Assembly: GCA_965204375.1 (NCBI GenBank)
Contig: OZ241986.1
Location: forward strand, 4,896,001 to 4,960,000
DNA: 64,000 bases
Source: Candidatus Latescibacterota bacterium
GTDB taxonomy: Bacteria; Latescibacterota; UBA2968
Direction of reading: 5' to 3'
In this document: positions 1 to 64,000 of the stretch, one piece after another
Layout: each line of letters opens with the position of its first letter
Position numbering within the stretch: the stretch's first letter is position 1
Notes under the pieces: model-generated
Told to the model about the DNA's origin: nothing
The model's database searches: none
Seen by the model: only the letters and a program-made list of their open reading frames with translations
Program-made: the position numbers and the translations under genes

Positions 1-480
1 GGGGTCAACGCTGTTTGCCAGCCCGATGGCGTGCATCACGATCTGCCCGGCGGTGGCGTGCGCGTTGGTCAGGCCGTCACCTTCTTTGGGGAAGTGGGTC
101 AGGACGATATCGGGACGGAGTTCCCGCAGCAACCTTGCCAGGCGCCTCACCGTCTCGTCCTTGACGAGCAGGACCGAATCATCGGCGCCAAAAAAGTATA
201 TCTCTTCTACACCCAGAATCGCACAGGCTGCGCGAACCTCCGCCGTTTTGACGTCAGAGCGTTCCTGCATCAGCTTCAGAAGCTCGGTCCCATCCGGCAC
301 TTCCTCCTGGTGGAACATCGCGTCGCTGATCACGGCATCATGCACCCGTGCGCCGTGGGTCAGCACCGCACACCGCACATCGTCGCCGCGGCTGACGTGA
401 TGGGCCATGGTGCCGCCCGATTGGTCGAAGATATCGGCCGGATGCGCCCCGATGGAGAGCAGCCGTAGTGATTCTGTCAT
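1..480 (-). CDS. PIG-L/LmbE-family deacetylase (3' end outside the window; absent from the ORF track)
   Basis: Manual translation from ATG at 480 gives MTESLRLLSIGAHPADIFDQSGGTMAHHVSRGDDVRCAVLTHG...EVRAACAILGV...LRELRPDIVLTH. It carries an AHPxD motif and the RPDIVLTH motif, and has an ATGA overlap with the upstream aldolase stop. Confidence 0.85.
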   Translation of the reverse strand, partial: MTESLRLLSIGAHPADIFDQSGGTMAHHVSRGDDVRCAVLTHGARVHDAVISDAMFHQEEVPDGTELLKLMQERSDVKTAEVRAACAILGVEEIYFFGADDSVLLVKDETVRRLARLLRELRPDIVLTHFPKEGDGLTNAHATAGQIVMHAIGLANSVDP

Positions 481-1259
481 TCTTCAGTCCTCCCACCTGG
501 ATTGGCGCGCAAGGTTTCGAGGTTGTGGGTCAGGACCTGCGTGCCATAAGCGAGAATATTGCCGACATTCATAAAGCGGTAGCCCCAGCGAAGTTTTTCC
601 TGGATCTCTTCGAGATCCACAAGCGTGGTGCCGGCGACAATGCCGGACCCTTCCAGCCGCCCGGGAACATCCCGCATAATCTCCTGGACTTCCCCGGCGC
701 TGGTTTCGGTGATCTTTCCGACCGATGCGGACAGGTCGAGCGGCCCTACGAGCAGGACGTCAATGCCCGCGACCTGCTTGATTTCGTCGATGTTGTCGTA
801 GGCCTCCTGGCTCTCGACCTGGAGGATCAATACGGTTTCTGCATTTGCGGTTTTGATGACGTGGTTCCAGTCTTCGCCGGCTATGCGGGTCCACATGGGG
901 GAAAGCCCGCGCTGTCCCTCGGGGGGATAACGGGCATATTGCACTGCCTGGGCAGCTTCTTCGGCGGTGTTGACCTGGGGCACCATCACGGCCACGGCGC
1001 CGACATCGTATGCCTTCTTGATCAGCGCCGGGTCGTTCCAGGCCACGCGGATCATCGGCGCCACGCCGTTCTGCCTGGCAAGGACGGGAATGGCGTCCAG
1101 GGATTCGGTGGCAAACGGAGCGTGTTCGGTATCGATCCAGACAAAGTCTGGCCGGGCCTGCACGATGGTTCCAAGGACGAGAGATGAGGGGACCGGTAGA
1201 GAGGTCCCCAGCAGGATTTCGCCGTTTCTGAGTTTCTGTTTGAGTGGATTGGGATACAT
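477..1259 (-). CDS. HpcH/HpaI-family aldolase (2-keto-3-deoxy-sugar acid aldolase-like)
   Basis: Motifs WIDTEH, YPPEGQRG, QVES and GPLDLSAS. Confidence 0.9.
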   Translation of the reverse strand: MYPNPLKQKLRNGEILLGTSLPVPSSLVLGTIVQARPDFVWIDTEHAPFATESLDAIPVLARQNGVAPMIRVAWNDPALIKKAYDVGAVAVMVPQVNTAEEAAQAVQYARYPPEGQRGLSPMWTRIAGEDWNHVIKTANAETVLILQVESQEAYDNIDEIKQVAGIDVLLVGPLDLSASVGKITETSAGEVQEIMRDVPGRLEGSGIVAGTTLVDLEEIQEKLRWGYRFMNVGNILAYGTQVLTHNLETLRANPGGRTEE

Positions 1260-1268
1260 TCGTTCTCC

Positions 1269-2108
1269 TTACTTGCGTTCCCATCGGCTGGGATTGATGC
1301 CAGGCGCGTGCCTGGCCATGTTGGACGGTTTGTTGCCCCCTTCGGGAGTCCAGTGGCGGGTGTTGCGATCTCCGAAAAAGGGCTTCACTGCATCGGACAG
1401 CGCGGCGACGGCCTGCGGATCCCACGCTTCAACTTTCTGGACAGGACCGGCCCAGGCCGGGCGGTAAGCAATAGCCAGCATCGCGCGGGACCAGTCGCCG
1501 ACATTGGGGAAGTTGCCGTGGAAGACCTTGTGGTTGATGAACATCGCAGAACCGGCTTTTGCGGTGACCATGACCTCTTCTGGATGGGACTCAAAGCGCT
1601 GGTAGGGATTGCCGTCTGCGTGCATGGAGAGATGTGACCGGGGAAGTACGCGGAATGGAGAAACTTCCGGGGTCAGGTCGTCCAGATAATACAGCACCCG
1701 GACCATGACCGGTACGCTGCCCAGATAACCAAAGATGCGCGAACCGTAGGGTTGGCCATCCGTATGGAGGCTGATGCCGGGATGCCCTGGCTCTGAGCGG
1801 GCATAGCCGTAGTGCGACAGGATGATGTCCTCCCCCAGGAGTTCTCTCAGAAAGGCGATTGTCGGGGGATGGGCGATGAGGTCGGTGATTTCACCGCCGA
1901 GGAACTGGATATCACTCCGTCCCCGCTGATGGATGCTGTAATCCACCGGGGTGGTTTCCAGGCTATCGGTTATCGCCTTGAGCCGGGTCAGATGCTCGGG
2001 CGTCAATAGATCGGGGATCAGAAGGTAGCCCTCGACCTCAATCTGGCGAATGCGCTCGCCCGAAGTCAGGGCAGACCAGTCGCGGTCATCGATACGTGGA
2101 GCAGACAT
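1269..2108 (-). CDS. Phytanoyl-CoA dioxygenase (PhyH) family Fe(II)/2OG oxygenase
   Basis: HxD motif (LHTDG), YYLDD, PRSH, a distal His (FHGN) and the 2OG-binding Arg. Confidence 0.85.
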   Translation of the reverse strand: MSAPRIDDRDWSALTSGERIRQIEVEGYLLIPDLLTPEHLTRLKAITDSLETTPVDYSIHQRGRSDIQFLGGEITDLIAHPPTIAFLRELLGEDIILSHYGYARSEPGHPGISLHTDGQPYGSRIFGYLGSVPVMVRVLYYLDDLTPEVSPFRVLPRSHLSMHADGNPYQRFESHPEEVMVTAKAGSAMFINHKVFHGNFPNVGDWSRAMLAIAYRPAWAGPVQKVEAWDPQAVAALSDAVKPFFGDRNTRHWTPEGGNKPSNMARHAPGINPSRWERK

Positions 2109-2290
2109 ATTTCCTCCCTTGCAGTTTTCGAGAAAACAATATAAGATCTGTACTGCTTTCTACAAGCGGAATATGTTCCATGTGGTTCATCTCTCTCAGC
2201 CTATTCGCAATTTTTTGGCTTGTTCTTTATCGTATTATGGTATAATTATATATTTCCCAATAAAATTCCTCAACATAAACGGAGCGTCTC

Positions 2291-3379
2291 ATGATAGACA
2301 AAACCCACCTCTTTGAAGGTCGGACAAACGGATACCACATCTACCGCGTACCGGGTATTCTCTGTACGCAAAACAACATCCTCCTCGCCACGGCAGAGGC
2401 CCGACGCGGCAGAGGCGGCGATTGGGACGGCAATGACGTGCTCATGCGGCGCAGCGCGGACAATGGTCAAACCTGGGACTCACCCACCGTCGTCGCCCGT
2501 TACGACACGTATGGCGAAGGCCCCATCAGCAACTTCGTCCTGATCTCCGACCGCAAAGACGGCGCAGTACACGCCCTCTATTGCCACAACTACGCCCGCG
2601 TATTTTACATGCAAAGCAAAGACGACGGCGCCACATGGTCCGACCCCACTGAAATCACAGATATACTCACACCTTTCCGCGAACAATATCCCTGGCGCGT
2701 CATAGCCACTGGACCCGGGCACGGCATTCAACTTCAAAACGGACGTCTCATCGTACCCATCTGGATGTCGGACGGCGGCGGCACGGAATTTGGCCCGGGC
2801 AAACTCGGGCATCGTCCCTCCACGGTCGCGGGTATCTACAGCGACGACCACGCACAAACCTGGCAGCGCAGCGACATTATCGTGCGCACAGAAGGCGAAT
2901 ACATCAATCCCAGCGAAACACTCCCCGTTGAACTCAACAACGGGCGTGTCTTATTTAACATCCGCACGGAATCCAAACGCCATCGCCGCCTCATCACCAT
3001 TAGTCCCGATGGCGCGACCAACTGGTCAGAACTGCAATTCGACGACGCCCTGCTCGAACCCGTGTGCATGGGCAGCATCCTCAAACTTCAAAACGGCAAC
3101 ATCGTCTTTGCCAACCCCGACAACCTCGAACGCGAATTTACCAGACCGGGCCGCGTCTCTTATGACCGCAAACGCCTCACCGTCAAAATGAGCACCGACG
3201 ACTGCCAGACCTGGCCCGTATCCAAAATCCTCGAACCGGGGCCCTCGAGTTATTCCGACCTCGCCCAAACAGCCGACGGCACAATATGCTGCATCTACGA
3301 AAACCAGATCTTCACGCGACAAAACGACACGCGATACGTCACCGTCGCCCGCTTTGACCTCGAATGGCTGGAACAATAA
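2291..3379 (+). CDS. Sialidase/neuraminidase (GH33-like, BNR Asp-box repeats), no signal peptide
   Basis: YRVP (FRIP-like) motif, five Asp boxes (SADNGQTW, SKDDGATW, SDDHAQTW, SPDGATNW, STDDCQTW) and a C-terminal SYSDL...YE. Confidence 0.9.
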   Translation: MIDKTHLFEGRTNGYHIYRVPGILCTQNNILLATAEARRGRGGDWDGNDVLMRRSADNGQTWDSPTVVARYDTYGEGPISNFVLISDRKDGAVHALYCHNYARVFYMQSKDDGATWSDPTEITDILTPFREQYPWRVIATGPGHGIQLQNGRLIVPIWMSDGGGTEFGPGKLGHRPSTVAGIYSDDHAQTWQRSDIIVRTEGEYINPSETLPVELNNGRVLFNIRTESKRHRRLITISPDGATNWSELQFDDALLEPVCMGSILKLQNGNIVFANPDNLEREFTRPGRVSYDRKRLTVKMSTDDCQTWPVSKILEPGPSSYSDLAQTADGTICCIYENQIFTRQNDTRYVTVARFDLEWLEQ

Positions 3380-3400
3380 AGCCAAAAAAGAAAGGGAAAA

Positions 3401-5020
3401 ATGAACACCTACGAACACCGTGAAATGATTCCCATAGGAGAAGACGAAACCCCCTACCAGTTGCTCACAACCGATTATATTTCAACGGGGCAATTTGAAG
3501 GCCAGGAAATCCTCAAAGTCGAACCCGAGGGCCTGACCATGCTGGCGGACCGCGCCATTCGAGACAGCGCGCACCTGCTCCGCCCCGCACACTTAAAACA
3601 ACTGACAAAAATACTCGACGACCCCGAAGCCTCGGACAACGACCGCTTTGTCGCCATTGAAATGCTCAAAAATGCCAACATTGCCGCAGGCGGCGTGCTC
3701 CCCATGTGTCAGGACACGGGCACGGCCATTATCATGGGCAAAAAGGGCAATCGCGTGTGGACCGACGGCAGCGACGAAGCCGCCCTCGCGCACGGCATAA
3801 CCAGAGCCTTTTTGGAAACGAACCTGCGCTACAGCCAACTGGCGCCACTCGACATGTTCCAGGAGGCAAATACAAAAACCAACCTGCCTGCCCAAATCGA
3901 AATCTATGCCGAGGAAGGGGATACGTACAAATTCATGTTCATGGCCAAAGGCGGCGGATCCGCCAACAAAAGTCTGCTCTATCAAGAAACCCGAGCACTG
4001 CTCAATCCCGAACGCCTGCGCGACTTTATCGACCAGCGCCTGCGCGAACTCGGCACAGCCGCCTGCCCGCCCTATCACCTCGCCCTCGTCATTGGCGGCA
4101 CATCTGCAGAATACACTCTCAAAACCGCCAAACTCGCGAGTGCCAAATATCTCGACACCCTGCCCACGCAGGGCAATGAATACGGCCAGGCATTCCGCGA
4201 TCTCGAAATGGAAAAACAAGTATTGGAAATGAGCCACGAACTCGGCATTGGCGCGCAATTTGGCGGCAAATACTTCTGCCACGATGTGCGCGTTATTCGC
4301 CTGCCTCGCCACGGCGCATCCTGCCCCGTCGGCATTGCCGTATCCTGCTCTGCTGACCGGCAAATTTTAGGAAAAATAACGCGCGAAGGCATCTTCCTCG
4401 AAGAATTGGAAAGCGACCCGGCAAAATATCTCCCCGAAGTCGATGAAGAAGCCCTCAGCGGCGACGTTGTAAAAATTGACCTCAACCAGCCCATGGACAA
4501 AGTGCGCGAAACCCTCAGCAAATATCCGGTCAGTACGCGCCTATCCCTCTCCGGACCCATGATCGTCGCACGCGATATTGCCCACGCCAAACTCCAGGAG
4601 CGCATAGACAGCGGCGAAGGACTTCCGCAATACTTCAAAGACCTGTGCGTCTATTACGCGGGACCGGCCAAAACACCCGAAGGATATGCTTCCGGTTCAT
4701 TTGGTCCCACAACCGCGGGGCGCATGGACAGCTACGTCGATTCATTCCAATCAGAAGGCGGCAGCATGATCATGCTCGCCAAAGGCAATCGCTCGCGAGA
4801 GGTGACAGAAGCGTGCAAAAAACACGGCGGATTTTACCTCGGCTCCATCGGCGGCCCCGCCGCCCGCCTCGCCAAAGACGCCATACGCAAAGTCGAGTGC
4901 CAGGAATATCCCGAACTCGGCATGGAAGCGATATGGCGCATCGAAGTCGAAAACTTTCCCGCATTCATCGTCGTTGACGACAAAGGCAACGACTTTTTCT
5001 CGGGCTTTATGCGTCCATAG
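3401..5020 (+). CDS. fumA: Class I (Fe-S) fumarate hydratase, fused single chain
   Basis: Motifs [25 protein letters not shown] and GPTTAGRMD. Confidence 0.95.
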
Positions 5021-5031
5021 AGGAGCAAAAC

Positions 5032-5423
5032 ATGCGATACGCAAACATCTGCGGCGTCAGTGTCTCGGGTCTCTGTATTGGCGGCAACCCGTTCAGCGGG
5101 TTTTCGCACCAGACCAGAGAACGCAGCAAAGAAATGACCGATTATTACACCCCCAGCCGCATCAAAGACACCTGGCGACAGGCAGAAGAACTCGGCATCA
5201 ACACCTTCTTTGGGCGCACCGACGACCACATCATGGGACTTCTCGAAGAATACTGGGATGAAGGCGGCAGCATCCAGTGGTTCGCGCAGGTATGCATCGA
5301 ACGCGGCAAACCCGATGCCTGGCGCAAATGGCTCAGTGCATCCATAAAGACAACCCCGACATGATGAAAGAAGATATCGCACTCTTTGAGGAATATGTTG
5401 ATCATGTAGCCGTGACTGCATAA
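5032..5423 (+). pseudogene. Aldo/keto-reductase-like gene with an internal deletion and frameshift
   Basis: The N-terminus MRYANICGVSVSGLCIGGNPFSGFSH has a good RBS (gaggag) and stops at 5364. Another frame from about 5345 reads KDNPDMMKEDIALFEEYVDHVAVTA*, which looks like a native C-terminus. Confidence 0.6.
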
Positions 5424-5515
5424 AAAAGCTCTGGGTGATACCGATCATAGGAATAATTGTCTATATTTTCATATAAACACAATAAAGGGAACCCACACAC
5501 GAAGGGAGAAACGCT

Positions 5516-5743
5516 ATGCAGATGCCGAACCTCGAAACCCGCGTTGCTTCTCTTGAGGCTGTTCAGGCGCAAATCAATGAGCGTTTGGGCAGCATCGAAA
5601 ACCGGTTGACCAGCCTTGAAACGCGCATGGACAACCGCTTGACCAGTATCGAAAATCGACAAGCCAGCAATTTCAGGTGGCTTGTTGGCATCCAACTTAC
5701 CACGCTTATCACGCTCGGCACGCTCATTCTGTTCAAACTCTGA
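5516..5743 (+). CDS. Small coiled-coil protein with C-terminal TM helix (XhlA/DUF1640-like); paralog of 39934-40143
   Basis: Heptad-rich N-terminal part, hydrophobic WLVGIQLTTLITLGTLILFKL tail and RBS gggag. Confidence 0.75.
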   Translation: MQMPNLETRVASLEAVQAQINERLGSIENRLTSLETRMDNRLTSIENRQASNFRWLVGIQLTTLITLGTLILFKL

Positions 5744-5765
5744 TAACGCAAAAGGGCGTCAAGCC

Positions 5766-5810
5766 ATGGTGTGTGATATATGTAGAAAATCGGGAGTGCG
5801 TCAGCGAGTG
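5766..5810 (+). pseudogene. N-terminal stump of a YgiT/MqsA-type zinc-finger antitoxin
   Basis: Reads MVCDICRKSGVRQRV (CxxC start typical of YgiT-type zinc fingers) and then diverges. Confidence 0.45.
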
Positions 5811-5901
5811 ATAGGATTGCCCAAGAAAGTGACGGAAAAGGGCAATCCTGTTGACGTTATATCCTGGCGTTGGACAAATGGAAAGGCGAGATATTTTTAG
5901 T

Positions 5902-6693
5902 ATGAACTGGCTTGCTGAACAAGAAGATAAATATTATACCTGGCTCAGGTCGAAAACTTATATTCCTGCGGAAAAGGAAGGCGATTGGAGTCTTATTTCT
6001 ACTCCCTTTACTGGCCTGTTCAACGACACACTGGAAATATACGCCAAGAAGGAGGGGAATAAAATCATGCTCTCCGATGACGGTAAGACACTCCACGATT
6101 TGGAATTGATGGGCGTATCTTTCTCGCGCTCGTCATCTCGAAAAGAACTTCTGAACAGAGTCCTGACCAGTTATGGCGTAAGCAATAAGAGCAACGAACT
6201 TGTAACACAAGCCAACAGAGAATCCGATTTTCCTCAGAGAAAGCATGATTTGCTTCAAGCGATGTTGGAAGTCAGCAACTTCTACGTACTTGCCAAGCCC
6301 ACGGTTGTCAATATTTTTAAAGATGATGTGCGGGGGTATCTGGATGAGCAAATGATAGTCTATACACCTGAATTTATTTCCAGAGGGTCTGTGGGTATTG
6401 AATTCAGCTTCGACTTTCAGGTGGCGTACCGGGAAAAGGAAATTGTGCTAAAGTGCTTCAACAGTATCAACAGGGCTTCTTTATCCAGTTTTCTGTTCAT
6501 GTGGAAAGATATTTTAGAATATAGAAAGAAGTTGACAGGCAAACAGGTCTCGGGACTTGCGGTTATCAACGACCAGGACAGGAACATCAACCAGGATTAT
6601 ATAGACGCGCTGGAGACGGGAGGAGCAAATTATATAAGATGGCAAGAAAGACATGAACCCGAAAACATCGCAAAATTACAAGAAGCCGCGTAA
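5902..6693 (+). CDS. DUF1828/DUF1829-domain protein (PD-(D/E)xK-like C-terminus), AT-rich foreign gene
   Basis: Motifs ISTPF...NDTLEIY, LSDDGKT and GSVGIEFSFDF. The codon usage differs from the flanking genes. Confidence 0.75.
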   Translation: MNWLAEQEDKYYTWLRSKTYIPAEKEGDWSLISTPFTGLFNDTLEIYAKKEGNKIMLSDDGKTLHDLELMGVSFSRSSSRKELLNRVLTSYGVSNKSNELVTQANRESDFPQRKHDLLQAMLEVSNFYVLAKPTVVNIFKDDVRGYLDEQMIVYTPEFISRGSVGIEFSFDFQVAYREKEIVLKCFNSINRASLSSFLFMWKDILEYRKKLTGKQVSGLAVINDQDRNINQDYIDALETGGANYIRWQERHEPENIAKLQEAA

Positions 6694-6706
6694 AAAGCAG
6701 ACATCC

Positions 6707-7621
6707 ATGAACTTCCCTACCCTCACACACGCCCAGCGCATTGACAGATTAGCACCGCCATCTGGAAAAGTGCGCGTGGTGCTCGACACGGATACATATA
6801 ACGAAGTTGATGACCAATTCGCCGTGGCGCACGCGCTCTTATCCCCCGAAAAAATCTCAGTCGAAGCCATCTATGCCGCGCCCTTTCACAACCAGCGCGC
6901 CAGCGGACCGGGCGACGGCATGGAACGAAGCTACGACGAAATCATCCGTCTCCTCAACCGCCTCAACATCCCCAACGACAACCTCGTATTTCGCGGCTCC
7001 ACAAACTATCTCACAGCACCAGACACACCGCAAGACAACGACGCCGTGCGCGACCTCATCGACAAAGCTCTGGCATCTGATGACCCGCTCTATGTCACAG
7101 CCATCGGCGCCATCACCAACGTAGCCTCCGCCATCCTCCTCGAACCCGAAATCATCAAACGCATCGTCGTCGTCTGGCTCGGTGGGCACGAACACAGTTG
7201 GGCTAACACCCTCGAATTTAACCTGCGACAAGACGTCTTCGCCGCGCGCATCATCTTCGACAGCGGCGTACCCTTCGTCCAGATCCCCTGCCGCAATGTC
7301 GCCTCTCACCTCCTCACCACACTGCCCGAACTCGAAACCCATGTCGCGGGCAAAAGTGCCATAGGCGACTTCCTCACCGAAACCGTTCGCGGCTATCACA
7401 AAGACCACTATGCCTGGGCAAAAGAAATCTGGGACCTCTCGGCCACCGCTTATCTCGTCAACCCGAACTGGGTCACAACCCAACTGGTACACAGCCCCAT
7501 ACTCACCGATCAAATAACCTGGAGCTATGATCCCAGTCGGCATTTTATGCGCGTAGCCACGCAACTCAACCGCAACGCCATCTTCGCCGATGTATTCAAA
7601 AAATTGGAAAAAGCCGATTAG
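6707..7621 (+). CDS. Inosine/uridine-preferring nucleoside hydrolase family protein
   Basis: Motifs DTDTYNEVDDQFA, GAITN, WLGG, EFN and IWD. Confidence 0.9.
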   Translation: MNFPTLTHAQRIDRLAPPSGKVRVVLDTDTYNEVDDQFAVAHALLSPEKISVEAIYAAPFHNQRASGPGDGMERSYDEIIRLLNRLNIPNDNLVFRGSTNYLTAPDTPQDNDAVRDLIDKALASDDPLYVTAIGAITNVASAILLEPEIIKRIVVVWLGGHEHSWANTLEFNLRQDVFAARIIFDSGVPFVQIPCRNVASHLLTTLPELETHVAGKSAIGDFLTETVRGYHKDHYAWAKEIWDLSATAYLVNPNWVTTQLVHSPILTDQITWSYDPSRHFMRVATQLNRNAIFADVFKKLEKAD

Positions 7622-7655
7622 ACAGTCACACACAACCCAACACAAGGAGTTTTAC

Positions 7656-8405
7656 ATGAGTGCAGCACTGGATTACGGAGTCCAAAGTTTTTGCTTTCGC
7701 TACTTCAAAGACAACGCCGACGTCGCCCAAAAAGTAAAAGACATCGGCCTCGACAAAATCGAAGTCTGTCAGGCCCACGCCGACTTCAAAAATCCCGACG
7801 CCTGGAAAGACATCGTCAAAACCTACAACGACGCGGGGGTATCCGTCATCTCCATCGGCGTGCAAACCTTCACGGGTGACCCCGCTGAAAAATCTTATTT
7901 TGAATGCGCCGCCATTGCCGGCGCCAAACACATCTCCTGCCATTTCCAGCTCGAATCCTATCCCAAAGCCATCACACAGGTACGCGCCTGGAGCCGGGCA
8001 TACGGCATACGCGTGGGCATTCACTGTCACGGCGGATATCACTTTGGAGGTCAACCCGGCGTCCTCAAACACCTCATCGGCCTCGGCGCGCCCGAAATAG
8101 GCCTGTGCATCGACACAGCCTGGGCCTTGCAAATTGGTCCCCGTCAGGGCAACCCCGTCAAATGGACAGAAGACTTCGCTGGACAAATCTACGGCATCCA
8201 CTATAAAGACTTTGTCTTTGACCCCAACGGACAATGGCACGACACCGTCGTCGGAGAAGGCACGCTCGACCTCCCGGCCTTTGTCGCGGGCCTCGAAAAA
8301 AGCGGCTTTGACGGTATGGCCGTCATCGAATACGAAGCCGACGTCGAAAACCCTGTACCCGCTTTAACCCGATGTGTCGAAACCATGCGCGCATTGGCCG
8401 GGTAA
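7656..8405 (+). CDS. Sugar phosphate isomerase/epimerase (xylose-isomerase-like TIM barrel)
   Basis: Motifs HCHG, IDTAW, HYKD, VGEG and IEYE, with RBS aaggag. Confidence 0.85.
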   Translation: MSAALDYGVQSFCFRYFKDNADVAQKVKDIGLDKIEVCQAHADFKNPDAWKDIVKTYNDAGVSVISIGVQTFTGDPAEKSYFECAAIAGAKHISCHFQLESYPKAITQVRAWSRAYGIRVGIHCHGGYHFGGQPGVLKHLIGLGAPEIGLCIDTAWALQIGPRQGNPVKWTEDFAGQIYGIHYKDFVFDPNGQWHDTVVGEGTLDLPAFVAGLEKSGFDGMAVIEYEADVENPVPALTRCVETMRALAG

Positions 8406-8423
8406 TCGCGTCAATCTATCAAC

Positions 8424-8457
8424 AAAAAAGAGCGAGTCCTTTTCGACTCGCTCTTTT
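8424..8457. terminator. Bidirectional intrinsic terminator between convergent genes
   Basis: The inverted repeat aaaagagcgagtc / gactcgctctttt has A- and T-tracts on its flanks. Confidence 0.85.
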
Positions 8458-8486
8458 CATTACAGCGTCTTCATCAAGACAGACAC

Positions 8487-10034
8487 TCATTTTGAGCTGA
8501 TCACGTCTTTTCTTTCCCATTCCTCACTCTTAAACGGCTCCATTATCTCACCGGGTATTTCTATCTTCTCCACCGCGGGCTTCAATGCGCCAACAAGCAC
8601 AATAACCCCTCTATCCTCAAGAGCTGGAATATGCGTTCTGTACGACATGGCGCTCAACGGATTACGCTCCACATCAACCAAATCTCCAGTACCCAATCCC
8701 GTATTTGCCACAAGAGGCGAAAGATCTGAGATACTGTTGATAAAAAGAATCAGCCTATTCAGACGGGTCAATCTCGATAGGGGGGTGATATCCGTGATCC
8801 GGTTGCGATCAAGAGTCAGATCTGTCAGATTGGTCAAGCCCGATAGAGGTGTGAGGTTCGAGATACTGTTGATGGAAAGATACAATGTTGTCAGATTGGC
8901 CAAACTCGATAAGGGCGTGACGTTCGAGATCCTGTTGTCGGAAAGAGACAGCAATCTCAGACTGGTCAAACTCGATAGAGGCGTGAGGTCCGAGATACTG
9001 TTGGTAAAAAGAATCAGCCTATTCAAACGGGTCAGGCTCGATAGGGGCGTGATATCCGTGATGTCGTTGATGGAAAGATACAATGTTGTCAGATTGGCCA
9101 AACTCGATAGGGGCGTGAGGTCCGAGATGATGTTGCTGGAAAGAGACAGCGATCTCAGACTGGTCAAATCCGATAGAGGCGTGAGGTCCGAGATGATGTT
9201 GCTGGAAAGAGACAGACTTGTCAGATTGGTCAAGCCCGATAGAGGTGTGACGTCCATGATACCGTTACCGAAAAGAGTCAGATGCCTCAGGTTGATCAAG
9301 CCCGATAGAGGCGAAAGATCCGAGATGCTGTTGCCGGAAAGAGTCAGACTTGTCAGGCTGGCCAAACCCGATAGGGGCGTGACGTCCGTGATGCTGTTGC
9401 CGGAAAGATTCAGCCTTTCCAGACTGGTCAAACCCGATAGGGGGGTGATATCCGAAATGTCGTTGTCGTCAAGATACAGATAAGTCAGGTCGGTCAAACC
9501 CGATAGGGGCGTAAGATCCGAGATGCTGTTGCTGTTGACAGATTGCCCTTCTACTCTCTCATCACCAAAATCTAGAAATGTCAAACGGGGGGCAAACTCA
9601 AGCCCGGTCAAATCCCTGATATTCGCATTCCGTGCCTCAATACGCATCAAGCGCACCATCTTACTTCTGGCAATCGGCTCACCGCTCGACTGGCCGAGAA
9701 TATCCTCGACAATAGCACGCAAATTCGCATCTGGAATGACAATTAGTGCCGCCTCATCGCCGCTCTTGTCAAAATTGCTGCTAAAAATCAGAAAATCGGA
9801 AAATCCAATTTCGCCATCCCTATTCAGATCGTATCTGGCATCATAACGCCCATCCCCCTGACGTGAACCAAACTGACTTACAAACGCCAAAAAGTCAGGG
9901 AAATCAACCTGACCATCCCCATCAAAGTCCGGGGTAAGAGCTTGATCGCCCACCGTACTATTCTGCGCCGAAAGAGACAGCGGATACATCAAAAGCGCGA
10001 ATGTTGATAGAATGAACAAAATCTGTTTACGCAT
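8487..10034 (-). CDS. Secreted internalin-like leucine-rich-repeat protein with N-terminal paired EF-hand (dockerin-like) domain
   Basis: Signal peptide, DFDGDGQVDFPDFL...YDLNRDGEIGFSDFL, IPDANLR cap, 22-aa LRRs (LxxLxLxxNxIxDLTPLSxL) and C-terminal cap NPLS...DRG...KPAVEK. Confidence 0.9.
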   Translation of the reverse strand: MRKQILFILSTFALLMYPLSLSAQNSTVGDQALTPDFDGDGQVDFPDFLAFVSQFGSRQGDGRYDARYDLNRDGEIGFSDFLIFSSNFDKSGDEAALIVIPDANLRAIVEDILGQSSGEPIARSKMVRLMRIEARNANIRDLTGLEFAPRLTFLDFGDERVEGQSVNSNSISDLTPLSGLTDLTYLYLDDNDISDITPLSGLTSLERLNLSGNSITDVTPLSGLASLTSLTLSGNSISDLSPLSGLINLRHLTLFGNGIMDVTPLSGLTNLTSLSLSSNIISDLTPLSDLTSLRSLSLSSNIISDLTPLSSLANLTTLYLSINDITDITPLSSLTRLNRLILFTNSISDLTPLSSLTSLRLLSLSDNRISNVTPLSSLANLTTLYLSINSISNLTPLSGLTNLTDLTLDRNRITDITPLSRLTRLNRLILFINSISDLSPLVANTGLGTGDLVDVERNPLSAMSYRTHIPALEDRGVIVLVGALKPAVEKIEIPGEIMEPFKSEEWERKDVISSK

Positions 10035-12310
10035 CAGTTTTTCCTTTCTTCAATCTCCAACGATTCCATTATCTCACGGAAAATGTCTTGTTCTATCTTC
10101 TCCACCGCGGGCTTCGACGCGCCAAAACGCAACTCAATCCCTCTGTCCTGAAGGATTGGAATGTGCGCATTGATTGATGTCGCACTCAACGGATTATTCC
10201 GTACATCAACCCGATCTCCACTGTCCAATCCCGTATTTGCGACCAGGGGCGAAAGATCCGAGATGTTGTTACTGGAAAGAGATAGCGACCTTAGATTGGT
10301 CAAGCCGGACAGGACAGATATATCCGAAATGTTGTTTCTAAAAAGACTCAGCGATACCAGGTTGTTCAAGCCGGATAGTGCAGATATATCCGAGATGCTG
10401 TTGGTGCTAAGAAACAGCGACCTTAGATTGGTCAAGCCGGACAGTGCAGATATATCCGAAATGTTGTTGCCGGAAAGCAACAGCGACCTCAGCCTGGTCA
10501 AGCCGGACAGGACAGATATATCCGAGATGCTGTTGCGGTAAAGATCCAGCCGTGCCAGATTGGTCAAGCCGGACAGGGAGGATACATCCGAGATGCTGTT
10601 GGTGTCAAGATCCAGCCATTCCAGATTGGCCAAGCCCGACAGGGGCGAGGGATCCGAGATACTGTTCTTGTCAAGATCCAGCCGTGCCAGATTGGTCAAA
10701 CCGGATAGGGGCGTGAGGTCCGAGATACTGTTCTTGTCAAGATACAGCCGTTCCAGGTTGGTCAAGTCTGATAGAGTACCAGAGAGTGCAGAAAGGTCTG
10801 AGATTGAGTTGCCGCCAAGATCCAGCGTTCTCAGGTTGGTCAAGCCCGATAGAGGCGAGAAATCGGAAATATGGTTACTATTAACATAACCCACACCAGA
10901 CACGAATTCTGTGCCGAGGTCCAAACTCGTCAGACTGGTTGCCAACTCAAGCCCGGTCAAGTCCCTGATGTTCGAGTTCGGAACTTCAAGTTCTGGGAAG
11001 AATGCCATCTCAAAATCGGTGATCGGATCATCTGATGCCTTGCCCATAGCGATCTTAATCGCCGCACGCAAGTTGGCATCCGGGATATTTGCTTCTGATA
11101 GGTTGAACAGACGCGACAGTATTGACCTGTCCCTGATCATAGTATCGTTGTAAAGAATCAGCACTGCCAGATTGGTTAAGCCCGACAATGGCGAGATGTC
11201 CGAGATAATGTTATGGGAAAGGTTCAGCGATGTCAGATTGGTTAAGCCCGACAATGGCGAGATATCCGGGAATAAATTGCCGGAAAGGATCAGCACTGTC
11301 AGGTTGGTCAAGCCTGATAGAGGTGTGAGGTCCGAGATGATATTATCGGAAAGGATCAGCGATGTCAGGCTGGTCAAGCCCGACAATGGTGTAAGGTCTG
11401 AGATGATATTATTGGAAAGGTTCAGTGATATCAGACCCGTTGCAAATTCGAGTCCGGTTAAATCGCGAATATCCGAATCCTGTGCCTCAAGGCGTATCAA
11501 ACTCGCCATCTCTGCTCTGCTGATTGACGCACCACTCGCCTTGCGCAGTGCAGTCTCGATTGCTGCGCGCAGGTCCGCATCTGGAATGGTAACCGGCGTT
11601 TCCGGTCCACCGCCACCATTGTTAGACGTAGATACCTCTTTGCCAAAGCTACTGCTAAAGAGCAGAAAATCGCCAAAGCCAATCGCGCCATCGCTGTCCA
11701 GATCGTACTTCGCTTCATATCTCCCATCGTCTTGACGCGCCCCAAACTGACCCGCAAACGCCAAAAAGTCCGAAAAGCCAACCTGACCATCTCCATCAAA
11801 GTCTGAGGTAAGGTCTTGTAAATTTAATTCAACACGCACATCCATAGTTGTGCTTTCAAATTGTCCACCCCGACTGAGTTCTGCACGCACCAACCGAATC
11901 GCCGTGCCCGAAAATGCAGCCGTTGTGCGAAAGCGAACTGTACCCACCAGACCGCTATTGGCAGTTGCACGACCGCCCAGAGATGCAATGCCAATTTCGA
12001 CAAAACCTGTACCTTGCTCTGGAAGTGCCTGCGCATTGGGCAACACATCGCCCACATCAAAACCCTCATACACAACCTGACTGGCGTCGTATTCAAAACG
12101 CGCAGCAAGGCCATTCGCATTCTGAATACCTGTGCCGAAGATCTGAATAGCGACAACCTGATCAACGGACACATTGAGGGACGTAACTGATTGATCGCCC
12201 GCGGTATCATTTACATCCAGCGATAGGGAAAAGGTATTTTGTGCCGAAAGAGACAGGGGGGACATCAGAAGCGCGAGTGTTGATAAAGTTGACAGAACTA
12301 TATTCCGCAT
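10034..12310 (-). CDS. Secreted LRR protein: cohesin-like domain, paired EF-hand (dockerin-like) domain and two internalin-type LRR blocks
   Basis: Signal peptide, then a beta-rich domain of about 140 aa (RFEYDASQVVY...SGLVGTVRFRT), DFDGDGQVGFSDFL...YDLDSDGAIGFGDFL, two IPDAxLRAAI caps and 22-aa LRRs. Confidence 0.88.
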   Translation of the reverse strand: MRNIVLSTLSTLALLMSPLSLSAQNTFSLSLDVNDTAGDQSVTSLNVSVDQVVAIQIFGTGIQNANGLAARFEYDASQVVYEGFDVGDVLPNAQALPEQGTGFVEIGIASLGGRATANSGLVGTVRFRTTAAFSGTAIRLVRAELSRGGQFESTTMDVRVELNLQDLTSDFDGDGQVGFSDFLAFAGQFGARQDDGRYEAKYDLDSDGAIGFGDFLLFSSSFGKEVSTSNNGGGGPETPVTIPDADLRAAIETALRKASGASISRAEMASLIRLEAQDSDIRDLTGLEFATGLISLNLSNNIISDLTPLSGLTSLTSLILSDNIISDLTPLSGLTNLTVLILSGNLFPDISPLSGLTNLTSLNLSHNIISDISPLSGLTNLAVLILYNDTMIRDRSILSRLFNLSEANIPDANLRAAIKIAMGKASDDPITDFEMAFFPELEVPNSNIRDLTGLELATSLTSLDLGTEFVSGVGYVNSNHISDFSPLSGLTNLRTLDLGGNSISDLSALSGTLSDLTNLERLYLDKNSISDLTPLSGLTNLARLDLDKNSISDPSPLSGLANLEWLDLDTNSISDVSSLSGLTNLARLDLYRNSISDISVLSGLTRLRSLLLSGNNISDISALSGLTNLRSLFLSTNSISDISALSGLNNLVSLSLFRNNISDISVLSGLTNLRSLSLSSNNISDLSPLVANTGLDSGDRVDVRNNPLSATSINAHIPILQDRGIELRFGASKPAVEKIEQDIFREIMESLEIEERKN

Positions 12311-12350
12311 CGGGTTCTCCCTGAGTTACAAATTTTAAAGCTGACCGCCT

Positions 12351-13043
12351 TTAATTATTAATCGCCTGTCGCGCCGCTTCCAGGAACGTTTCGTAATTCT
12401 GAGCACTACGTAATACGCGGACAATTACACCTCTGGCGTCCAGGAACAGCGAAGAGGGATAGCTTGTAACCTCATACGCATTGCGCGCTTCTCCCGTCGA
12501 GTCGAGAACAAAGGTCCAGGTGTAGCCATATCTCGTCACAAAACGCAGCTCCTGGATGCGCGTGTCTCTTACGCCAATGCCGACAATATGGATAGAGTCA
12601 CCCATGGTATTTTGCAACTTTTGTATGGCGGGCATTTCGGCAACACAGGGAGGACACCAGGTTCCCCAGAAGTTGAGGAACACGGGTTTGCCGCGTTGTT
12701 CATAGAGATTGAACGATTCGCCAGTGAGGGTTCTCAGCGTAAAGTCGGGCGCTTGCATTCCAACTTGAATGCCAACGGGAGCGTCGGTGGTTGGCGGAGG
12801 GGTTGTTGGGGTGACTGTCTGCCCGTAGAATTGGGCAAATACGACAAAGTCCCGAAAATTGACTGCGCCATCCCCATTCAAGTCAAACTGAGTCTGGGTT
12901 GTCCCATACCCCTGTGAAAATGCGATAAAATCGGCAAAATCCACTTTGCCGCTGTTATTGAAATCGCAATCTGCTGCGGTTGGCGCTGCGTGTACATAGG
13001 CAGGCAGGAGCAGGAAAATCAATATCATGACATACTTAAACAT
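12351..13043 (-). CDS. Secreted TlpA/ResA-family thioredoxin with N-terminal paired EF-hand (dockerin-like) domain
   Basis: Signal peptide, DFNNSGKVDFADFI...FDLNGDGAVNFRDFV, a Pro/Thr linker, APDFTL, NFWGTWCPPC and a YP cis-Pro motif. RBS GGAGGT lies upstream of the ATG at 13043. Confidence 0.9.
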   Translation of the reverse strand: MFKYVMILIFLLLPAYVHAAPTAADCDFNNSGKVDFADFIAFSQGYGTTQTQFDLNGDGAVNFRDFVVFAQFYGQTVTPTTPPPTTDAPVGIQVGMQAPDFTLRTLTGESFNLYEQRGKPVFLNFWGTWCPPCVAEMPAIQKLQNTMGDSIHIVGIGVRDTRIQELRFVTRYGYTWTFVLDSTGEARNAYEVTSYPSSLFLDARGVIVRVLRSAQNYETFLEAARQAINN

Positions 13044-13105
13044 GAGCATACCTCCAGAAACGCGAGCATATTCATTGATCATTTGTCATACAAGTAATGC
13101 TGTTA

Positions 13106-13188
13106 TGCGAAATAATTAGCATATAAATTTCAAAAAAAATAGCCAATTAAAAACTCGTTGTCAAGGATAGAGTGCGAAATAATTAGCA
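13106..13188 (-). promoter_or_regulatory. Sigma70-type promoter flanked by two identical 16-bp quasi-palindromic operators
   Basis: The minus strand reads TTGACA-17-TATTTT at about 13164-13136. TGCGAAATAATTAGCA occurs at 13106-13121 and 13173-13188. Confidence 0.7.
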
Positions 13189-13295
13189 GTACTTTCGATA
13201 CCCACAATCGGACCACCCACAAACACTTCTTCTCCCAGCGGATACCCACACCAGGCATCTAACTGTTCCATCACGCCACAGAGTATGTCTTAGTC

Positions 13296-13373
13296 TTACT
13301 CCTCCACTGCGGGCTTCGACGCACCAAAGTTCACATCAACCCCTCTATCCTGAAGGAAATATGCGTTCTGTGT
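13296..13373 (-). pseudogene. 3'-terminal remnant of a third LRR gene
   Basis: The minus strand reads HRTHI/LQDRGVDVNFGASKPAVEE*, matching the C-termini of the two intact LRR genes. Confidence 0.8.
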
Positions 13374-13375
13374 GA

Positions 13376-15616
13376 TTACGATAAGTTCTCCACCGCCTCA
13401 ACAAGAGCCTCTGTAGTAATCCCAAAATGTGCCCAGGTCGCTTCGAGGCCTTCTGACGGTGCAATCCTCGGATCTGTAATCCCCACATGCGCGTGGGCAA
13501 TGCTACACGACGAACCCACCAGACCCGCAAACCCGCGCAAACCCGTCTCAGGCGTCCCAATTTTTCCATCTTCAATCGTCACCACGCCCTCGTAATTCTC
13601 CAGCACCTCATTCAGCGCCCCATCGGGCAGCGGCAATCCATTGACCACATATACATCTGTCGGCTTGCCCTGCGCGAGCAAAACCTCGGCAGCTTCCGCA
13701 CCCAAAAAAGCCGGCGCGCCAAAAGCCAGAATCGCGTGCCTTGCCCCATCGTATTTGCGGAAAGTCGTAATCGGCTCCCATGCCTCTCCCGGATTCCACA
13801 GAGAACCCGACCCATCCTGCTTTTGCAAAACCGGCAAACCCGAATCGCGCGGCACCCCAATAATATGCCCGCCGTAATGCGCCGCCATATCCTTCACCGC
13901 CAAAAACGCCACACGCGCATCTGCCGGTGCGTAAAACCGGTGCAAATAGGGCAAATACGTCAGCCCCACGTTAATCCAGTCAAGTCCCCAACCCGAAAAA
14001 TGATCGCGCCCCGTACACGCACCCACATGAGACAGATGAAACACCACATTAATCCCCTCATTCACCCCATTCAAATTGCGCTGATACTGCCACATATCAA
14101 ACCCCTCGCGCGCAATCCCCTCAAAAAACGCGGCAAAAGTCGAAACCACATTGAGCTGTGGCTCGTGCGAACTCATCGCCAGACCATTGGCAATAAGCGT
14201 TGCCGCTTGCTCTTCAATACTCATCTCAAACTGGTGATCATCTGACAAATGTGCCCGAGCAGCCGCCAATTTTGTCGAAGGATCCAAATCGCAACTCACC
14301 ACAAACACGCGATCCGGATGCGCCTCTGCCACCAGAGCATAAGCCGCGGCCGCACCATCGCGCGGACTCGCCTGCTCAGTCGGCAACTCAGCCGTCGCTG
14401 CTTTCCCCGCCGGAATCTCCAAATTCGCACTACCGGGTGCTGGCCTCGCCCTTGTAACAACCGTGCGCGACCCATTCTGCCGAAGCGTTGCAAGCGCCCC
14501 TGCTTGATCAGCCGTCGCCTCAAACATCGCCCCACCGAGCACCTCTGCCTCAACGCGCCCCTGCATACTCCCATCGTGATGATTCTCTCCACCCGGCAAA
14601 TCATTCACCAAAAACAAACACTCTATCATCGGCACTGTATCGCGAAAACTCATCAGCGACCCCGGAATCCACACCTGCTTATCCATCGGCACATCGTGTT
14701 GCGCGGCAAATGCCTCCACCGCCTCGGTTACCCCATAGCGCTCGCCAAAAGTCCTCAGCGTCACATCGTCCCCGGAAAACCCCGTGGGATAAATCAGACT
14801 CGGCTTACCCTCCTGCACGAGACTGTACCCCTCTCGATAAGCCTGATAAAGCGCGGCATTATCGTGAAGCGACGCAACCTCTATCACCTCCACGCCCATC
14901 GCAGAAATAGCACTTCGCGGATCCACATCCATAATACTCGCCGTACTGCCCGACAACTGAATGCCATTGCGGTGCATCACATAAGTAATCGGCGCACCGT
15001 GTACACTCGCCCCATTAAACCCATTGAGACCCTGTCCCGAAATCCACCCCGCATCCCCACAATGGGCAATCACCCATGCATCGTCACACAATGCCTTCTT
15101 GCCCAACGCCAGCCCCACAGCCACCGGAATCATCACCCCCAAACGCCCACCATTGAGCTGTGTTCCCCCCGGCAACCAGGCCACGTGCCCGGGAAAATCC
15201 AGCCCGCGCCGAAACCGCTCGACAACGCCCTCTGCCTCCACAAAACCAAACGCCGCCAACGCCGAATAATACCCGACACTCGTATGCGCGTGCTCAATTG
15301 TATAAGTACGCGTATCGTAATCCGCCACAGATAGCGTCATCAACAACCCAGGGATCAATTCCAATCCCCCGCCCAGATGGTCCAATTCTCCAATCTCTGC
15401 CAACGACGTCAGCGCCCGAATCGCCGTGCGCGCGCTCTCAATCTGCAACGCCGTCAACGCCCGGTCTTCCGCTTCGCCAAGCGTCTCGGTCGTCGCAATA
15501 TCAATATGCAACCCCAGAACATCGGACGCGATCTCATCCCCGAGAAATTGCGTATCCTTCAACAGCGCATCATTGCGCTCCCCTTGCCTTTCTGCCAACG
15601 CCTTCATATTCGACAT
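13376..15616 (-). CDS. Transketolase-like thiamine-diphosphate enzyme (single chain)
   Basis: DHLGG, EHAH, FPGH, the ThDP-binding GDAG...N motif, DLDPST, SIEEQ and TFAAF. RBS GGGGAG precedes the ATG at 15616. Confidence 0.8.
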   Translation of the reverse strand: MSNMKALAERQGERNDALLKDTQFLGDEIASDVLGLHIDIATTETLGEAEDRALTALQIESARTAIRALTSLAEIGELDHLGGGLELIPGLLMTLSVADYDTRTYTIEHAHTSVGYYSALAAFGFVEAEGVVERFRRGLDFPGHVAWLPGGTQLNGGRLGVMIPVAVGLALGKKALCDDAWVIAHCGDAGWISGQGLNGFNGASVHGAPITYVMHRNGIQLSGSTASIMDVDPRSAISAMGVEVIEVASLHDNAALYQAYREGYSLVQEGKPSLIYPTGFSGDDVTLRTFGERYGVTEAVEAFAAQHDVPMDKQVWIPGSLMSFRDTVPMIECLFLVNDLPGGENHHDGSMQGRVEAEVLGGAMFEATADQAGALATLRQNGSRTVVTRARPAPGSANLEIPAGKAATAELPTEQASPRDGAAAAYALVAEAHPDRVFVVSCDLDPSTKLAAARAHLSDDHQFEMSIEEQAATLIANGLAMSSHEPQLNVVSTFAAFFEGIAREGFDMWQYQRNLNGVNEGINVVFHLSHVGACTGRDHFSGWGLDWINVGLTYLPYLHRFYAPADARVAFLAVKDMAAHYGGHIIGVPRDSGLPVLQKQDGSGSLWNPGEAWEPITTFRKYDGARHAILAFGAPAFLGAEAAEVLLAQGKPTDVYVVNGLPLPDGALNEVLENYEGVVTIEDGKIGTPETGLRGFAGLVGSSCSIAHAHVGITDPRIAPSEGLEATWAHFGITTEALVEAVENLS

Positions 15617-15792
15617 AATCTCTCCCCAGCCAGTGATAAACAGATCGTCATACGGTAACAATTCTAAAATAAACGTTCACCCCACAACAATCCAGAAAAA
15701 TCCCATACACAAAATTCTGGCATCCATGCCCTGTCTATATTATGTTTCAGATCAGGATTAACAGGATTCCCCACCCCGCCACCGATGGGTGC

Positions 15793-15818
15793 GGGCGACC
15801 ACGGGGAGTTGCCCCTAC
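15793..15818 (-). repeat. GTAG-type REP-like palindrome
   Basis: The minus strand reads GTAGGGGCAACTCCCCGTGGTCGCCC. It is related to the copy at 16626-16652. Confidence 0.6.
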
Positions 15819-15852
15819 GGAAAATCACACTTTCTTTTTAAGGAGTCCAAAA

Positions 15853-16623
15853 ATGCCAACTATGATCGCCGCGCAAATGTACACCGTGCGCGACTTTACC
15901 AAAACCATCTCAGACATTGTCGAATCCGTAAAAAAAGTAAAAGCCATTGGTTACGACGCCATGCAAGTCTCCGGCTTTGGTCCCATTGACCCCGAAGAAC
16001 TCAAACAAATCGCCGATGACAACGACATTGAAATCTGCGCCACACACACCGGTTTTGACCGCATGCGCGACGACACACAAGCCGTGATAGACGAACACCT
16101 CCTCTGGAACTGCAAATATCCCGCCATCGGCAGCCTGCCCCAGTCGTATCGGGAAGACGGTGAAGCCGGTTATATCCGCTTTGCCAAAGACGCCTCTGAA
16201 GTCGGTCGCAAACTCGCCGACGCGGGCCTGACCTTTGCGTATCACAACCACAACTTTGAATTTCAAAAATTCGGCAACCGCACCGCCCTTGAAATCATCC
16301 TGCAAGAAACAGATCCCAAAGCAGTACAACTCGAAATCGACGTGTACTGGGTGCAGGCAGGAGGTGGCGACCCCGCCGAATGGATCCGCAAAGCCAAAAC
16401 CCGCATAGACCTCGTCCACGTCAAAGACATGGCCATTGAAGGCCGCGAAACGCGCTTTGCCGAAGTCGGCGAAGGCAACCTCAACTGGCCCGCCATCTTT
16501 GAAGCCGGGCGCGAATCCGGCACGCGCTGGTACATCGTCGAACAGGACCGCTGCTACGACCGCGACCCTTTCGACAGCCTCAAAATCAGCTACGATAACC
16601 TCGTCGCCATGGGTTTGTCTTGA
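15853..16623 (+). CDS. Sugar phosphate isomerase/epimerase (IolE/xylose-isomerase-like)
   Basis: Motifs QMYTVRD, YHNHNFEF, EIDVYW, HVKD, VGEGNLNW and VEQD, with RBS aaggag. Confidence 0.9.
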   Translation: MPTMIAAQMYTVRDFTKTISDIVESVKKVKAIGYDAMQVSGFGPIDPEELKQIADDNDIEICATHTGFDRMRDDTQAVIDEHLLWNCKYPAIGSLPQSYREDGEAGYIRFAKDASEVGRKLADAGLTFAYHNHNFEFQKFGNRTALEIILQETDPKAVQLEIDVYWVQAGGGDPAEWIRKAKTRIDLVHVKDMAIEGRETRFAEVGEGNLNWPAIFEAGRESGTRWYIVEQDRCYDRDPFDSLKISYDNLVAMGLS

Positions 16624-16625
16624 GC

Positions 16626-16652
16626 GGGCGGGCACGGGGGCACCGCCCCTAC
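16626..16652 (-). repeat. GTAG-type REP-like palindrome
   Basis: The minus strand reads GTAGGGGCGGTGCCCCCGTGCCCGCCC. Confidence 0.6.
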
Positions 16653-16693
16653 ACAATAATATCATCGCATCCGTCTTTCATCTGGAGTACCCC

Positions 16694-17203
16694 ATGCCTT
16701 ACACAGATCACATAGAGCAGGCCAAAGACCCCGTCACCTGCGCTGTACTCACCATCAGCGACACGCGCACCGAAGCCGATGACAAGAGCGGCAAAATCAT
16801 AAAAGAACTGGTCGAAGCCGCCGGTCACAGCATCGCGTTTTACCGCGTGGTCAAAGACGAAGCCGACCAGATACGCGTGCTCATCAAACAAATCGCCCAA
16901 AAAGGCGAATGCCACGTCATCCTCACCAATGGCGGCACCGGCATTGCCGCGCGCGATACCACCTATGAAGCCGTCACAAGTCTGCTTGAAAAACGCCTCG
17001 ACGGATTTGGCGAGGTATTTCGCTTTCTCTCATGGGAAGACATCGGCTCGGGCGCCATGCTCTCTCGCGCCGTAGCAGGCGTGTACAAAGACACCATGAT
17101 CTTCTGCATGCCGGGATCATCTGGCGCCGTGCAACTCGCCATGGAAAAACTCATCGTACCCGAACTATCACACCTCGTCTGGGAAATCTGGCGGCAAAAA
17201 TGA
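16694..17203 (+). CDS. moaB: Molybdenum cofactor biosynthesis protein B (MogA/MoaB family)
   Basis: Motifs TISDTR, DKSG, TNGGTG, RDTTYE, GFGE, AMLSRA and PGS. Confidence 0.9.
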   Translation: MPYTDHIEQAKDPVTCAVLTISDTRTEADDKSGKIIKELVEAAGHSIAFYRVVKDEADQIRVLIKQIAQKGECHVILTNGGTGIAARDTTYEAVTSLLEKRLDGFGEVFRFLSWEDIGSGAMLSRAVAGVYKDTMIFCMPGSSGAVQLAMEKLIVPELSHLVWEIWRQK

Positions 17204-17335
17204 ACGCGGATGAAAACCACAAGTATCCGCAGATGGACGCAGAAAAAACGCAGATGAAAGGCATCTTTCTTTCGACAACACACGAAATATAATGAGAAAA
17301 ACAGCCTGTGAATCAAATGATGCGGCACAGACAGT

Positions 17336-17473
17336 CCCTTGTTGCGTGACGAAAATATTCAGCAGGAGATAAACAACAGAGTTTTGGATGGAAACAAAAA
17401 ACGGACGGAAGCCTACGATTTAGAGCAAGAGGCATTAACCGTTCTCGATGAGCAAGTCATTTATGCACAGTAA
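17336..17473 (+). pseudogene. 3' remnant resembling a restriction-modification specificity (S) subunit C-terminus
   Basis: Reads PLLRDENIQQEINNRVLDGNKKRTEAYDLEQEALTVLDEQVIYAQ* with no credible start. The pattern matches the conserved helical end of HsdS-like proteins. Confidence 0.55.
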
Positions 17474-17531
17474 GCCCGCCAAGCACATCCAGTCGCTCCA
17501 ATGGAACGCCCAAAACCAGATTTTTAACACA

Positions 17532-17792
17532 ATGTCCGCGATATCCTTAATCTCACTTAAAATTCAGAAAACACCCGGCGTCTGCGGTGGTAGAGCATGC
17601 GTGGGCAACACGCGCATTCCCGTTTGGACGTTGATCGGATTTCTTAAGCAGGGCGCAAACGATGAAGATATGATACGGGCTTATCCAGTACTCACTATTG
17701 ATCATCTAAATCTCGTGCGGGAATACTACGAAGCGAATCGCGCAGAAATTGACCGCGATATTCGAGAACAGGAAATTCCAGCGCGTGGCTGA
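17532..17792 (+). CDS. DUF433-domain protein (putative antitoxin), no cognate toxin downstream
   Basis: Motifs TPGVCGGRACVGNTRIPVW, YPVL and YYEANRAEID. Confidence 0.8.
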   Translation: MSAISLISLKIQKTPGVCGGRACVGNTRIPVWTLIGFLKQGANDEDMIRAYPVLTIDHLNLVREYYEANRAEIDRDIREQEIPARG

Positions 17793-18001
17793 CCAGTCTG
17801 CCGAATACCAAAACACAAGGCTCAAGGATCATACCAGATTGATGGGGGTAGAACTTGTTCCATACTCACTAAATCTGGGTGCTATAATTGTGACTATTGA
17901 CTTTGTAAATAGTCCGCTTGACGCTTGAAGGCTTGATTTTATAGATGTATCTTAGTACATTGAATCATATCGCACAACACCATAAACGGAGGAGAAGCGA
18001 C

Positions 18002-18211
18002 ATGTCCACACAGCCAGCAAATCAATCCGATTCCAGCCGTGAGCGAGAACGTGCCGTTATGCTGGAGGATGCGTTGGCCCGACCAGGGGTCCGCGAAGTA
18101 ATGCGAGCTTACCAGAACTACCAAGAGGCAGATAGGGGGCTTGATCCTTACCGCTTGGCAGCTAGTCGCCCGAAAACCGTGACCGTATCTAATAGTACTA
18201 ACTACGCCTGA
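18002..18211 (+). CDS. 69-aa hypothetical peptide upstream of a ClpP-fold protease
   Basis: Strong RBS GGAGGAG, a promoter-like TTGAAG-17-TATCTT upstream, and a 23-nt gap to the next gene. Confidence 0.7.
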   Translation: MSTQPANQSDSSRERERAVMLEDALARPGVREVMRAYQNYQEADRGLDPYRLAASRPKTVTVSNSTNYA

Positions 18212-18234
18212 GCTTACATGAAGGATAACATTTT

Positions 18235-19209
18235 ATGCCAGTGTGGAGCGAAATCTTCACGGAACTTCTTGCAACTGGACAACCGCCCCATTTAGACTTT
18301 GACGGTATCAGAAGAAAATATCTCCTGGAATTGAATAATCACACAAGACGTAATGTTGTCCTATACGCTTCGGGATGGCTTCAGAAGGGGGACGCGCCTT
18401 CCATTTTGATCAGCGATGAGGACATTCACGCCCTCATGGAAGTAACATCGGGATTAAACGGTGGCGAGCTTGACCTGATTCTACATAGCCCTGGAGGTTC
18501 TCCCAATGCGGCTGAGGCTATAGTCTCTTATTTACGATCTCGATTCTCTCACATTCGGGTAATTGTTCCCCTGTACGCTAAGTCTGCGGCGGCCATGATT
18601 TCATGCGCTGCTGATGAGATTGTGTTAGGTAAGCACTCATTTCTGGGGCCGACCGACCCGCAAATTTTGCTTACCACCGCTTTAGGGTTTCGCCCTGTTC
18701 CTGCTCAGGCTGTCTTAGACCAGTTCGACAAAGCCCAAAAGGAATGCTCTGATCCAAAAAAATTACCGGCTTGGGTACCCATGTTGAGTCAATACGGCCC
18801 TGACTTCTTGATCCAATGTGAAAGAGCACTGGCCTTGTCCAAGGAACTTGTGAGAACTTGGTTGGAAGCCTATATGTTTAAAGACTGTGCCGATGGCCCA
18901 GAGAAGGCAAGGGTAGCCGCTAAGTGGCTTGCTGATCACAAGAATTTCAAGAGCCATGGGCGCCACATATCACAAAAAGCCCTCCTGGAGCATGGTCTGA
19001 GAGTGACTGAGCTTGAAGACGATCCTGATTTACAAGACCTCAGTTTGTCGGTATTTCACGCAACGACTCATACATTTAGCTTGACTCCTATAGTCAAGAT
19101 CGTTGAAAGCCATACCGGTCATGCATTTATCCAGCATTACAGACCTCCACCATCTCCACAACAGGCAATTCAAGTTGATTTGGGCATTGCCCCTGACCAA
19201 CCTATGTGA
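18235..19209 (+). CDS. SDH-family (DUF114) ClpP/S49-fold serine protease
   Basis: Motifs LDLILHSPGG, AKSAA (catalytic Ser), LGPTDPQ and HGRHI. Confidence 0.85.
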   Translation: MPVWSEIFTELLATGQPPHLDFDGIRRKYLLELNNHTRRNVVLYASGWLQKGDAPSILISDEDIHALMEVTSGLNGGELDLILHSPGGSPNAAEAIVSYLRSRFSHIRVIVPLYAKSAAAMISCAADEIVLGKHSFLGPTDPQILLTTALGFRPVPAQAVLDQFDKAQKECSDPKKLPAWVPMLSQYGPDFLIQCERALALSKELVRTWLEAYMFKDCADGPEKARVAAKWLADHKNFKSHGRHISQKALLEHGLRVTELEDDPDLQDLSLSVFHATTHTFSLTPIVKIVESHTGHAFIQHYRPPPSPQQAIQVDLGIAPDQPM

Positions 19210-19263
19210 AAGGACTACTGGAAGGCCCATAACAACACGCAGTAGCAATAGGAGGAAAGTTAC

Positions 19264-19297
19264 AGCCCGCTGACCAATAAGATCGGCGGGCTATTTT
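19264..19297 (+). terminator. Intrinsic terminator after the protease
   Basis: agcccgctga / tcggcgggct stem followed by atttt. Confidence 0.65.
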
Positions 19298-19302
19298 GCA
19301 GC

Positions 19303-19338
19303 AAAATCGCCGTGAAAATCATCAACCACTACGGCGAT
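19303..19338 (+). pseudogene. Stump resembling the C-terminus of a type III-like DNA methyltransferase
   Basis: Reads KIAVKIINHYGD, close to the conserved KIAVKVINHYGDE end of Mod-like methylases. Confidence 0.5.
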
Positions 19339-19524
19339 ATATGGAACTCAACTTTTTTCTTTGCGCTGTATAGATAAATTCGAGCAATACCTTGACGACA
19401 TTGACATTACTGGGTGCTCTAATATATTATTTCATGCTCAAGATATTTACGATTGGCAGAAACCGTTTGACGAGATTTATGCCCAATACCTGAAAAGATA
19501 GTTGCAGAGTCTGGGATGCTCACT

Positions 19525-19674
19525 ATGAACAGAAGAGAGATGCAGAAGTTGATTGAGGAGTATTTTGCGTTTTGCAAGGAACAGGGGAAAGAGCCGGAAG
19601 AACCTTTAACAGATGAAGCTCTTGTGCAAGTAGCTGATGCACGTTTTATCGAACTCGATAAAGCGACAAAGTAA
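19525..19674 (+). pseudogene. 49-aa chimeric ORF containing a HicB-like antitoxin fragment
   Basis: Reads MNRREMQKLIEEYFAFCKEQGKEPEEPLTDEALVQVADARFIELDKATK*. The EYFAFCKEQGKEPE segment resembles the HicB motif. Confidence 0.45.
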
Positions 19675-19682
19675 AGTTAAAA

Positions 19683-20513
19683 ATGCCCAACTTCTTATTT
19701 TGGAACACACACGGAAACCAAATTCATGATCAGGTAAGGACACTTGCTATTGAACGAAATGCGGCTCTCATCATTTTGGCAGAGTGTAAACTGGACATTG
19801 CTCGTCTCGTTGAGTTACTAAACAGAGAGAGTTCACAACAAAGAGAGAGTTCAAAACAATACGAAACCAGTCTGTACGAATTATCAACGAGAAAACTGGT
19901 GTTTATTCATAATTCAGTGGTGAATAAATTTCATCTCATAAGAGATTCGTCACTCGGATCGTTTGGCGTATTCAACACAGAGGAAGGCAAAGAGGTTATT
20001 ATCGCAGCTATACATTTCCCGAGTAAACGGGACCGAGACGATTTGGATTTTAATATTTTCGCAGAAGAATTTCGCAAGGAGTTAGAGAAAATGGAAAGAG
20101 AAAGGGGGCATTCTCGGTCCGTTATTGTAGGCGACTTCAATATGAATCCTTTTGAAGACGGTATGATTGCAGCCAACTGTCTCCATGCAGTTATGGACTG
20201 TGAGATTGCAAAGAAGAAAGGGCGAAGGGTACAGGGACACTTTTACAAATATCTATATAATCCCATGTGGGGAAGAATGGGAGATACTTCACTGGGACCG
20301 CCGGGAACCTATTTTTATCAAAGGTCTGCACAAAGAAACTATTTTTGGCACACATTTGATCAAGTCTTGATACGACCCGATTTAATACCTAACTTTCCAA
20401 GCGAGAAACTTGAAGTGGTGCAATCAATCAATGCGACTTCTCTTCTGACAAAATCAGGTCGTCCACGCAAGAGCATCTCTGATCATTTACCGCTTGTTTT
20501 TGCTATTGAATAA
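19683..20513 (+). CDS. Endonuclease/exonuclease/phosphatase (EEP) family protein
   Basis: Motifs FWN, LAE, HFPSK, GDFNMNP, FDQV and SDHLP. Confidence 0.9.
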   Translation: MPNFLFWNTHGNQIHDQVRTLAIERNAALIILAECKLDIARLVELLNRESSQQRESSKQYETSLYELSTRKLVFIHNSVVNKFHLIRDSSLGSFGVFNTEEGKEVIIAAIHFPSKRDRDDLDFNIFAEEFRKELEKMERERGHSRSVIVGDFNMNPFEDGMIAANCLHAVMDCEIAKKKGRRVQGHFYKYLYNPMWGRMGDTSLGPPGTYFYQRSAQRNYFWHTFDQVLIRPDLIPNFPSEKLEVVQSINATSLLTKSGRPRKSISDHLPLVFAIE

Positions 20514-20530
20514 CCCGACTGGAGGATGTT

Positions 20531-21418
20531 ATGATCAAAGAAGACTATTGGGGGAACTTGACCACTAAAAAGCCAAAGGATTCTCCGAGACAAATTCTTG
20601 AGGAACAGGTGGCGATTTTGGAAGATAAAACGGAAAATCAGTTGACAGGCTCCGTAGCTTCTCAAACTATTGGCAACCGCATGCGAACAACGCTTGCCGT
20701 CATCGCTCCTGAGTTGGATTATCGGTTAGATCTGGTTACTGTTGATCATGATGTGAACGCGGAAGGTTTTTATCCATTGCGAATTGAAAATAATCTGACG
20801 AACACGAGGACATCATGTGAAAAAGAAGATATGTTCAAAATCAAATTGAAAGAGATCCTTTCTTCTTCGCAGACAACCAGTACGCTACAGAAATTACTCG
20901 AGGCTATTCCTGTGCCATCCCGTGTCTCGGTTTACTCTGATCTCGGGTACCCGATATCGGAGGCAACCGTGGTGGCTATCGCGGACAATGGTACAACAAA
21001 GTCTGCCAAAACAGATCAAGACGGTGTTGCTTATCTTTTCATAGCGACCACACGCCCTTATAGACTCTTGATAGCACATCGCAATTTTTCAGGACAAATA
21101 GTCAATTCTTGGGATTTTTCCGAGGCTATCGACATTACCTTGTCTTCAGCTAAAAATACGGGTTCTGTAATCTGCATGAGCACTGGCTACATTCCTAACT
21201 TAGCGGGACGACTGAATCCCATCTTAGACAGCAACAACAGAACCTATCTATATGCTGAAAACATCGCTATCAATGGGGGCGATAACCAACCTGTCAAGTT
21301 CAAAGTCAATGAGCCTTTCGAACTTGAAGATAGCAACGGCGTGGTCATGCAAGTCCAAGTGCTTCACATTCAAGGTCGAACGTCTTTGCTTGAATATACG
21401 AAAAAATATAATGACTAA
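20531..21418 (+). CDS. Hypothetical two-domain protein, the EEP partner (C-terminal half carboxypeptidase-regulatory/Ig-like)
   Basis: RBS GGAGG, 17 nt after the EEP stop. The N-terminus reads YWG...SPRQILEEQ and the C-terminal half contains PISEATV...AKTDQDG. Confidence 0.7.
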   Translation: MIKEDYWGNLTTKKPKDSPRQILEEQVAILEDKTENQLTGSVASQTIGNRMRTTLAVIAPELDYRLDLVTVDHDVNAEGFYPLRIENNLTNTRTSCEKEDMFKIKLKEILSSSQTTSTLQKLLEAIPVPSRVSVYSDLGYPISEATVVAIADNGTTKSAKTDQDGVAYLFIATTRPYRLLIAHRNFSGQIVNSWDFSEAIDITLSSAKNTGSVICMSTGYIPNLAGRLNPILDSNNRTYLYAENIAINGGDNQPVKFKVNEPFELEDSNGVVMQVQVLHIQGRTSLLEYTKKYND

Positions 21419-21454
21419 GAGTAATCGCCAACTTGTAAATCAGAAGGAAATGTC

Positions 21455-23830
21455 ATGAACAATCGCGTGAAGATACTTTTTATTCTTGTATTCTTCTTCC
21501 AAACGGCAGACGCGAAAGCGGATTGGCCGAACTGGGGTGGTCCCAACAGAGACTTCAGAGTCAACGACGCGGGCATTTTCCCCTCTGACCAACCCTACGC
21601 GTTGAAAATCGTCTGGAAAAAGCCTCTCGGTGCCGGGTACTCATCCATCTCGGTTCTCGGTGACCTCGCCGTAACTATGTACTCCGATGAAACCTTTGAT
21701 TACGTCATCGGCTTCAATACAGAAGATGGATCAGAACGATGGAAATACAAAATCGGCACTGCCTATCTCGGCCACTACGGCTCGCAGAGCGGTCCCCTGT
21801 CAACGCCGATAGTGACAGAAGACAAAGTCATCGCATTAGGTCCCCGGGGAAAATTGTTCGCACTTGATGCAAACACAGGGAAAGAACTCTGGGCGATAGA
21901 CCTCGTCGCAGCCCATCGCGCCACAGTGCCATTTTGGGGCTTTACCTCATCCCCAATTTTACACGACAACCGCCTGATCGTCCAAACAGGGGGAACACAT
22001 GCGGTCTCCGCTTATGATCCCACGTCTGGTGATTTAATCTGGTCGGCATTTAGCGACTCGGTCAACTACCAATCGCCGGGTCTATTCGCCTTTGACAACC
22101 GCAAACACCTCGTCTTCTTTGGCAACAAATATCTCGCGGGCTTATCTCCCGAAACCGGTGAAATCCTGTGGCAATTTGCACATCGCGGGCAGACCGGCGC
22201 GGGGCATACCAGCGGGCATCCCGTCGAGATTGGCGAAGGGCGATATTTTGTAAAAAACGGCGGCATGCTGGTCGGCTTGAGAGCCGATAGCGAAACCTTT
22301 GCCGCAGAGGAAATTTGGCGGACCCGCCACATTCGGGGAACGTATAGCTACTCAGTATTTAACACAAATCTCCTGTTCGGCTATAACGGTCGCATTCTCA
22401 CATGCATTGATGCAAACACCGGAGAACGCTTATGGCGCTCACGCGAGCCGGGAGATGGCTTCCCCATCATCGTAGATAACCACCTCGTAATCATGACAAA
22501 AGAAGGCAATCTCGCCGTCGCACAGGCTTCGGGTGAGGGATACCGCGAAACAGCCCGTTTGAAACTCTTCGACGAAATTTCCTGGACACATGCCAGCCTG
22601 GCCAATGGCAGGTTTTATGCGCGCAGCATGTCGGAAATCGCCTGCATCGAAGTCGTATCTGAAACACAAGTGGCAGAATCAGGCGCAGAAAGCATCGCGC
22701 CAAACTCGCGCTTTGCACAATTTGTCAAAGAAGTGCAACAATCCACAGACAAAAAAACGCAAATCGATCAGTTCATGGCACAACAGAAAAGCTTTCCAAT
22801 CCTCGAAGGCGAGAATCTCGTGCATTTTGTATATCGCGGCAAAGCGGAAGACGTCACCATAACCGGTGATCACGTAGGGCGGCGATATGACCACCCCATG
22901 CATCGCATTGAGGGAACGGACTTCTTCTATTCCACCGCACAACTCGAACCCAACGCCCGCATCACCTATCGCTACACCCTGGACTTACAGAGATCCATCC
23001 CCGACCCACTCAACCCACGACAGATTCGAACCCTCTTCTTTGGCCGCGCTTCCTATTTCGGCATGCCGCGCTGGCAGGCTCCCGACCATCTCAAAGCGCG
23101 ACGAGACGGTATTCACGGCAAAATTGACACCATGCGTTTTGAAAGTGCGGAAATTGGGAGGCAACGCAACTTAGAAATCTATCTCCCGGCAGGTTATCAT
23201 GAAAGCAATGAACAATACCCTGTTGTGTATGTTCACGCTGCGCGCCGGCAGTGGTCGCTGGGAAAAATGAATATCTCGCTGGACAATATCATCGGCAAGC
23301 GCGTGCGCCCTGTAATCGTGGTATTTGTTCCATCTCTCTTCAGAGGTGGATACGCAGAGTACGTAGGGGCAAATCGCGATGCGTACAATCGGATCTTTAC
23401 AGAAGAGATCGTGCCCTACATCGACCGGACATATCGCACCATTAAAAACCGCGAAAACCGGGCAAATATCGGGACAATTTACGGCGGATTTATGGCATTT
23501 TACGCCACCTTTACACACCCCGACATATTTGGCAAAATAGGCATACAATCCCTATCCTGGGATCAGACCGCAGAAGCCAAAGATGCGGACCTGGTCTTTC
23601 AGGCAACAAAACAAATGCCCATAGATATTTATCTGGACTGGGGAAAATACGACTTGCGAAGTCCAATGGAGGGAAATGATCTGGGCAAGAGCACGGCATC
23701 GTTTGCCCAACTACTAAAAAAGAGAGGTTATACCTTTACTGGAGGCGAAGTAAACGATGGCGCTGGTTGGGCGAGTTGGCAAAACCGAACGGACAAAATA
23801 TTTGAAACGCTTTTTCCTTTCTCGGATTGA
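21455..23830 (+). CDS. Secreted PQQ-type beta-propeller fused to an enterochelin-esterase (Fes)-like alpha/beta hydrolase
   Basis: Signal peptide, DWPNWGGPNR, repeated xDxxTGxxxW motifs, PDPLNP, IYLPAGY, YPVVY and EEIVPYIDRTY. Confidence 0.85.
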   Translation: MNNRVKILFILVFFFQTADAKADWPNWGGPNRDFRVNDAGIFPSDQPYALKIVWKKPLGAGYSSISVLGDLAVTMYSDETFDYVIGFNTEDGSERWKYKIGTAYLGHYGSQSGPLSTPIVTEDKVIALGPRGKLFALDANTGKELWAIDLVAAHRATVPFWGFTSSPILHDNRLIVQTGGTHAVSAYDPTSGDLIWSAFSDSVNYQSPGLFAFDNRKHLVFFGNKYLAGLSPETGEILWQFAHRGQTGAGHTSGHPVEIGEGRYFVKNGGMLVGLRADSETFAAEEIWRTRHIRGTYSYSVFNTNLLFGYNGRILTCIDANTGERLWRSREPGDGFPIIVDNHLVIMTKEGNLAVAQASGEGYRETARLKLFDEISWTHASLANGRFYARSMSEIACIEVVSETQVAESGAESIAPNSRFAQFVKEVQQSTDKKTQIDQFMAQQKSFPILEGENLVHFVYRGKAEDVTITGDHVGRRYDHPMHRIEGTDFFYSTAQLEPNARITYRYTLDLQRSIPDPLNPRQIRTLFFGRASYFGMPRWQAPDHLKARRDGIHGKIDTMRFESAEIGRQRNLEIYLPAGYHESNEQYPVVYVHAARRQWSLGKMNISLDNIIGKRVRPVIVVFVPSLFRGGYAEYVGANRDAYNRIFTEEIVPYIDRTYRTIKNRENRANIGTIYGGFMAFYATFTHPDIFGKIGIQSLSWDQTAEAKDADLVFQATKQMPIDIYLDWGKYDLRSPMEGNDLGKSTASFAQLLKKRGYTFTGGEVNDGAGWASWQNRTDKIFETLFPFSD

Positions 23831-23831
23831 T

Positions 23832-24566
23832 TCAGTTTCCCTGTTTCCCGCTTCTTTCTCTCTCAGGTGATCTCGGCGGAGGACTGCCGCGGTCACCCGC
23901 AGCGCGATTCCTGCGTCTATTGCGCCGCTTTATCTCTTCCAACTCTGCATGAATGGCTTTTTGAATTTCAACGCGAGAGGCACCATCGGCAATTAATTTG
24001 TCAATTTTTTTTTGGAGATCAGACATCTCGTCTTCTGTCAACCGAGAACTGGAGTAATCGGGTCTCTGCCCCTCCCAATTAATCCCCATAACAGCTAACT
24101 CGTCGCGTATCTCTCTGTAAATCCTGTGATAGGTCGCACCATTCGCTTTTAGAGCCTCCGCCTTTTTGCGAAGTGCAGACATCTGATCTTCTGTCAACAC
24201 CGCACTTAATCGCGTCAAAAATGTTTCTGTTAAATCTACGCCAAAACCCTCGAGTTCGGTAAAAATAGCCCTTCTAATCTCAGGGAGTTCTGCCCCTCCC
24301 TCGAGTAATTCATTGATCTTCGCCTGCAGAGCCATCCGCTGCGCTTCCGTCAATTGCGCCGAAAGCACCCACAACAGCGCACTTCCCCGAGACCGCTGAC
24401 TTAAACGATGGCGGAAGGTCACGCGATCATCGATACCATCGCCATCCTCATCGACAAAAGCCGGTGGCGACTCCTCCTGTTTTTCTTGTGTATTAGCAAA
24501 CGCATCGCACCACAGCATTGCAATTATCAAAAATATAGCAATTAAACACCGTTTCATATCTGCCAT
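23832..24566 (-). CDS. Secreted helical-repeat hypothetical protein
   Basis: Signal peptide, FVDEDGDGIDD and three LTExQ...L...GA...EI...I..EL repeats. Confidence 0.7.
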   Translation of the reverse strand: MADMKRCLIAIFLIIAMLWCDAFANTQEKQEESPPAFVDEDGDGIDDRVTFRHRLSQRSRGSALLWVLSAQLTEAQRMALQAKINELLEGGAELPEIRRAIFTELEGFGVDLTETFLTRLSAVLTEDQMSALRKKAEALKANGATYHRIYREIRDELAVMGINWEGQRPDYSSSRLTEDEMSDLQKKIDKLIADGASRVEIQKAIHAELEEIKRRNRRRNRAAGDRGSPPPRSPERERSGKQGN

Positions 24567-24598
24567 TTCCTGTAAAATCCGTAGTTATGGGCTAATAT

Positions 24599-25960
24599 CT
24601 ATTCTGCCCGACCCGTCTTTGTTTTTTCTCCAAGCGGAAAAATCAACGTAAACCTCGCCCCGCCCTCTGTCCTGTTCTCCACCCGCACCTGCCCTTCGTT
24701 TTGCATCACAACGCGCTTCACAATCGCCAATCCCAGACCCGTACTATTGGAATTTTCATCTACCCGATAAAAAGGCTCAAATATCTTTTCTCTCAAATGT
24801 TCGGGAATACCACAGCCATCGTCTTCCACACTGATATGCGCCATTTCATCCTCTTTTTTTCCCGTGATCCAGATATGGCGCCTGGCATGTCGCACTGCAT
24901 TGGTAACCAGATTGGTAAGCGCGCGTTTGAAATGCGTCGCATTTGCCCAGACCATCAGGTGTTCACTGTCAATCTCCACGGAAATATCCTCGCGCAATTC
25001 TGCTACCATCTCGCGCAACTCTCTCATTTGTGCATCAACATCGATTTCTGTGCGATGTGAAATATCCTGTTCTAATCGCGCAAAATCCATCAACTCTTCA
25101 ACCAGATCATTGAGTTCATACACCGAGCGTTCAATGCGTTGAATATCCGTATGCTCACCCTTCGATACACCATTATTCTTCAATTGATTGAGCAGAAAAA
25201 AGATACGTGCCAGAGGCGTTCTCAGTTCGTGCGACACCGCTCTTAAAAGCTCCCGCTGTCCATCGACCATCCCCTCAATGCGATCGGCCATGCCATTGAA
25301 ACTACGCGCCAAATCCGCCACAGCATGGCCCTTCCCAACTGGAGACCGGCTGCTCAAATCACCCCTCCCAAACCGCTCGGCAGCATCCGACAATGCGTAA
25401 ACTCGCCGTTCAAAAGGGTGAATCAAAAAATAAATCGCCACACCTATACCCAACAAAATCGCGACCAGAATACCAAAAAAGAAAACATCAATTTGAAAAA
25501 AGAAATTGCCGCCATCGCCCTCACCATCTCCTTCTTCAATCAAATTATCCTGCCATCGAATCATCTCCTCGAGCAGGTATGGTCCCAACACAATAACATC
25601 GCCATTGGGTGCCATCTGGTATGTCTGCAATCTTTTCTCTATGGAAATAGTCACAACCTCTCCAGCTTTCAAACCGTCTTTCTCAGCCGAAGAAAGCGGC
25701 AAAACAAACAACGGCTCCAGCGTGATGGGCATGCGGTGCGTCAGACTGAACATATTGAGCACCAGCAACTGCGCCACGGGATCCGAATCCACAGCCTCGA
25801 TTTCCTCGCGAACCATTGCGATAAGCGCCTGAGTCTTGTCCTCAAAATCAGACTGCCGAACAGAGGCGACCCACTGCTTTGACATTGCCAAAAATCCAAA
25901 CGCACTCAAAAGCAAAACAATGGCAATTCCCGCATAAATACGGATAAATTGTTTCCTCAT
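24599..25960 (-). CDS. Sensor histidine kinase (two TM helices, HAMP, HisKA, HATPase; RstB/CpxA-like)
   Basis: Motifs VSHELRTPL, NLVTNA, DDGCG, FEPFYR and GLGLAIV. Confidence 0.92.
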   Translation of the reverse strand: MRKQFIRIYAGIAIVLLLSAFGFLAMSKQWVASVRQSDFEDKTQALIAMVREEIEAVDSDPVAQLLVLNMFSLTHRMPITLEPLFVLPLSSAEKDGLKAGEVVTISIEKRLQTYQMAPNGDVIVLGPYLLEEMIRWQDNLIEEGDGEGDGGNFFFQIDVFFFGILVAILLGIGVAIYFLIHPFERRVYALSDAAERFGRGDLSSRSPVGKGHAVADLARSFNGMADRIEGMVDGQRELLRAVSHELRTPLARIFFLLNQLKNNGVSKGEHTDIQRIERSVYELNDLVEELMDFARLEQDISHRTEIDVDAQMRELREMVAELREDISVEIDSEHLMVWANATHFKRALTNLVTNAVRHARRHIWITGKKEDEMAHISVEDDGCGIPEHLREKIFEPFYRVDENSNSTGLGLAIVKRVVMQNEGQVRVENRTEGGARFTLIFPLGEKTKTGRAE

Positions 25961-25973
25961 CGGTCACTCGCTT

Positions 25974-26669
25974 TCACTCCGCGCCGACCAACAGATAACC
26001 CACACCGCGCACAGTCTTGATCGAAACAGATGTTGAACTATCGCCGCCGAGTTTTTGGCGAAGGCGCGAAATGTACACATCCACGCTGCGATCCAACCCA
26101 TCGTAATCGTAGTTAAACAACGCCTGATAAATATCCTGCCGACTCACCACTTCACCGGCCTGATTGGCCAGATAATGGAGCAAATCAAATTCATAAGTCG
26201 TAAGATCAACGACGCGTTCTCCCATCCTGACCTCCCGGCGATTTGCATCCACCATCAAATCCCCCACCATCACCCGCTTTGACGCCGTGGGTTTCTGGGT
26301 ACTAACGGCCCTGCGCAGCAACGCGCGCACCCTTGCCAGAAGCAATTGGGGTCGCACGGGTTTGGTCACATAATCATCACCACCCATCTCCAGACCCAAA
26401 ATTTCATCTAATTCGTCATCTCGAGCCGTCAAAAATAAAATTGGCCCATCGTATTCTGGACGCACTTCCCGGCAGACAGTATATCCGTTCATCTCCGGCA
26501 ACATAACATCCAGAATGATCAGATCGGGCGGAGAAGCCAAAATGAGATCTCGAGCAGCCCTGCCCTCGGACTCGTGCCAGACCACAAATCCCTCATTCTG
26601 CAAAAAATCGCGCGTCAAATCCGCCAATTCCCTATCGTCTTCAACCAGCAAAATCGTCTGATCTGCCAT
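25974..26669 (-). CDS. OmpR/PhoB-family response regulator
   Basis: Motifs LVEDD, LDVMLP, DDYVTKP, RSVDVYISRLRQKL and TVRGVGY. Confidence 0.93.
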   Translation of the reverse strand: MADQTILLVEDDRELADLTRDFLQNEGFVVWHESEGRAARDLILASPPDLIILDVMLPEMNGYTVCREVRPEYDGPILFLTARDDELDEILGLEMGGDDYVTKPVRPQLLLARVRALLRRAVSTQKPTASKRVMVGDLMVDANRREVRMGERVVDLTTYEFDLLHYLANQAGEVVSRQDIYQALFNYDYDGLDRSVDVYISRLRQKLGGDSSTSVSIKTVRGVGYLLVGAE

Positions 26670-26704
26670 GGGATTTATCTCTGATTTTGGATTTGTCTGC
26701 TCAT

Positions 26705-27580
26705 TTACACCAGACGCTTCACGGTTTCCGCAATCTGTGCGCGTTGTGCATCGCTCGCCGGTCGCCCTGGCGGCCTCGGGTCTCCACAATCAACCCCCAA
26801 TCGCGCACTCAACGCCACCTTTATCACCGAATGAAAGCCGCCGCCTGTGCTCAACATCTCATAAGCACGCGATGCTTTATCCTGTGCTGCTTCTGCCGCC
26901 TTCAAATCCCCTGCCCGATACGCTTTCCAGATCGCCACCCACAATTCGGGAAACACATTCAGCGGCCCATCCACACACCCACACGCGCCAATTGTCATCG
27001 CCGGCAACATCAATCGGTGATTGCCAATAAAACACGACAACCCCATTCCGGCAAACGTCCGTACATTAGCAAACGTCTGTGCCGAATGCTTTAATCCCTT
27101 CAATTGTGGCACGCGGTCTTGAATTTTTGTCATCATCCCAGGCGTAATTTCCACGCCTGTTGCCCCCGGCAAATTGTACACAAAGAGTGGTAGATCAGCA
27201 GCTCCTGCCACAATCCGATAATGCTCGGCAATATCGTCGTCATCGCGCCGATAAAAAAACGGCGGCACACAACACAGCGCATCTGCACCCACACGGGCTG
27301 CGTGCTCGGCCAACTGCGCTGCGCGGTCTGTTGTTGGCGCACCCACATGCATAATAACTTTTGCACGCCCATTCGATTGATCCACAATCGCCGATGCAAC
27401 CTGCATATTTTCATCATCGTGCAACAACACACTCTCCCCAGTACCCCCCGCGACCCAAAAACCGTGTACACCGGCATCGATATTAAACTCTACAATTTTG
27501 CGAAACACCGCTTCGTTAAACTGTCCATCCTGTCCCATAGGTGTCGCAATAGCAGGTACTACGCCTTCAAAATCGCCCAT
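26705..27580 (-). CDS. Dihydrodipicolinate synthase / N-acetylneuraminate lyase family protein
   Basis: Motifs GGTGE, PPFFY, YNLP and GLKHS (Schiff-base Lys). Confidence 0.9.
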   Translation of the reverse strand: MGDFEGVVPAIATPMGQDGQFNEAVFRKIVEFNIDAGVHGFWVAGGTGESVLLHDDENMQVASAIVDQSNGRAKVIMHVGAPTTDRAAQLAEHAARVGADALCCVPPFFYRRDDDDIAEHYRIVAGAADLPLFVYNLPGATGVEITPGMMTKIQDRVPQLKGLKHSAQTFANVRTFAGMGLSCFIGNHRLMLPAMTIGACGCVDGPLNVFPELWVAIWKAYRAGDLKAAEAAQDKASRAYEMLSTGGGFHSVIKVALSARLGVDCGDPRPPGRPASDAQRAQIAETVKRLV

Positions 27581-27601
27581 TCAAATCTCCCGTTTTTAGA
27601 T

Positions 27602-28363
27602 TCATTGCCCCAGCGTGCGAATATCCAATCGCGTAACACTCACATGTCCTGCGCGCAAAACCATACCATCTGTGCCCGCGCGCTCTTCTACCTCTGGCTG
27701 ATCGATATTGTGATAATACCCCTCTTCGGATGCCTCAAAACACGACGTGTAAAACGTGTGTCCAAGCACTGTTGGTATAACGCGCCAGTCATCAGATGGT
27801 TCAGCCGGCATATTCACATTCCACGTCACGGGATCGGACAGAAAATCTGTCCGATTATTCAAAAATGCAAATACCCGGTGCAACATCGCGCGACACTTTT
27901 CCAGCAACGGCTCCCGCACATCGGGTTGCATCGCACGAGCCTCAACCCACTTTCGAAACACCTGTCTGGGCAAAACCTGTGACAATGCCACGGCTGGCAA
28001 TTCCGCGATATTGGCTTCTAAGCCTGCTCCAATCGTCCCCGATGAAAGCGCGAAACTCAACCCCGCATTGCTGCCCATATTAATACCCGAAATCACCAGA
28101 TCGGGTTTGCCGCCATCAAACACGTGATAAATGCCAAAATTCGCGCAATCCGCTGGCGTCCCCGAAAACGAGTATGTCTCACACGCAAATCCATCCAACC
28201 GCTCGACATGACGTGTGCCAAACCGCGTCATCGCCTTGCCTTTCCAACTCTGCTCTTCGGCAGGCACCACGGCTTTCACATCTCCCATCACCTGAAAATA
28301 ATCCACTGCAAACAGAAACAGAGGAGAATCCAAACTGTCGTCATTGGTCAATAAAATTTTCAA
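27602..28363 (-). CDS. surE: SurE-family 5'/3'-nucleotidase
   Basis: Motifs ILLTNDD, GTPADC, SGINMGSN, SSGT and NVNMP. Confidence 0.85.
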   Translation of the reverse strand: MKILLTNDDSLDSPLFLFAVDYFQVMGDVKAVVPAEEQSWKGKAMTRFGTRHVERLDGFACETYSFSGTPADCANFGIYHVFDGGKPDLVISGINMGSNAGLSFALSSGTIGAGLEANIAELPAVALSQVLPRQVFRKWVEARAMQPDVREPLLEKCRAMLHRVFAFLNNRTDFLSDPVTWNVNMPAEPSDDWRVIPTVLGHTFYTSCFEASEEGYYHNIDQPEVEERAGTDGMVLRAGHVSVTRLDIRTLGQ

Positions 28364-28366
28364 AAA

Positions 28367-29863
28367 TCACACCCCAATCTCCTCAAAAGGATACATCGGC
28401 TCGCGGCGAAACGCGTATTCAAAACCTCGCATATCCGCCGCTGTTGCGCCGGGTGTATCCACCCGAATTAAAGCCGTACAAACCGGCTGGTATGCCGCAA
28501 CAGGTGCATGCACACCCTTGGCTACAACCACCTGAAACGCGGCGGGATCGAGATCGCAACTCGTCATCAACCCCAGACTCACGGGCACAGCGCGCCGCGA
28601 CGTCAAACTAATTGTAATACCCGTATCCGTCTCCACAATCGCCGTGGGACCCATATCAAAAGACGTTCGCCCGCCGTGTCGCACCTCAGACTCTCTGTAC
28701 TTCCCCGCGTGCAAACTGCGCACCCGCACCTCTGCTCTCAAAGGCGCACCATGTAAATCATCCGTCTTACCTCCGATATCCAGCGCGAGGCGATTTCCAA
28801 CCCCTGCATCTCGCGCTCGCTCCTGTGATTCGGGATCAAAAATACACACAAAGCCCGTCGTATTCCCCCGCCTGTGCAATTCGTGCAAAATCTCTGTACC
28901 ATCGCCAGCAGATCCCCCACCAACATTATCGCCCATATCGAGCAAACAAACAGGTCCCTCTTGTCCCACCGCCATATCGACAGCCTCGGGAACAGCGATA
29001 TACTCTCCCACAAATTCCGCGCGGTGAGCATACAAATAATCCGATAGACGATTCGCCAGCACCTGTGCCCGATCCCTATCACCATCTGTCACCACCACAA
29101 ATGCCGACCCCATCTCCTCTACATCGGCATACGGAAAACCCAGCACAATACTATTCGACAAAACACCTATCTCTTTCAACATTTCATCTGCCAATTCATA
29201 CATCGGCAAACACGGCGGCGCAAAAGTCGATTGACGCTCGATATTAATCCCAATAGGCGGAAAAGCACCCGCTTGCACAGGCTCCACTTCCCCTTTCAGC
29301 GTTTGCACCATCAACGACGCAGCTTCCAACCCGCGCTGTTTCTGATCGAGATGGGGATTCGAGCGATAGGCAATGGTCGCATCGCACGCCGCAACCATGC
29401 GCGGCGACAAATTGGCATGCGGATCAATCGTGCAAATAATCGGCTTCTCAGGCCCAACCATCTCGCGCAAGCGCGATAACCAGTGCCCATCCATATCGCG
29501 GTACTCATCGCCCTCCCCCGAATTTGCCCCGTGAGGTGCCACGAGATACCCATCCACTTCGCCCACAGTCTCCACCTCATCAAACATCAACCGCATCAAT
29601 TCTCGACACGTCTCTCTGGTAATGCGTCCAGAAGGCGTTGTCCCCGCATGAAAAATCGGCAGTGCATCTATGCCTGCCGACTCCAAACCTTCTAAAAATC
29701 CACTGACTTCGTGGTGTCCACCCGAATAGTGATCATACATCGCCCGACCCGTAAAAATCCCGTCCCGTCGAAACGAATCCATAGTCGTTGGCGTGCTGAT
29801 AAACGTATTCGACTCGTGCAACAGCGAAATAATGCCCACGCGCATCGGGAATATTCCTTTCAT
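28367..29863 (-). CDS. M81-family metallopeptidase (MlrC-like)
   Basis: Motifs HESNTF, PHGA, DPHAN, PHLD, GFPYAD and DMGDNVGGG. Confidence 0.9.
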   Translation of the reverse strand: MKGIFPMRVGIISLLHESNTFISTPTTMDSFRRDGIFTGRAMYDHYSGGHHEVSGFLEGLESAGIDALPIFHAGTTPSGRITRETCRELMRLMFDEVETVGEVDGYLVAPHGANSGEGDEYRDMDGHWLSRLREMVGPEKPIICTIDPHANLSPRMVAACDATIAYRSNPHLDQKQRGLEAASLMVQTLKGEVEPVQAGAFPPIGINIERQSTFAPPCLPMYELADEMLKEIGVLSNSIVLGFPYADVEEMGSAFVVVTDGDRDRAQVLANRLSDYLYAHRAEFVGEYIAVPEAVDMAVGQEGPVCLLDMGDNVGGGSAGDGTEILHELHRRGNTTGFVCIFDPESQERARDAGVGNRLALDIGGKTDDLHGAPLRAEVRVRSLHAGKYRESEVRHGGRTSFDMGPTAIVETDTGITISLTSRRAVPVSLGLMTSCDLDPAAFQVVVAKGVHAPVAAYQPVCTALIRVDTPGATAADMRGFEYAFRREPMYPFEEIGV

Positions 29864-30300
29864 ATTTCCACAACGAGATACGTCTCCTCCACCGTCACCT
29901 CAAACGTCTCTGCCACATAAGGACCCTTTACCAACCCCGCCATATCTCCCTCGCCCTCTATCTCTGTGCCCTGTGCAATTTCCACCTCATAGCTGCGCAC
30001 GCGCACACTGGAAGGATCGACCCACGACTGCCCCGTCTTAATATCGTATTCCCATCCATGCCATGGACACCGCAAAATTTCCCCCTTGCGCGTGTACTCG
30101 TATTCTCCCGGCACTCTCGCGGTTACAAAGCCCGACACCCGCCCCTTGCACAGCGCACCCCCCTGATGAGGGCATCGATTCCTCAGGGCATAAAATTCGC
30201 CGTGAACATTAAACACCCCAATCTCCCGCCCCTCAATCGTCACCAACTTCCGCTCACCTGGCGGAATCTCATCAATAGTGCCAATAATGTGTTTCGCCAT
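29860..30300 (-). CDS. Rieske 2Fe-2S ferredoxin
   Basis: Motifs CPHQG and CPWHGW. Confidence 0.92.
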   Translation of the reverse strand: MAKHIIGTIDEIPPGERKLVTIEGREIGVFNVHGEFYALRNRCPHQGGALCKGRVSGFVTARVPGEYEYTRKGEILRCPWHGWEYDIKTGQSWVDPSSVRVRSYEVEIAQGTEIEGEGDMAGLVKGPYVAETFEVTVEETYLVVEI

Positions 30301-30308
30301 CACGCTCC

Positions 30309-31400
30309 TCACGCCAACTGATACAACGCCCGCGCATTCTCCGCCAGAATATTGCGCCGCACATCCTTGTCCATACCCGAGGGCAGAGCCACATCGGGCG
30401 CGTCAAAATCCCAGTGGGGATAATCCGTGGCAAACATCAACTTATCGTTCATATCCATATGATCCATCATCTGAAAAAAGTACTCGCGTTGTGGGGGTTC
30501 TTCCATAGGCTGCGTACTGATCCAAAAATGATCGCGGACATACTCCGATGGCAGCCGCTTCAAATGTGACAACTCCACCTTCAACTTCTGATAACAACTA
30601 TCCAGTCGCCACATCAACGCGGGCATCCACGCAAATCCTCCCTCAATCAAAACCACTTTCAAATCCGGAAATGCCTCAAACACGCCTTCATACACCAAAC
30701 TCGTCACCTGCGCCTGAAATGCCGTGGGCATGCCCCCGTGATCCTCAATATAATGCGAAGGCTTGCCCGCGCCCGTAATCGGGCCCGCGCCTGTACCGCC
30801 AAAATGAATCGCAATGGGAAAGCCATTTCTCACCGCAGCCTCATACACCTTCCAGTACTTGCGACTGCCCAGAGGTTCCATAGTCCGCACGACGAGAAGC
30901 ACCTGCACAAATCCCGGATGATCGCCCATGCGGTCAATTTCTGCCGCGGCCGACTCGCCATTTTCATAAGGCGCAATCACAGACCCGCGCAACCGGGGTT
31001 CGCGACTGAGCCACGCATCGGCTTGCCAATCGTTCACAGCCTGTCCCATCGCCTCAGCATAACGCAAATTTTGCTGCCCACCCACGCCGATCAAAGGCGT
31101 TAAAATGCCGTAATCCATATTCCACTCATCCAGCAATTGCGCGCGCAAAAAATCCAGATCGGATCCCGGCGGTCCCGAAGGCGGCCATGCATCGTGACGC
31201 GCGGCATTTGGCACAGCGCGCGGATACGCCGACCCGATGCGTCCGCGACCACCAATAGTTCGGTGATAATCGTGCCATTCCTCCGCCAGATATTGAAGCC
31301 ACATATCCCCCGACTTCATCGTGACGTGAACATCGCAATCAATCACGGCTGTCTTCTTTCGCGTTTCTATTTTTACCTCATCCATCAGCGTATCAGCCAT
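30309..31400 (-). CDS. Amidohydrolase_2-fold protein (DxDxH type), probably a Rieske-coupled dinuclear oxygenase
   Basis: Motifs IDCDVH, IEGGFAW, PSEY, STQPMEEP and FATDYPHWDFD. The gene is adjacent to the Rieske ferredoxin. Confidence 0.85.
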   Translation of the reverse strand: MADTLMDEVKIETRKKTAVIDCDVHVTMKSGDMWLQYLAEEWHDYHRTIGGRGRIGSAYPRAVPNAARHDAWPPSGPPGSDLDFLRAQLLDEWNMDYGILTPLIGVGGQQNLRYAEAMGQAVNDWQADAWLSREPRLRGSVIAPYENGESAAAEIDRMGDHPGFVQVLLVVRTMEPLGSRKYWKVYEAAVRNGFPIAIHFGGTGAGPITGAGKPSHYIEDHGGMPTAFQAQVTSLVYEGVFEAFPDLKVVLIEGGFAWMPALMWRLDSCYQKLKVELSHLKRLPSEYVRDHFWISTQPMEEPPQREYFFQMMDHMDMNDKLMFATDYPHWDFDAPDVALPSGMDKDVRRNILAENARALYQLA

Positions 31401-31540
31401 CTTGTGCCTCCTTTTAAGATACCGTTCAATCACATAACAGATTATAACCCAACACACCGAGGAAAGCAAACCCGATATGCGCTGTATCTGTATCACTCAA
31501 AAGATAGGACTTTATCTCTTCAATATCAAATGCCCAACTC

Positions 31541-31569
31541 TTGACAGTGAGGAGATTTTTAAATAGACT
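31541..31569 (+). promoter_or_regulatory. Sigma70-type promoter for the helicase-methylase operon
   Basis: TTGACA-17-TAGACT. Confidence 0.6.
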
Positions 31570-31630
31570 CTGTTGGCGGTTATTAAAGACTACGGATAAA
31601 TGAGATTATATATAAACCTTGGATCACAAT

Positions 31631-34600
31631 ATGCCCCGGATTTTTGACAACATTGAACAAAGCCTTCACCCTGCATTGGTAGAGACTATGGAGGTCTCAG
31701 AACGCGCGGATTTCTGCGTAGGCTATTTCAATCTTCGAGGCTGGCGTTCAATCGACGAATACGTCGAAAAGTGGGCAGGAGGAGATGGTCAATGTTGTCG
31801 CCTGCTCGTTGGCATGCAGCAGTTGCCACACGAAGAGTTACGGCTTGCCAAAAGTTTTGCAGCCGACCAGGGAGGACTCGACAACCAGACCGCGTCTCGG
31901 CTCAAAAAAAGACTGGCGGAAGAATTTCGAGAACAACTAATCCTGGGTGCTCCGACCAACGCGGACGAGGCGGGTCTGCGACGGCTGGCGGCGCAGATTA
32001 AGGCAAAGAAACTCGTCGTCAAACTCTTCCTCAAACACCCGCTACACGCAAAGCTCTACCTTTTGTTTCGACCAGACCCGATTAACCCCATAGTTGGCTA
32101 CCTCGGAAGCAGCAACCTCACGCTATCGGGCCTTTCCTATCAAGGCGAACTCAACGTCGATGTATTGGATCACGATGCCTGTCAAAAGCTGGCGAAGTGG
32201 TTCGAAGATAGGTGGAATGACCGCTGGTGCGTCGATATCTCGAAAGAACTCAGCGAGATTATTGAGGAAAGTTGGGCGCGCGAAGAACTGATCCCGCCCC
32301 ACCAGATCTATATCAAAATGGCGTACCATTTGTCGCAGGAAGCGCGGGCTGGCCTGACGGAATTTCGCATACCAAAAGACTTCGACAACAAATTGCTCGA
32401 CTTTCAGACGGCTGCTGTGAAGATCGCTGCACACCACCTCAACCGACGGGGCGGTGTCATCATCGGCGATGTGGTCGGGCTGGGCAAGACGCTCATGGCA
32501 ACCGCCCTGGCGCGTGTATTTGAGGACGACCACGGCCTGGAAACGCTGATCTTATGCCCGAAGAATCTCGTTCCGATGTGGGAGGATTACCGCGATCAGT
32601 ACCGGATGCGCGCCCGCGTATTGTCAATCACCCGCGTGATCAACACATTGCCCGATATGCGCCGTTTTCGCCTGATTGTGATTGACGAGAGCCACAATCT
32701 GAGAAATCGCGAAGGCAAGCGATACCGCGCCATCCAGGAATACATCCAGGAAAATGACAGCAAGTGCATCCTGCTGTCCGCGACACCCTACAACAAGACG
32801 TATCTGGACCTGTCCAGCCAACTTCGCCTGTTTGTACCCGAGGATGAAGACCTGGGGATTCGCCCGGAACGCCTCTTGAGGAAGATGGGTGAGACAGAAT
32901 TCATTCGCCAACACCAGGCAGGGTTGCGGACACTGGCCGCGTTCGAGCGGTCTGAGCACGCGGCAGACTGGCAGGAACTCATGCGTCTGTATCTCGTGCG
33001 CCGAACCCGCAGCTTTATCCGGGAAAACTATGCCGCCACCGACGAGACTACGAAAAATAAATATCTGACGTTCGAAGATGGTAGCCGGTCTTATTTCCCC
33101 GCCCGGGTTCCCAAAACGATCCAATTCGACATTGGCGACCAGTACGCCCGCCTGTTTACAGGCAAAGTGGTTGGCGACATAAACGGCCTGGAACTTCCGC
33201 GGTATGGACTCGGCAACTACGTCACACCCGCGCCACACACCCCACCGACATCCACCGAGGCAAAAATCCTCGACGACTTATCGCGCGCGGGCAGGCGACT
33301 CATGGGCTTCTGCCGAACCAACCTGTTCAAACGGCTCGAGAGTAGCGGTCACGCCTTCCTGCTGTCGGTTGAACGGCATATTTTGCGGAATTTCATTTTT
33401 CTACACGCTATTGAAAATGACCTCCCGATCCCTATCGGAACAACGGACGCGGGGTTACTCGACTCGCATTCCTATGATGAAGATGTGGAAGGCACAACGG
33501 GAAATATCTTCGAAGAAGATGACGATGCAAACGAAAACGTCAACGAAGCAAAAGCACTGAGAACCGAAAAGGATTTCCGACAACGAGCCGCTGAAGTCTA
33601 TACCCTCTATGATTCTGCATACAGAAGGCGATTTCGCTGGCTGGCCTCGCACCATTTTATTAAAAATCTTCACAAAGACCTGAAGAACGACGCCGAAACG
33701 CTACGCAACCTCCTCGTCCAATTCGGGACATGGCAAGCGGATGAAGATACAAAACTCCGTGCCTTGGAAGATCTGCTCATGACCACACACCCGGACCGCA
33801 AGATTCTGGTCTTTACGCAATTCGCCGACACAGTGCGCTATCTGGGGCACGAGCTGAAAGCACGCGGCATATCGCAGATGGCAGCCGTAACCGGAGACAC
33901 AGACAACCCGACAAGACTGGCATGGCGTTTCAGTCCAAAGAGCAACGAGAAAGAGGATCGCATTACGAGCAACAATGAACTTCGGATCATGATCTCCACG
34001 GATGTCCTGAGCGAAGGACAAAATCTTCAGGACTGCGCCATTGTCGTAAATTACGATCTCCCGTGGGCGATCATCCGCCTGATTCAACGCGCCGGGCGTG
34101 TGGATCGCATCGGACAGCAAGCGGAAAACATTCTGTGCTATTCCTTTCTCCCCGCGGATGGAGTTGAACGTCTCATCAGGCTTCGGACGCGCGTTAGAAC
34201 ACGCCTCGATCAAAATGCCGAGGTCGTCGGAACTGACGAAGCCTTTTTTGAGGACGAAGACGAGCGTGCTGTTCGCAATCTGTACCACGAGCAGGCGGGC
34301 ATCCTCGACGGAGAAGAAGAAACCGACGTCGATCTCTCCTCTTATGCGTATCAGATCTGGAAAAACGCGACAACGGCCGATCCGTCGCTCAAAAAGAAAA
34401 TCGAAGATATGCCATCCGTCGTCCATTCTTCACGGGCCTACGCACAAACGCCGCAACATCCCGAAGGTGCTCTGGTCTATATGCGCACAGCACAGGGACA
34501 CGATGCCTTAGCGTGGATGGACCGCGAAGGCAATAGCGTAACCGAGAGCCAATTCGACATCCTGCGCACCGCGGCCTGCTCACCCGACGAACCGGCCCTA

Positions 34601-34987
34601 CCGCGCCACGACACCCACCACGAATTGGTGTACAAAGCTGCAGAACACATCGCCCGCGAAGAAGCACAGGTCGGCGGTCAACTCGGTCGCCCATCGGGTG
34701 CCCGGTTCAAAACTTACGAACGGCTCAAAAATTATGCAGAAAACGTCAAAGACACGCTATTCGACACAGAGCCTCTACGTCGAACAATAGATGATATCTA
34801 CCGCTATCCCCTGCGTCAGGCCGCGATAGATACGCTAAACCGTCAGTTGCGTAGCGGCGTCTCTGATGAGACCCTCGCACAACTGGTCATCGCGCTCAGG
34901 GATGAGGATAGACTTTGCATCGTACACCAGGAAGACGAACACCAGGACCCCCAGATCATCTGCTCAATGGGCTTGATTGGACAATAA
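31631..34987 (+). CDS. PLD-nuclease / SNF2-type helicase fusion (restriction-like subunit)
   Basis: N-terminal HAKLY...GSSNLT...ELN (PLD HKD-like), then GDVVGLGKT, DESHN, SATPYN, EGQNLQ and QRAGRVDRIG. Confidence 0.9.
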   Translation: MPRIFDNIEQSLHPALVETMEVSERADFCVGYFNLRGWRSIDEYVEKWAGGDGQCCRLLVGMQQLPHEELRLAKSFAADQGGLDNQTASRLKKRLAEEFREQLILGAPTNADEAGLRRLAAQIKAKKLVVKLFLKHPLHAKLYLLFRPDPINPIVGYLGSSNLTLSGLSYQGELNVDVLDHDACQKLAKWFEDRWNDRWCVDISKELSEIIEESWAREELIPPHQIYIKMAYHLSQEARAGLTEFRIPKDFDNKLLDFQTAAVKIAAHHLNRRGGVIIGDVVGLGKTLMATALARVFEDDHGLETLILCPKNLVPMWEDYRDQYRMRARVLSITRVINTLPDMRRFRLIVIDESHNLRNREGKRYRAIQEYIQENDSKCILLSATPYNKTYLDLSSQLRLFVPEDEDLGIRPERLLRKMGETEFIRQHQAGLRTLAAFERSEHAADWQELMRLYLVRRTRSFIRENYAATDETTKNKYLTFEDGSRSYFPARVPKTIQFDIGDQYARLFTGKVVGDINGLELPRYGLGNYVTPAPHTPPTSTEAKILDDLSRAGRRLMGFCRTNLFKRLESSGHAFLLSVERHILRNFIFLHAIENDLPIPIGTTDAGLLDSHSYDEDVEGTTGNIFEEDDDANENVNEAKALRTEKDFRQRAAEVYTLYDSAYRRRFRWLASHHFIKNLHKDLKNDAETLRNLLVQFGTWQADEDTKLRALEDLLMTTHPDRKILVFTQFADTVRYLGHELKARGISQMAAVTGDTDNPTRLAWRFSPKSNEKEDRITSNNELRIMISTDVLSEGQNLQDCAIVVNYDLPWAIIRLIQRAGRVDRIGQQAENILCYSFLPADGVERLIRLRTRVRTRLDQNAEVVGTDEAFFEDEDERAVRNLYHEQAGILDGEEETDVDLSSYAYQIWKNATTADPSLKKKIEDMPSVVHSSRAYAQTPQHPEGALVYMRTAQGHDALAWMDREGNSVTESQFDILRTAACSPDEPALPRHDTHHELVYKAAEHIAREEAQVGGQLGRPSGARFKTYERLKNYAENVKDTLFDTEPLRRTIDDIYRYPLRQAAIDTLNRQLRSGVSDETLAQLVIALRDEDRLCIVHQEDEHQDPQIICSMGLIGQ

Positions 34988-34996
34988 GGATACGAA

Positions 34997-37900
34997 ATGC
35001 CGATAAATCTCGACAGAAAAAGAGTCAACCAACACCTGCAGAACCTCGATCTCCAGACACTCTTCATTGAAGAACTCGGCTGGGACCACGGCGGAACGAA
35101 TATCGAAGCCACGGTTGCAGACAATACTTACGTCCTCGAAGCCATTGCCCACAAGCGCGGCATGGTCGCCTATCAGTACACACCGGCCTCGGCTGATGTC
35201 TTCCCCGACCATCCTATCCGCCAGAAGATAGAAAGAGCCGTCACCAAAACCGTCCGCGAACACATCATCATCTATGCCTCCCACGACGACAACGCGCTGT
35301 ACTGGCAATGGGTGAAACGCGAGCCGGGACAAACGGACCGGTCCCGCCAGCATATCTATCACCAGGATCAATCGGGCGAAGCCCTAATACAAAAACTGGA
35401 ACAAATAGCCTTCGCACTGGACGAAGAAGAAGACCTTACCATTGCCGATGTTACGAGTCGGGTGCGTGCGGCCTTCGATGTCGATAAAGTCACCAAAAAA
35501 TTCTACGACCATTTCAAGAAAGAGCACACTGCTTTTCTGGACTTCATCACGGGAATCCAGAACCTCGCAGACCGAGAATGGTACGCCTCCTTGATGTTGA
35601 ACCGGATGATGTTCATTTACTTCATCCAAAAACGCGGCTTTCTCGACAGCAATCTCAATTACTTACGTGACCGTTTGGAAAGAGTACGCCAGCAACAAGG
35701 CGACGGCAACTTCCACAACTTCTACCGACTATTCCTGCTAAGGCTATTTCACGAGGGATTGGGCCAGCCCGAAGCTGCCCGCACCCCCGAATTGGCGGCC
35801 TTACTCGGCCAAGTCCCGTACCTCAACGGCGGCTTATTCGACGTACACGATCTGGAGCGAGACAATCCGGACATACAGATACCCGACGAGGCATTCCAGA
35901 AAATTTTCGATTTCTTCGACGCCTACCAGTGGCACCTCGACGACCGCCCACTTCGCAACGACAACGAAATCAACCCCGATGTGCTTGGCTATATCTTCGA
36001 AAAGTACATCAACCAGAAACAAATGGGAGCCTATTACACAAAAGAGGACATCACCGGGTACATCAGCCGCAACACCATTATCCCATTCTTATTCGACCAG
36101 GCAAAAAAGGAATGCGCCATTGCGTTCAAACCCGATGGCGCAATATGGCGATTGTTAAAGGACGACCCAGACCGGTACTTTTACGAAGCTGTGCGCCACG
36201 GCATCACTTATGACATTCACCAAAAAGAAAACCTTGTAGAAAAACGCGAATTACCGCCTGAAATAGCCTCCGGTCTAAACGACATATCAAAACGCGGCGA
36301 ATGGAACAAACCCGCACCATCCGACTACGCCCTGCCAACCGAGACCTGGCGCGAACACATTGCCCGACGCCAACGCTACAATGAAATCCACGCCAAACTC
36401 GCCGCTGGCGAAGTCACAACCATCAACGACCTCATCACCTACAACTTGGACATCGAAAAATTTGCCCTGAACGCAATCGAAGGCAGCGAAGGCCCAGAAC
36501 TCATTCGCGCGTTCTATAAGGCAATCGCCAAAGTCTCCATACTCGATCCAACCTGTGGTTCAGGCGCATTCCTGTTCGCCGCACTCAACATCCTGGAACC
36601 AATATACACGGCCTGTCTGGAAGCCATGGGAGGATTCCTCGACGATCTGAAACGTTCAACACGCCAGCACAGTCCAAATAAACTGAGCGACTTTCGAGAT
36701 GTGCTGGATCAGGTCTCTAAACACGCCAGCGAACGCTACTTCATCCTCAAATCCATCATCATCGACAACCTCTACGGCGTTGACATCATGGACGAAGCCG
36801 TAGAAATCTGCAAACTGCGCCTATTCCTGAAACTCGTCGCACAACTGGAAAGCTACGACCAGATTGAGCCGCTGCCCGACATCGACTTCAACATCCGCGC
36901 TGGCAACACCCTCGTCGGCTTCACCTCGCTTGAAGAAGTGCAAGAGGTACTGAGCACAGACTTAATAAAACAATTATCCCTTCCCCAAATAGAAGAACGC
37001 GCAGAAATCGCCGACCGCGCCTTCCGCAAATTCCGGGAAATGCAAACCTCCCACGGCATGGAAGCCAACAAATACGCCAACGCGAAGTTGGTACTAAAGG
37101 AACGACTCGACGACTTGCGCGAGGAATTAGACGAATACCTGGCCAAGGATTACGGCATCAAGGTAGATAACGAAAAAGCGTACACCCAATGGCGCGACAG
37201 TCACCAACCTTTCCACTGGTTCGTCGAATTTTATGGGATTATGAACAAGGGCGGATTCGATGTGATCATCGGAAATCCGCCGTATGTCAACTGTAAATCG
37301 CTTGGATATGCTGTACAGTCTCCCGAATCTCTGAAATTTCCAGATATTTATGGTTACGTAGTCTTACGATCACATCACATCATAAATCAAAGCGGACGAT
37401 GTGGGTTCATTGTTCCTCTTTCAATGACTTTTAGCTTTGAATTCTCTGATCTACGGGAGCAATTAGCCAGCGGCGGGACCCATTGGTTTTCTTCATTCGA
37501 TAACATTCCGGCAGCACTCTTTTCCGGAGTGAGCCAGCGATGCACAATCTGGATCAGTTCCTCAACGGATAGTGATTCGTTTGCTACTCGTCTTTTCAGA
37601 TGGCGCTCTGCTTATCGAGCTTTTCTGTTGGATAATGTAACCTACAACAAGGCGTCTAATGGCATCTCCACCAAAATTTTCGGCATTCCCCGCCTGTCAA
37701 ATCGTTTCGGTGCAAAACTGCTATCACTGCACATTAAATCATCTTCTTCAAAGTTAATCTCGTCCCACGGGACGAATGGTGAATCAGTCAAATTAGGATT
37801 CTCAACAACAGCACGAAATTTCATCTCCACATATATTGAGCCTCCGCCGGTCTTGCATGCCGATAATAGAAGTGCCCTTGCCCCCTCGACATGCGGCTGG

Positions 37901-38443
37901 GTGACTCTGCCTTCTAATGAAAAAGCATTTGCGGCTCTCGCAATCACATCAGGAGACGCATGTTTTTGGTATTGGCTAACACGCGGAGATGGATTCCACG
38001 TTACAAACTGGTTACTCAAGGACCTCCTCGCTCCCATTACTTACTTTCCAGCGGATCATTTACACAGGCTGGCCACAATCGGAGAATTACTGCACCAGCA
38101 CAGATATTCTGCACTTGTTTTTAAGAAAAACGCGGGCAAATATGTTGGAAATTTCAACTATCAAAAACTACTTTCGCTAACGAGAAGAGCCGACTTCGTG
38201 TTTCTATCGGGACTGGGTGCCGGTTGGGCTGATTTGAGGGAATTATTCTCCTTTATTTCCATGGTGCGCGGTATCAATCAGGACGCAGGTGAGAAGAATA
38301 TACCCACGTCTATAAAAGAACTTTTCGTGCCACCAGATCCCATTGACTCCTACACCGACTGCCGTCTGCACGAAATTGACGAGTGGATATCAACGACGTA
38401 CTCCATTGAACCTGGACTGGTTGATGGGATTTCATCAGCATGA
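34997..38443 (+). CDS. Eco57I/type IIG-like N6-adenine DNA methyltransferase with C-terminal target-recognition region
   Basis: Motifs PYLNGGLF, GAYYT, LDPTCGSGAF, YGVDI, FHWFVEF and IIGNPPY. Confidence 0.9.
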   Translation: MPINLDRKRVNQHLQNLDLQTLFIEELGWDHGGTNIEATVADNTYVLEAIAHKRGMVAYQYTPASADVFPDHPIRQKIERAVTKTVREHIIIYASHDDNALYWQWVKREPGQTDRSRQHIYHQDQSGEALIQKLEQIAFALDEEEDLTIADVTSRVRAAFDVDKVTKKFYDHFKKEHTAFLDFITGIQNLADREWYASLMLNRMMFIYFIQKRGFLDSNLNYLRDRLERVRQQQGDGNFHNFYRLFLLRLFHEGLGQPEAARTPELAALLGQVPYLNGGLFDVHDLERDNPDIQIPDEAFQKIFDFFDAYQWHLDDRPLRNDNEINPDVLGYIFEKYINQKQMGAYYTKEDITGYISRNTIIPFLFDQAKKECAIAFKPDGAIWRLLKDDPDRYFYEAVRHGITYDIHQKENLVEKRELPPEIASGLNDISKRGEWNKPAPSDYALPTETWREHIARRQRYNEIHAKLAAGEVTTINDLITYNLDIEKFALNAIEGSEGPELIRAFYKAIAKVSILDPTCGSGAFLFAALNILEPIYTACLEAMGGFLDDLKRSTRQHSPNKLSDFRDVLDQVSKHASERYFILKSIIIDNLYGVDIMDEAVEICKLRLFLKLVAQLESYDQIEPLPDIDFNIRAGNTLVGFTSLEEVQEVLSTDLIKQLSLPQIEERAEIADRAFRKFREMQTSHGMEANKYANAKLVLKERLDDLREELDEYLAKDYGIKVDNEKAYTQWRDSHQPFHWFVEFYGIMNKGGFDVIIGNPPYVNCKSLGYAVQSPESLKFPDIYGYVVLRSHHIINQSGRCGFIVPLSMTFSFEFSDLREQLASGGTHWFSSFDNIPAALFSGVSQRCTIWISSSTDSDSFATRLFRWRSAYRAFLLDNVTYNKASNGISTKIFGIPRLSNRFGAKLLSLHIKSSSSKLISSHGTNGESVKLGFSTTARNFISTYIEPPPVLHADNRSALAPSTCGWVTLPSNEKAFAALAITSGDACFWYWLTRGDGFHVTNWLLKDLLAPITYFPADHLHRLATIGELLHQHRYSALVFKKNAGKYVGNFNYQKLLSLTRRADFVFLSGLGAGWADLRELFSFISMVRGINQDAGEKNIPTSIKELFVPPDPIDSYTDCRLHEIDEWISTTYSIEPGLVDGISSA

Positions 38444-38462
38444 CAATTGAGGATGATTTGAA

Positions 38463-39464
38463 ATGGCTAGACTAAACAAAACAGACTTATTCCATGTGCT
38501 GTTCGACGCTTTTCTCCAGAACACAGACGCTGTCTATTTTTTAGGTGGAGAGAACCCTTACCGATTCTCCTTCAAGGACAAATTTGTTAATGCATTCATT
38601 GTAAACGTTCACTTTGCTGGTGCTGGACGCAGTACTTCTGATGAATACCGGATCCAATGTCCAGGACATTTGCCAGCGACACTACGCAATCTAAGAAGAC
38701 AGGGAGACGGGGTATTCGTCTTGGGTTTTTCCGCAGACTTACAGGCCTTCAGTGCTTGGGACCCAGATAGATTTTTGGATCGGAATCCGGAAGTCCAGCG
38801 GTTTTCTGTCTATACTCGATTATCGGGCATGGAGGATGCTGCTGTAGAAGGATTCTCAACTTATACTGATACCAATGGGCAAAATGTGATCATGTTTCGT
38901 CCCGATCTTCTCGGTTTGTATATGGAGAACTCGACAGCACTCCACCAAGCTGCTCCTCGGACATTGCGAAGGATAGCCGAAGTCTATAGTAACATCCAGT
39001 CGGAACAACAACCCCCTGTGCGATCAATCATGGTTGAACGACAGAGAATCCAGGTAACTCGCACTCAGTATTCTCGAAGCCCACGGTTCAGGCAAGAGGT
39101 CTTGAGAGCTTACTCCCACAGGTGTGCAATGTGCGGGATTCAATTAGACCTTATAGATGCAGCTCACATTGTTCCACATGCCCATCCAGAAGGAACTGAT
39201 ACGGTCAACAATGCCCTGGCCCTTTGCGCTCTGCATCATCGTTCGTTCGACACGGGACTACTCTATGTGCGGAGGGATTATTCAATCCATCTGAACTCAA
39301 CCAAAGTCAGGCACTTGAGAAAAGTAGGCAGGACCAATGGACTGCGATGGTACACACGGCAACTTAGACCTGAACTGCTCCTACCCGCCTATGATGATTG
39401 GCTTCCTGCACCGGATAACCTCACTCTTGGAAATGATCTTCGAGGGGTTGGATTAGAGGGATGA
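38463..39464 (+). CDS. HNH endonuclease with an N-terminal methylase-associated (MTaX1-like) domain
   Basis: C-terminal FRQEVLRAY..RCAMCG...DAAHIVP...NALALCALHHRSFDTG and N-terminal H..G.GR...DEYRIQ. Confidence 0.85.
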   Translation: MARLNKTDLFHVLFDAFLQNTDAVYFLGGENPYRFSFKDKFVNAFIVNVHFAGAGRSTSDEYRIQCPGHLPATLRNLRRQGDGVFVLGFSADLQAFSAWDPDRFLDRNPEVQRFSVYTRLSGMEDAAVEGFSTYTDTNGQNVIMFRPDLLGLYMENSTALHQAAPRTLRRIAEVYSNIQSEQQPPVRSIMVERQRIQVTRTQYSRSPRFRQEVLRAYSHRCAMCGIQLDLIDAAHIVPHAHPEGTDTVNNALALCALHHRSFDTGLLYVRRDYSIHLNSTKVRHLRKVGRTNGLRWYTRQLRPELLLPAYDDWLPAPDNLTLGNDLRGVGLEG

Positions 39465-39500
39465 GACAGTCCTATTTCTTAAAAACAAAGCAGTGAATAA

Positions 39501-39572
39501 CGCTATGGTTTCACCGACGAAAAAACTGATTTTATCGTGAAATATGACATTAAGTATCGTATGGGGCGATAA
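39501..39572 (+). pseudogene. Stranded ancestral C-terminus of the methyltransferase
   Basis: Reads RYGFTDEKTDFIVKYDIKYRMGR*, matching the YGFTxEExDFIINYDIKYRMG terminus I recognise for this methylase family. Confidence 0.75.
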
Positions 39573-39635
39573 GCAAATACAAACGGGTTATAATTGACTG
39601 AACACAAGTATCACAGCTCACAATATTTTGACAGG

Positions 39636-39684
39636 GTGAAACAAAAATACCTCTTGACATATCTATTTGAAGTGGCTTAAATCG
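39636..39684 (+). repeat. Promoter-containing 49-bp direct repeat, copy 1 (copy 2 at 45246-45294)
   Basis: 45 of 49 positions are identical by eye. It contains TTGACA-17-TTAAAT. Confidence 0.85.
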
Positions 39685-39879
39685 TTAGAGGCGATTGATT
39701 TTGGAGAAAAAAGATGAGACTCACCCCCCCACAGAGTCAGAGACAAGCCGCATCAACGAGGAAACCCGGGACGCGAAACGCGGTGGAAACAGCCATTCGA
39801 ATGTCAAAGGGCAATAAGTCACGCAAATGGGAAATCGTTGCTCCTCGAGTAATCTCTCGATGGCCTTCTCCTAAGACCA

Positions 39880-39925
39880 GCGAAAGCAGGGCGTAATTTA
39901 TTTTTTTAACACAAGCACTGGAGTA
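39880..39925 (+). repeat. Spacer repeat flanking the small TM gene
   Basis: GCGAAAGCAGGGCGTAATTT is identical at 39880-39899 and 40167-40186. ACAAGCACTGGAGTA is identical at 39911-39925 and 45347-45361. Confidence 0.85.
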
Positions 39926-39933
39926 TTTGAATT

Positions 39934-40143
39934 ATGCAAATGCCAAGCCTTGAAAGCCGCGTGGCTTCTCTTGAAGCTGTCCAAGCGCAAATCAACGAGC
40001 GTTTGGGGAGCATTGAGAACCACTTGACGGCATTGGAAAACCAACAATCCAGCAATTTCAGGTGGCTTGTCGGAATCGTGATAAGCACACAGCTAACAAC
40101 GCAAATCACGCTTGGAACCCTGATTCTGGTCAAACTCGGATAA
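39934..40143 (+). CDS. Small coiled-coil + TM protein, paralog of 5516-5743
   Basis: MQMPSLESRVASLEAVQAQINERLGSIEN...NFRWLVGI is near-identical to the 5516 ORF. RBS ggag. Confidence 0.75.
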   Translation: MQMPSLESRVASLEAVQAQINERLGSIENHLTALENQQSSNFRWLVGIVISTQLTTQITLGTLILVKLG

Positions 40144-40213
40144 ACAATGGCAGGTGTTTGCGAGTGGCGAAAGCAGGGCGTAATTTTTTTTAGTACAAGC
40201 AAGCATTGAAGTT

Positions 40214-40262
40214 CATTACAAAAATCCCGTCTGGTCATTCCAGCGCGGGATTTTTATTACAT
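40214..40262. repeat. 49-bp hairpin repeat, copy 1 (identical copy at 45362-45410)
   Basis: cattacaaaaatcccgtctggtcattccagcgcgggatttttattacat, with stem aaaaatcccg/cgggattttt. Confidence 0.9.
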
Positions 40263-40332
40263 TTGGAAGATGATCACTGAAGGCTGACAGAGGAAAGAGA
40301 GAAATAGGTCAGCTTGACTTTGGGAGCACTGC

Positions 40333-41293
40333 ATGAGAGTCACAGCCGTGCGCATAGAGAACTTCCGGGGCATCAAGCAACTCGAACTGAAACTTGACGA
40401 AATTACAGTACTAATAGGCGAGAACAACTCGGGCAAGACCGCTGTGCTTGACGCTTTGCGACTCTGTCTCCGGGACCTCGGTCCGAGGCGTGTGGTCTTT
40501 GATGCGCTCGATTTCCACTTATCCGATGCAGACGCGGAGCCTTCCTCCGCAGAGCCAATCCAGATCGAGATCTCATTCTCTGAGCAAAAGATAGGCGAGT
40601 GGAACGCCCAACTGACCGGTCGCCTCAATCGAGAAGGGGTCCTTCAGGTCGGAGATGACGAACGCAACCATGTGCTCTTGCGAGTGACCTGCAAATACGA
40701 TTCGACCAGCCAGGATTTCGCACAGGAGTGGTCATTTCTAAACCCGAATCGAGAGTCTCTGACCAACGTGGGACCTCAAGCACTCGCGGGAATCCAGCAA
40801 GAAGTTTCCTACTTCTATCTGACCGCGCTTCGCGATGCAGCGCGCCACTTTGATGCAAATGGTCCGTTCTGGCGGCCATTTCTGCAAAATACCCAACTTG
40901 AGGTCGGAAAGAAAACGGAAATTGAGCAGAAACTACGCGAGGTCAATGAACTTGTCGTTGATTCGCATGCCAGCTTCGGACAAGTCCGAACAGCTCTCAG
41001 CCAGGTGCAAAATGTGATTCCCTTGACATCGGGCGATGTCGTCTCAATTGAAGCCGTACCTGTACGATACGATCTATGCGCCTTTCATGCCCAATCAAAA
41101 TCTATCAAAAATTGAAAAACAGCCAAGTGATCCAGACTACTGGACCGAGTATGCTAAAAACCTCCCGAGAAGGGCTAAGACCCATGCGGCAGCAGATGTA
41201 GCAGTCGAAATGGAACAGCGTGGCGTACAGGGCGTGACAAAAGAGATTCGCGATGTATTGAATAAGGTTATCTCACTGGCAGGAGGTACATGA
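40333..41293 (+). pseudogene. gajA: OLD-family ATP-dependent nuclease (GajA-like) with an internal deletion and frameshift
   Basis: Contains ENFRGI and Walker A GENNSGKT. The frame breaks after VSIEAVP (about 41062). A second frame gives a native-looking C-terminus ending VISLAGGT* that overlaps the UvrD start (ATGA). No Walker B/EEPE or TOPRIM (VEG, DxD) motifs remain. Confidence 0.7.
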
Positions 41294-43173
41294 TGTCGAT
41301 TGATCTCAATGGCCTCAATGAGAATCAGCGCACTGCCGTATCGTGGAACAGCGGACCGCTTCTGGTCCTGGCGGGACCGGGTTCTGGCAAGACGCGCGTC
41401 TTGACATTCCGCGTCGCACGATTGCTTGAAGAACGCGAGGACGTGACAGCACTCGCGCTCACCTTTACGAACAAGGCTGCCGCCGAGATGCGCGAGCGCG
41501 TGGAGGCACTTCTCGGCGAACGCACAAGTCGCGCTCGTTTGCATACATTTCATTCCTTTGCAGCCACCATACTGCGTCAGCACGGAAGTCATTTGGGACT
41601 GCGGCCCGACTTTAGTTTGATCACGCAAGACCAGGACCAAATCTCCATCCTCGACGAGATTATAGCTAAATTGCCCGATTATGAAACACCATTGCCAACA
41701 GATCGAAAAAATCTCCTCAGCCTCATTGAACGCCTTTTTGCTGAATCCTATGACGGGTACGGAGACGCGCCATCACTTATTCGTACGCCCGAGTGGCTCC
41801 CACATCTCTTTGTAAGCTACTGCGATACTCTTTTAGCCAGTAACCGGCTCGACTTCGGAAGTTTGCTTCACTTCGCTCGGCGACTTCTGGAGGAGAAGCC
41901 TGGCGTCGCGCGAGTGGTGCGAATTGGTTGGTCCCACGTTTGCGTCGATGAGTTCCAAGACACCAACAAGGCACAGTACGATTTGCTCCGGCTAATTGCA
42001 CCCGATAAGCAACACAACCTCTTCGTAGTCGGTGACGACGATCAGATTATATATCAATGGAATGGCGCAAGCCCAGAACGGCTCGCGCATCTACAGCGGG
42101 ACTACAAGATGGTTGTGGTCCAACTCCCAGAATGCTATCGCTGTCCCGCGCCTATCATCGAGCTTGCCAATCACCTTATAGCTCATAATCGTCTGCGCAC
42201 TCCAGGCAAGACACCCATCACACCTCGATCCACGGCGAATCTGAATGGCAACCCTGTTCGCTATGGCATCTTCGCATCACCAGAAAAAGAAGCGGCATTC
42301 ATTCCAAAGGATATTCGCACTCGTGGTCTCCGAGGTGAGGAGTGCGTGGTTCTGGGGCGGTCCGTGAAGTTAATTGAGTGTGCAGCAGATGCTCTGCGCG
42401 ATGCTGGTTATGAAGCATATCTGGCGCGACAAAAGAACGACTTCGAGTCGGCTTCCGTGTGTGTGATGGTTGAGGCCCTTCGTTTAGCCAATGGGCGCCA
42501 CGACCGCGATATCCTGCGACGGCTCTGTCTCGCGTGGAAGAAACTGTCCGGGCAGACGCTTGAGGTTGACGATGTGGTCGCAAATGCCGCGCTTGTGGGC
42601 GGAGATTTCCTGCGTGCGTGGACTGATGCAGCATCCACAGACACAACAGGATGCGCTACCTTAACGCGCATTCGTTCAGATCTCGTAGATTCACTCGCCT
42701 TTCTGGAAATTATCAATTGGTTCCTCAATCAAGGCTGGCAGTTTTGGAGCGAAAAAGATGACCAGGATGCCGCCGATGAGGTGAAAACTTGGGAAAATCT
42801 GCATGACGAGATCATCCGCGAGTATAATCAGGGCAGCTTGACCTTGAACGCCTATCTTCAACAGATGGATCTCACTTCGAAAACACCTCGTCCAGGGCCG
42901 AACGCTGTGCGCTGTATGACTATGCATGGCGCAAAGGGTTTAGAGTTCAAGCATGTCTATCTAATTGGCCTGGCGCAAGAGGTACTCCCATCATATTACG
43001 CACTACAAAATGGGGAGAGAAGCAAGGAAGTGGAAGAGGAGCGGAGAAACTGCTTCGTAGCCATCACGCGGGCTGAGGAAACGCTGACACTTACGAGATC
43101 TGCACAGTACTACGGATACTTGAAGGCACCCTCTCAGTTCTTGGCAGAAATGGGAATCAGAGATAACAAATGA
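41290..43173 (+). CDS. gajB: UvrD/PcrA-like helicase (GajB-like)
   Basis: Motifs AGPGSGKT, TFTNKAA, TFHSF, VDEFQDTN, VGDDDQ, HGAKGLEF and EERRNCFVAITRA. It is coupled to the OLD nuclease gene. Confidence 0.8.
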   Translation: MMSIDLNGLNENQRTAVSWNSGPLLVLAGPGSGKTRVLTFRVARLLEEREDVTALALTFTNKAAAEMRERVEALLGERTSRARLHTFHSFAATILRQHGSHLGLRPDFSLITQDQDQISILDEIIAKLPDYETPLPTDRKNLLSLIERLFAESYDGYGDAPSLIRTPEWLPHLFVSYCDTLLASNRLDFGSLLHFARRLLEEKPGVARVVRIGWSHVCVDEFQDTNKAQYDLLRLIAPDKQHNLFVVGDDDQIIYQWNGASPERLAHLQRDYKMVVVQLPECYRCPAPIIELANHLIAHNRLRTPGKTPITPRSTANLNGNPVRYGIFASPEKEAAFIPKDIRTRGLRGEECVVLGRSVKLIECAADALRDAGYEAYLARQKNDFESASVCVMVEALRLANGRHDRDILRRLCLAWKKLSGQTLEVDDVVANAALVGGDFLRAWTDAASTDTTGCATLTRIRSDLVDSLAFLEIINWFLNQGWQFWSEKDDQDAADEVKTWENLHDEIIREYNQGSLTLNAYLQQMDLTSKTPRPGPNAVRCMTMHGAKGLEFKHVYLIGLAQEVLPSYYALQNGERSKEVEEERRNCFVAITRAEETLTLTRSAQYYGYLKAPSQFLAEMGIRDNK

Positions 43174-43188
43174 TTTGAAGACTATAAA

Positions 43189-43497
43189 GTGATGGCTGAC
43201 AACGGCATTAAAATAACCATGACGCCTTCGCACCCCGGAGATTTCATCCGCACGGAAATTGTTGAGGAACTGGGATTGAGTGTTACAGAGGCAGCCGAGA
43301 TTCTGGGCGTTCATCGAGCCACCCTTTTCGACCTGTTGAACAGCAATACAACCCTATCAGCGGAGATGGCTCTGCGTATTGAAAAAGCCTTTGGCATCAG
43401 CATGGACACACTATTGCGAATGCAGGCGTGGTACGACGCCGCACAAATGCGGGCGCGTGCAGATGAGATTGAGGTCAAACGCTATCAACCTGCTTGA
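43189..43497 (+). CDS. higA: HigA-family addiction-module antitoxin (no higB upstream)
   Basis: Motifs HPGDFIR, LSVTEAAEILGV, LSAEMALRIEKAFG and MQAWYD. Confidence 0.88.
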   Translation: MMADNGIKITMTPSHPGDFIRTEIVEELGLSVTEAAEILGVHRATLFDLLNSNTTLSAEMALRIEKAFGISMDTLLRMQAWYDAAQMRARADEIEVKRYQPA

Positions 43498-43539
43498 CAA
43501 CAGCTACTTGCGACCTTCAAGTTTTTTGAGAAAATAACG

Positions 43540-43761
43540 ATGAGAATATCTTATGATCGGGAAGTGGATGCGCTGTACATTTGCTTCAAGGAAACAACGG
43601 TGACAACGAAACATCTCAAAGATGGGATTGCGCTGGATTACGATGAGGCAGACCGTCTCGCGGGCATCGAAATTCTCGACGCTATGAAGCGGCTGGATGA
43701 TCCAGAGATATTCAAACAGGTCATCATAGAAGACATCGCGCTCGGTGAAAATAGAGCCTGA
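43540..43761 (+). CDS. DUF2283-domain protein (putative antitoxin)
   Basis: MRISYDREVDALYI...LDYD...LAGIEILDA. Confidence 0.85.
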   Translation: MRISYDREVDALYICFKETTVTTKHLKDGIALDYDEADRLAGIEILDAMKRLDDPEIFKQVIIEDIALGENRA

Positions 43762-43790
43762 GTGAACGCTGATCGGGCGAACTGAATCAC

Positions 43791-43835
43791 ATGATCAAGA
43801 ACGAGCGACAGTATAAAATAACGAGAGCGCAGGCA
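43791..43835 (+). pseudogene. N-terminal stump of an XRE/HTH antitoxin-like gene, cut off by the convergent Rpn gene
   Basis: Reads MIKNERQYKITRAQA and then runs into the Rpn stop. Confidence 0.55.
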
Positions 43836-43840
43836 GGCAT

Positions 43841-44770
43841 TCAAGCAAGTAACACGCGCTGAAATGCTTCAAGATTGGGCACCTGTATCGCCGCACGGAG
43901 CAACTGCTTGAGGTGTTGCAAATCATCAATCGCAGCAATGCGAGCAGATATAGGGTGTGTCTCGGGCATATCAAATCGAATCTTCAAGACATCAAGGATA
44001 TCTTCAATGGCGCGTTGCCTGCCTCCTTGCTCAATACCTTGCTCAATACCTTGCTCAATACCTTCCTCTCTACCTTGCTCAATGCCCAATTGCTTAATGT
44101 ATTGTGCAAACGATGACTCGCGCATAATGGCATCCATAAGACCCTCCTGTAATAGAATACGATTGATCAGGCTCGGATCATACTCTAACCCACTCAATAT
44201 CATCAACCTGCCCAAAAAGTCAACCTTTATTGATTCATCCACCGGCAAGGCATTCGTCGTGTCAACACAGTGACGCAACCACGCCTCTGAATCTATTCCA
44301 ACAGGACGTTTCATCAACGATGCGAATGGAAACAAGCCCGAAGGTCCGCCATCGAGAATGTCCTGTCCTTCTATCTCACTCAGCCGAACCACTGTGTATT
44401 TGATCACAACAAGATGACCGGATATTTCATGAATAAAGTACCCTGGATCGCGCCGACCCGCACTGCGCCGCAAGTAGATCACACTGGAATAAATCGGCAG
44501 ACCATGATGCTCAATCGCACGTATAATATAGCCCGCCATGCGGATCGGCATAGATGGATCGTCAGTGGTTTGAAACTCGTGATGTATCAATGCCTCCTTG
44601 CCCGCAATGTGGACGCGGATGAGGCTATCGGTATGTCGTGTTTCAACTGTCTTTTGCTCTGTGTCGAGTATGTCGAGGACTTCTATATCGTCCTGTCCAA
44701 ATGTGAGTCGGATGAAGTCTTTGGGATAGGTTTGGATGAGATGTTTGGAGATGGTGTCATATTCGGCCAT
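43841..44770 (-). CDS. Rpn/YhgA-like recombination-promoting nuclease (putative transposase, PD-(D/E)xK)
   Basis: YDTISKHL, TDSL...HHEFQT, MPIRMAGY and C-terminal GIEQ tandem repeats. Confidence 0.85.
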   Translation of the reverse strand: MAEYDTISKHLIQTYPKDFIRLTFGQDDIEVLDILDTEQKTVETRHTDSLIRVHIAGKEALIHHEFQTTDDPSMPIRMAGYIIRAIEHHGLPIYSSVIYLRRSAGRRDPGYFIHEISGHLVVIKYTVVRLSEIEGQDILDGGPSGLFPFASLMKRPVGIDSEAWLRHCVDTTNALPVDESIKVDFLGRLMILSGLEYDPSLINRILLQEGLMDAIMRESSFAQYIKQLGIEQGREEGIEQGIEQGIEQGGRQRAIEDILDVLKIRFDMPETHPISARIAAIDDLQHLKQLLRAAIQVPNLEAFQRVLLA

Positions 44771-45245
44771 GTGGAATGCCTCGCGTCTAATGGGGTGAGG
44801 GACAGTCAGACACAAAGCAAATAGCAGGCCAAAAAATAGTAATCCTCCAGAAATTGAGCGATATTTTGTATTCGGAGACGCCTGAACACCGTATTATATT
44901 TTATATACGTTGTATTCACACTTGTTCACAACCTGAATTTAAATCCGCAGATAGACTCAGATAGGCACAGGCAGGCGGCGCAGCAAGCAGGTGAAAGACG
45001 GAAGGGTACATTTTGAGCTATGAATAGGCGGTCAGGTGAAAAATATGTACCATTTGCCCTGTGGTCGCCGTGGTGAAAAACGCTCAAATGAACTGCTACA
45101 TAGTTGTACTCGCGTTTTTTTTGATTGCGCGTAACGTCAGGGAATAAGATATTGCAAAAACCAAACGAGTTCTACAGGGACGATTACGGCCCATTGACTG
45201 GGATGTTGCCGTCCACTAAATACACTGATCATAGTACGCGAATCA

Positions 45246-45410
45246 GTGAAACAAAAATACCTCTTGACACATCTATTTAAGATGGCTTAAATCGATGGCT
45301 GAAGAGTATGCTATCCGTTTGCTATCTTCAAAATACACATTTGTGTACAAGCACTGGAGTACATTACAAAAATCCCGTCTGGTCATTCCAGCGCGGGATT
45401 TTTATTACAT
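45246..45410 (+). repeat. Second copy of the promoter/spacer/hairpin skeleton
   Basis: 45246-45294 matches 39636-39684, 45347-45361 matches 39911-39925, and 45362-45410 matches 40214-40262. Confidence 0.85.
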
Positions 45411-45448
45411 ATCGCGCTCAGTGAAATCAGTTGGGTCATAAATTTGCT

Positions 45449-46084
45449 ATGAATCCTGAGAACAAAATACTTTTAACGCCTGATACTCCTGAATATCCAG
45501 CGGCATTACAGCGTTGTTCCGATAATGGGCGTCTGCTAACGGTCACAGCGCAGGGTAACCTCGATGTACTCGACAGTACATTGCTCGGCTTCTTCTGCTC
45601 GGTGCGCTCTCCCGGCGACACAATCCTCAAGACCTACGACCTTGCACGGGCACTACGAGACACAGACGCGACAATTATCGGCGGTTTCCAGTCACCGATG
45701 GAAAAGGAATGCCTGGATCTGTTGTTGCGGGGTACAGCACCCGTTGTCGCCTGCCCGGCGCGGGGACTCAATCGCATGCGAACTCCGAAAAGCTGGAAAA
45801 AGCCGCTCGCCGAAGGACGCCTGCTAATCCTTTCCTTTTTCGACAGCAACATCCATCGCCCAACTGCAACCATAGCAGCCCGGCGCAACGCGTATATCGC
45901 CGCACTCGCCGACCGCATCCTCATCGCCCATGCTGAACCGGGCGGCAAAACAGAGACGCTATGCAAGGACGCACTCGCTCAAAACAAGCCGGTATTTGTC
46001 CTTGACTCACCCGACAATGCTCACCTTATAGAACTCGGCACTATTCCTATCTCTGCTAACGATCCTGAAAAACTTATTCCTTGA
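45449..46084 (+). CDS. Short DprA/Smf-family (SLOG-fold) protein
   Basis: Motifs GFFCSVRSPG, IGGFQSPMEKECL, ARRNAYIAALAD and AEPGGKT. Confidence 0.8.
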   Translation: MNPENKILLTPDTPEYPAALQRCSDNGRLLTVTAQGNLDVLDSTLLGFFCSVRSPGDTILKTYDLARALRDTDATIIGGFQSPMEKECLDLLLRGTAPVVACPARGLNRMRTPKSWKKPLAEGRLLILSFFDSNIHRPTATIAARRNAYIAALADRILIAHAEPGGKTETLCKDALAQNKPVFVLDSPDNAHLIELGTIPISANDPEKLIP

Positions 46085-46149
46085 TAACACGGTGATTTTT
46101 AAATACTGTTCTGAATATAGCAATCAATCTCAATAATTATGCATGCTGG

Positions 46150-46177
46150 ATCGCGGCTAAAACCCTGCCGCGATGAC
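46150..46177. repeat. REP-like or terminator hairpin between convergent genes
   Basis: atcgcggc-taaaaccct-gccgcgat followed by gac. Confidence 0.5.
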
Positions 46178-46204
46178 GGCACTATTGATGGGGCTGATTG
46201 ATGA

Positions 46205-47524
46205 TTAAGAACTCTCCATCTCAACTTCTATCATTTCACCAAGCCGGTCAATCAGATAAACCGGTATATGGATCACGTTTAGACCTGTAGAAGTCGTGAG
46301 TTTCCCTGGCATATCGAGATTGACGAGAACGCCCAAATTGCTCCCATGCCGCGCAGCGTATTCTGACAGACCGCCTGTATCCCGCGGCCTTGTAACAAGC
46401 GACGCTTTGCACTCGATGGGGATGGTATCGTCCAATGCCGTGCGAAAGATAAAATCGACTTCAGAACTATTGGCCCCTTTTTTCCAACCCGTCAAATCCT
46501 GTCCCAATGCCACGAGTTCAGTCGCCAGCATATTCTCAATAATACCCCCAAGGGGCGCACGATGAGCGGCATCGAGACTTGAGAGAATATCAATACGCGG
46601 CAGTGCCGTCAGCCGCAGATCATTGGCCAATCCCGGATCGTAGAGATAGCGTTTGGGCGAAAAGCCCTGCTGCTCTGGGCGTGTACCCTGAATATTGGAC
46701 TTGTAAATCAGTTTCCACGACTCGAGTAAATCCAGAAAATCCGGTACCCTTCTATAAAGAGCTGACGTAGGCCGAACCATCTGCGCGTACTTGCTCGGGC
46801 TGCCGAGATTTGATGCCACACCGCGCAAACACTGATCGAATAAAGATGCTTCTGTTGCCGAAAAAATTCTGGCAAAATCACTGCGATAGTCAAAATATAA
46901 ATCCCGACGCAACTGCCGCCAATCCATCTGGTCAAAAAACGATGAGGCAACCGCCGGTAGCCCTCCCACATCGAGATACGACTGCACGTATTTGAGAAGG
47001 CGTTCATGTAAAAACGGTGGAGGGTCCTTGAAATTGAGCAATTCTTCCTCGTTACCACAGCGGAGAAACTCTCTAAAACTGAAGGTTTGCAACAAAAATC
47101 GCGTAACCCTTCCAACGGGAAAGCGCGTTTCTGGCCCGAAGATGCGCGACATAGAACTACCCGTGAGAATAACCGGTGTGTGCTGCCATTTTTCTTTCAT
47201 AAATCGCACAAAACTGCCCAGCACAGAACTCTCCTGCGCCTCATCAATACACAAAATGCGTTGCCCATCGCCTTTGAACTGGTACACAGTCGCAAGATAC
47301 GTCTCAAAATCTGCAAAATCCCTGCAAGAATTGAGATCGTGAACCGCGCGGTTGTCCTCCTCCAGATTCAAATAGAGAATCTCGCGGTCCAGTTTCGGTC
47401 TGATAGATTCTACAAGCGTGGTCTTGCCAACCTGCCGCGCGCCCTCTAACAGGGCGACATTCGGATGTTCAACGCGATGAGATAGATGTGCAATCAGACG
47501 TTTTTCCAGATCTCTTTGTACCAT
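46205..47524 (-). CDS. AAA_14 ATPase + DUF4143 (PD-(D/E)xK) protein
   Basis: Motifs GARQVGKTT, IDEAQ, TGSS, FPVGRV, GGLP, KRYLYDPG and EVDF...IECK. Confidence 0.9.
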   Translation of the reverse strand: MVQRDLEKRLIAHLSHRVEHPNVALLEGARQVGKTTLVESIRPKLDREILYLNLEEDNRAVHDLNSCRDFADFETYLATVYQFKGDGQRILCIDEAQESSVLGSFVRFMKEKWQHTPVILTGSSMSRIFGPETRFPVGRVTRFLLQTFSFREFLRCGNEEELLNFKDPPPFLHERLLKYVQSYLDVGGLPAVASSFFDQMDWRQLRRDLYFDYRSDFARIFSATEASLFDQCLRGVASNLGSPSKYAQMVRPTSALYRRVPDFLDLLESWKLIYKSNIQGTRPEQQGFSPKRYLYDPGLANDLRLTALPRIDILSSLDAAHRAPLGGIIENMLATELVALGQDLTGWKKGANSSEVDFIFRTALDDTIPIECKASLVTRPRDTGGLSEYAARHGSNLGVLVNLDMPGKLTTSTGLNVIHIPVYLIDRLGEMIEVEMESS

Positions 47525-47545
47525 GCTTTTATCCTCTTTCGACAA

Positions 47546-47595
47546 AATTTAGCTAAAAATTGTCATGATTTCAACAGAATTTAGCTAAAAATTGT
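47546..47595. promoter_or_regulatory. 18-bp direct repeat in the divergent promoter region
   Basis: AATTTAGCTAAAAATTGT at 47546-47563 and 47578-47595. Confidence 0.7.
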
Positions 47596-47632
47596 ACGAA
47601 TTCAGAAGAAAAGCACCTGGAGACAGGTCGTC

Positions 47633-48058
47633 ATGAAACGGATCGCAATTATATTTTTGGGATTGTTCTTGAGCACTTGTGGCGCAGAATCGCCTACATC
47701 GCCACAGGCCCTGGCGGGAATCTACACATTGCAGGCGGTTAAAATTGACTCGGGAATCGGACGCGCCCAGGTCTATCGAAATCATGAGGCGGAAGAAAAT
47801 CCACCCACTGGATTTATCGAATTAAACCCGGACAGAACCTATCGCTTATTTGCGAGCTTTGGCGGTCCGGATCAAAATATTTGGGAAACGAATGGAAACT
47901 ACGCTATAAATTCGAAATTGGAAATCACATTTTCCACATCGGGAAGAAATTTCTCGGGATTTTTCTACAACAAACAAAGTCGGATTGCCGTGACAGAATC
48001 ACTCTCTGATTCTATCGTACTCATGATATTTGAAAGAGATCAACAGACGCCATCCTAA
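47633..48058 (+). CDS. Hypothetical lipoprotein (lipocalin-like beta barrel)
   Basis: Lipobox-like LSTCG, LAGIYTL and a GNY motif, with RBS ggag. Confidence 0.7.
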   Translation: MKRIAIIFLGLFLSTCGAESPTSPQALAGIYTLQAVKIDSGIGRAQVYRNHEAEENPPTGFIELNPDRTYRLFASFGGPDQNIWETNGNYAINSKLEITFSTSGRNFSGFFYNKQSRIAVTESLSDSIVLMIFERDQQTPS

Positions 48059-48067
48059 CCCCCTCAC

Positions 48068-48994
48068 TCACACCCCCAACACCATCTGCAACAGCGCCAT
48101 ACGAATAAAAACACCGTTATGTGCCTGGCGAAAATACGCAGCGCGGGGATCTGTATCAACAGCCGGATCAATCTCATCCACCCTGGGCAAGGGATGCATC
48201 ACAATCGCATTCTCCGAAAGCGCCGACATCGTCTCCACATCGATAATATATTTTCCCCGCGCCCTTTCATAATCTTGTATCCGATCACCAAACCGCTCGC
48301 GCTGAATCCGCGTCTGATACACCACATCTACCTTCGACATCACGCTCATCAAATCTTCTTCTTCCTCAAACACCACCCCGTGTTCTGTCAGATATCCCTT
48401 GATATCATCTCTCATACGCACGACATTTGGCGCGACAAAATACAACTTCACACCTTCGTACTTCGTCAACAAATAAGCCAGCGATCGCGCCGTGCGACCA
48501 TTTGCCAAATCGCCGACCAATGCCACGTGAATACCATCTAACCTGCCGATCTCTTTCTGAATCGTGTACACATCCAAAAGCGCCTGCGTGGGATGCTGCC
48601 CAGGCCCGTCGCCCGCATTGATAATGGGAACCTTTGCCACATCTGCTGCTCGTCGCGCAGAGCCGCCCTCGTAGTGCCGCAACACAATCACATCGGAATA
48701 CCCCTCTACAATACGGATCGTATCCTCCAGCGTCTCACCCTTTGCCGCCGAAGAAAACTCCCGCGCACTCTCCGTCGTAATCACTTCGCCGCCCAGGCGA
48801 TACATCGCCGCTTCAAAAGACAACCGCGTGCGCGTACTCGGTTCATAAAACAAAGTCGCCATAATCCGCCGATTCAAAATATTCGAACCATAACGGCTGA
48901 CCACATGCTCCATCTCGCGCGTCACGTCAAAAATCTCATTCATAACATCTCGACTAAATTGCTGCGCCTCAAGTACGTGAAACAGACTGTCCAT
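48068..48994 (-). CDS. pyrB: Aspartate carbamoyltransferase catalytic subunit
   Basis: Motifs [36 protein letters not shown] and MHPLPR. Confidence 0.97.
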
Positions 48995-49111
48995 ATCTTA
49001 CCCTCCGCGTAAAAAAAAACGCCCCCTTGTGAGGGAGCGTTTGTATTCAATATTTGTTTTGCCCAGTCGTCATTTGTCCCAAAATATAGGCGAGAAAAAC
49101 GGCTTTTGCAA
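48995..49111 (-). promoter_or_regulatory. pyrB promoter and leader containing an intrinsic terminator (candidate attenuator)
   Basis: TTGCAA-17-TATATT at 49111-49083. A hairpin AAACGCTCCCTCACAAGGGGGCG with a T9 tract (49042-49011) lies just before the RBS GGAGG. Confidence 0.7.
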
Positions 49112-49142
49112 GAGGAAAAAACGCGTGAAAACCGACCACAAG

Positions 49143-49171
49143 TTGACACAAACCCAAAATCAGAGTATCAT
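49143..49171 (+). promoter_or_regulatory. Sigma70-type promoter of glyQS
   Basis: TTGACA-17-TATCAT. Confidence 0.7.
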
Positions 49172-49217
49172 TTGGCCTCTAACCGCTGACCACGATACAC
49201 CAATTGAGGAACCACCT

Positions 49218-52193
49218 GTGAGCAACCACCTGAATTTTCAAGACCTGATCATGCGCCTCGAGTGCTTCTGGGCCGACAACGGCTGTATAATATGGCAACC
49301 CTACAGCGAAAAAGTGGGCGCAGGCACCATGAACGCCGCCACGGTTCTGCGCGTCCTCGGGCCCGAACCGTGGAACGTCGCCTATGTTGAACCCTCCTAT
49401 CGTCCCGATGACGGGCGCTTTGGCGAAAACCCCAACCGCATGCAAATGCACACCCAGTATCAGGTCATCCTCAAACCCGACCCCGGCAATCCGCAGGAAC
49501 TCTATCTCAAAAGCCTCGGAGCACTGGGCCTCGATTGCAAAGCGCACGACATCCGCTTTGTCGAAGACAACTGGGAATCGCCCGCCCTGGGTGCATGGGG
49601 CCTGGGATGGGAAGTGTGGTTAGACGGCATGGAAATCACGCAATTTACCTATTTCCAGCAAGCGGGCGGCATGCAACTCGATCCCGTAGCCGTTGAAATC
49701 ACCTACGGCCTCGAACGCATTGCCATGTACCTTCAAGGCGTGGATGAAGTCTGGCAACTGCAGTGGAACAACACCGTGACCTATGGCGACATCCTCAAAA
49801 AACAAGAAATAGAATATTGCAACTACGAGTTCTATTGGGCCGACGTCAACCGCCTCAAATCCATGTACGACATCTTTTTAGCCGAAGCCCAGGCAGCCCT
49901 CGACCGCGACCTCGTCATCCCCGCACACGACTACGTCATTCGCTGCTCGCACACCTTTAATCTACTCGACACGCGCGGCGCAATTGGCGTAACCGAACGC
50001 GCCCGTTTTTTTGCCCAAATGCGCGACCTCTCGCGCCAAATAGCCGAAGCCTATGTCGAACAGCGCGCAGACCAGGGACATCCCCTTGTAGAATCATCAA
50101 AGGACGAACCTCCACTGGTATCCAAAGCCGACGACCTGCCCGAAGTAGATACCGCCGATCTCCTGCTCGAAATCGGCTCTGAAGAACTGCCTCCCGCCGA
50201 TGTGGTCAGCGCCATAGCACAACTCGAAAAATTGCTACCCGAACACCTCGGCGAGGCAAATCTCACGTACGACAGCATCGAAGTCAGCGGCACGCCGCGC
50301 AGGCAATACGCCATCGTCAAAAATCTGCAGGGACGGCAACCCGATGAAATCAGACAAGCGCGCGGACCGGCCATCCGCATCGCCTATGACAATGACGGCA
50401 ACCCCACCCGGGCACTTCAGGGATTTGCCCGCGGACAGGGCATTGATCCATCAGACGTTGAACAGCGCGACGACTACGTCTGGGCGGGCATCACCATTTA
50501 CGGGCGCAAAACCCAGGAAATCCTCTCTGAACTGCTGCCCGAACTCATCGCCAAACTCAGCTTTGGCAAAACCATGCGCTGGAATTCCGAAGGCATCGCA
50601 TATCCGCGCCCCCTCCGCTGGATTGTCGCCCTCTTTGGCGATCAAATCATCCCATTCACTTATGCGCGTGCAACAGCAGGACGCACGAGCCGCGGGCTGC
50701 GCCCCAATGCAGAAATCGAAATTGCTTCTGCCTCTGACTATCGCGCGCAAATGCAAAAACACGGCATCGCAGTCAACCGCGACAAAAGGCGGGAAGCCAT
50801 CAAACAGCAAGTCGAAACAGTAGCCCAACAAATCGACGGCAGCGTACCAGACGATCCCGACCTGCTCGACGAAGTCACCGACCTCGTCGAAGCCCCACAC
50901 GCGCTTTGCGGCACCTTTGAAAGCGCGCGCCTTTCCCTACCCCGCGAAATGCTCATCGCCGTCATGAAAAAACACCAGCGGTATTTCCCGGTACTCGACG
51001 AAAAAGGCGACCTCAAACCCAACTTCATCACCGTGTGCAATGGGCTACCCGACGACCCCGACCTCGTCGTCAAAGGCAATGAAAACGTCATACGCGCCCG
51101 ATATGCCGACGCCAGATTCTTTTACGAAGACGACACAACCAAAAAACTCGGCGACTTTCTCACGCGCCTCGACACCCTCACCTTTCAAGAAAAACTCGGC
51201 TCTATGCGCGACAAAACCCGCCGCGTTGAAAAACTCGTCGGCGACTTATCTGGCGCGCTTGAACTTCAGGGAGAAAATAAAAAAGCGGCTCTGCGCGCAG
51301 CCGTATTGTGCAAAGCCGACCTGGCGACCAGCATGGTCGTCGAAATGACCTCCCTGCAGGGCACCATGGGCCGCTATTACGCCCTGTCTTCAGGTGAAAC
51401 GAAAGCCGTTGCGCGCGCCATTGAAGACCATTATCATCCGCGCTTCCCGGGCGACTCACTGCCCCAAACACAACCCGGTCTCGCCGTCTCAATAGCCGAT
51501 CGTCTCGACAGCCTCGCCGGTCTTTTTGGCGTGGGCATCAAACCCCGCTCAAATGCCGACCCTTATGGTCTCAGGCGCGACACCCTGGGCCTGCTTTCAA
51601 ATCTCCTCGGTTACAAAATGCATTTTTCACTGCGCCAGGGCCTCAACACAGCCGCCAAGCACTTGCCCGTTGTGGTCAAACGAGAAGCCCTCGACGAAGC
51701 CTTTGACTACATCATCCGCCGCCTCGAAGTCGTCTTGCGCGACGAGGGCCTGCGCCACGACGCGATTTCCGCTGCGATTGCGGAAAATCTGGATGACCCC
51801 TATCAAATCCAGCGGATCGCCCGGGCATTTACCGCACAAATCCATTCTGATCAATGGCTCGATATTCTCCACGCCCATGCGCGGTGCAAACGCATTGTGC
51901 GCGACCTCTCGGAACACTACGACCTCAATCCCGACTGCGATCCCGAAGAAGCATCTATAGCACTGCACAAAGCCTATCTCGCCGCGCGCAAAACAATGGA
52001 CACATCCGACGACAAACTCACTGCCCTGATCCAGGTCATGGTCGAATTGCGCGACCCCATCAACCGCTTCTTCGAAGACGTGCTCATCATGGTCGATGAT
52101 CCCGACCTCAAGCAATCGCGCCTCGCCCTTGCCCAGCACATCGCCGCCCTGCCCGACGGCATTGCAGACCTGAGCCAGTTTGAGGGATTCTGA
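49218..52193 (+). CDS. glyQS: Glycine--tRNA ligase, fused alpha+beta subunits
   Basis: Alpha motifs [32 protein letters not shown] and ITYGLER are followed in frame by beta motifs [19 protein letters not shown] and DPYGLRR. GTG start with RBS gagga. Confidence 0.95.
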
Positions 52194-52197
52194 TTTA

Positions 52198-52295
52198 GAA
52201 GTGTGAAGTAGGAAGTGTGAAGTGTGAAGATAAGACACCTGCCTTTGGGCGGTTGGGCGGGGCCTTCTCACTTCTCACTTTTTCCTTCTAACTTC
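52198..52295. repeat. Inverted arrays of heptamer repeats between convergent genes
   Basis: GAAGTGT/GAAGTAG units at 52198-52230 face CACTTCT/AACTTCT-like units at 52265-52295. Confidence 0.65.
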
Positions 52296-53615
52296 TTAAA
52301 GCTGTATCTTTGTCTGAATATTCAAAATCCGTTCGCGCCGAAATCCGCCGGAGCCATCTGGCAAATAAGTAAATTCGGCCTCCATTATCACCACCGTATT
52401 CTTTACGGGTTCCAGCGCGACCACATATCCAAACCGCGTATTGGGCGTACCATCGAACAAGCTTCTCAGGCTGACGTTCCGAAAGCGTTTCTCAAAATAC
52501 CCCTCTGCCCGTGTCACTTTTTTTATTTTGGGTATCTGTTCCAAAAATTCTGGTATCATACCCGCGCGACCTTCCACAATTTGGGCATCGCCGACATCTC
52601 CGCGCAAGTGTTGATAGGAACCACTCGCTACAAAAATGCCGTAAAATCTCACAAGAGCACTGCCAAACACCCCTTGCATCGACCCAGACTGCAACGTGGC
52701 TTCGCGCGTTGTAATAGCCCCCGTACCCGGATCGACAATTGCGCGATTGACATCGTAGAGCGCGTCAAAATGCCCGGCCTGAAACCGACCGTTTACCCAT
52801 CGATACTCAACCTGCAATCGCGCCGGTCCTGCATCAACCATCACACCGGGCAAAGCGAGACCCGTACCACTCTCCTCATCCAGAATTCGCCCAGCGCCCG
52901 CATACAGCCTCGCCCTTAGATGTCGCCTATTGATAAACGGATAGCCCACATCAACACTCGCGGCTGCAAACGCATCGCGCGGCAGGTCTGCGCGAATTGA
53001 ATCGGGCAGAGCGCTGAGTTGATCCGCATCCACAACCGCCGTGACGCCCATATCCAATAGCGGAACCGGTTGAAATTCGACGCGCCCCCCAAAAACAGGT
53101 CCACCGCCTTCTAAATCCAGCAAATTGCCGATCAGGGCGCGCACGGTCAAATGCCTGAAAACATGGCGAATTCTCATGTCCAAACCCGCGCGTTTTATCC
53201 CCGGTGAACCGTGCGTATTGCGATAGTTGCGCATCACCAGCCCCGTGCCCAATGTCACCCATTCTAAAGCGCCGACATGTACAGACAGCCGCCGATTGCG
53301 GTCATCGATATCTCCATAGCGCACGTAGTGAATTTTTCGCAACAGACTCTCCACACCTCGTCGCCTGCTCGAAAAATCCCAGCCACTGTCCCGAATACGA
53401 CCCTCATGATCCAAAAAAATTTCCAGATCAAAAGCCGCAGACAAGTCCCCAATGCGTATGCGAGGCTGTATATTATAGCGTTGCCTCTGCTCTTGCTCAA
53501 CCGTTACAGAACCCAGTATCGCAGACAAGTCCAATGGAATTCCTATTGCATCTGCGGAAACACCTTCAAAAATCAGCCCCCAAAATGCGACAATCCAACA
53601 AAAGCGATACCGCAT
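52296..53615 (-). CDS. Hypothetical secreted/outer-membrane beta-barrel protein
   Basis: Signal peptide, amphipathic beta strands, YVRYG, TLGTGLVMRNYRN and a C-terminal alternating hydrophobic strand. Confidence 0.7.
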   Translation of the reverse strand: MRYRFCWIVAFWGLIFEGVSADAIGIPLDLSAILGSVTVEQEQRQRYNIQPRIRIGDLSAAFDLEIFLDHEGRIRDSGWDFSSRRRGVESLLRKIHYVRYGDIDDRNRRLSVHVGALEWVTLGTGLVMRNYRNTHGSPGIKRAGLDMRIRHVFRHLTVRALIGNLLDLEGGGPVFGGRVEFQPVPLLDMGVTAVVDADQLSALPDSIRADLPRDAFAAASVDVGYPFINRRHLRARLYAGAGRILDEESGTGLALPGVMVDAGPARLQVEYRWVNGRFQAGHFDALYDVNRAIVDPGTGAITTREATLQSGSMQGVFGSALVRFYGIFVASGSYQHLRGDVGDAQIVEGRAGMIPEFLEQIPKIKKVTRAEGYFEKRFRNVSLRSLFDGTPNTRFGYVVALEPVKNTVVIMEAEFTYLPDGSGGFRRERILNIQTKIQL

Positions 53616-53778
53616 AAAATCGCCTCCAAAATGATTTAGCTCCAATTCTCGCCCTTTGACTCAACATAAGACTCTTTTTTTAAAGGGAAAAGTACCGAAT
53701 CGCAAAAAGCGGAACCGACCCATCAGTCAAGCGTTATCAACATAGTCTCATTTATAAGGTTTAACTGATTGGAATCTA

Positions 53779-53807
53779 TTGACAAAGACATTGCCTTACA
53801 ATATAAT
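53779..53807 (+). promoter_or_regulatory. Consensus sigma70 promoter
   Basis: Exact TTGACA-17-TATAAT. Confidence 0.8.
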
Positions 53808-53859
53808 AACAAATGTTAAAACACATCTGGTCCTCCGACTTTTCCATCGGGAGAATACC

Positions 53860-56340
53860 ATGAAAATTGGATTGCGGTTCTGGATGGTTGTCTGCTGTGT
53901 CTCTTGCATTGCACTGCCTCTTTTTGCAGAAGAAGATGAAACGCCTCCACAAGACACAACCTACCGAAATACGATGTTTGCCCTGGGTCAGCGTCAGATT
54001 CAAGCGGGTGAAATCAACGAGGCCATGGCGACTCTCCAACGCATTTTAGAACTTTTCCCCGAAGACGCCCATGTGTATTCTCAACTGGGTTATATCTATC
54101 TCAAACGGAAAGAATACAAAGAAGCTGAAGGCGCCTTCAAAACAGCCAAAAAATTCGACAAAAGCCTCGTCGAGGCCTATGTCGGACTCGGTCTTACGTA
54201 TGCCGAAGCACCCACGCGGGGAATGCAATCTTATTACAATTTCCGCAGAGCCATTCGCGAAGCCAAGCGCGCCACCAAACTCGATCCCAACTACGGCCCG
54301 GCCTATCGTCTGCTCGGCGAAGTCTATGAGCGATTTCAAGAAGACCACAATAGGGCTATGCAGTACTATCAGAAATACGTCGAACTCGAACCCGACAATC
54401 CCGAGGGCCTTTATTATTACGGCTTAGCCTGTGTACAGGCCAAAGCATTTGACAAAATTCTCGAACATATTGCCCCTTATCTCTCGGCACACCCCGATGT
54501 GGTTCAGCTCTTGCCCATTGTTGCACAGAGTCATTTTTACAACGACGAGGCGCAAAAAGCCCTTGAACTCTTCGAACGTTATCTCGCCAACATCGAAGGC
54601 AGTGAACGCGCACATTACACCGATATTTCCTACATTGCCTCAGCCACAGAACTCCAGGAATACCACGCCGCCACGCCAGGACCCGAACAACAGGCATATC
54701 GCGAGCAATTCTGGGCACGGCGCGACCCCGACATCCTCACCAAACTCAACGAGCGCGTCATCGAACACTACCGCCGCACATGGTATGCGCGCACCTATTT
54801 TTCGTCCAATGTCTATCCCTGGGATGAACGGGGTGCTGTTTATATCCGATATGGCGAACCCGACTACCGGTCGCGCTCCAATGATCGCAACTTTGTCCAA
54901 ACCACCGAAGTAGAGCGTGTGCGCACGCAGATGGCCGTTGACATCTACGGTCCTGAAGCGGCCTTCTTCACCTTCACAGGTCCCGTCTTTCCCATTCGCA
55001 CCAGCCGCGAAACAGGCTCTCTCTTTGAACAAGGCGATCCTATGGACATCGCCGACGCGAGTTTTACGGGCGAAGAAACTGGCGAAGCTGCCGACGAAAG
55101 TATGGACGAACTCCCCGAGGCCGAAGGCGGTGAGGCTGAGGACTTCAGGCTCGGTTTTGAGCGCAATCCATTTGATCGCGATGGCACCATCGAAAGCGTT
55201 CTCGATGAGCAAACGGGACAACTCAACACCCGCTTGCAATTTGGCCGCTATTCACCTGTTACCATTGGCAGTGAAATTGATACCGTGCCCTGGGAAACCT
55301 GGACCTATATTCAGATCAATGGGGGCATAGAGATTACCTTTACCGACGAATGGGGCAGTGGACGCTATGACTTTGCCCCATTACCCGAAGCCACAACCGA
55401 AGATCCCGACGCCATTGCTTATATCGCCCGCATGACCGAACACACCCCCGAAGTCATCTATCAGCAAGCCGTATCGACTTCACCCGATTTTTATCGCCCT
55501 GGTCTTCCCGGCGATATACTCAATTTCTACTATGATCTGGCGCACTTCCGCGGACCCGACGGGCAAACCAATCTCGAGATTTATTACGGCATCCCGCCCG
55601 AGCAGGTCGAAATTGAGCAAGAAGCCGATTCGAGTTTCATACATGTGCAATTGGCCGTTGCGCTGGCAAATGAAGGTCATACATCTATCTATCGCACAAC
55701 TGATGAGTTCGCGTATCGCGGCGCGCAAGTACCCAGCACAATCGAACAGGGTGCTTTTGTTCCTGAAATCATCAAAACACAGGTACCGCCCGGCAAATAC
55801 GAACTTCAAGTGCAAATGAAAGACCTCATCTCTGGACGCACCGGACTCTACCGGCAAGAACTCGAAGTCAGAGACTATCAGATCCCAGAGCTTCAAGTCA
55901 GTGAAATTCAACTGGCCTCGAGTATCGCGGAAGAAGGCGCGACAAAATACCAAAAAGAAGACGTGTGGATCATTCCCATTCCCACGCGCAGTTATGCCCT
56001 AAAGCAAAATGTCTATGCCTACTTTGAAATCTACAACCTGGCCAAAGACACCTTTGGACAAACCCGTTACAAAACCGAATACCGCATTCGCTCCAGTGCC
56101 ATGCCCGCCGTTGGCGTATTTGGTGCAGTGGCTACGGGGTTGCGCACCATCTTTAGAGCCAGCAAACCCCAGGTGGCCATCACCAACGAGCTCACGGGAC
56201 GCGACGCCGACGAACGGGAATACGTTGAAATCGTACTCAACAAAGTCAGACCCGGGGTCAACGCACTCGAGGTCATCGTAACCGATCTGGTCAGTGGCAA
56301 GAGCGTCGAACGCGAAGTGCGCTTCCGGTATGGGAATTAA
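53860..56340 (+). CDS. Secreted TPR + GWxTD-domain protein
   Basis: Signal peptide, TPR repeats, FWARRDPD...NER..EHYRR...WDERGAVYIRYGEPD, ETWTY and C-terminal Ig-like domains. Confidence 0.85.
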   Translation: MKIGLRFWMVVCCVSCIALPLFAEEDETPPQDTTYRNTMFALGQRQIQAGEINEAMATLQRILELFPEDAHVYSQLGYIYLKRKEYKEAEGAFKTAKKFDKSLVEAYVGLGLTYAEAPTRGMQSYYNFRRAIREAKRATKLDPNYGPAYRLLGEVYERFQEDHNRAMQYYQKYVELEPDNPEGLYYYGLACVQAKAFDKILEHIAPYLSAHPDVVQLLPIVAQSHFYNDEAQKALELFERYLANIEGSERAHYTDISYIASATELQEYHAATPGPEQQAYREQFWARRDPDILTKLNERVIEHYRRTWYARTYFSSNVYPWDERGAVYIRYGEPDYRSRSNDRNFVQTTEVERVRTQMAVDIYGPEAAFFTFTGPVFPIRTSRETGSLFEQGDPMDIADASFTGEETGEAADESMDELPEAEGGEAEDFRLGFERNPFDRDGTIESVLDEQTGQLNTRLQFGRYSPVTIGSEIDTVPWETWTYIQINGGIEITFTDEWGSGRYDFAPLPEATTEDPDAIAYIARMTEHTPEVIYQQAVSTSPDFYRPGLPGDILNFYYDLAHFRGPDGQTNLEIYYGIPPEQVEIEQEADSSFIHVQLAVALANEGHTSIYRTTDEFAYRGAQVPSTIEQGAFVPEIIKTQVPPGKYELQVQMKDLISGRTGLYRQELEVRDYQIPELQVSEIQLASSIAEEGATKYQKEDVWIIPIPTRSYALKQNVYAYFEIYNLAKDTFGQTRYKTEYRIRSSAMPAVGVFGAVATGLRTIFRASKPQVAITNELTGRDADEREYVEIVLNKVRPGVNALEVIVTDLVSGKSVEREVRFRYGN

Positions 56341-56351
56341 AACGCTCTCTT

Positions 56352-56924
56352 ATGCGCATCATCGCTGGGGAATTTAAGGGCCGCCGCATCCCCTTTAACA
56401 ACAAAAAGCACGGCAATGCCCGCGTCACATCCGACTTTGTCAAAAAAGCCGTATTCTCTTCCCTTGGCGAAATCCTCCACGGCAAATATTTCCTCGACCT
56501 CTTCTCCTGCTCTGGTCAAATCGGCCTCGAAGCCTGTAGCCGCGGTGCGCATGTGGTTATCAATGAACCCGACCGCCGCTGCAACCGCTTCATCGCACAG
56601 CTCATAGACAATTGGCATCTCAACGACCGCATCCAACTCTATGCGCGTCCCGCACAAAGACTCTTGCCCCAACTCGCGCGGTCCCGTTCCATATTTGACA
56701 TCATCTACCTCGACCCTCCCTATCACCAACAATTAGACGGACAACCCATGTCCTGCGCGATACTCACCCGCCTCGCAACAATGCCTATCCTTGCGCCCAA
56801 TGCCCGCATTCTCGTCCAACACGCCTCTCGTACAACACTACCAAAATCCTTTCCCAACCTCATCCTCTCCCGAGAAAAAAAATACGGCGACACAATGCTG
56901 AGCACATATACCCTTACTTTCTAA
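56352..56924 (+). CDS. rsmD: 16S rRNA m2G966 methyltransferase family
   Basis: Motifs MRIIAGEFKGR, LDLFSCSG, EACSRGA, DPPY and KYGDT. Confidence 0.88.
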   Translation: MRIIAGEFKGRRIPFNNKKHGNARVTSDFVKKAVFSSLGEILHGKYFLDLFSCSGQIGLEACSRGAHVVINEPDRRCNRFIAQLIDNWHLNDRIQLYARPAQRLLPQLARSRSIFDIIYLDPPYHQQLDGQPMSCAILTRLATMPILAPNARILVQHASRTTLPKSFPNLILSREKKYGDTMLSTYTLTF

Positions 56925-56994
56925 CTTGCTATTCACTGCCAAAATCACTATGTTCTAAAAATTGCAAAAGCCATTATACCTGAAGGAGGAATCA

Positions 56995-57270
56995 ATGGAC
57001 AAACTCAGTTCCGCCGTCGATTTTAGACCGCGCAGCCGTCAGCTTTACATGGGCGACATGCCCTGGCTCCCGCGCATTACGGATAAAGCCCGCGCCAAAT
57101 TGCGAGGCTGCATCGGTGACTATGTCTATCCGTGACCCGCTGACAGAAAGTTCCTGGAGGAACTTGGGGTTGAAGCTGAAGAATTTACGAACATCGTCGC
57201 GTCCAGCCCGACCGATGCCGAAGTCATCGAAAAAGTAAAACCCATCTGGGACAAGTCGCATTCTGAGTAA
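56995..57270 (+). CDS. DUF5069-like small protein with in-frame TGA (probable selenocysteine), 91 aa; absent from the ORF track
   Basis: RBS AAGGAGG. Reads MDKLSSAVDFRPRSRQLYMGDMPWLPRITDKARAKLRGCIGDYVYP-TGA(57133)-PADRKFLEELGVEAEEFTNIVASSPTDAEVIEKVKPIWDKSHSE*, and a terminator follows. Confidence 0.8.
57136..57170 (+). other. Bacterial SECIS-like stem-loop
   Basis: AAGTTCC-TGGA-GGAACTT (57148-57165) starts 12 nt after the TGA and has G in the apical loop. A lower ccc/ggg stem is possible. Confidence 0.7.
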
Positions 57271-57274
57271 CAAC

Positions 57275-57308
57275 AAAAAAGCCGCCACATAATGTGGCGG
57301 CTTTTTTT
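57275..57308. terminator. Bidirectional intrinsic terminator
   Basis: aaaaaagccgccacat / atgtggcggctttttt. Confidence 0.9.
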
Positions 57309-57327
57309 ATTGGAAAGTCAGCACTTA

Positions 57328-59013
57328 TCAGGCGCGGAACAACTCGCCCATGCGCCTGCCTAAAAATCGCCCGGCCAAAAACAAACTCACAATCAACAAC
57401 ACCATACCAAAAACACCCATTGCACTGGCCAAATACGCGCCATCTGCAATGCGCCCCATAAGCGCGTAAATCGCTTTTGTGATGGGATAGTATTCGTCTT
57501 TGAGCGCCAAAATCAAACTATCGCTCACCTCGAGCATTGCAAACGCAAAACACAAAATACCGCCAGCCACCAGATTGGCTAAAATCAGCGGAAATGTAAT
57601 TTGAAAAAGCGTGCGCAACCGGGAAGCCCCTAAATTTTGAGCCGCCTCTTCCAGCGTCACACTCGTCTGCTGAAATCCCGCATACGCCGCGCGCACCATA
57701 TAGGGCAACCGCCGCACCGCATAGGCTATGACCAGCAGTGGCACGGGATAGTGCCGCGCATCCAAAAAAGTACCCGAATACCCCGCCAGATACCCAAAAG
57801 CCAGCACCAGACCGGGCAGAGCTAAGGGCAACATCGCCATCGCATCTAAAACGCCCTTATACGGGATGCGGGTGCGCGTCAACAAATAGGCAATGGCAAT
57901 ACCCAGAACAATATCCAGCGTCGTACTCAACACACTCAATATCAGACTCATCTCAATGCTGGACAGAGACATCGGATGCTCAAAAACCATCGTATAAAAT
58001 CGCCCGGTCGTCTCCTGGGGCAGCACAGCCATAAACCAGCGCTCGGCAATAGACGTCAAAAACACACTCAGATGCGGAATCAGAGCAATGCCCGTAAGCG
58101 ACAACATCGCGGCGTAAATCAACACAGTCATCCCGCGAGAAGCGGGGCGCGATCCCGAACTGATATACCCTCGCGCAATCATCTCATAGCGGCGATTGCC
58201 CAGCGTCGCCTTTGACAGATAAAAGAAAAAGACCGTCAACAGCAACACGAAAACAACGAGCGCGTAAGCCATCGGATTTTCGTTAATATCCTCAATAGAA
58301 TTGAAAATCTCGACCGCTACGACCTGGCGATAATTGAAAATAAGCGGCGTTCCCAAATCGGTAAACGCCCAGATAAAAACAATAATCGCCCCGGCAAAAT
58401 AGCCCGGCAACATCAGTGGAAATGTCACCGTGCGAAAAAGGCGAAACCCGCTACTGCCCATATTGCGCGCCGCCTCTTCCAGGCTCGGATCGACATTGGC
58501 AAGAGCAGCGGCCACATTGAGATACATAATGGGATAGAGATGCAGCACCTCTAAAATCACCACGCCCACAAAACCACCACCGCCAAACCAATCTACCGGC
58601 TGATCGATAAGTCCCAAATCCAGAAGCAGCAAATTGATAGAACCAAAACGCGCAAACATCTGCTTCATGCCAATCGCCCCTACAAACGGGGGCAAAACCA
58701 TCGGCACCAGAATCAAACCATTGAGAAATCCTTTGCCCGCAAAATTGTATCGCACCAGCAAAAACGCCAGAGGCAAGCTGAGCAACGTAGTCGCAATGGT
58801 CGTAATCATCCCCAGCCGAAAACTATTGAGAATGGCTTCCTGATAGACCGGACTCGTCACCATTAACTCGTAAAACGCAAACGTAAACCTGCCATCGACC
58901 ACCAGCGACTGCACAAAGGCATACCAAAGGGGATAAAACAAAAACAAGGCAAAAAAGCCGATCAACCCCACCAAAAAAATGAGCGTGGGCAAATTGAGAT
59001 CAAACCGCCTCAT
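57328..59013 (-). CDS. ABC transporter permease (FbpB/ThiP-type, duplicated TM domain)
   Basis: Two EAA loops (LEEAARNMG, LEEAAQNLG) and multiple TM helices. Confidence 0.92.
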   Translation of the reverse strand: MRRFDLNLPTLIFLVGLIGFFALFLFYPLWYAFVQSLVVDGRFTFAFYELMVTSPVYQEAILNSFRLGMITTIATTLLSLPLAFLLVRYNFAGKGFLNGLILVPMVLPPFVGAIGMKQMFARFGSINLLLLDLGLIDQPVDWFGGGGFVGVVILEVLHLYPIMYLNVAAALANVDPSLEEAARNMGSSGFRLFRTVTFPLMLPGYFAGAIIVFIWAFTDLGTPLIFNYRQVVAVEIFNSIEDINENPMAYALVVFVLLLTVFFFYLSKATLGNRRYEMIARGYISSGSRPASRGMTVLIYAAMLSLTGIALIPHLSVFLTSIAERWFMAVLPQETTGRFYTMVFEHPMSLSSIEMSLILSVLSTTLDIVLGIAIAYLLTRTRIPYKGVLDAMAMLPLALPGLVLAFGYLAGYSGTFLDARHYPVPLLVIAYAVRRLPYMVRAAYAGFQQTSVTLEEAAQNLGASRLRTLFQITFPLILANLVAGGILCFAFAMLEVSDSLILALKDEYYPITKAIYALMGRIADGAYLASAMGVFGMVLLIVSLFLAGRFLGRRMGELFRA

Positions 59014-60097
59014 CGCGGTCCTCCGATTCATCGCGCAACACAACCACCTGCTGCTTCGAAAACCCCAGTCGCACCTCATCACCGGGTTGTGCGTGCTGCA
59101 TAGTCGCGCCGTACTTAATCAGTTTGATCTGATCGCCGCTCGCCAATTCAACAAAAAATTGCTCAACTTCACCCAGATAAATCGCACGCCGCACGCGCCC
59201 AAAAATGACATTATCCGCCGTCATAGCTTCATCCGAAAGAAAGTCCATTGCCTCGGGCCGAATCGCGCACAACACCTGATCCCCCACCTGAACACCCTCA
59301 TATCCCGCGTGTCCGTGAATATCTCCCACATCTGTTGCAACGATCACCTCGGATCCCACAGATTTTATCTCCCCAGAAATCAAATTGATCTCGCCAATAA
59401 AATCCGCGACAAAGCGGGTGATCGGTTGCCTGTAAACATCCCGAGGCGTACCGATTTGCGCCACCTTGCCCATCTGCATAACCGCAATGCGCGCGCCCAT
59501 TGCCAGCGCTTCTTTTTGATCGTGTGTCACATAAATCATTGTAACACCCAAAGTGCGCTGCAAATCCTGTAACTGCTCGCGCATCTCCAACCGCAACCGC
59601 GCATCCAGATTGGAAAGTGGCTCATCCAGCAGCACAACACCCGGTTCTATGACCAGTGCCCGCGCCAGTGCCACGCGCTGTTGCTGCCCCCCCGAAAGCT
59701 GATTGGGCGACCGCTCGGCATAACCGCTCATCTGAACCATTTCCAGAGCGCGCCTCACTTTTTGGTCGCGTTCGTGCTGCGACATATTGCGCATGGTGAG
59801 GCCGTATTCCACATTTTTCCAGACCGTCATGTGAGGCCACAACGCATAATTCTGAAACACCATACCCGTATTGCGCTCGTGCGGAGGCACAGGCGTCACA
59901 TCGCGTTCATCAAAAATCACCCGACCACTCTCGGGCTGCTCAAAACCTGCCAAAATGCGCAACAACGTGGTTTTGCCACAACCAGAGGGACCCAGCAAAA
60001 AAAAGAACTCCCCTGCGTCAATTTCCAGATTGATGCGATCCAATGCCAGAACATTGTCAAAACGCTTGGTCACATTTTCCAGCCTGATTCCGAACAT
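59000..60097 (-). CDS. ABC transporter ATP-binding protein (FbpC/PotA-type)
   Basis: Motifs GPSGCGKTT, LSGGQQQR, LLDEP and THDQ, with a TOBE-like C-terminus. Confidence 0.95.
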   Translation of the reverse strand: MFGIRLENVTKRFDNVLALDRINLEIDAGEFFFLLGPSGCGKTTLLRILAGFEQPESGRVIFDERDVTPVPPHERNTGMVFQNYALWPHMTVWKNVEYGLTMRNMSQHERDQKVRRALEMVQMSGYAERSPNQLSGGQQQRVALARALVIEPGVVLLDEPLSNLDARLRLEMREQLQDLQRTLGVTMIYVTHDQKEALAMGARIAVMQMGKVAQIGTPRDVYRQPITRFVADFIGEINLISGEIKSVGSEVIVATDVGDIHGHAGYEGVQVGDQVLCAIRPEAMDFLSDEAMTADNVIFGRVRRAIYLGEVEQFFVELASGDQIKLIKYGATMQHAQPGDEVRLGFSKQQVVVLRDESEDRDEAV

Positions 60098-60109
60098 ATC
60101 TCACTCTTT

Positions 60110-61513
60110 TTAATTTCTGCGTAAACGCCACAAATAAGCCACCACACAGCCAGCAATACCCAGGGGGAAAAACAGAGTAATCGCATTGGTAATACGCACA
60201 GACAAAGGCAAATCGCGAGCACCGTATTTGCCGCGCGCAAAATCCGTCCAATCAGCCATCGTGCGATTGCGTACCTCGGCATCTCCCCACAACTGCTCCA
60301 ACTTCAGTGCTTCAGCCTCAGAAATAGGTACAGATGACAGCTTCTTGCGTTCTTCTTCTGACACGCCATCTGTCATCGCGTCCTTATAGGCAGCTTGCAA
60401 TGCCCGCTGTGAGTCAATGACCATCACGCCGATCAAATCGTTCAACACGCGCCAGCGCCCGCTACCCAGTTCAGCATCATATATCAAATCGGAACGCCAT
60501 TCAAAGGGATTTAACGTCACCGCAGCATCACTTTGATAGCGCGTGTACAGATCTGGCAATACGGTAAATCGGTTCAACTGCTTAACGACAGGACCGCCCG
60601 GCACGCCCTTTTTCAAAAACCAGAGCTTCTGCCCCGCATCGGACATCACAAACTCCAAAAATACCTGTGCCACCTCTATGTTTGGCGCACCCTTTAATAT
60701 GGCGATGCCATCGGGATTGACAATGGTCAAATTATCGGGCATCACAAAGCCCACGTATTCATCACCCACTTCTGCGACTTGTGCCCAGGCATAAAAGTCG
60801 ATAGACAAACCATAAGCCACTTCGCCCACAGCGACTTCCCTGGGGGCATAAGAGCCACCTTGTCCAAAATTTCGCACATTGGCCCCCATTGTGGTAATCA
60901 CTTCCCATCCTCTTTCCCAGCCATAAGCCTGCAAAATCAATTCATAAGCCATGTGAACGCTGCCACTCTTGCGCGGATCGCCCGAACCAACCCACGAAAA
61001 CAATTCCGGCGCGCCCAAATCTGCCCAGGTTTGGGGGAGGGGTAAATTCAAAATTTCAATCACGCGCCGATTATACACAATGCCAAAACCCGACAGCGTT
61101 GCACCATACCATTGATAGGCCGAATCATAAAGCGGAACCCCTCCAATTTGCGCGGGCAATCGATTGAGCGCGGCATCGGACAACCGATAGGGTAGGCACA
61201 GCCCGCGCTCAGACAAATCCACATAAGGCGCGGTGCCTCCGCCAAAAAAAATATCGATGCCAATGCCCTCTGGTGACCGCCCAAATTCCGATTTGATATA
61301 ACGCAAAATCGAACTCGTGCCTCCACCGATATCGAGCCACTCTACCCGCACATCTCGCCCTGTGGTCTCTTTATAAAAAGCCACAAAAGCCGACTCAAAC
61401 TCGTTTTGGATCTCATCTGAATGTGGCGACATCAACACCAACTGATCGGCATCACATGGCAAAACTATCAATCCGATAAGAGCAAAACAAAAAATGGCAT
61501 TGCAAGATTTCAT
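60110..61513 (-). CDS. ABC substrate-binding protein (FbpA/AfuA-like) with C-terminal TM anchor
   Basis: Signal peptide, DIFFGGG, DPRKSGS, NPDGIAILKGAPN and a hydrophobic C-tail followed by RLRRN. Confidence 0.85.
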   Translation of the reverse strand: MKSCNAIFCFALIGLIVLPCDADQLVLMSPHSDEIQNEFESAFVAFYKETTGRDVRVEWLDIGGGTSSILRYIKSEFGRSPEGIGIDIFFGGGTAPYVDLSERGLCLPYRLSDAALNRLPAQIGGVPLYDSAYQWYGATLSGFGIVYNRRVIEILNLPLPQTWADLGAPELFSWVGSGDPRKSGSVHMAYELILQAYGWERGWEVITTMGANVRNFGQGGSYAPREVAVGEVAYGLSIDFYAWAQVAEVGDEYVGFVMPDNLTIVNPDGIAILKGAPNIEVAQVFLEFVMSDAGQKLWFLKKGVPGGPVVKQLNRFTVLPDLYTRYQSDAAVTLNPFEWRSDLIYDAELGSGRWRVLNDLIGVMVIDSQRALQAAYKDAMTDGVSEEERKKLSSVPISEAEALKLEQLWGDAEVRNRTMADWTDFARGKYGARDLPLSVRITNAITLFFPLGIAGCVVAYLWRLRRN

Positions 61514-61594
61514 AACTGTTCACCCTGTATAACTTTAGCGCATAAACCGTATATAGTATGCCCTATCCGGTGTGTCAACGCCTTTTTGGTCCAC

Positions 61595-61624
61595 AAAAAA
61601 AGCACCCTGAATACAGGGTGCTTT
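61595..61624 (-). terminator. Intrinsic terminator after the Vgb-like gene
   Basis: aaagcaccctg / cagggtgcttt with an A-tract on the plus strand. Confidence 0.8.
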
Positions 61625-61689
61625 AACCTGAGTTATGACCTATCTCTGCTTGTCCTTAAAATCTGTTCTCCTGGCGATGGGATAAACAG

Positions 61690-62889
61690 CTAATTAGGCG
61701 TTTCAATCCGTACAATTCGATTCCCGGCTGAATCGACGACCCAGACAACAAAACCTGTGCGATCAACGCGTAAGTTTTTGACCTCAACATCATCATCGGA
61801 AATCTCATAGAGCGTAAACGTCGTATCTTGCAAACTAAAACTGGTCAGCCATCCCGACGATTGCCCACCGATCCAAACGCGATCATTCGAATCGACATGC
61901 AAAGCATGAGGCGATTGTATTTTTTCGGGAAACCGAAAATAGCGCGTTTGTTTGGAGACAAAATCAAACATGCCCAGCCTCGTCGAATCCGTATCCGTAA
62001 ACCACACCTTCCCCATTGAATCCAATCCCATTTGCCCAATTGCAAGACTATCACTTGGAAGCGCAAAGGTCGTAATCTCTTCGGTTTCGGGATCGAGTGC
62101 ACCCACCAGGCTTTGCTCGTGATCGACGAACCAGACCTGCCCACTGTTATCTATCTGAAGCGAACCAAGCGCGACATCGACATCTTGCTCACCAATTGAA
62201 AATTCTTCTATCGTCTCGGTGACGGGATCCAACCGGGCAATGCGATCAGCTGCACTCTCGATAAACCAGAGCTTCCATTGATCGTCAAATTTCAAACTCC
62301 TGGGCCGACTGCCCGGAGTCGGAATTGTAAACTCCTGAATATCATCGGAGAAGGGATCCAGGACGCCAATGCGGTTGGCGGCGATTTCTGAAAACCAGAC
62401 GTGTCCCTGGCTGTCGAGGGCAATACTGTGTGGTTGTGCACCCGGCGTGGTCAAAGAAAATCGGAGAATCATATCTGTGCGCGGCTCTAATCGGCCAATT
62501 GCATTGGCCCCCATCTCTGTGAACCATATATACCCTCGCGGGTCAATTGCCAGATCATTTGGCCGGCTATTCGCCGTCAAAAGCTCAAAAAATTCGACCC
62601 GAGGAAAAACTTCTTGCTCTTCGACTTCCTCGGTAATCGGCACGACGACTTCAGAGGTATCTCCCTGGTTATAAGCACCGGCAAAAATGATAAGATCTTT
62701 AAAATTAATCACGCCATCCGGGTGCAAATCATACTTCGCATCATATGAACCAAAGGCTTCGGTCAGAGCCAAAAGATCTTGCAGATCAACGACGCCGTTA
62801 TCGTCAAAATCAACATCGATATCTGATTGCGCGTATCCCGAAAGGGGAAAAAGCACGACCAGCATCATATAGACAACTTTTCGATACAT
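61690..62889 (-). CDS. Secreted Vgb (streptogramin lyase)-like beta-propeller with N-terminal paired EF-hand (dockerin-like) domain
   Basis: Signal peptide, DFDDNGVVDLQDLL...YDLHPDGVINFKDLI and repeated DxxGxxWFxExxANxIGxLDP blades. Confidence 0.85.
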   Translation of the reverse strand: MYRKVVYMMLVVLFPLSGYAQSDIDVDFDDNGVVDLQDLLALTEAFGSYDAKYDLHPDGVINFKDLIIFAGAYNQGDTSEVVVPITEEVEEQEVFPRVEFFELLTANSRPNDLAIDPRGYIWFTEMGANAIGRLEPRTDMILRFSLTTPGAQPHSIALDSQGHVWFSEIAANRIGVLDPFSDDIQEFTIPTPGSRPRSLKFDDQWKLWFIESAADRIARLDPVTETIEEFSIGEQDVDVALGSLQIDNSGQVWFVDHEQSLVGALDPETEEITTFALPSDSLAIGQMGLDSMGKVWFTDTDSTRLGMFDFVSKQTRYFRFPEKIQSPHALHVDSNDRVWIGGQSSGWLTSFSLQDTTFTLYEISDDDVEVKNLRVDRTGFVVWVVDSAGNRIVRIETPN

Positions 62890-63064
62890 TACGGCTCCAG
62901 AACAGCGGTGAATCTTCACAGATACATAATTTGCGCTTATAGAGGACCACTAATATCTAATATTTCCTAAAGAAATATATTTATGAAAATACACGCCCTC
63001 TGTCAAGCGTTTTCTACAATTTCAGGTGGTATAAATGCATTATTATACAATATATAGACACCTT

Positions 63065-64000
63065 TTACATCTCTCTCAGCATATCAATCGTCGTCGTTTT
63101 AATCATATCTTCACACGCCGCACTTATCATTAATGTTCCATAATACTTAAAAGCTTGTTCGACTTCGTATCCACCAACGGGATAGGCATCGGCAGTCGGA
63201 ACGTACCCAATACACCCATTGGTATATCCCAGTGCAATAGTTCTATCAAAAGGAGAATCATCATCTAAAAACAACTGGTAATCGACAAACATCTCCCCCG
63301 GATACCCCACCACTGCCATATCGCCAATGTGTATGGTCTGAATCTCAAACGACTCTGTTGGACTTCCGCCTCTTCTCGCAGCCTGCACATAATCCTTTGC
63401 CCACCCGACCATCCCTTCGTATTGTTGGCGGCGGCGGTAGGGCGTTATATTTTTATCTTCTCGCACGCGTTGCAAATTCGCTGTGGCATCTGCAAGTGCA
63501 CGCTCCGCTTCATCGACATTGGGTACCATAAGAGGTAATTCGACAACTCGATTATTCACCCCCAGAACATCGCCTTCTAACGTCTCGGCCTGCAATGCAG
63601 CCGTCACGGTTGCCGCGCCCAGGCGCGTGCCCAACAACTCGCACCCCTCAAACTTCCCGTCCTTTGGCGCACAGTTAATATCCCCACAACAACCCTGCAA
63701 AAACAGAGGCATTGCCAAATTATCCCGCACAAACTGCGCGGCATATCCCGGAAACTCTGCACTGATCGATAGCGCATTCAAATTCACGGGATGCGCCGCA
63801 GTCGCGAATACAACAGCCACAGGTACACCGCCTGCTGTATCTACGCGCACCACATCGACCCAGGGGGCTTCGGGACCTTTGGGATGATGCCCCAGCACGA
63901 TGCGTCCGTCGCGCATCTCTCTGCGGTTATGTGCAATGCGCACGGGTGCTCGCCCCTGCGAAAGCGATGCGGGTATCGCCCCTTCTGCCGCCATTTTAAT
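63065..64000 (-). CDS. Neutral/alkaline ceramidase-like protein (5' end outside the window)
   Basis: Motifs HNRR, AAHPV, SAEFPG, QGCCGDIN, PGEMF, GYTNG..GYVPT and GGYE. Confidence 0.8.
   Translation of the reverse strand: MKMAAEGAIPASLSQGRAPVRIAHNRREMRDGRIVLGHHPKGPEAPWVDVVRVDTAGGVPVAVVFATAAHPVNLNALSISAEFPGYAAQFVRDNLAMPLFLQGCCGDINCAPKDGKFEGCELLGTRLGAATVTAALQAETLEGDVLGVNNRVVELPLMVPNVDEAERALADATANLQRVREDKNITPYRRRQQYEGMVGWAKDYVQAARRGGSPTESFEIQTIHIGDMAVVGYPGEMFVDYQLFLDDDSPFDRTIALGYTNGCIGYVPTADAYPVGGYEVEQAFKYYGTLMISAACEDMIKTTTIDMLREM

Follow-up and report, generated by a model that had tools for sequence, protein, structure and literature searches.

The locus between positions 39636 and 46084 of the window (the whole 64,000-nt stretch analysed here, from a Candidatus Latescibacterota genome) raises the question of whether the short blocks that occur in it twice are a device for exchanging defence genes or the remnants of something else. 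A first-pass annotation had read them as a repeated skeleton bracketing exchangeable defence cargo, that is, as a cassette array with no integrase. The analysis presented here favors a different reading, to which we assign a probability of about 0.7: the blocks are surviving operon ends, marking the places at which genes have been swapped, stacked and deleted by ordinary recombination, and not parts of an integron-like machine.

Repeated blocks and integrity of the assembly

The repeats themselves were confirmed as first described. The 49-bp promoter-like block P lies at positions 39636-39684 and 45246-45294 (45/49 identical) and the hairpin block T at 40214-40262 and 45362-45410 (49/49); extended, the T repeat spans 63 bp, with 60 identical positions (40200-40262 versus 45348-45410). 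The 15-mer ACAAGCACTGGAGTA occurs exactly at 39911 and 45347, and P, 15-mer and T follow the same order in both copies, with a distance between copies of 5610 bp for P and 5148 bp for T. By an arithmetic estimate, about two 15-mer pairs are expected by chance in 64 kb, and the 15-mer pair alone is hence near chance; it is taken to be real because it lies collinear with the other blocks and is homologous to the spacer between ORF60 and the terminator in related genomes. The 20-bp repeat flanking the small transmembrane (TM) gene is the identical first part of a 24/25 match (39880-39904 versus 40167-40191), and consists of the last 17 nt of ORF60, stop codon included, plus 3 nt of spacer. A search of the complete 6,340,849-bp genome (blastn-short) located P and T at these two sites only. 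Neither block was among the sites called by a consensus promoter/terminator scan of the window, the consensus of which may not fit the promoters of this phylum.

An identical repeat of 49-63 bp might mislead an assembly into joining the wrong segments or integrating a circle where none belongs, and short-read contigs from runs X1 and X2 do end inside both T copies, so that the order of the segments cannot be read there. Nevertheless, all four T flanks are present in the X1/X2 contigs with zero differences, and, with a T on either side of the middle segment, the only possible arrangements are the assembled order and a circle combined with a deletion. Furthermore, the T-UTR-Gabija joint is also found in the G006 assembly and the Rpn-P-T-DprA joint in that of G009, and the genome is a single 6.3-Mb contig. 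An assembly artefact is thus extremely improbable.

Table 1. Features of the locus, in window coordinates.
Feature	Position	Strand	Evidence
P1: promoter-like (TTGACA, 17 nt, TTAAAT) and 5' leader with protease ribosome-binding site	39636..39713	+	repeat
ORF60: 60-aa basic protein, putative second gene of ancestral operon	39714..39896	+	coding in all copies
DRa: ORF60 3' end and ORF60-to-terminator spacer, with 15-mer at 39911-39925	39880..39925	+	
Small TM protein (69 aa) with C-terminal anchor, weakly similar to XhlA; belongs to a multi-copy family	39934..40143	+	
DRb: degenerate second copy of ORF60 3' end and spacer	40167..40213	+	
T1: intrinsic-terminator-like hairpin between A run and T run	40214..40262	+	fold, covariation
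Left copy of HigA 5' UTR and first codons (ATG to AAG); left border of Gabija insertion	40263..40290	+	
gajA pseudogene (ORFs 40333-41115 and 41036-41293); 725-bp internal deletion at 41062/41063	40333..41293	+	
gajB, UvrD-type helicase, intact	41290..43173	+	PADLOC GajB E 1.6e-218; Pfam UvrD
Right 28-bp UTR copy, then HigA-family HTH antitoxin gene (ATG 43192)	43174..43497	+	TIGR02607
DUF2283 small protein	43540..43761	+	Pfam PF10049 E 7e-16
Rpn-like nuclease candidate with GIEQ four-residue repeats	43841..44770	-	TIGR01784 E 1.9e-7, below cut-off
Upstream context 'b' of P2, common to G016 unit a and G009	45143..45245	+	
P2, second promoter-like block	45246..45294	+	98% to P of G016 unit a
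SDH-protease gene relic (3' part)	45295..45346	+	homology to G016, G017
Native ORF60-to-terminator spacer (15-mer) and T2 hairpin	45347..45410	+	
DprA-like (PsyrA-like) gene, conserved right neighbour of T	45449..46084	+	Pfam PF02481 E 3e-11; PADLOC PsyrA E 3e-16

A protease-ORF60 operon in different states of decay

The origin of the blocks is suggested by the content of the P-to-T interval, which in 15 units from 12 genomes comprises protease, ORF60 and/or TM genes only, with the single exception of an unexplained insert of ~500 bp in unit b of the congener G016. Unit a of the same genome presents the whole operon, in which P is followed by a 330-aa SDH_protease ORF (PF01972, E 1e-16; NF047768 below cut-off), ORF60 and T. 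The protease is likewise whole in G017 (344 aa), and G002, where it carries an internal deletion, represents an intermediate state. It matches the phage family phrog_21683 (E 4e-29) and has no PADLOC match. ORF60 is open in 10/10 copies from nine genomes and hence behaves as a coding gene; every indel in it is a multiple of three, and its differences per codon position are 404/357/645. Only four ORF60 clusters were present among 5.8 billion proteins, and no match was obtained in Pfam, NCBIfam, PADLOC or PHROG. P and T thus probably delimit, at the 5' and the 3' end respectively, a single small operon specific to this lineage, the order of which would have been P, an SDH-type Clp-fold protease, ORF60, an optional XhlA-like TM protein and T. 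P, in which TTGACA is invariant across 10 aligned copies from eight genomes, is the putative promoter of this operon, and T its putative intrinsic terminator. The T1 hairpin has a 15-bp stem with one bulged C and a 5-nt loop, folds at -20.3 kcal/mol (z -3.36), and across 17 T copies 95% of cells are paired, with one compensatory pair.

The window most likely harbors two paralogous copies of this operon that differ in their decay, the protease being gone from both. In copy 1, a deletion would have removed the protease, fusing its ribosome-binding site, still carried by the P1 leader, to the start of ORF60, and the copy would afterwards have gained or kept the TM gene. Paralogs of this gene exist elsewhere in the genome, and its product matches Pfam XhlA below cut-off (E 0.0079) and a PHROG hemolysin (E 3.5e-4), with an Atlas feature score of 0.93-0.94. 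In copy 2, at least two internal deletions would have removed nearly everything except P, T, the native ORF60-to-T spacer and ~42 bp of protease gene. The segment of this copy initially taken for a short unrelated filler is in fact protease sequence: positions 45298-45339 are identical at 41/42 sites (97.6%) to the interior of the 330-aa G016 ORF (L013 9796-9755), and 90.9% identical to G017. P2 and its upstream flank (151 bp) are 92.1% identical to G016 and 78.8% to G009. Any present function of this relic is presumptive.

The blocks could also operate as a shared expression platform, with P driving transcription and T, as a leaky terminator or attenuator, allowing read-through into gajA and the DprA-like gene. 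These genes start 70 bp past T1 and 38 bp past T2, respectively, the consensus scan listed no promoter-like site in either interval, and the distant G011 and G017 retain the order protease, ORF60, T, DprA-like gene, which G001 shows as a relic. However, T pairs a strong hairpin with a T run, promoters in this phylum may escape the scan, and the contigs of the one RNA run reproduce those of the DNA run from that sample and are uninformative on read-through. Such a role, which would be compatible with the blocks being operon ends, is possible but doubtful.

Cargo downstream of T

The defence and toxin-antitoxin genes lie after T, outside a P-to-T interval that is itself an operon in various deletion states, and the blocks therefore do not bracket exchangeable defence cargo as first proposed. 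The Gabija-like pair noted in the first-pass annotation is present, but its gajA is broken, covering positions 1-246 and 494-567 of the 569 in the PADLOC GajA model. The 725-bp difference is also evident against G013, where GajA is intact (561 aa), G020, G006 and run X4. The antitoxin assignment scores over cut-off (E 5.9e-24). The Rpn-like gene contains a 12-bp tandem repeat at 44013-44086, and Rpn proteins have been described with four-residue repeats (10.1101/2023.05.02.539157).

The Gabija genes sit within codons 3-4 of HigA, flanked by an imperfect duplication of 28 bp. The right-hand copy of this duplication is 93% identical to the UTR after gajB in G020, and the best matches of the left copy are T-linked UTR copies in G004, G012 and G018 (89-92%). 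The junction is common to the window, G013 and G006, with G013 devoid of the 28-bp UTR; G020 retains the Gabija-side sequence and has no detectable T. These junctions indicate that Gabija entered not at T but 28 bp past it, inside the 5' end of HigA, in a single event that four genomes share.

Variation of the locus across the genus

Among 21 related species, which as kin are not independent samples, T was identified in 13 and P in eight, with one or two copies each. When T-like hairpins are counted, two copies occur in six of the 21 genomes, those of G019 at different loci, and an array of more than two copies occurs in no genome. Flank and island gene families recur in order in most of 12 mapped loci, with restriction-modification genes or an amidohydrolase bordering one side and the DprA-like gene and pyrB the other. 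The locus hence appears to be a genus-wide variable defence/toxin-antitoxin hotspot without an integrase.

Another alternative is one old tandem duplication without a part in later change, with fixed cargo and with the two copies as inert leftovers. The two-T arrangement with an Rpn-like gene in between is indeed common to the window and G009, and therefore predates this genome. Cargo nonetheless varies, with at least 10 arrangements among the island-bearing genomes examined, and identities are mosaic, making this alternative very unlikely. P1 and ORF60 are 95-96% identical to G002; the TM gene and DRb are 99% identical to G012 and G013 (207/210 nt for the gene itself) and 79-81% to G002, G018 and G015 (~80% for the gene); and P2 with the protease relic is 96-98% identical to G016. 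This pattern points to allele swaps with breakpoints at the blocks. Among the 10 P copies, two P types occur, with three different contexts upstream and four kinds of content downstream. On its right side T is joined to at least three different partners (HigA, Gabija and the DprA-like gene, the latter directly adjoining T in the window, in G009 and G015, and also in two distant species, G011 and G017). Throughout the genus, rearranged DNA is thus repeatedly bordered by these blocks, which supports part of the first-pass reading, though as probable operon ends rather than as a dedicated skeleton. The ORF60 3' end is present on both sides of the TM gene, and at the second locus of G019 it precedes, together with T, a YhcG/DUF1016 nuclease gene; duplicates carrying neighbour sequence are predicted by segmental recombination, unlike for a site-specific element.

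No element of the locus is as conserved as T, which shows 96-100% identity among the seven nearest congeners that carry the island, against mostly 88-97% for their coding genes, and 88-93% in the four distant species, where adjoining genes show 73-86%. Its loop and inner stem are nearly invariant, several rearrangements stop exactly at its 3' edge, and its conservation exceeds the need of a plain terminator. Conservation above any gene of the locus, and the joining of at least three partners at the same edge, would suit a dedicated cassette platform in which T (with P) is a specialised recombination site and an unidentified enzyme, perhaps Rpn-like, captures, stacks and releases defence genes. 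The T-like hairpins on either side of the DprA-like gene in G011, the T copy ahead of the nuclease gene at the other G019 locus, and the adjacent Rpn-like 'recombination-promoting nuclease' gene, which the window and G009 both have between their copies, can be read in the same way. However, the locus never exceeds two copies, T is missing from the rest of the genome, and outside the genus its sole match (one genome per species) is a chance one in a high-GC coding region. The duplicated T copies bear remnants of the ORF60 3' end and hence arose by segment copying, the entry of Gabija beyond T is a single shared event, and the Rpn assignment falls below the family cut-off. No integron integrase over cut-off was found in the genome, consistent with the first-pass reading, and attC features are absent, T having by eye no attC-type inverted core sites. 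We consider a cassette platform unlikely.

The homologies, deletion end points, mosaic identities and shuffled contexts are observed; the recombination pathways and the direction of each event are reconstructed from them. If the blocks are operon ends, P and T, together with the 3' end of ORF60 and the 5' end of HigA, would have outlasted every rearrangement as passive homology patches. Homologous recombination at these patches would swap alleles and delete or stack the intervening DNA, one-sided (homology-facilitated illegitimate) recombination and microhomology joins would bring new genes in and trim old ones, and cargo would have built up downstream of T, between the two copies. A single-copy state, as in G015 (P, TM, T, DprA), may be either the ancestral one or the product of a T1-by-T2 deletion.

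Comparison with known systems

The locus fits the known class of recombination-shaped defence hotspots as a further member. It shares with integrase-free chromosomal defence hotspots a fixed position, conserved flanks and a very variable defence/toxin-antitoxin content in close relatives, most alleles lacking an integrase and exchange plausibly proceeding by homologous recombination. It differs from them in that recombination borders are formed not only by the flanking core genes but also by short conserved non-coding blocks inside the island, and in that these blocks are the ends of a decaying operon. The orphan-module arrays at T6SS effector-immunity, Rhs and CDI loci have been explained by homology-facilitated illegitimate recombination (PMC5361080). 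There as here, modules are added beside a conserved anchor, displaced genes leave truncated relics and repeated relic fragments bracket stacked modules; Gabija would similarly be homologous on one side (HigA) and illegitimate on the other, with its 28-bp duplication. The anchor here is, however, a promoter/terminator pair plus the HigA 5' end instead of a conserved toxin N-terminal region, and the cargo consists of anti-phage and toxin-antitoxin genes. Integrons (IntI, attI, attC, Pc) resemble the locus in their promoter-proximal row of genes without obvious promoters of their own and in the hairpin-forming repeat between units, but here no IntI exceeds the cut-off, the hairpin resembles a terminator, having A/T runs and no inverted core sites, copies number at most two, insertions occur away from the hairpin and the repeats carry neighbour-gene remnants.

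An anti-phage module that pairs a small protein with an SDH-type Clp-fold protease has its origin in phage-satellite work. Its gene name, FS_HP_SDH_sah, occurs in PMC13532340. The putative ancestral operon similarly combines an SDH-type protease with a small unannotated protein among defence genes. Unlike in that module, the small gene here comes after the protease, and both window copies lack the protease.

The repeated blocks are probably the ends of a dead operon

The repeated blocks reported by the first-pass annotation are present as it described them: a 49-bp promoter-like block (P; 45/49 identical between P1 and P2), an exact 15-mer and a 49-bp hairpin block (T; 49/49 between T1 and T2, within a repeat that stretches to 63 bp at 60/63), together with a 25-bp repeat (24/25 identical) bracketing a gene for a small XhlA-like membrane protein (TM). 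As the annotation had proposed, the complete genome (one 6.34-Mb contig) was searched with blastn-short, which placed P and T at these two places only. The 15-mer by itself is near chance for 64 kb, and comparison with relatives shows that it is part of a conserved spacer. Among 21 species of the genus, a sample that is related and non-independent, T was found in 13 and P in eight, in one or two copies apiece, and copy 1 (the P1/T1 unit, 741 bp), compared against 40 relatives, gave partial matches in 17 of the 20 further genomes from the genus and in two out of 16 from a second family. The T core pattern had no match in a metagenome contig collection and 13 in a collection with one genome per species; 12 of these loci come from this genus and the thirteenth is a chance match within GC-rich coding sequence of an unrelated MAG. 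These scans indicate that T is confined to the genus.

Coordinates of features in the window and, where named, in related genomes
Feature	Position	Strand	Remark
P1; P2	39636-39684; 45246-45294		promoter-like block
15-mer	39911; 45347		start positions
T1; T2	40214-40262; 45362-45410		hairpin block
Repeats DRa; DRb	39880-39925; 40167-40213		ORF60 3' end plus spacer, flanking TM
Promoter-like site	39906-39935	+	TTAACA, 18 nt, AATTAT; inside DRa
gajA pseudogene	40333-41293		deletion at 41062/41063
Rpn-like gene	43841-44770	-	last cargo item between the copies
12-bp tandem repeat	44013-44086		encodes GIEQ repeats
Protease-gene relic	45298-45339		in copy 2
32-bp palindrome	46146-46177		between convergent DprA-like and AAA_14 genes
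XhlA-like TM paralog	5516-5743	+	adjoins DUF1828/DUF1829 gene
Leucine-rich-repeat proteins	8487-12310	-	515 and 758 aa
88-aa ORF and SDH-type protease	17945-19209	+	protease (324 aa) at 18235-19209
Fused glycyl-tRNA synthetase	49029-52193	+	1054 aa
G016, insert of unit b	L013 ~8400-9100	-	between promoter block and TM gene
G020, IS630-like transposase	L022 8337-9648	-	DDE_3 and HTH ORF
G019, second-locus copy	L043 (G019:C1:2886000-2896500) ~5090-5230	-	between TonB-like and YhcG/DUF1016 PD-(D/E)XK nuclease genes

The origin of these blocks becomes readable in relatives. In G016 one unit is whole and consists of P, a 330-aa ORF in which Pfam recognises an SDH-type protease domain resembling ClpP (PF01972, E 1e-16), a gene for a 60-aa basic protein (ORF60), a short spacer and T; a whole 344-aa protease is also present in G017, and Pfam SDH_protease was matched in both genomes. 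ORF60 is open in all ten copies from nine genomes, every length difference is a multiple of three, and pairwise differences at codon positions 1, 2 and 3 number 404, 357 and 645, a pattern that marks ORF60 as a real gene. Its relatives form only four clusters among 5.8 billion proteins, and no family match was obtained in Pfam, NCBIfam, PADLOC or PHROG; the operon protease likewise has no PADLOC match. The SDH protease with its small partner recalls a catalogued anti-phage pair that appears as the gene name FS_HP_SDH_sah in PMC13532340.

Since ORF60 is a real gene and the G016 unit is whole, P reads as the 5' end of an operon, carrying promoter-like hexamers and the ribosome-binding site of the protease gene, and T as the hairpin and T run following its last gene. 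Set against a sigma-70-type promoter, which has -35 and -10 hexamers at 16-18 nt, TTGACA is invariant in 10/10 copies of P, with TTAAAT 17 nt beyond it in type I and either TAAATC (17 nt) or CTAAAT (16 nt) in type II; the -10 element lacks the A at position 2, which explains why a consensus scan passed over P. The fold of T (-20.3 kcal/mol, z -3.36) is followed by TTTTTATT and lies 70 nt 3' of the TM stop codon (~50 nt 3' of that of ORF60 in relatives), so that T combines the stable G+C-rich hairpin, T run and location after a stop codon of an intrinsic (Rho-independent) terminator; a simple scan probably omitted it owing to a bulge. Pairing is retained in 95% of the cells of a 17-copy alignment; one U-A pair has changed to C-G in compensation, and the loop scarcely varies. 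From these features we infer promoter activity for P and terminator activity for T. Nothing else in the locus is as well conserved as T (96-100% in the seven closest island-bearing congeners; 88-93% in four distant species, versus 73-86% for neighbouring genes), which across the genus is also conserved above pyrB, in the right flank. No Rfam family was found at E up to 1 within 39400-45600, and the G016 units (L013 8100-10700) gave only a chance-level ctRNA match (E 0.87).

Both copies in the window are decayed forms of this operon. Copy 1 retains P1, ORF60, TM and T1; its protease is missing and the leader GGAGAAA..GATGA directly abuts the ORF60 start, as would be expected of a deletion between two similar start regions. 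On either side of its TM gene lies a copy of the ORF60 3' end and spacer; these two account for the 20-bp repeat of the first-pass annotation. Copy 2 (the P2/T2 unit) consists of P2, a 42-bp segment, the native ORF60-to-T spacer and T2. This segment, previously described as unrelated filler, matches the inside of the G016 protease gene at 41 of 42 positions (40/44 in G017) and is therefore what at least two internal deletions have left of a protease gene; identity to unit a of G016 is 92% for P2 taken with 151 bp that include its upstream flank. G002 provides an intermediate, a protease gene carrying a large internal deletion.

The SDH protease at 18235-19209 was considered as a third copy of the unit and set aside as a distant paralog (36% over 64 residues); with the 88-aa ORF directly 5' of it (protease phrog_11747, E 4.5e-83) it forms a pair of small protein plus SDH protease, and a similar small ORF lies upstream of unit b in G017. 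XhlA-like TM paralogs occur elsewhere in the window and at genome positions 3481351, 4234233, 4154163, 5720446 and 4148122. The consensus scan marked a promoter-like site just 5' of TM, from which this gene may have its own transcription start. HigA was rejected as partner antitoxin of ORF60 or TM, given the strong hairpin between them and the fact that HigA follows gajB too.

Cargo lies outside the units in a defence hotspot

The first-pass annotation viewed the blocks as a skeleton around exchangeable cargo. Across the genus, P-to-T content is instead the operon's own genes in varying decay, with foreign cargo located 3' of T, and the blocks are the ends of a dead operon and not purpose-built. 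The sole exception is unit b of G016, where ~500 bp of non-coding-looking, G+C-richer sequence without an Rfam match (best E 0.87) is inserted. In the distant species G001, G011 and G017 the locus comprises a protease gene, whole or as a remnant, along with ORF60, T and a full or fragmentary DprA-like gene, an arrangement that looks ancestral; in G005, G008, G010 and G014 housekeeping genes adjoin pyrB instead.

Alleles of the hotspot in related genomes (RM, restriction-modification genes)
Genome	Order of content
G015	RM; P-TM-T; DprA
G009	T; Rpn; P-ORF60-T; DprA
G002	RM; P-protease remnant-ORF60-TM-T; HigA-DUF6932-HTH; DprA
G012	RM; DUF4238; T-HigA fragment-P-TM-T; HigA-DUF6932-HTH; DprA
G016	RM; AbiJ-like; P-protease-ORF60-T; HigA fragment-P-TM-T; HigA-DUF2283; DprA
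G018	RM (broken); HigA fragment-P-ORF60-TM-T; truncated HigA
G013	amidohydrolase; HigA fragment-P-TM-T; Gabija
G006	RM; AbiJ-like; degenerate T; Gabija; HigA-DUF2283; DprA
G020	RM; unknown genes with IS630-like insertion; Gabija; truncated HigA; DprA

The locus has the conserved flanks, the content differing among relatives and the enrichment in defence genes of a chromosomal defence hotspot. Over all loci its cargo includes Type IIG restriction-modification, HKD-Snf2, HNH, Gabija, HigA, DUF2283, DUF6932 with HTH, AbiJ-like, DUF4238, Rpn-like and PDC-S01 genes. The transposase inserted in the G020 hotspot is the only mobile-element gene among the alleles examined.

In the window, T1 is directly followed by 28 bp of the HigA 5' UTR and first codons (ATG changed to AAG) and then by Gabija, after which the 28 bp recur as a different allele ahead of an intact HigA-family gene (TIGR02607, E 6e-24) and DUF2283. 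The window and G006 share the junction at which T, UTR and Gabija meet, G013 has it minus the 28 bp, and G020 has its Gabija side only, T not being detectable; a single event therefore accounts for all four. The event appears homologous on one side (HigA) and illegitimate on the other, a pattern matching homology-facilitated illegitimate recombination as described in PMC5361080. The earlier suggestion of homology-driven exchange was half right. gajB is intact (E 1.6e-218), and gajA is a pseudogene with a 725-bp internal deletion and a frameshift that leave model positions 1-246 and 494-567 of 569. With GajA split, the window does not contain a complete Gabija system, which calls for an undamaged GajA (ATPase plus Toprim nuclease) alongside the GajB helicase; the missing 725 bp are present in the full-length gene of G013 (561 aa), G006, G020 and metagenome run X4.

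Mosaic identities to relatives are among the evidence that the blocks serve as recombination borders. P1 and ORF60 are 95-96% identical to G002, TM and its right flank 99% to G012 and G013 versus ~80% to G002, G018 and G015, and P2 with the relic 96-98% to G016. The ten copies of P fall into two sequence types and are found in varying combination with three upstream contexts and four sorts of downstream content, and the right-hand partner of T is HigA, the DprA-like gene or the Gabija insertion. At a second locus in G019, 115 bp spanning the 3' end of ORF60, the spacer and T recur ahead of a YhcG/DUF1016 nuclease gene. The hotspot is evidence that the promoters and terminators of dead genes can outlast them and supply internal homology on which later change draws.

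Each joint was found in independent assemblies of relatives. Short-read contigs from the likely source runs (X1 and X2, 97% of sampled words) end inside T1 (40233-40243) and T2 (45381-45391), match all four T flanks exactly and contain neither a 40262-to-45411 joint nor a circle junction; since they break at repeats exceeding word length, they do not reveal the order of the segments and speak neither for nor against excision or a chimeric join. Contigs of RNA run X7 mirror those of DNA run X4 from the same sample, and X7 therefore says nothing on expression or read-through.

Comparison with integrons and other known kinds

The annotation had likened the locus to an integron-like cassette array while correctly noting the lack of integrase or transposase genes. 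None of the 54 window ORFs matched such families in Pfam, the sole exception being a weak, below-cut-off NCBIfam match of the Rpn-like gene. In the whole genome, the integron integrase model TIGR02249 matched four stretches, spread over two open reading frames of 297 and 308 aa that lie far from the window; the best score was 88.6 against a 265-bit cut-off, and no integron integrase exceeded it. T, read by eye in the 17-copy alignment, lacks attC inverted core sites and is a simple stem-loop flanked by an A run and a T run; its flanks, CATTAC and ATTACAT, are direct and not inverted. No genome among the 21 carries more than two T and two P, and the array likeness was not borne out: integrons have an IntI-type recombinase beside the array, an attC after each cassette and multiple cassettes, none of which is found here. 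A REP, MITE or IS200/IS605-derived element, for which T was also considered given its TTAC-like flanks, would need many dispersed copies, and was rejected because T and P have just two genome copies each and remnants of genes form part of the duplicates. The 32-bp palindrome (ATCGCGGC...GCCGCGAT), in contrast to the two copies of T and P, has 27 genome copies at <=4 mismatches, mostly on the + strand below ~4.54 Mb and mostly on the - strand above, and also occurs within otherwise unrelated DNA of G005, G010 and G014.

A dedicated site was also considered, in which T and its promoter partner would be a lineage-specific landing pad recognised by a host factor as a short DNA or RNA structure, integron-like without an integrase. 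Its conservation above pyrB, the at least three different cargo genes beside it and the second locus before the YhcG nuclease gene argue for such a role, but the copies bring neighbouring remnants with them, which favours segment copying over a site-specific element, and we regard the landing pad as improbable. Equally doubtful is its extension, whereby the factor, possibly the adjacent Rpn-like nuclease, would break DNA there and in this way cause defence genes to be captured and stacked under the guidance of homology, even if the conservation of T and the position of this gene between the copies point to something more than passive homology. A role of Rpn proteins in RecA-independent transfer is reported in PMC5350276. 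The Rpn-like match (TIGR01784, E 1.9e-7, 31.2 bits versus a 52.1 cut-off) covers residues 194-261 only, and the protein has no Pfam match and no PDB relative by sequence search. It does contain four-residue GIEQ repeats, of the variable kind described for the C-terminal domain of Rpn toxin-antitoxin proteins in 10.1101/2023.05.02.539157, and a related strain (runs X4/X7) differs within them, joining 44005 to 44072 with 18 other letters.

Recombination at passive patches of homology within a hotspot is the preferred reading, and the locus adds a new, well-resolved case to a known kind and reveals no new kind of genetic element. Among the closest known kinds are integrase-free defence hotspots exchanged via conserved flanks, as described in PMC10250203, PMC5635113 and PMC10121019, and orphan-module arrays from one-sided recombination (PMC5361080). 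It bears on the open question of how systems are gained and lost in defence islands that lack mobile-element genes, as a readable example from the uncultured phylum Latescibacterota in which the end points of deletions, a one-sided insertion that duplicated 28 bp, the swapping of an allele between conserved patches and stacked relic operons are traceable base by base across 21 species. It also flags as candidates the SDH protease and ORF60 pair, the DprA-like gene always at the island edge and the unusually conserved hairpin.

Elsewhere in the window, a 66-bp repeat is the building unit of the two large leucine-rich-repeat proteins, additional repeat families lie between them and the genes nearby, and the alpha and beta subunits of glycyl-tRNA synthetase are fused in one ORF.

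Follow-up and report, generated by a model that had tools for sequence, protein, structure and literature searches.

A DUF5069 gene with an in-frame UGA and a SECIS-type hairpin, a probable selenoprotein gene from Latescibacterota

A gene for a small DUF5069 protein, interrupted at codon 47 by an in-frame UGA, is very probably a genuine selenocysteine (Sec)-decoded gene that uses the ordinary bacterial SelB/SECIS route, as indicated by sequence comparisons. It was found in a stretch of 64,000 nt from a Latescibacterota genome; this stretch is called the window below. DUF5069 is apparently a selenoprotein family unlisted so far. Novelty lies in the family, in its orphan fold and in the poorly known lineages that harbor it, not in the decoding mechanism.

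Gene layout and the reading frame across the UGA

The features of the locus are as follows (positions in the window):
56352-56924, plus strand: upstream neighbor, RsmD-type methyltransferase (Pfam Cons_hypoth95, E 3.3e-40)
56983-56989, plus strand: ribosome-binding site AAGGAGG, by direct reading; the ATG is 5 nt further on
56995-57272, plus strand: CDS of the putative 91-residue DUF5069 selenoprotein, translated with TGA as U, TAA stop included
57133-57135, plus strand: UGA codon 47, predicted Sec (motif YVYP-U-PAD), from the exchange of TGA and Cys among relatives
57148-57165, plus strand: SECIS-type hairpin AAGTTCC/GGAACTT with the loop TGGA at 57155-57158, starting 12 nt past the TGA
57150-57163, plus strand: conserved hairpin core GTTCCTGGAGGAAC, within the SECIS-type hairpin
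57275-57307, no strand assigned: bidirectional intrinsic terminator (terminator scan; 15-pair stem with A and T runs on either side)

The first-pass annotation had proposed a hidden selenoprotein candidate here, and its layout was reproduced by direct reading and translation. The ribosome-binding site and the ATG at 56995 are in place, the TGA at 57133-57135 is the sole in-frame stop, and 44 codons follow it until the TAA at 57270-57272. The perfect hairpin AAGTTCC-TGGA-GGAACTT, which had been placed 12 nt after the TGA with a G in the loop, is present, and the terminator directly after the gene corresponds to the 15-pair stem listed above. An AGGAG-type motif precedes the start in 29 of 30 related loci compared, the exception (L048) showing GGGGTGA.

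The terminator is common to the selenoprotein gene and the permease gene of a convergent ABC transporter. The transporter genes occupy 57328-60097 on the minus strand and encode a permease of 584 residues with two BPD_transp_1 domains and an ATPase of 365 residues with a TOBE_2 domain. Several congeners have extra DNA between these genes and the selenoprotein gene. On the other side, an RsmD-type gene immediately precedes the selenoprotein gene in 24 of 30 related loci, in both families of the order, and is not a neighbor at the Poribacteria-titled loci checked (L126 and L112). There, the upstream gene encodes a UPF0182 protein (L126) or a pyridine-nucleotide disulfide reductase fused to glutaredoxin (L112), and PheA lies downstream in both. 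The neighborhood was considered as a clue to function and rejected, as RsmD is limited to the order of the window and no neighbor is conserved across phyla. The glutaredoxin-pyridine-nucleotide disulfide oxidoreductase fusion (L112:240-1475) is a candidate reductant partner, although L126, the other Poribacteria-titled locus scanned, does not show it.

Against Pfam, the read-through product scores 60.8 bits for DUF5069 (PF16798), at an E-value of 2e-16 and with a gathering cut-off of 27, which upholds the family assignment proposed in the first pass. The match extends over residues 12-83 with the TGA inside. It covers profile positions 4-75 of 133, and the read-through product is thus a short form of DUF5069. 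The family motif given in the first pass is close to the actual LPRITDKARA...GDYVYPUPAD. A scan of the read-through protein against NCBIfam matched no family. The 44 codons downstream of the TGA are conserved among relatives down to 48% identity; F64 is invariant, and T65 and D74 almost so, among the aligned database homologs.

Contigs from four metatranscriptomic libraries belonging to three studies span the gene across the TGA with 90-99% identity to the window, and they stem from relatives. Among the differences listed for the CDS, 14 of 15 are at third codon positions, seven before and seven after the TGA, and none falls at 57133-57135 or in the hairpin core; 39 other differences stand outside this list. 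Such libraries can contain DNA, and therefore the contigs show presence and coding constraint, not transcription. The Pfam span, the conserved residues and the third-position differences together show that coding constraint continues in the same frame past the UGA.

If the TGA were a true stop, the locus would be a 46-residue gene or a decaying pseudogene, and its protein-like remainder would be untranslated. Gene calling with table 11 does end the CDS at 57135, and 11 of the best 150 representative proteins of the family are truncated likewise. This explanation is nearly negligible in probability: the Pfam match crosses the TGA, the downstream codons are conserved, third-position substitutions lie on both sides, and among the best 80 loci the codon is TGA in 61 and Cys in the rest, which is not a pseudogene pattern. 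The locus is most likely one gene, not two fragments.

Exchange of UGA and cysteine codons among relatives

The genome set searched consisted of 41 related genomes from eight genera in two families of one order. A full-length ortholog bearing exactly one TGA was found in 35 of them, and two congeners have an ortholog without a stop. In one genome the gene is split across contig ends, and three contain paralogs only. Codon 47 is TGC (Cys) in both stop-free congeners. In each of these the stem carries a substitution (AAG>AAA in one congener, GAG>GAA in the second), and both keep selA and selB, indicating a gene-specific switch from Sec to Cys. Loss of the Sec trait was considered as the cause of the TGC congeners and rejected, given the retained selA and selB and the presence of selA in all five of the distant Cys-form genomes tested as well.

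A wider scan, with one genome per species, gave 236 relatives, and the best 80 of these were used for counting. Codon 47 is TGA in 61 and TGC or TGT in 19. By record title, the 61 TGA loci comprise 36 from Latescibacterota, six from Gemmatimonadota, 18 from Poribacteria and one uncultured, and these phylum counts need care because record titles disagree with the taxonomy from the genome search. For example, L091, titled Gemmatimonadota, and G031 are one and the same locus, and the genome search put G031 in the order of the window itself. In the protein tree, the Poribacteria-titled sequences split off with support of 99/94. The tree implies five changes between Sec and Cys, at least three of which are forced by well-supported branches. 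The retention of the TGA by relatives, a check named beforehand, was thus borne out both among the 41 related genomes and among the best 80 loci. Sequencing error, which had been named as a possible refutation, is excluded because the TGA recurs across independent assemblies.

In the orthologs at L038, L051 and L053, the read-through translation contains a second TGA at the position where the orthologs of other loci end. From this position, it is most likely the terminal stop, so that each of the three would be one gene using TGA both for Sec and as the stop.

The first pass had also held that the TGA stands in place of a family Cys, and homologs agree. C is found at the Sec column in 23 of 28 aligned database matches, and the crystallized homolog PDB 3omd has Cys there. 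Searching 1.84 billion representatives with a profile produced 772 matches at E <= 1e-3, and the best 150 of these 772 representative proteins yielded 172 domain stretches. The Sec column in the 172 stretches is occupied by C in 110, S in 29, W in one and other residues in 19; two have a gap, and 11 end at ...Y[IV]YP. The Ser in 29 stretches shows that the fold does not require the residue and that some members of the family do without it. Ser is frequent in the two- and three-domain DUF5069 forms.

The 11 proteins that end at ...Y[IV]YP are P0032, P0049, P0052, P0054, P0057, P0060, P0069, P0072, P0074, P0087 and P0100, and their ends indicate gene calls cut at the TGA. C-terminal fragments are in public collections as well (P0043 and P0064). 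Standard gene calling breaks this gene up or cuts it short, and public sets therefore hold ...YVYP fragments together with a few Trp misreadings. A protein cluster search with the natural Cys homolog P0002 returned DUF5069 clusters only, all with scores <0.9.

The conserved hairpin and the selenocysteine machinery

In the description of bSECISearch, the bacterial stem-loop lies immediately 3' of the UGA and has a G in its apical loop. The hairpin of the DUF5069 gene agrees with this description: it has the apical G, and its UGGA loop, which starts 19 nt after the UGA, lies at the usual distance. The base rate of such structures is low: 274 of the 213,213 TGA triplets in the genome (0.13%) precede a comparable hairpin, defined as a perfect stem of at least 7 bp with a loop of 3-6 nt that starts 16-23 nt past the TGA and has a G in its first two bases.

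Every one of the 61 TGA loci contains the identical 12 nt TTCCTGGAGGAA, always starting 18 nt from the T of the TGA, which answers positively whether the TGA and the hairpin are conserved together in relatives. This 12-nt core is identical in lineages titled Latescibacterota and Poribacteria. Among the 19 Cys loci, TTCCTGGAGGAA is present in just one, a recent convert.

The hairpin encodes the peptide K-F-L-E-E-L, and part of its conservation could therefore be at the protein level. It might even be a by-product of this conserved peptide, any Sec insertion then depending on another element; the stem and loop lie wholly within conserved codons, and the fold energy of the 61-nt stretch, calculated for the single sequence, is unremarkable (z = -0.39). 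Thus, the case rests on conservation, not on stability. The codon usage speaks strongly against a by-product. Codons 53-56 are TTC CTG GAG GAA, each in 62 of 62 Sec forms (the 61 TGA loci and the window), whereas the other invariant residues with degenerate codons, G20, P23, L25, R27, I28, D30, K31, A32, A34, P46, D50 and F64, use two to six codons in the same sequences. The 19 Cys forms lose both the nucleotide pattern and the two glutamates: codon 53 is TTC in nine and TTT in eight, codon 54 is CTG in 11, CTC in five, CTT in two and TTG in one, and E55 is kept in six and E56 in eight. A constraint on RNA and peptide that is present only where the codon is TGA fits a SECIS element and does not fit a purely protein-level cause.

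The pairing itself shows the same. In the alignment of 61 sequences, the four inner stem pairs are invariant, the fifth is GC in 60 and CG in one, and the sixth is AU in 42, UA in eight and GU in five, being unpaired in the remaining six. The outermost pair is unpaired in 37 of the 61, so that 5-6 pairs are universal. Compensatory changes are thus seen at two stem pairs, the fifth and the sixth. RNAalifold recovered the same 6-bp helix with the UGGA loop and no further conserved helix within 60 nt downstream of the TGA. With these observations, a by-product hairpin is very unlikely, and the hairpin is best regarded as a putative SECIS element.

The host genome (6.34 Mb in a single contig) has all four components for which the first-pass annotation had called: selB (389 bits), the adjacent selA (580 bits), selD (369 bits) and selC, the tRNA-Sec gene (70 bits), all exceeding the curated cut-offs. 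selA and selB lie together at C1:2586472-2589722, outside the window. The selD gene, also outside the window at G000:C1:5302781-5303902 (loci L014 and L017), is itself a selenoprotein gene, with an in-frame TGA at GGU-ASK; its hairpin begins 13 nt past the TGA and consists of a 7-bp stem with the loop GGT. The tRNA-Sec gene is located ~100 nt downstream of selD. Another in-frame TGA, at CAAT-U-HAP, is found in a gene for a formate-dehydrogenase-like molybdopterin oxidoreductase on the minus strand at G000:C1:3303087-3303839 (L139), where the apical loop GGTCT is 18 nt after the TGA. With 136.6 bits against the TIGR01553 cut-off of 814, this FdhA-like gene is not a typical FdhA. In other lineages, selA was detected in all five TGA-form genomes tested.

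The UGA could instead be read through without Sec, by a near-cognate or suppressor tRNA (Trp, Cys or Gly) or by a lineage-wide change of the code. W is indeed recorded at the Sec column in five of the 28 closest database proteins (P0003-P0006 and P0012), apart from the one representative stretch mentioned above. All five then continue with FLEEL, the hairpin peptide typical of the TGA forms, and we read these W calls as TGA probably rendered as Trp by some pipeline. Homologs have Cys rather than Trp at this position. In the genome, TGA serves as a regular stop that ends 829 of 2057 long ORFs (>=400 codons), and the second TGA at L038, L051 and L053 would serve as a terminal stop. The full Sec machinery is also present. 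Read-through of this kind is accordingly judged highly improbable.

Decoding with Sec remains the preferred reading, and the physical insertion of Sec at codon 47 is what the comparisons suggest. The mRNA would be translated through UGA codon 47 via the standard bacterial Sec route. The hairpin beginning 12 nt past the UGA, with its UGGA loop 19 nt past it, would recruit SelB and Sec-tRNA(Sec) to the ribosome; Sec would be inserted, and translation would then run for 44 codons to the TAA. The single Sec would sit in the conserved loop Y-x-Y-P-U-P-x-D, at a helix N-cap.

Fold, putative function and comparison with known systems

The product is probably a 91-residue, mostly helical, cytoplasmic protein. 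The AlphaFold model (pLDDT 79) consists of a short beta-hairpin and four helices, with U47 as the last residue before the helix 48-57. Sequence (phmmer, E 1.2e-11) and fold searches (Foldseek, E 2.6e-4, TM 0.79 over 81 columns) both gave PDB 3omd as its only PDB relative, and all other Foldseek matches in PDB have E >2. Regarding the thioredoxin-like fold with UxxC/CxxU, neither part is found: the model is all-helical apart from the short beta-hairpin, the motif UxxC or CxxU is absent, and no Cys lies within three residues of U47.

A Cys seven residues upstream of U47 (C39) had been suggested in the first pass as a resolving partner. This idea did not hold, since C39 is present in only 16 of the 62 Sec forms and 25 of the 62 have no other Cys in residues 7-88. 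C39 is thus not a conserved resolving partner. C71 is found in 21 of the 62.

Pairs of Sec and Cys at one position mark reactive residues. On this ground, the chance is about even that U47, placed at a helix N-cap, acts as a solitary reactive selenol in a redox or nucleophilic role. The selenol would most likely be regenerated by an external thiol. That U47 serves as a ligand for a metal or chalcogen is less probable. More tentatively, DUF5069 might represent a new reactive-chalcogen protein class on an orphan helical fold, in which a one-selenol enzyme or carrier works without a partner Cys, possibly in sulfur, selenium or metal handling. Such handling is hinted at by fusions to Cupin_2 and DUF2249. 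Among ten longer representatives scanned, Cupin_2 is the fusion partner in three, and DUF2249, a methyltransferase, an AI-2E transporter and a piece of an amino-acid kinase are found once each; no partner domain was detected in three of the ten.

The genome of the window also contains paralogs, at G000:C1:718367-719254 and 994295-994789 (loci L055, L056 and L058). One is a tandem two-domain protein of 295 residues with the Cys in the second domain only, and the other is a DUF5069 protein of 164 residues without the Cys. Three-domain DUF5069 forms of about 435-480 residues are found in relatives from the sister family.

Sec is used almost only at reactive sites, and the finding therefore offers, for DUF5069 and PDB 3omd, a first starting point for functional work, namely a residue to mutate and a loop to probe. 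The contrast between Sec forms and Cys forms is an unusually clean natural experiment on the nucleotides that SECIS needs. If the tentative assignment to a reactive-chalcogen class is true, it applies to a family of no fewer than 772 representative clusters, whose one crystal structure is unexplained.

New selenoprotein families turn up regularly. Table 1 in a review of May 2026 (PMC13188914) gives domain identifiers for 119 selenoprotein families or subfamilies of prokaryotes, including predicted families of unknown function such as DUF1858, DUF523, DUF3179, DUF1573 and GOS_B/GOS_C. Across the whole of this table, no entry carries the identifier PF16798. No mention of DUF5069 or PF16798 was found in about 8.4 million full texts, and the supplements of large surveys could list DUF5069. 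The retrieved passages of the BSepDB paper (PMC13326102) contain neither DUF nor Latescibacteria nor Poribacteria. Searches for 3OMD returned an unrelated abbreviation only, and those for a presumed InterPro accession returned nothing. By title and abstract, the papers listed on Latescibacter and selenocysteine contain nothing on DUF5069, and a search combining selenoprotein, sponge and Poribacteria gave no result. The gene would thus add a family beyond the inventory of 119, from little-studied and mostly uncultured hosts titled Latescibacterota, Gemmatimonadota and Poribacteria.

Compared with the function-unknown families in PMC13188914, the DUF5069 selenoprotein is alike in its small size, its one Sec, the Sec/Cys pairing, the hairpin just 3' of the UGA and the presence of SelA, SelB, SelC and SelD. 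It differs in that PF16798 is unlisted, NCBIfam gives no match, UxxC and CxxU are absent, and the DUF5069 model is all-helical, not thioredoxin-like.

PDB 3omd, an uncharacterized protein from Leptospirillum rubarum, shares the DUF5069 family and the fold, and its Y-x-Y-x-C-P-x-D aligns with Y-V-Y-P-U-P-A-D. It has Cys instead of Sec and is 145 residues long with a C-terminal extension, whereas the 91-residue short form has no such extension. The longer and multi-domain DUF5069 proteins, including the paralogs in the same genome, have the same Pfam domain, and many of these are without the Cys.

In the classical bacterial SECIS, of the Escherichia coli fdhF type, the hairpin lies inside the coding sequence soon after the UGA. 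Within the genome of the window, the putative SECIS elements of the selD and FdhA-like genes resemble that of the DUF5069 gene in being intragenic hairpins with a GG-containing apical loop 18-20 nt after the UGA, and in selD and the DUF5069 gene the hairpin starts 12-13 nt after the UGA. Unlike the classical type, the DUF5069 stem is very short, with its 5-6 universal pairs, and the putative SelB site is the tetraloop UGGA, not GGUC or GGU.
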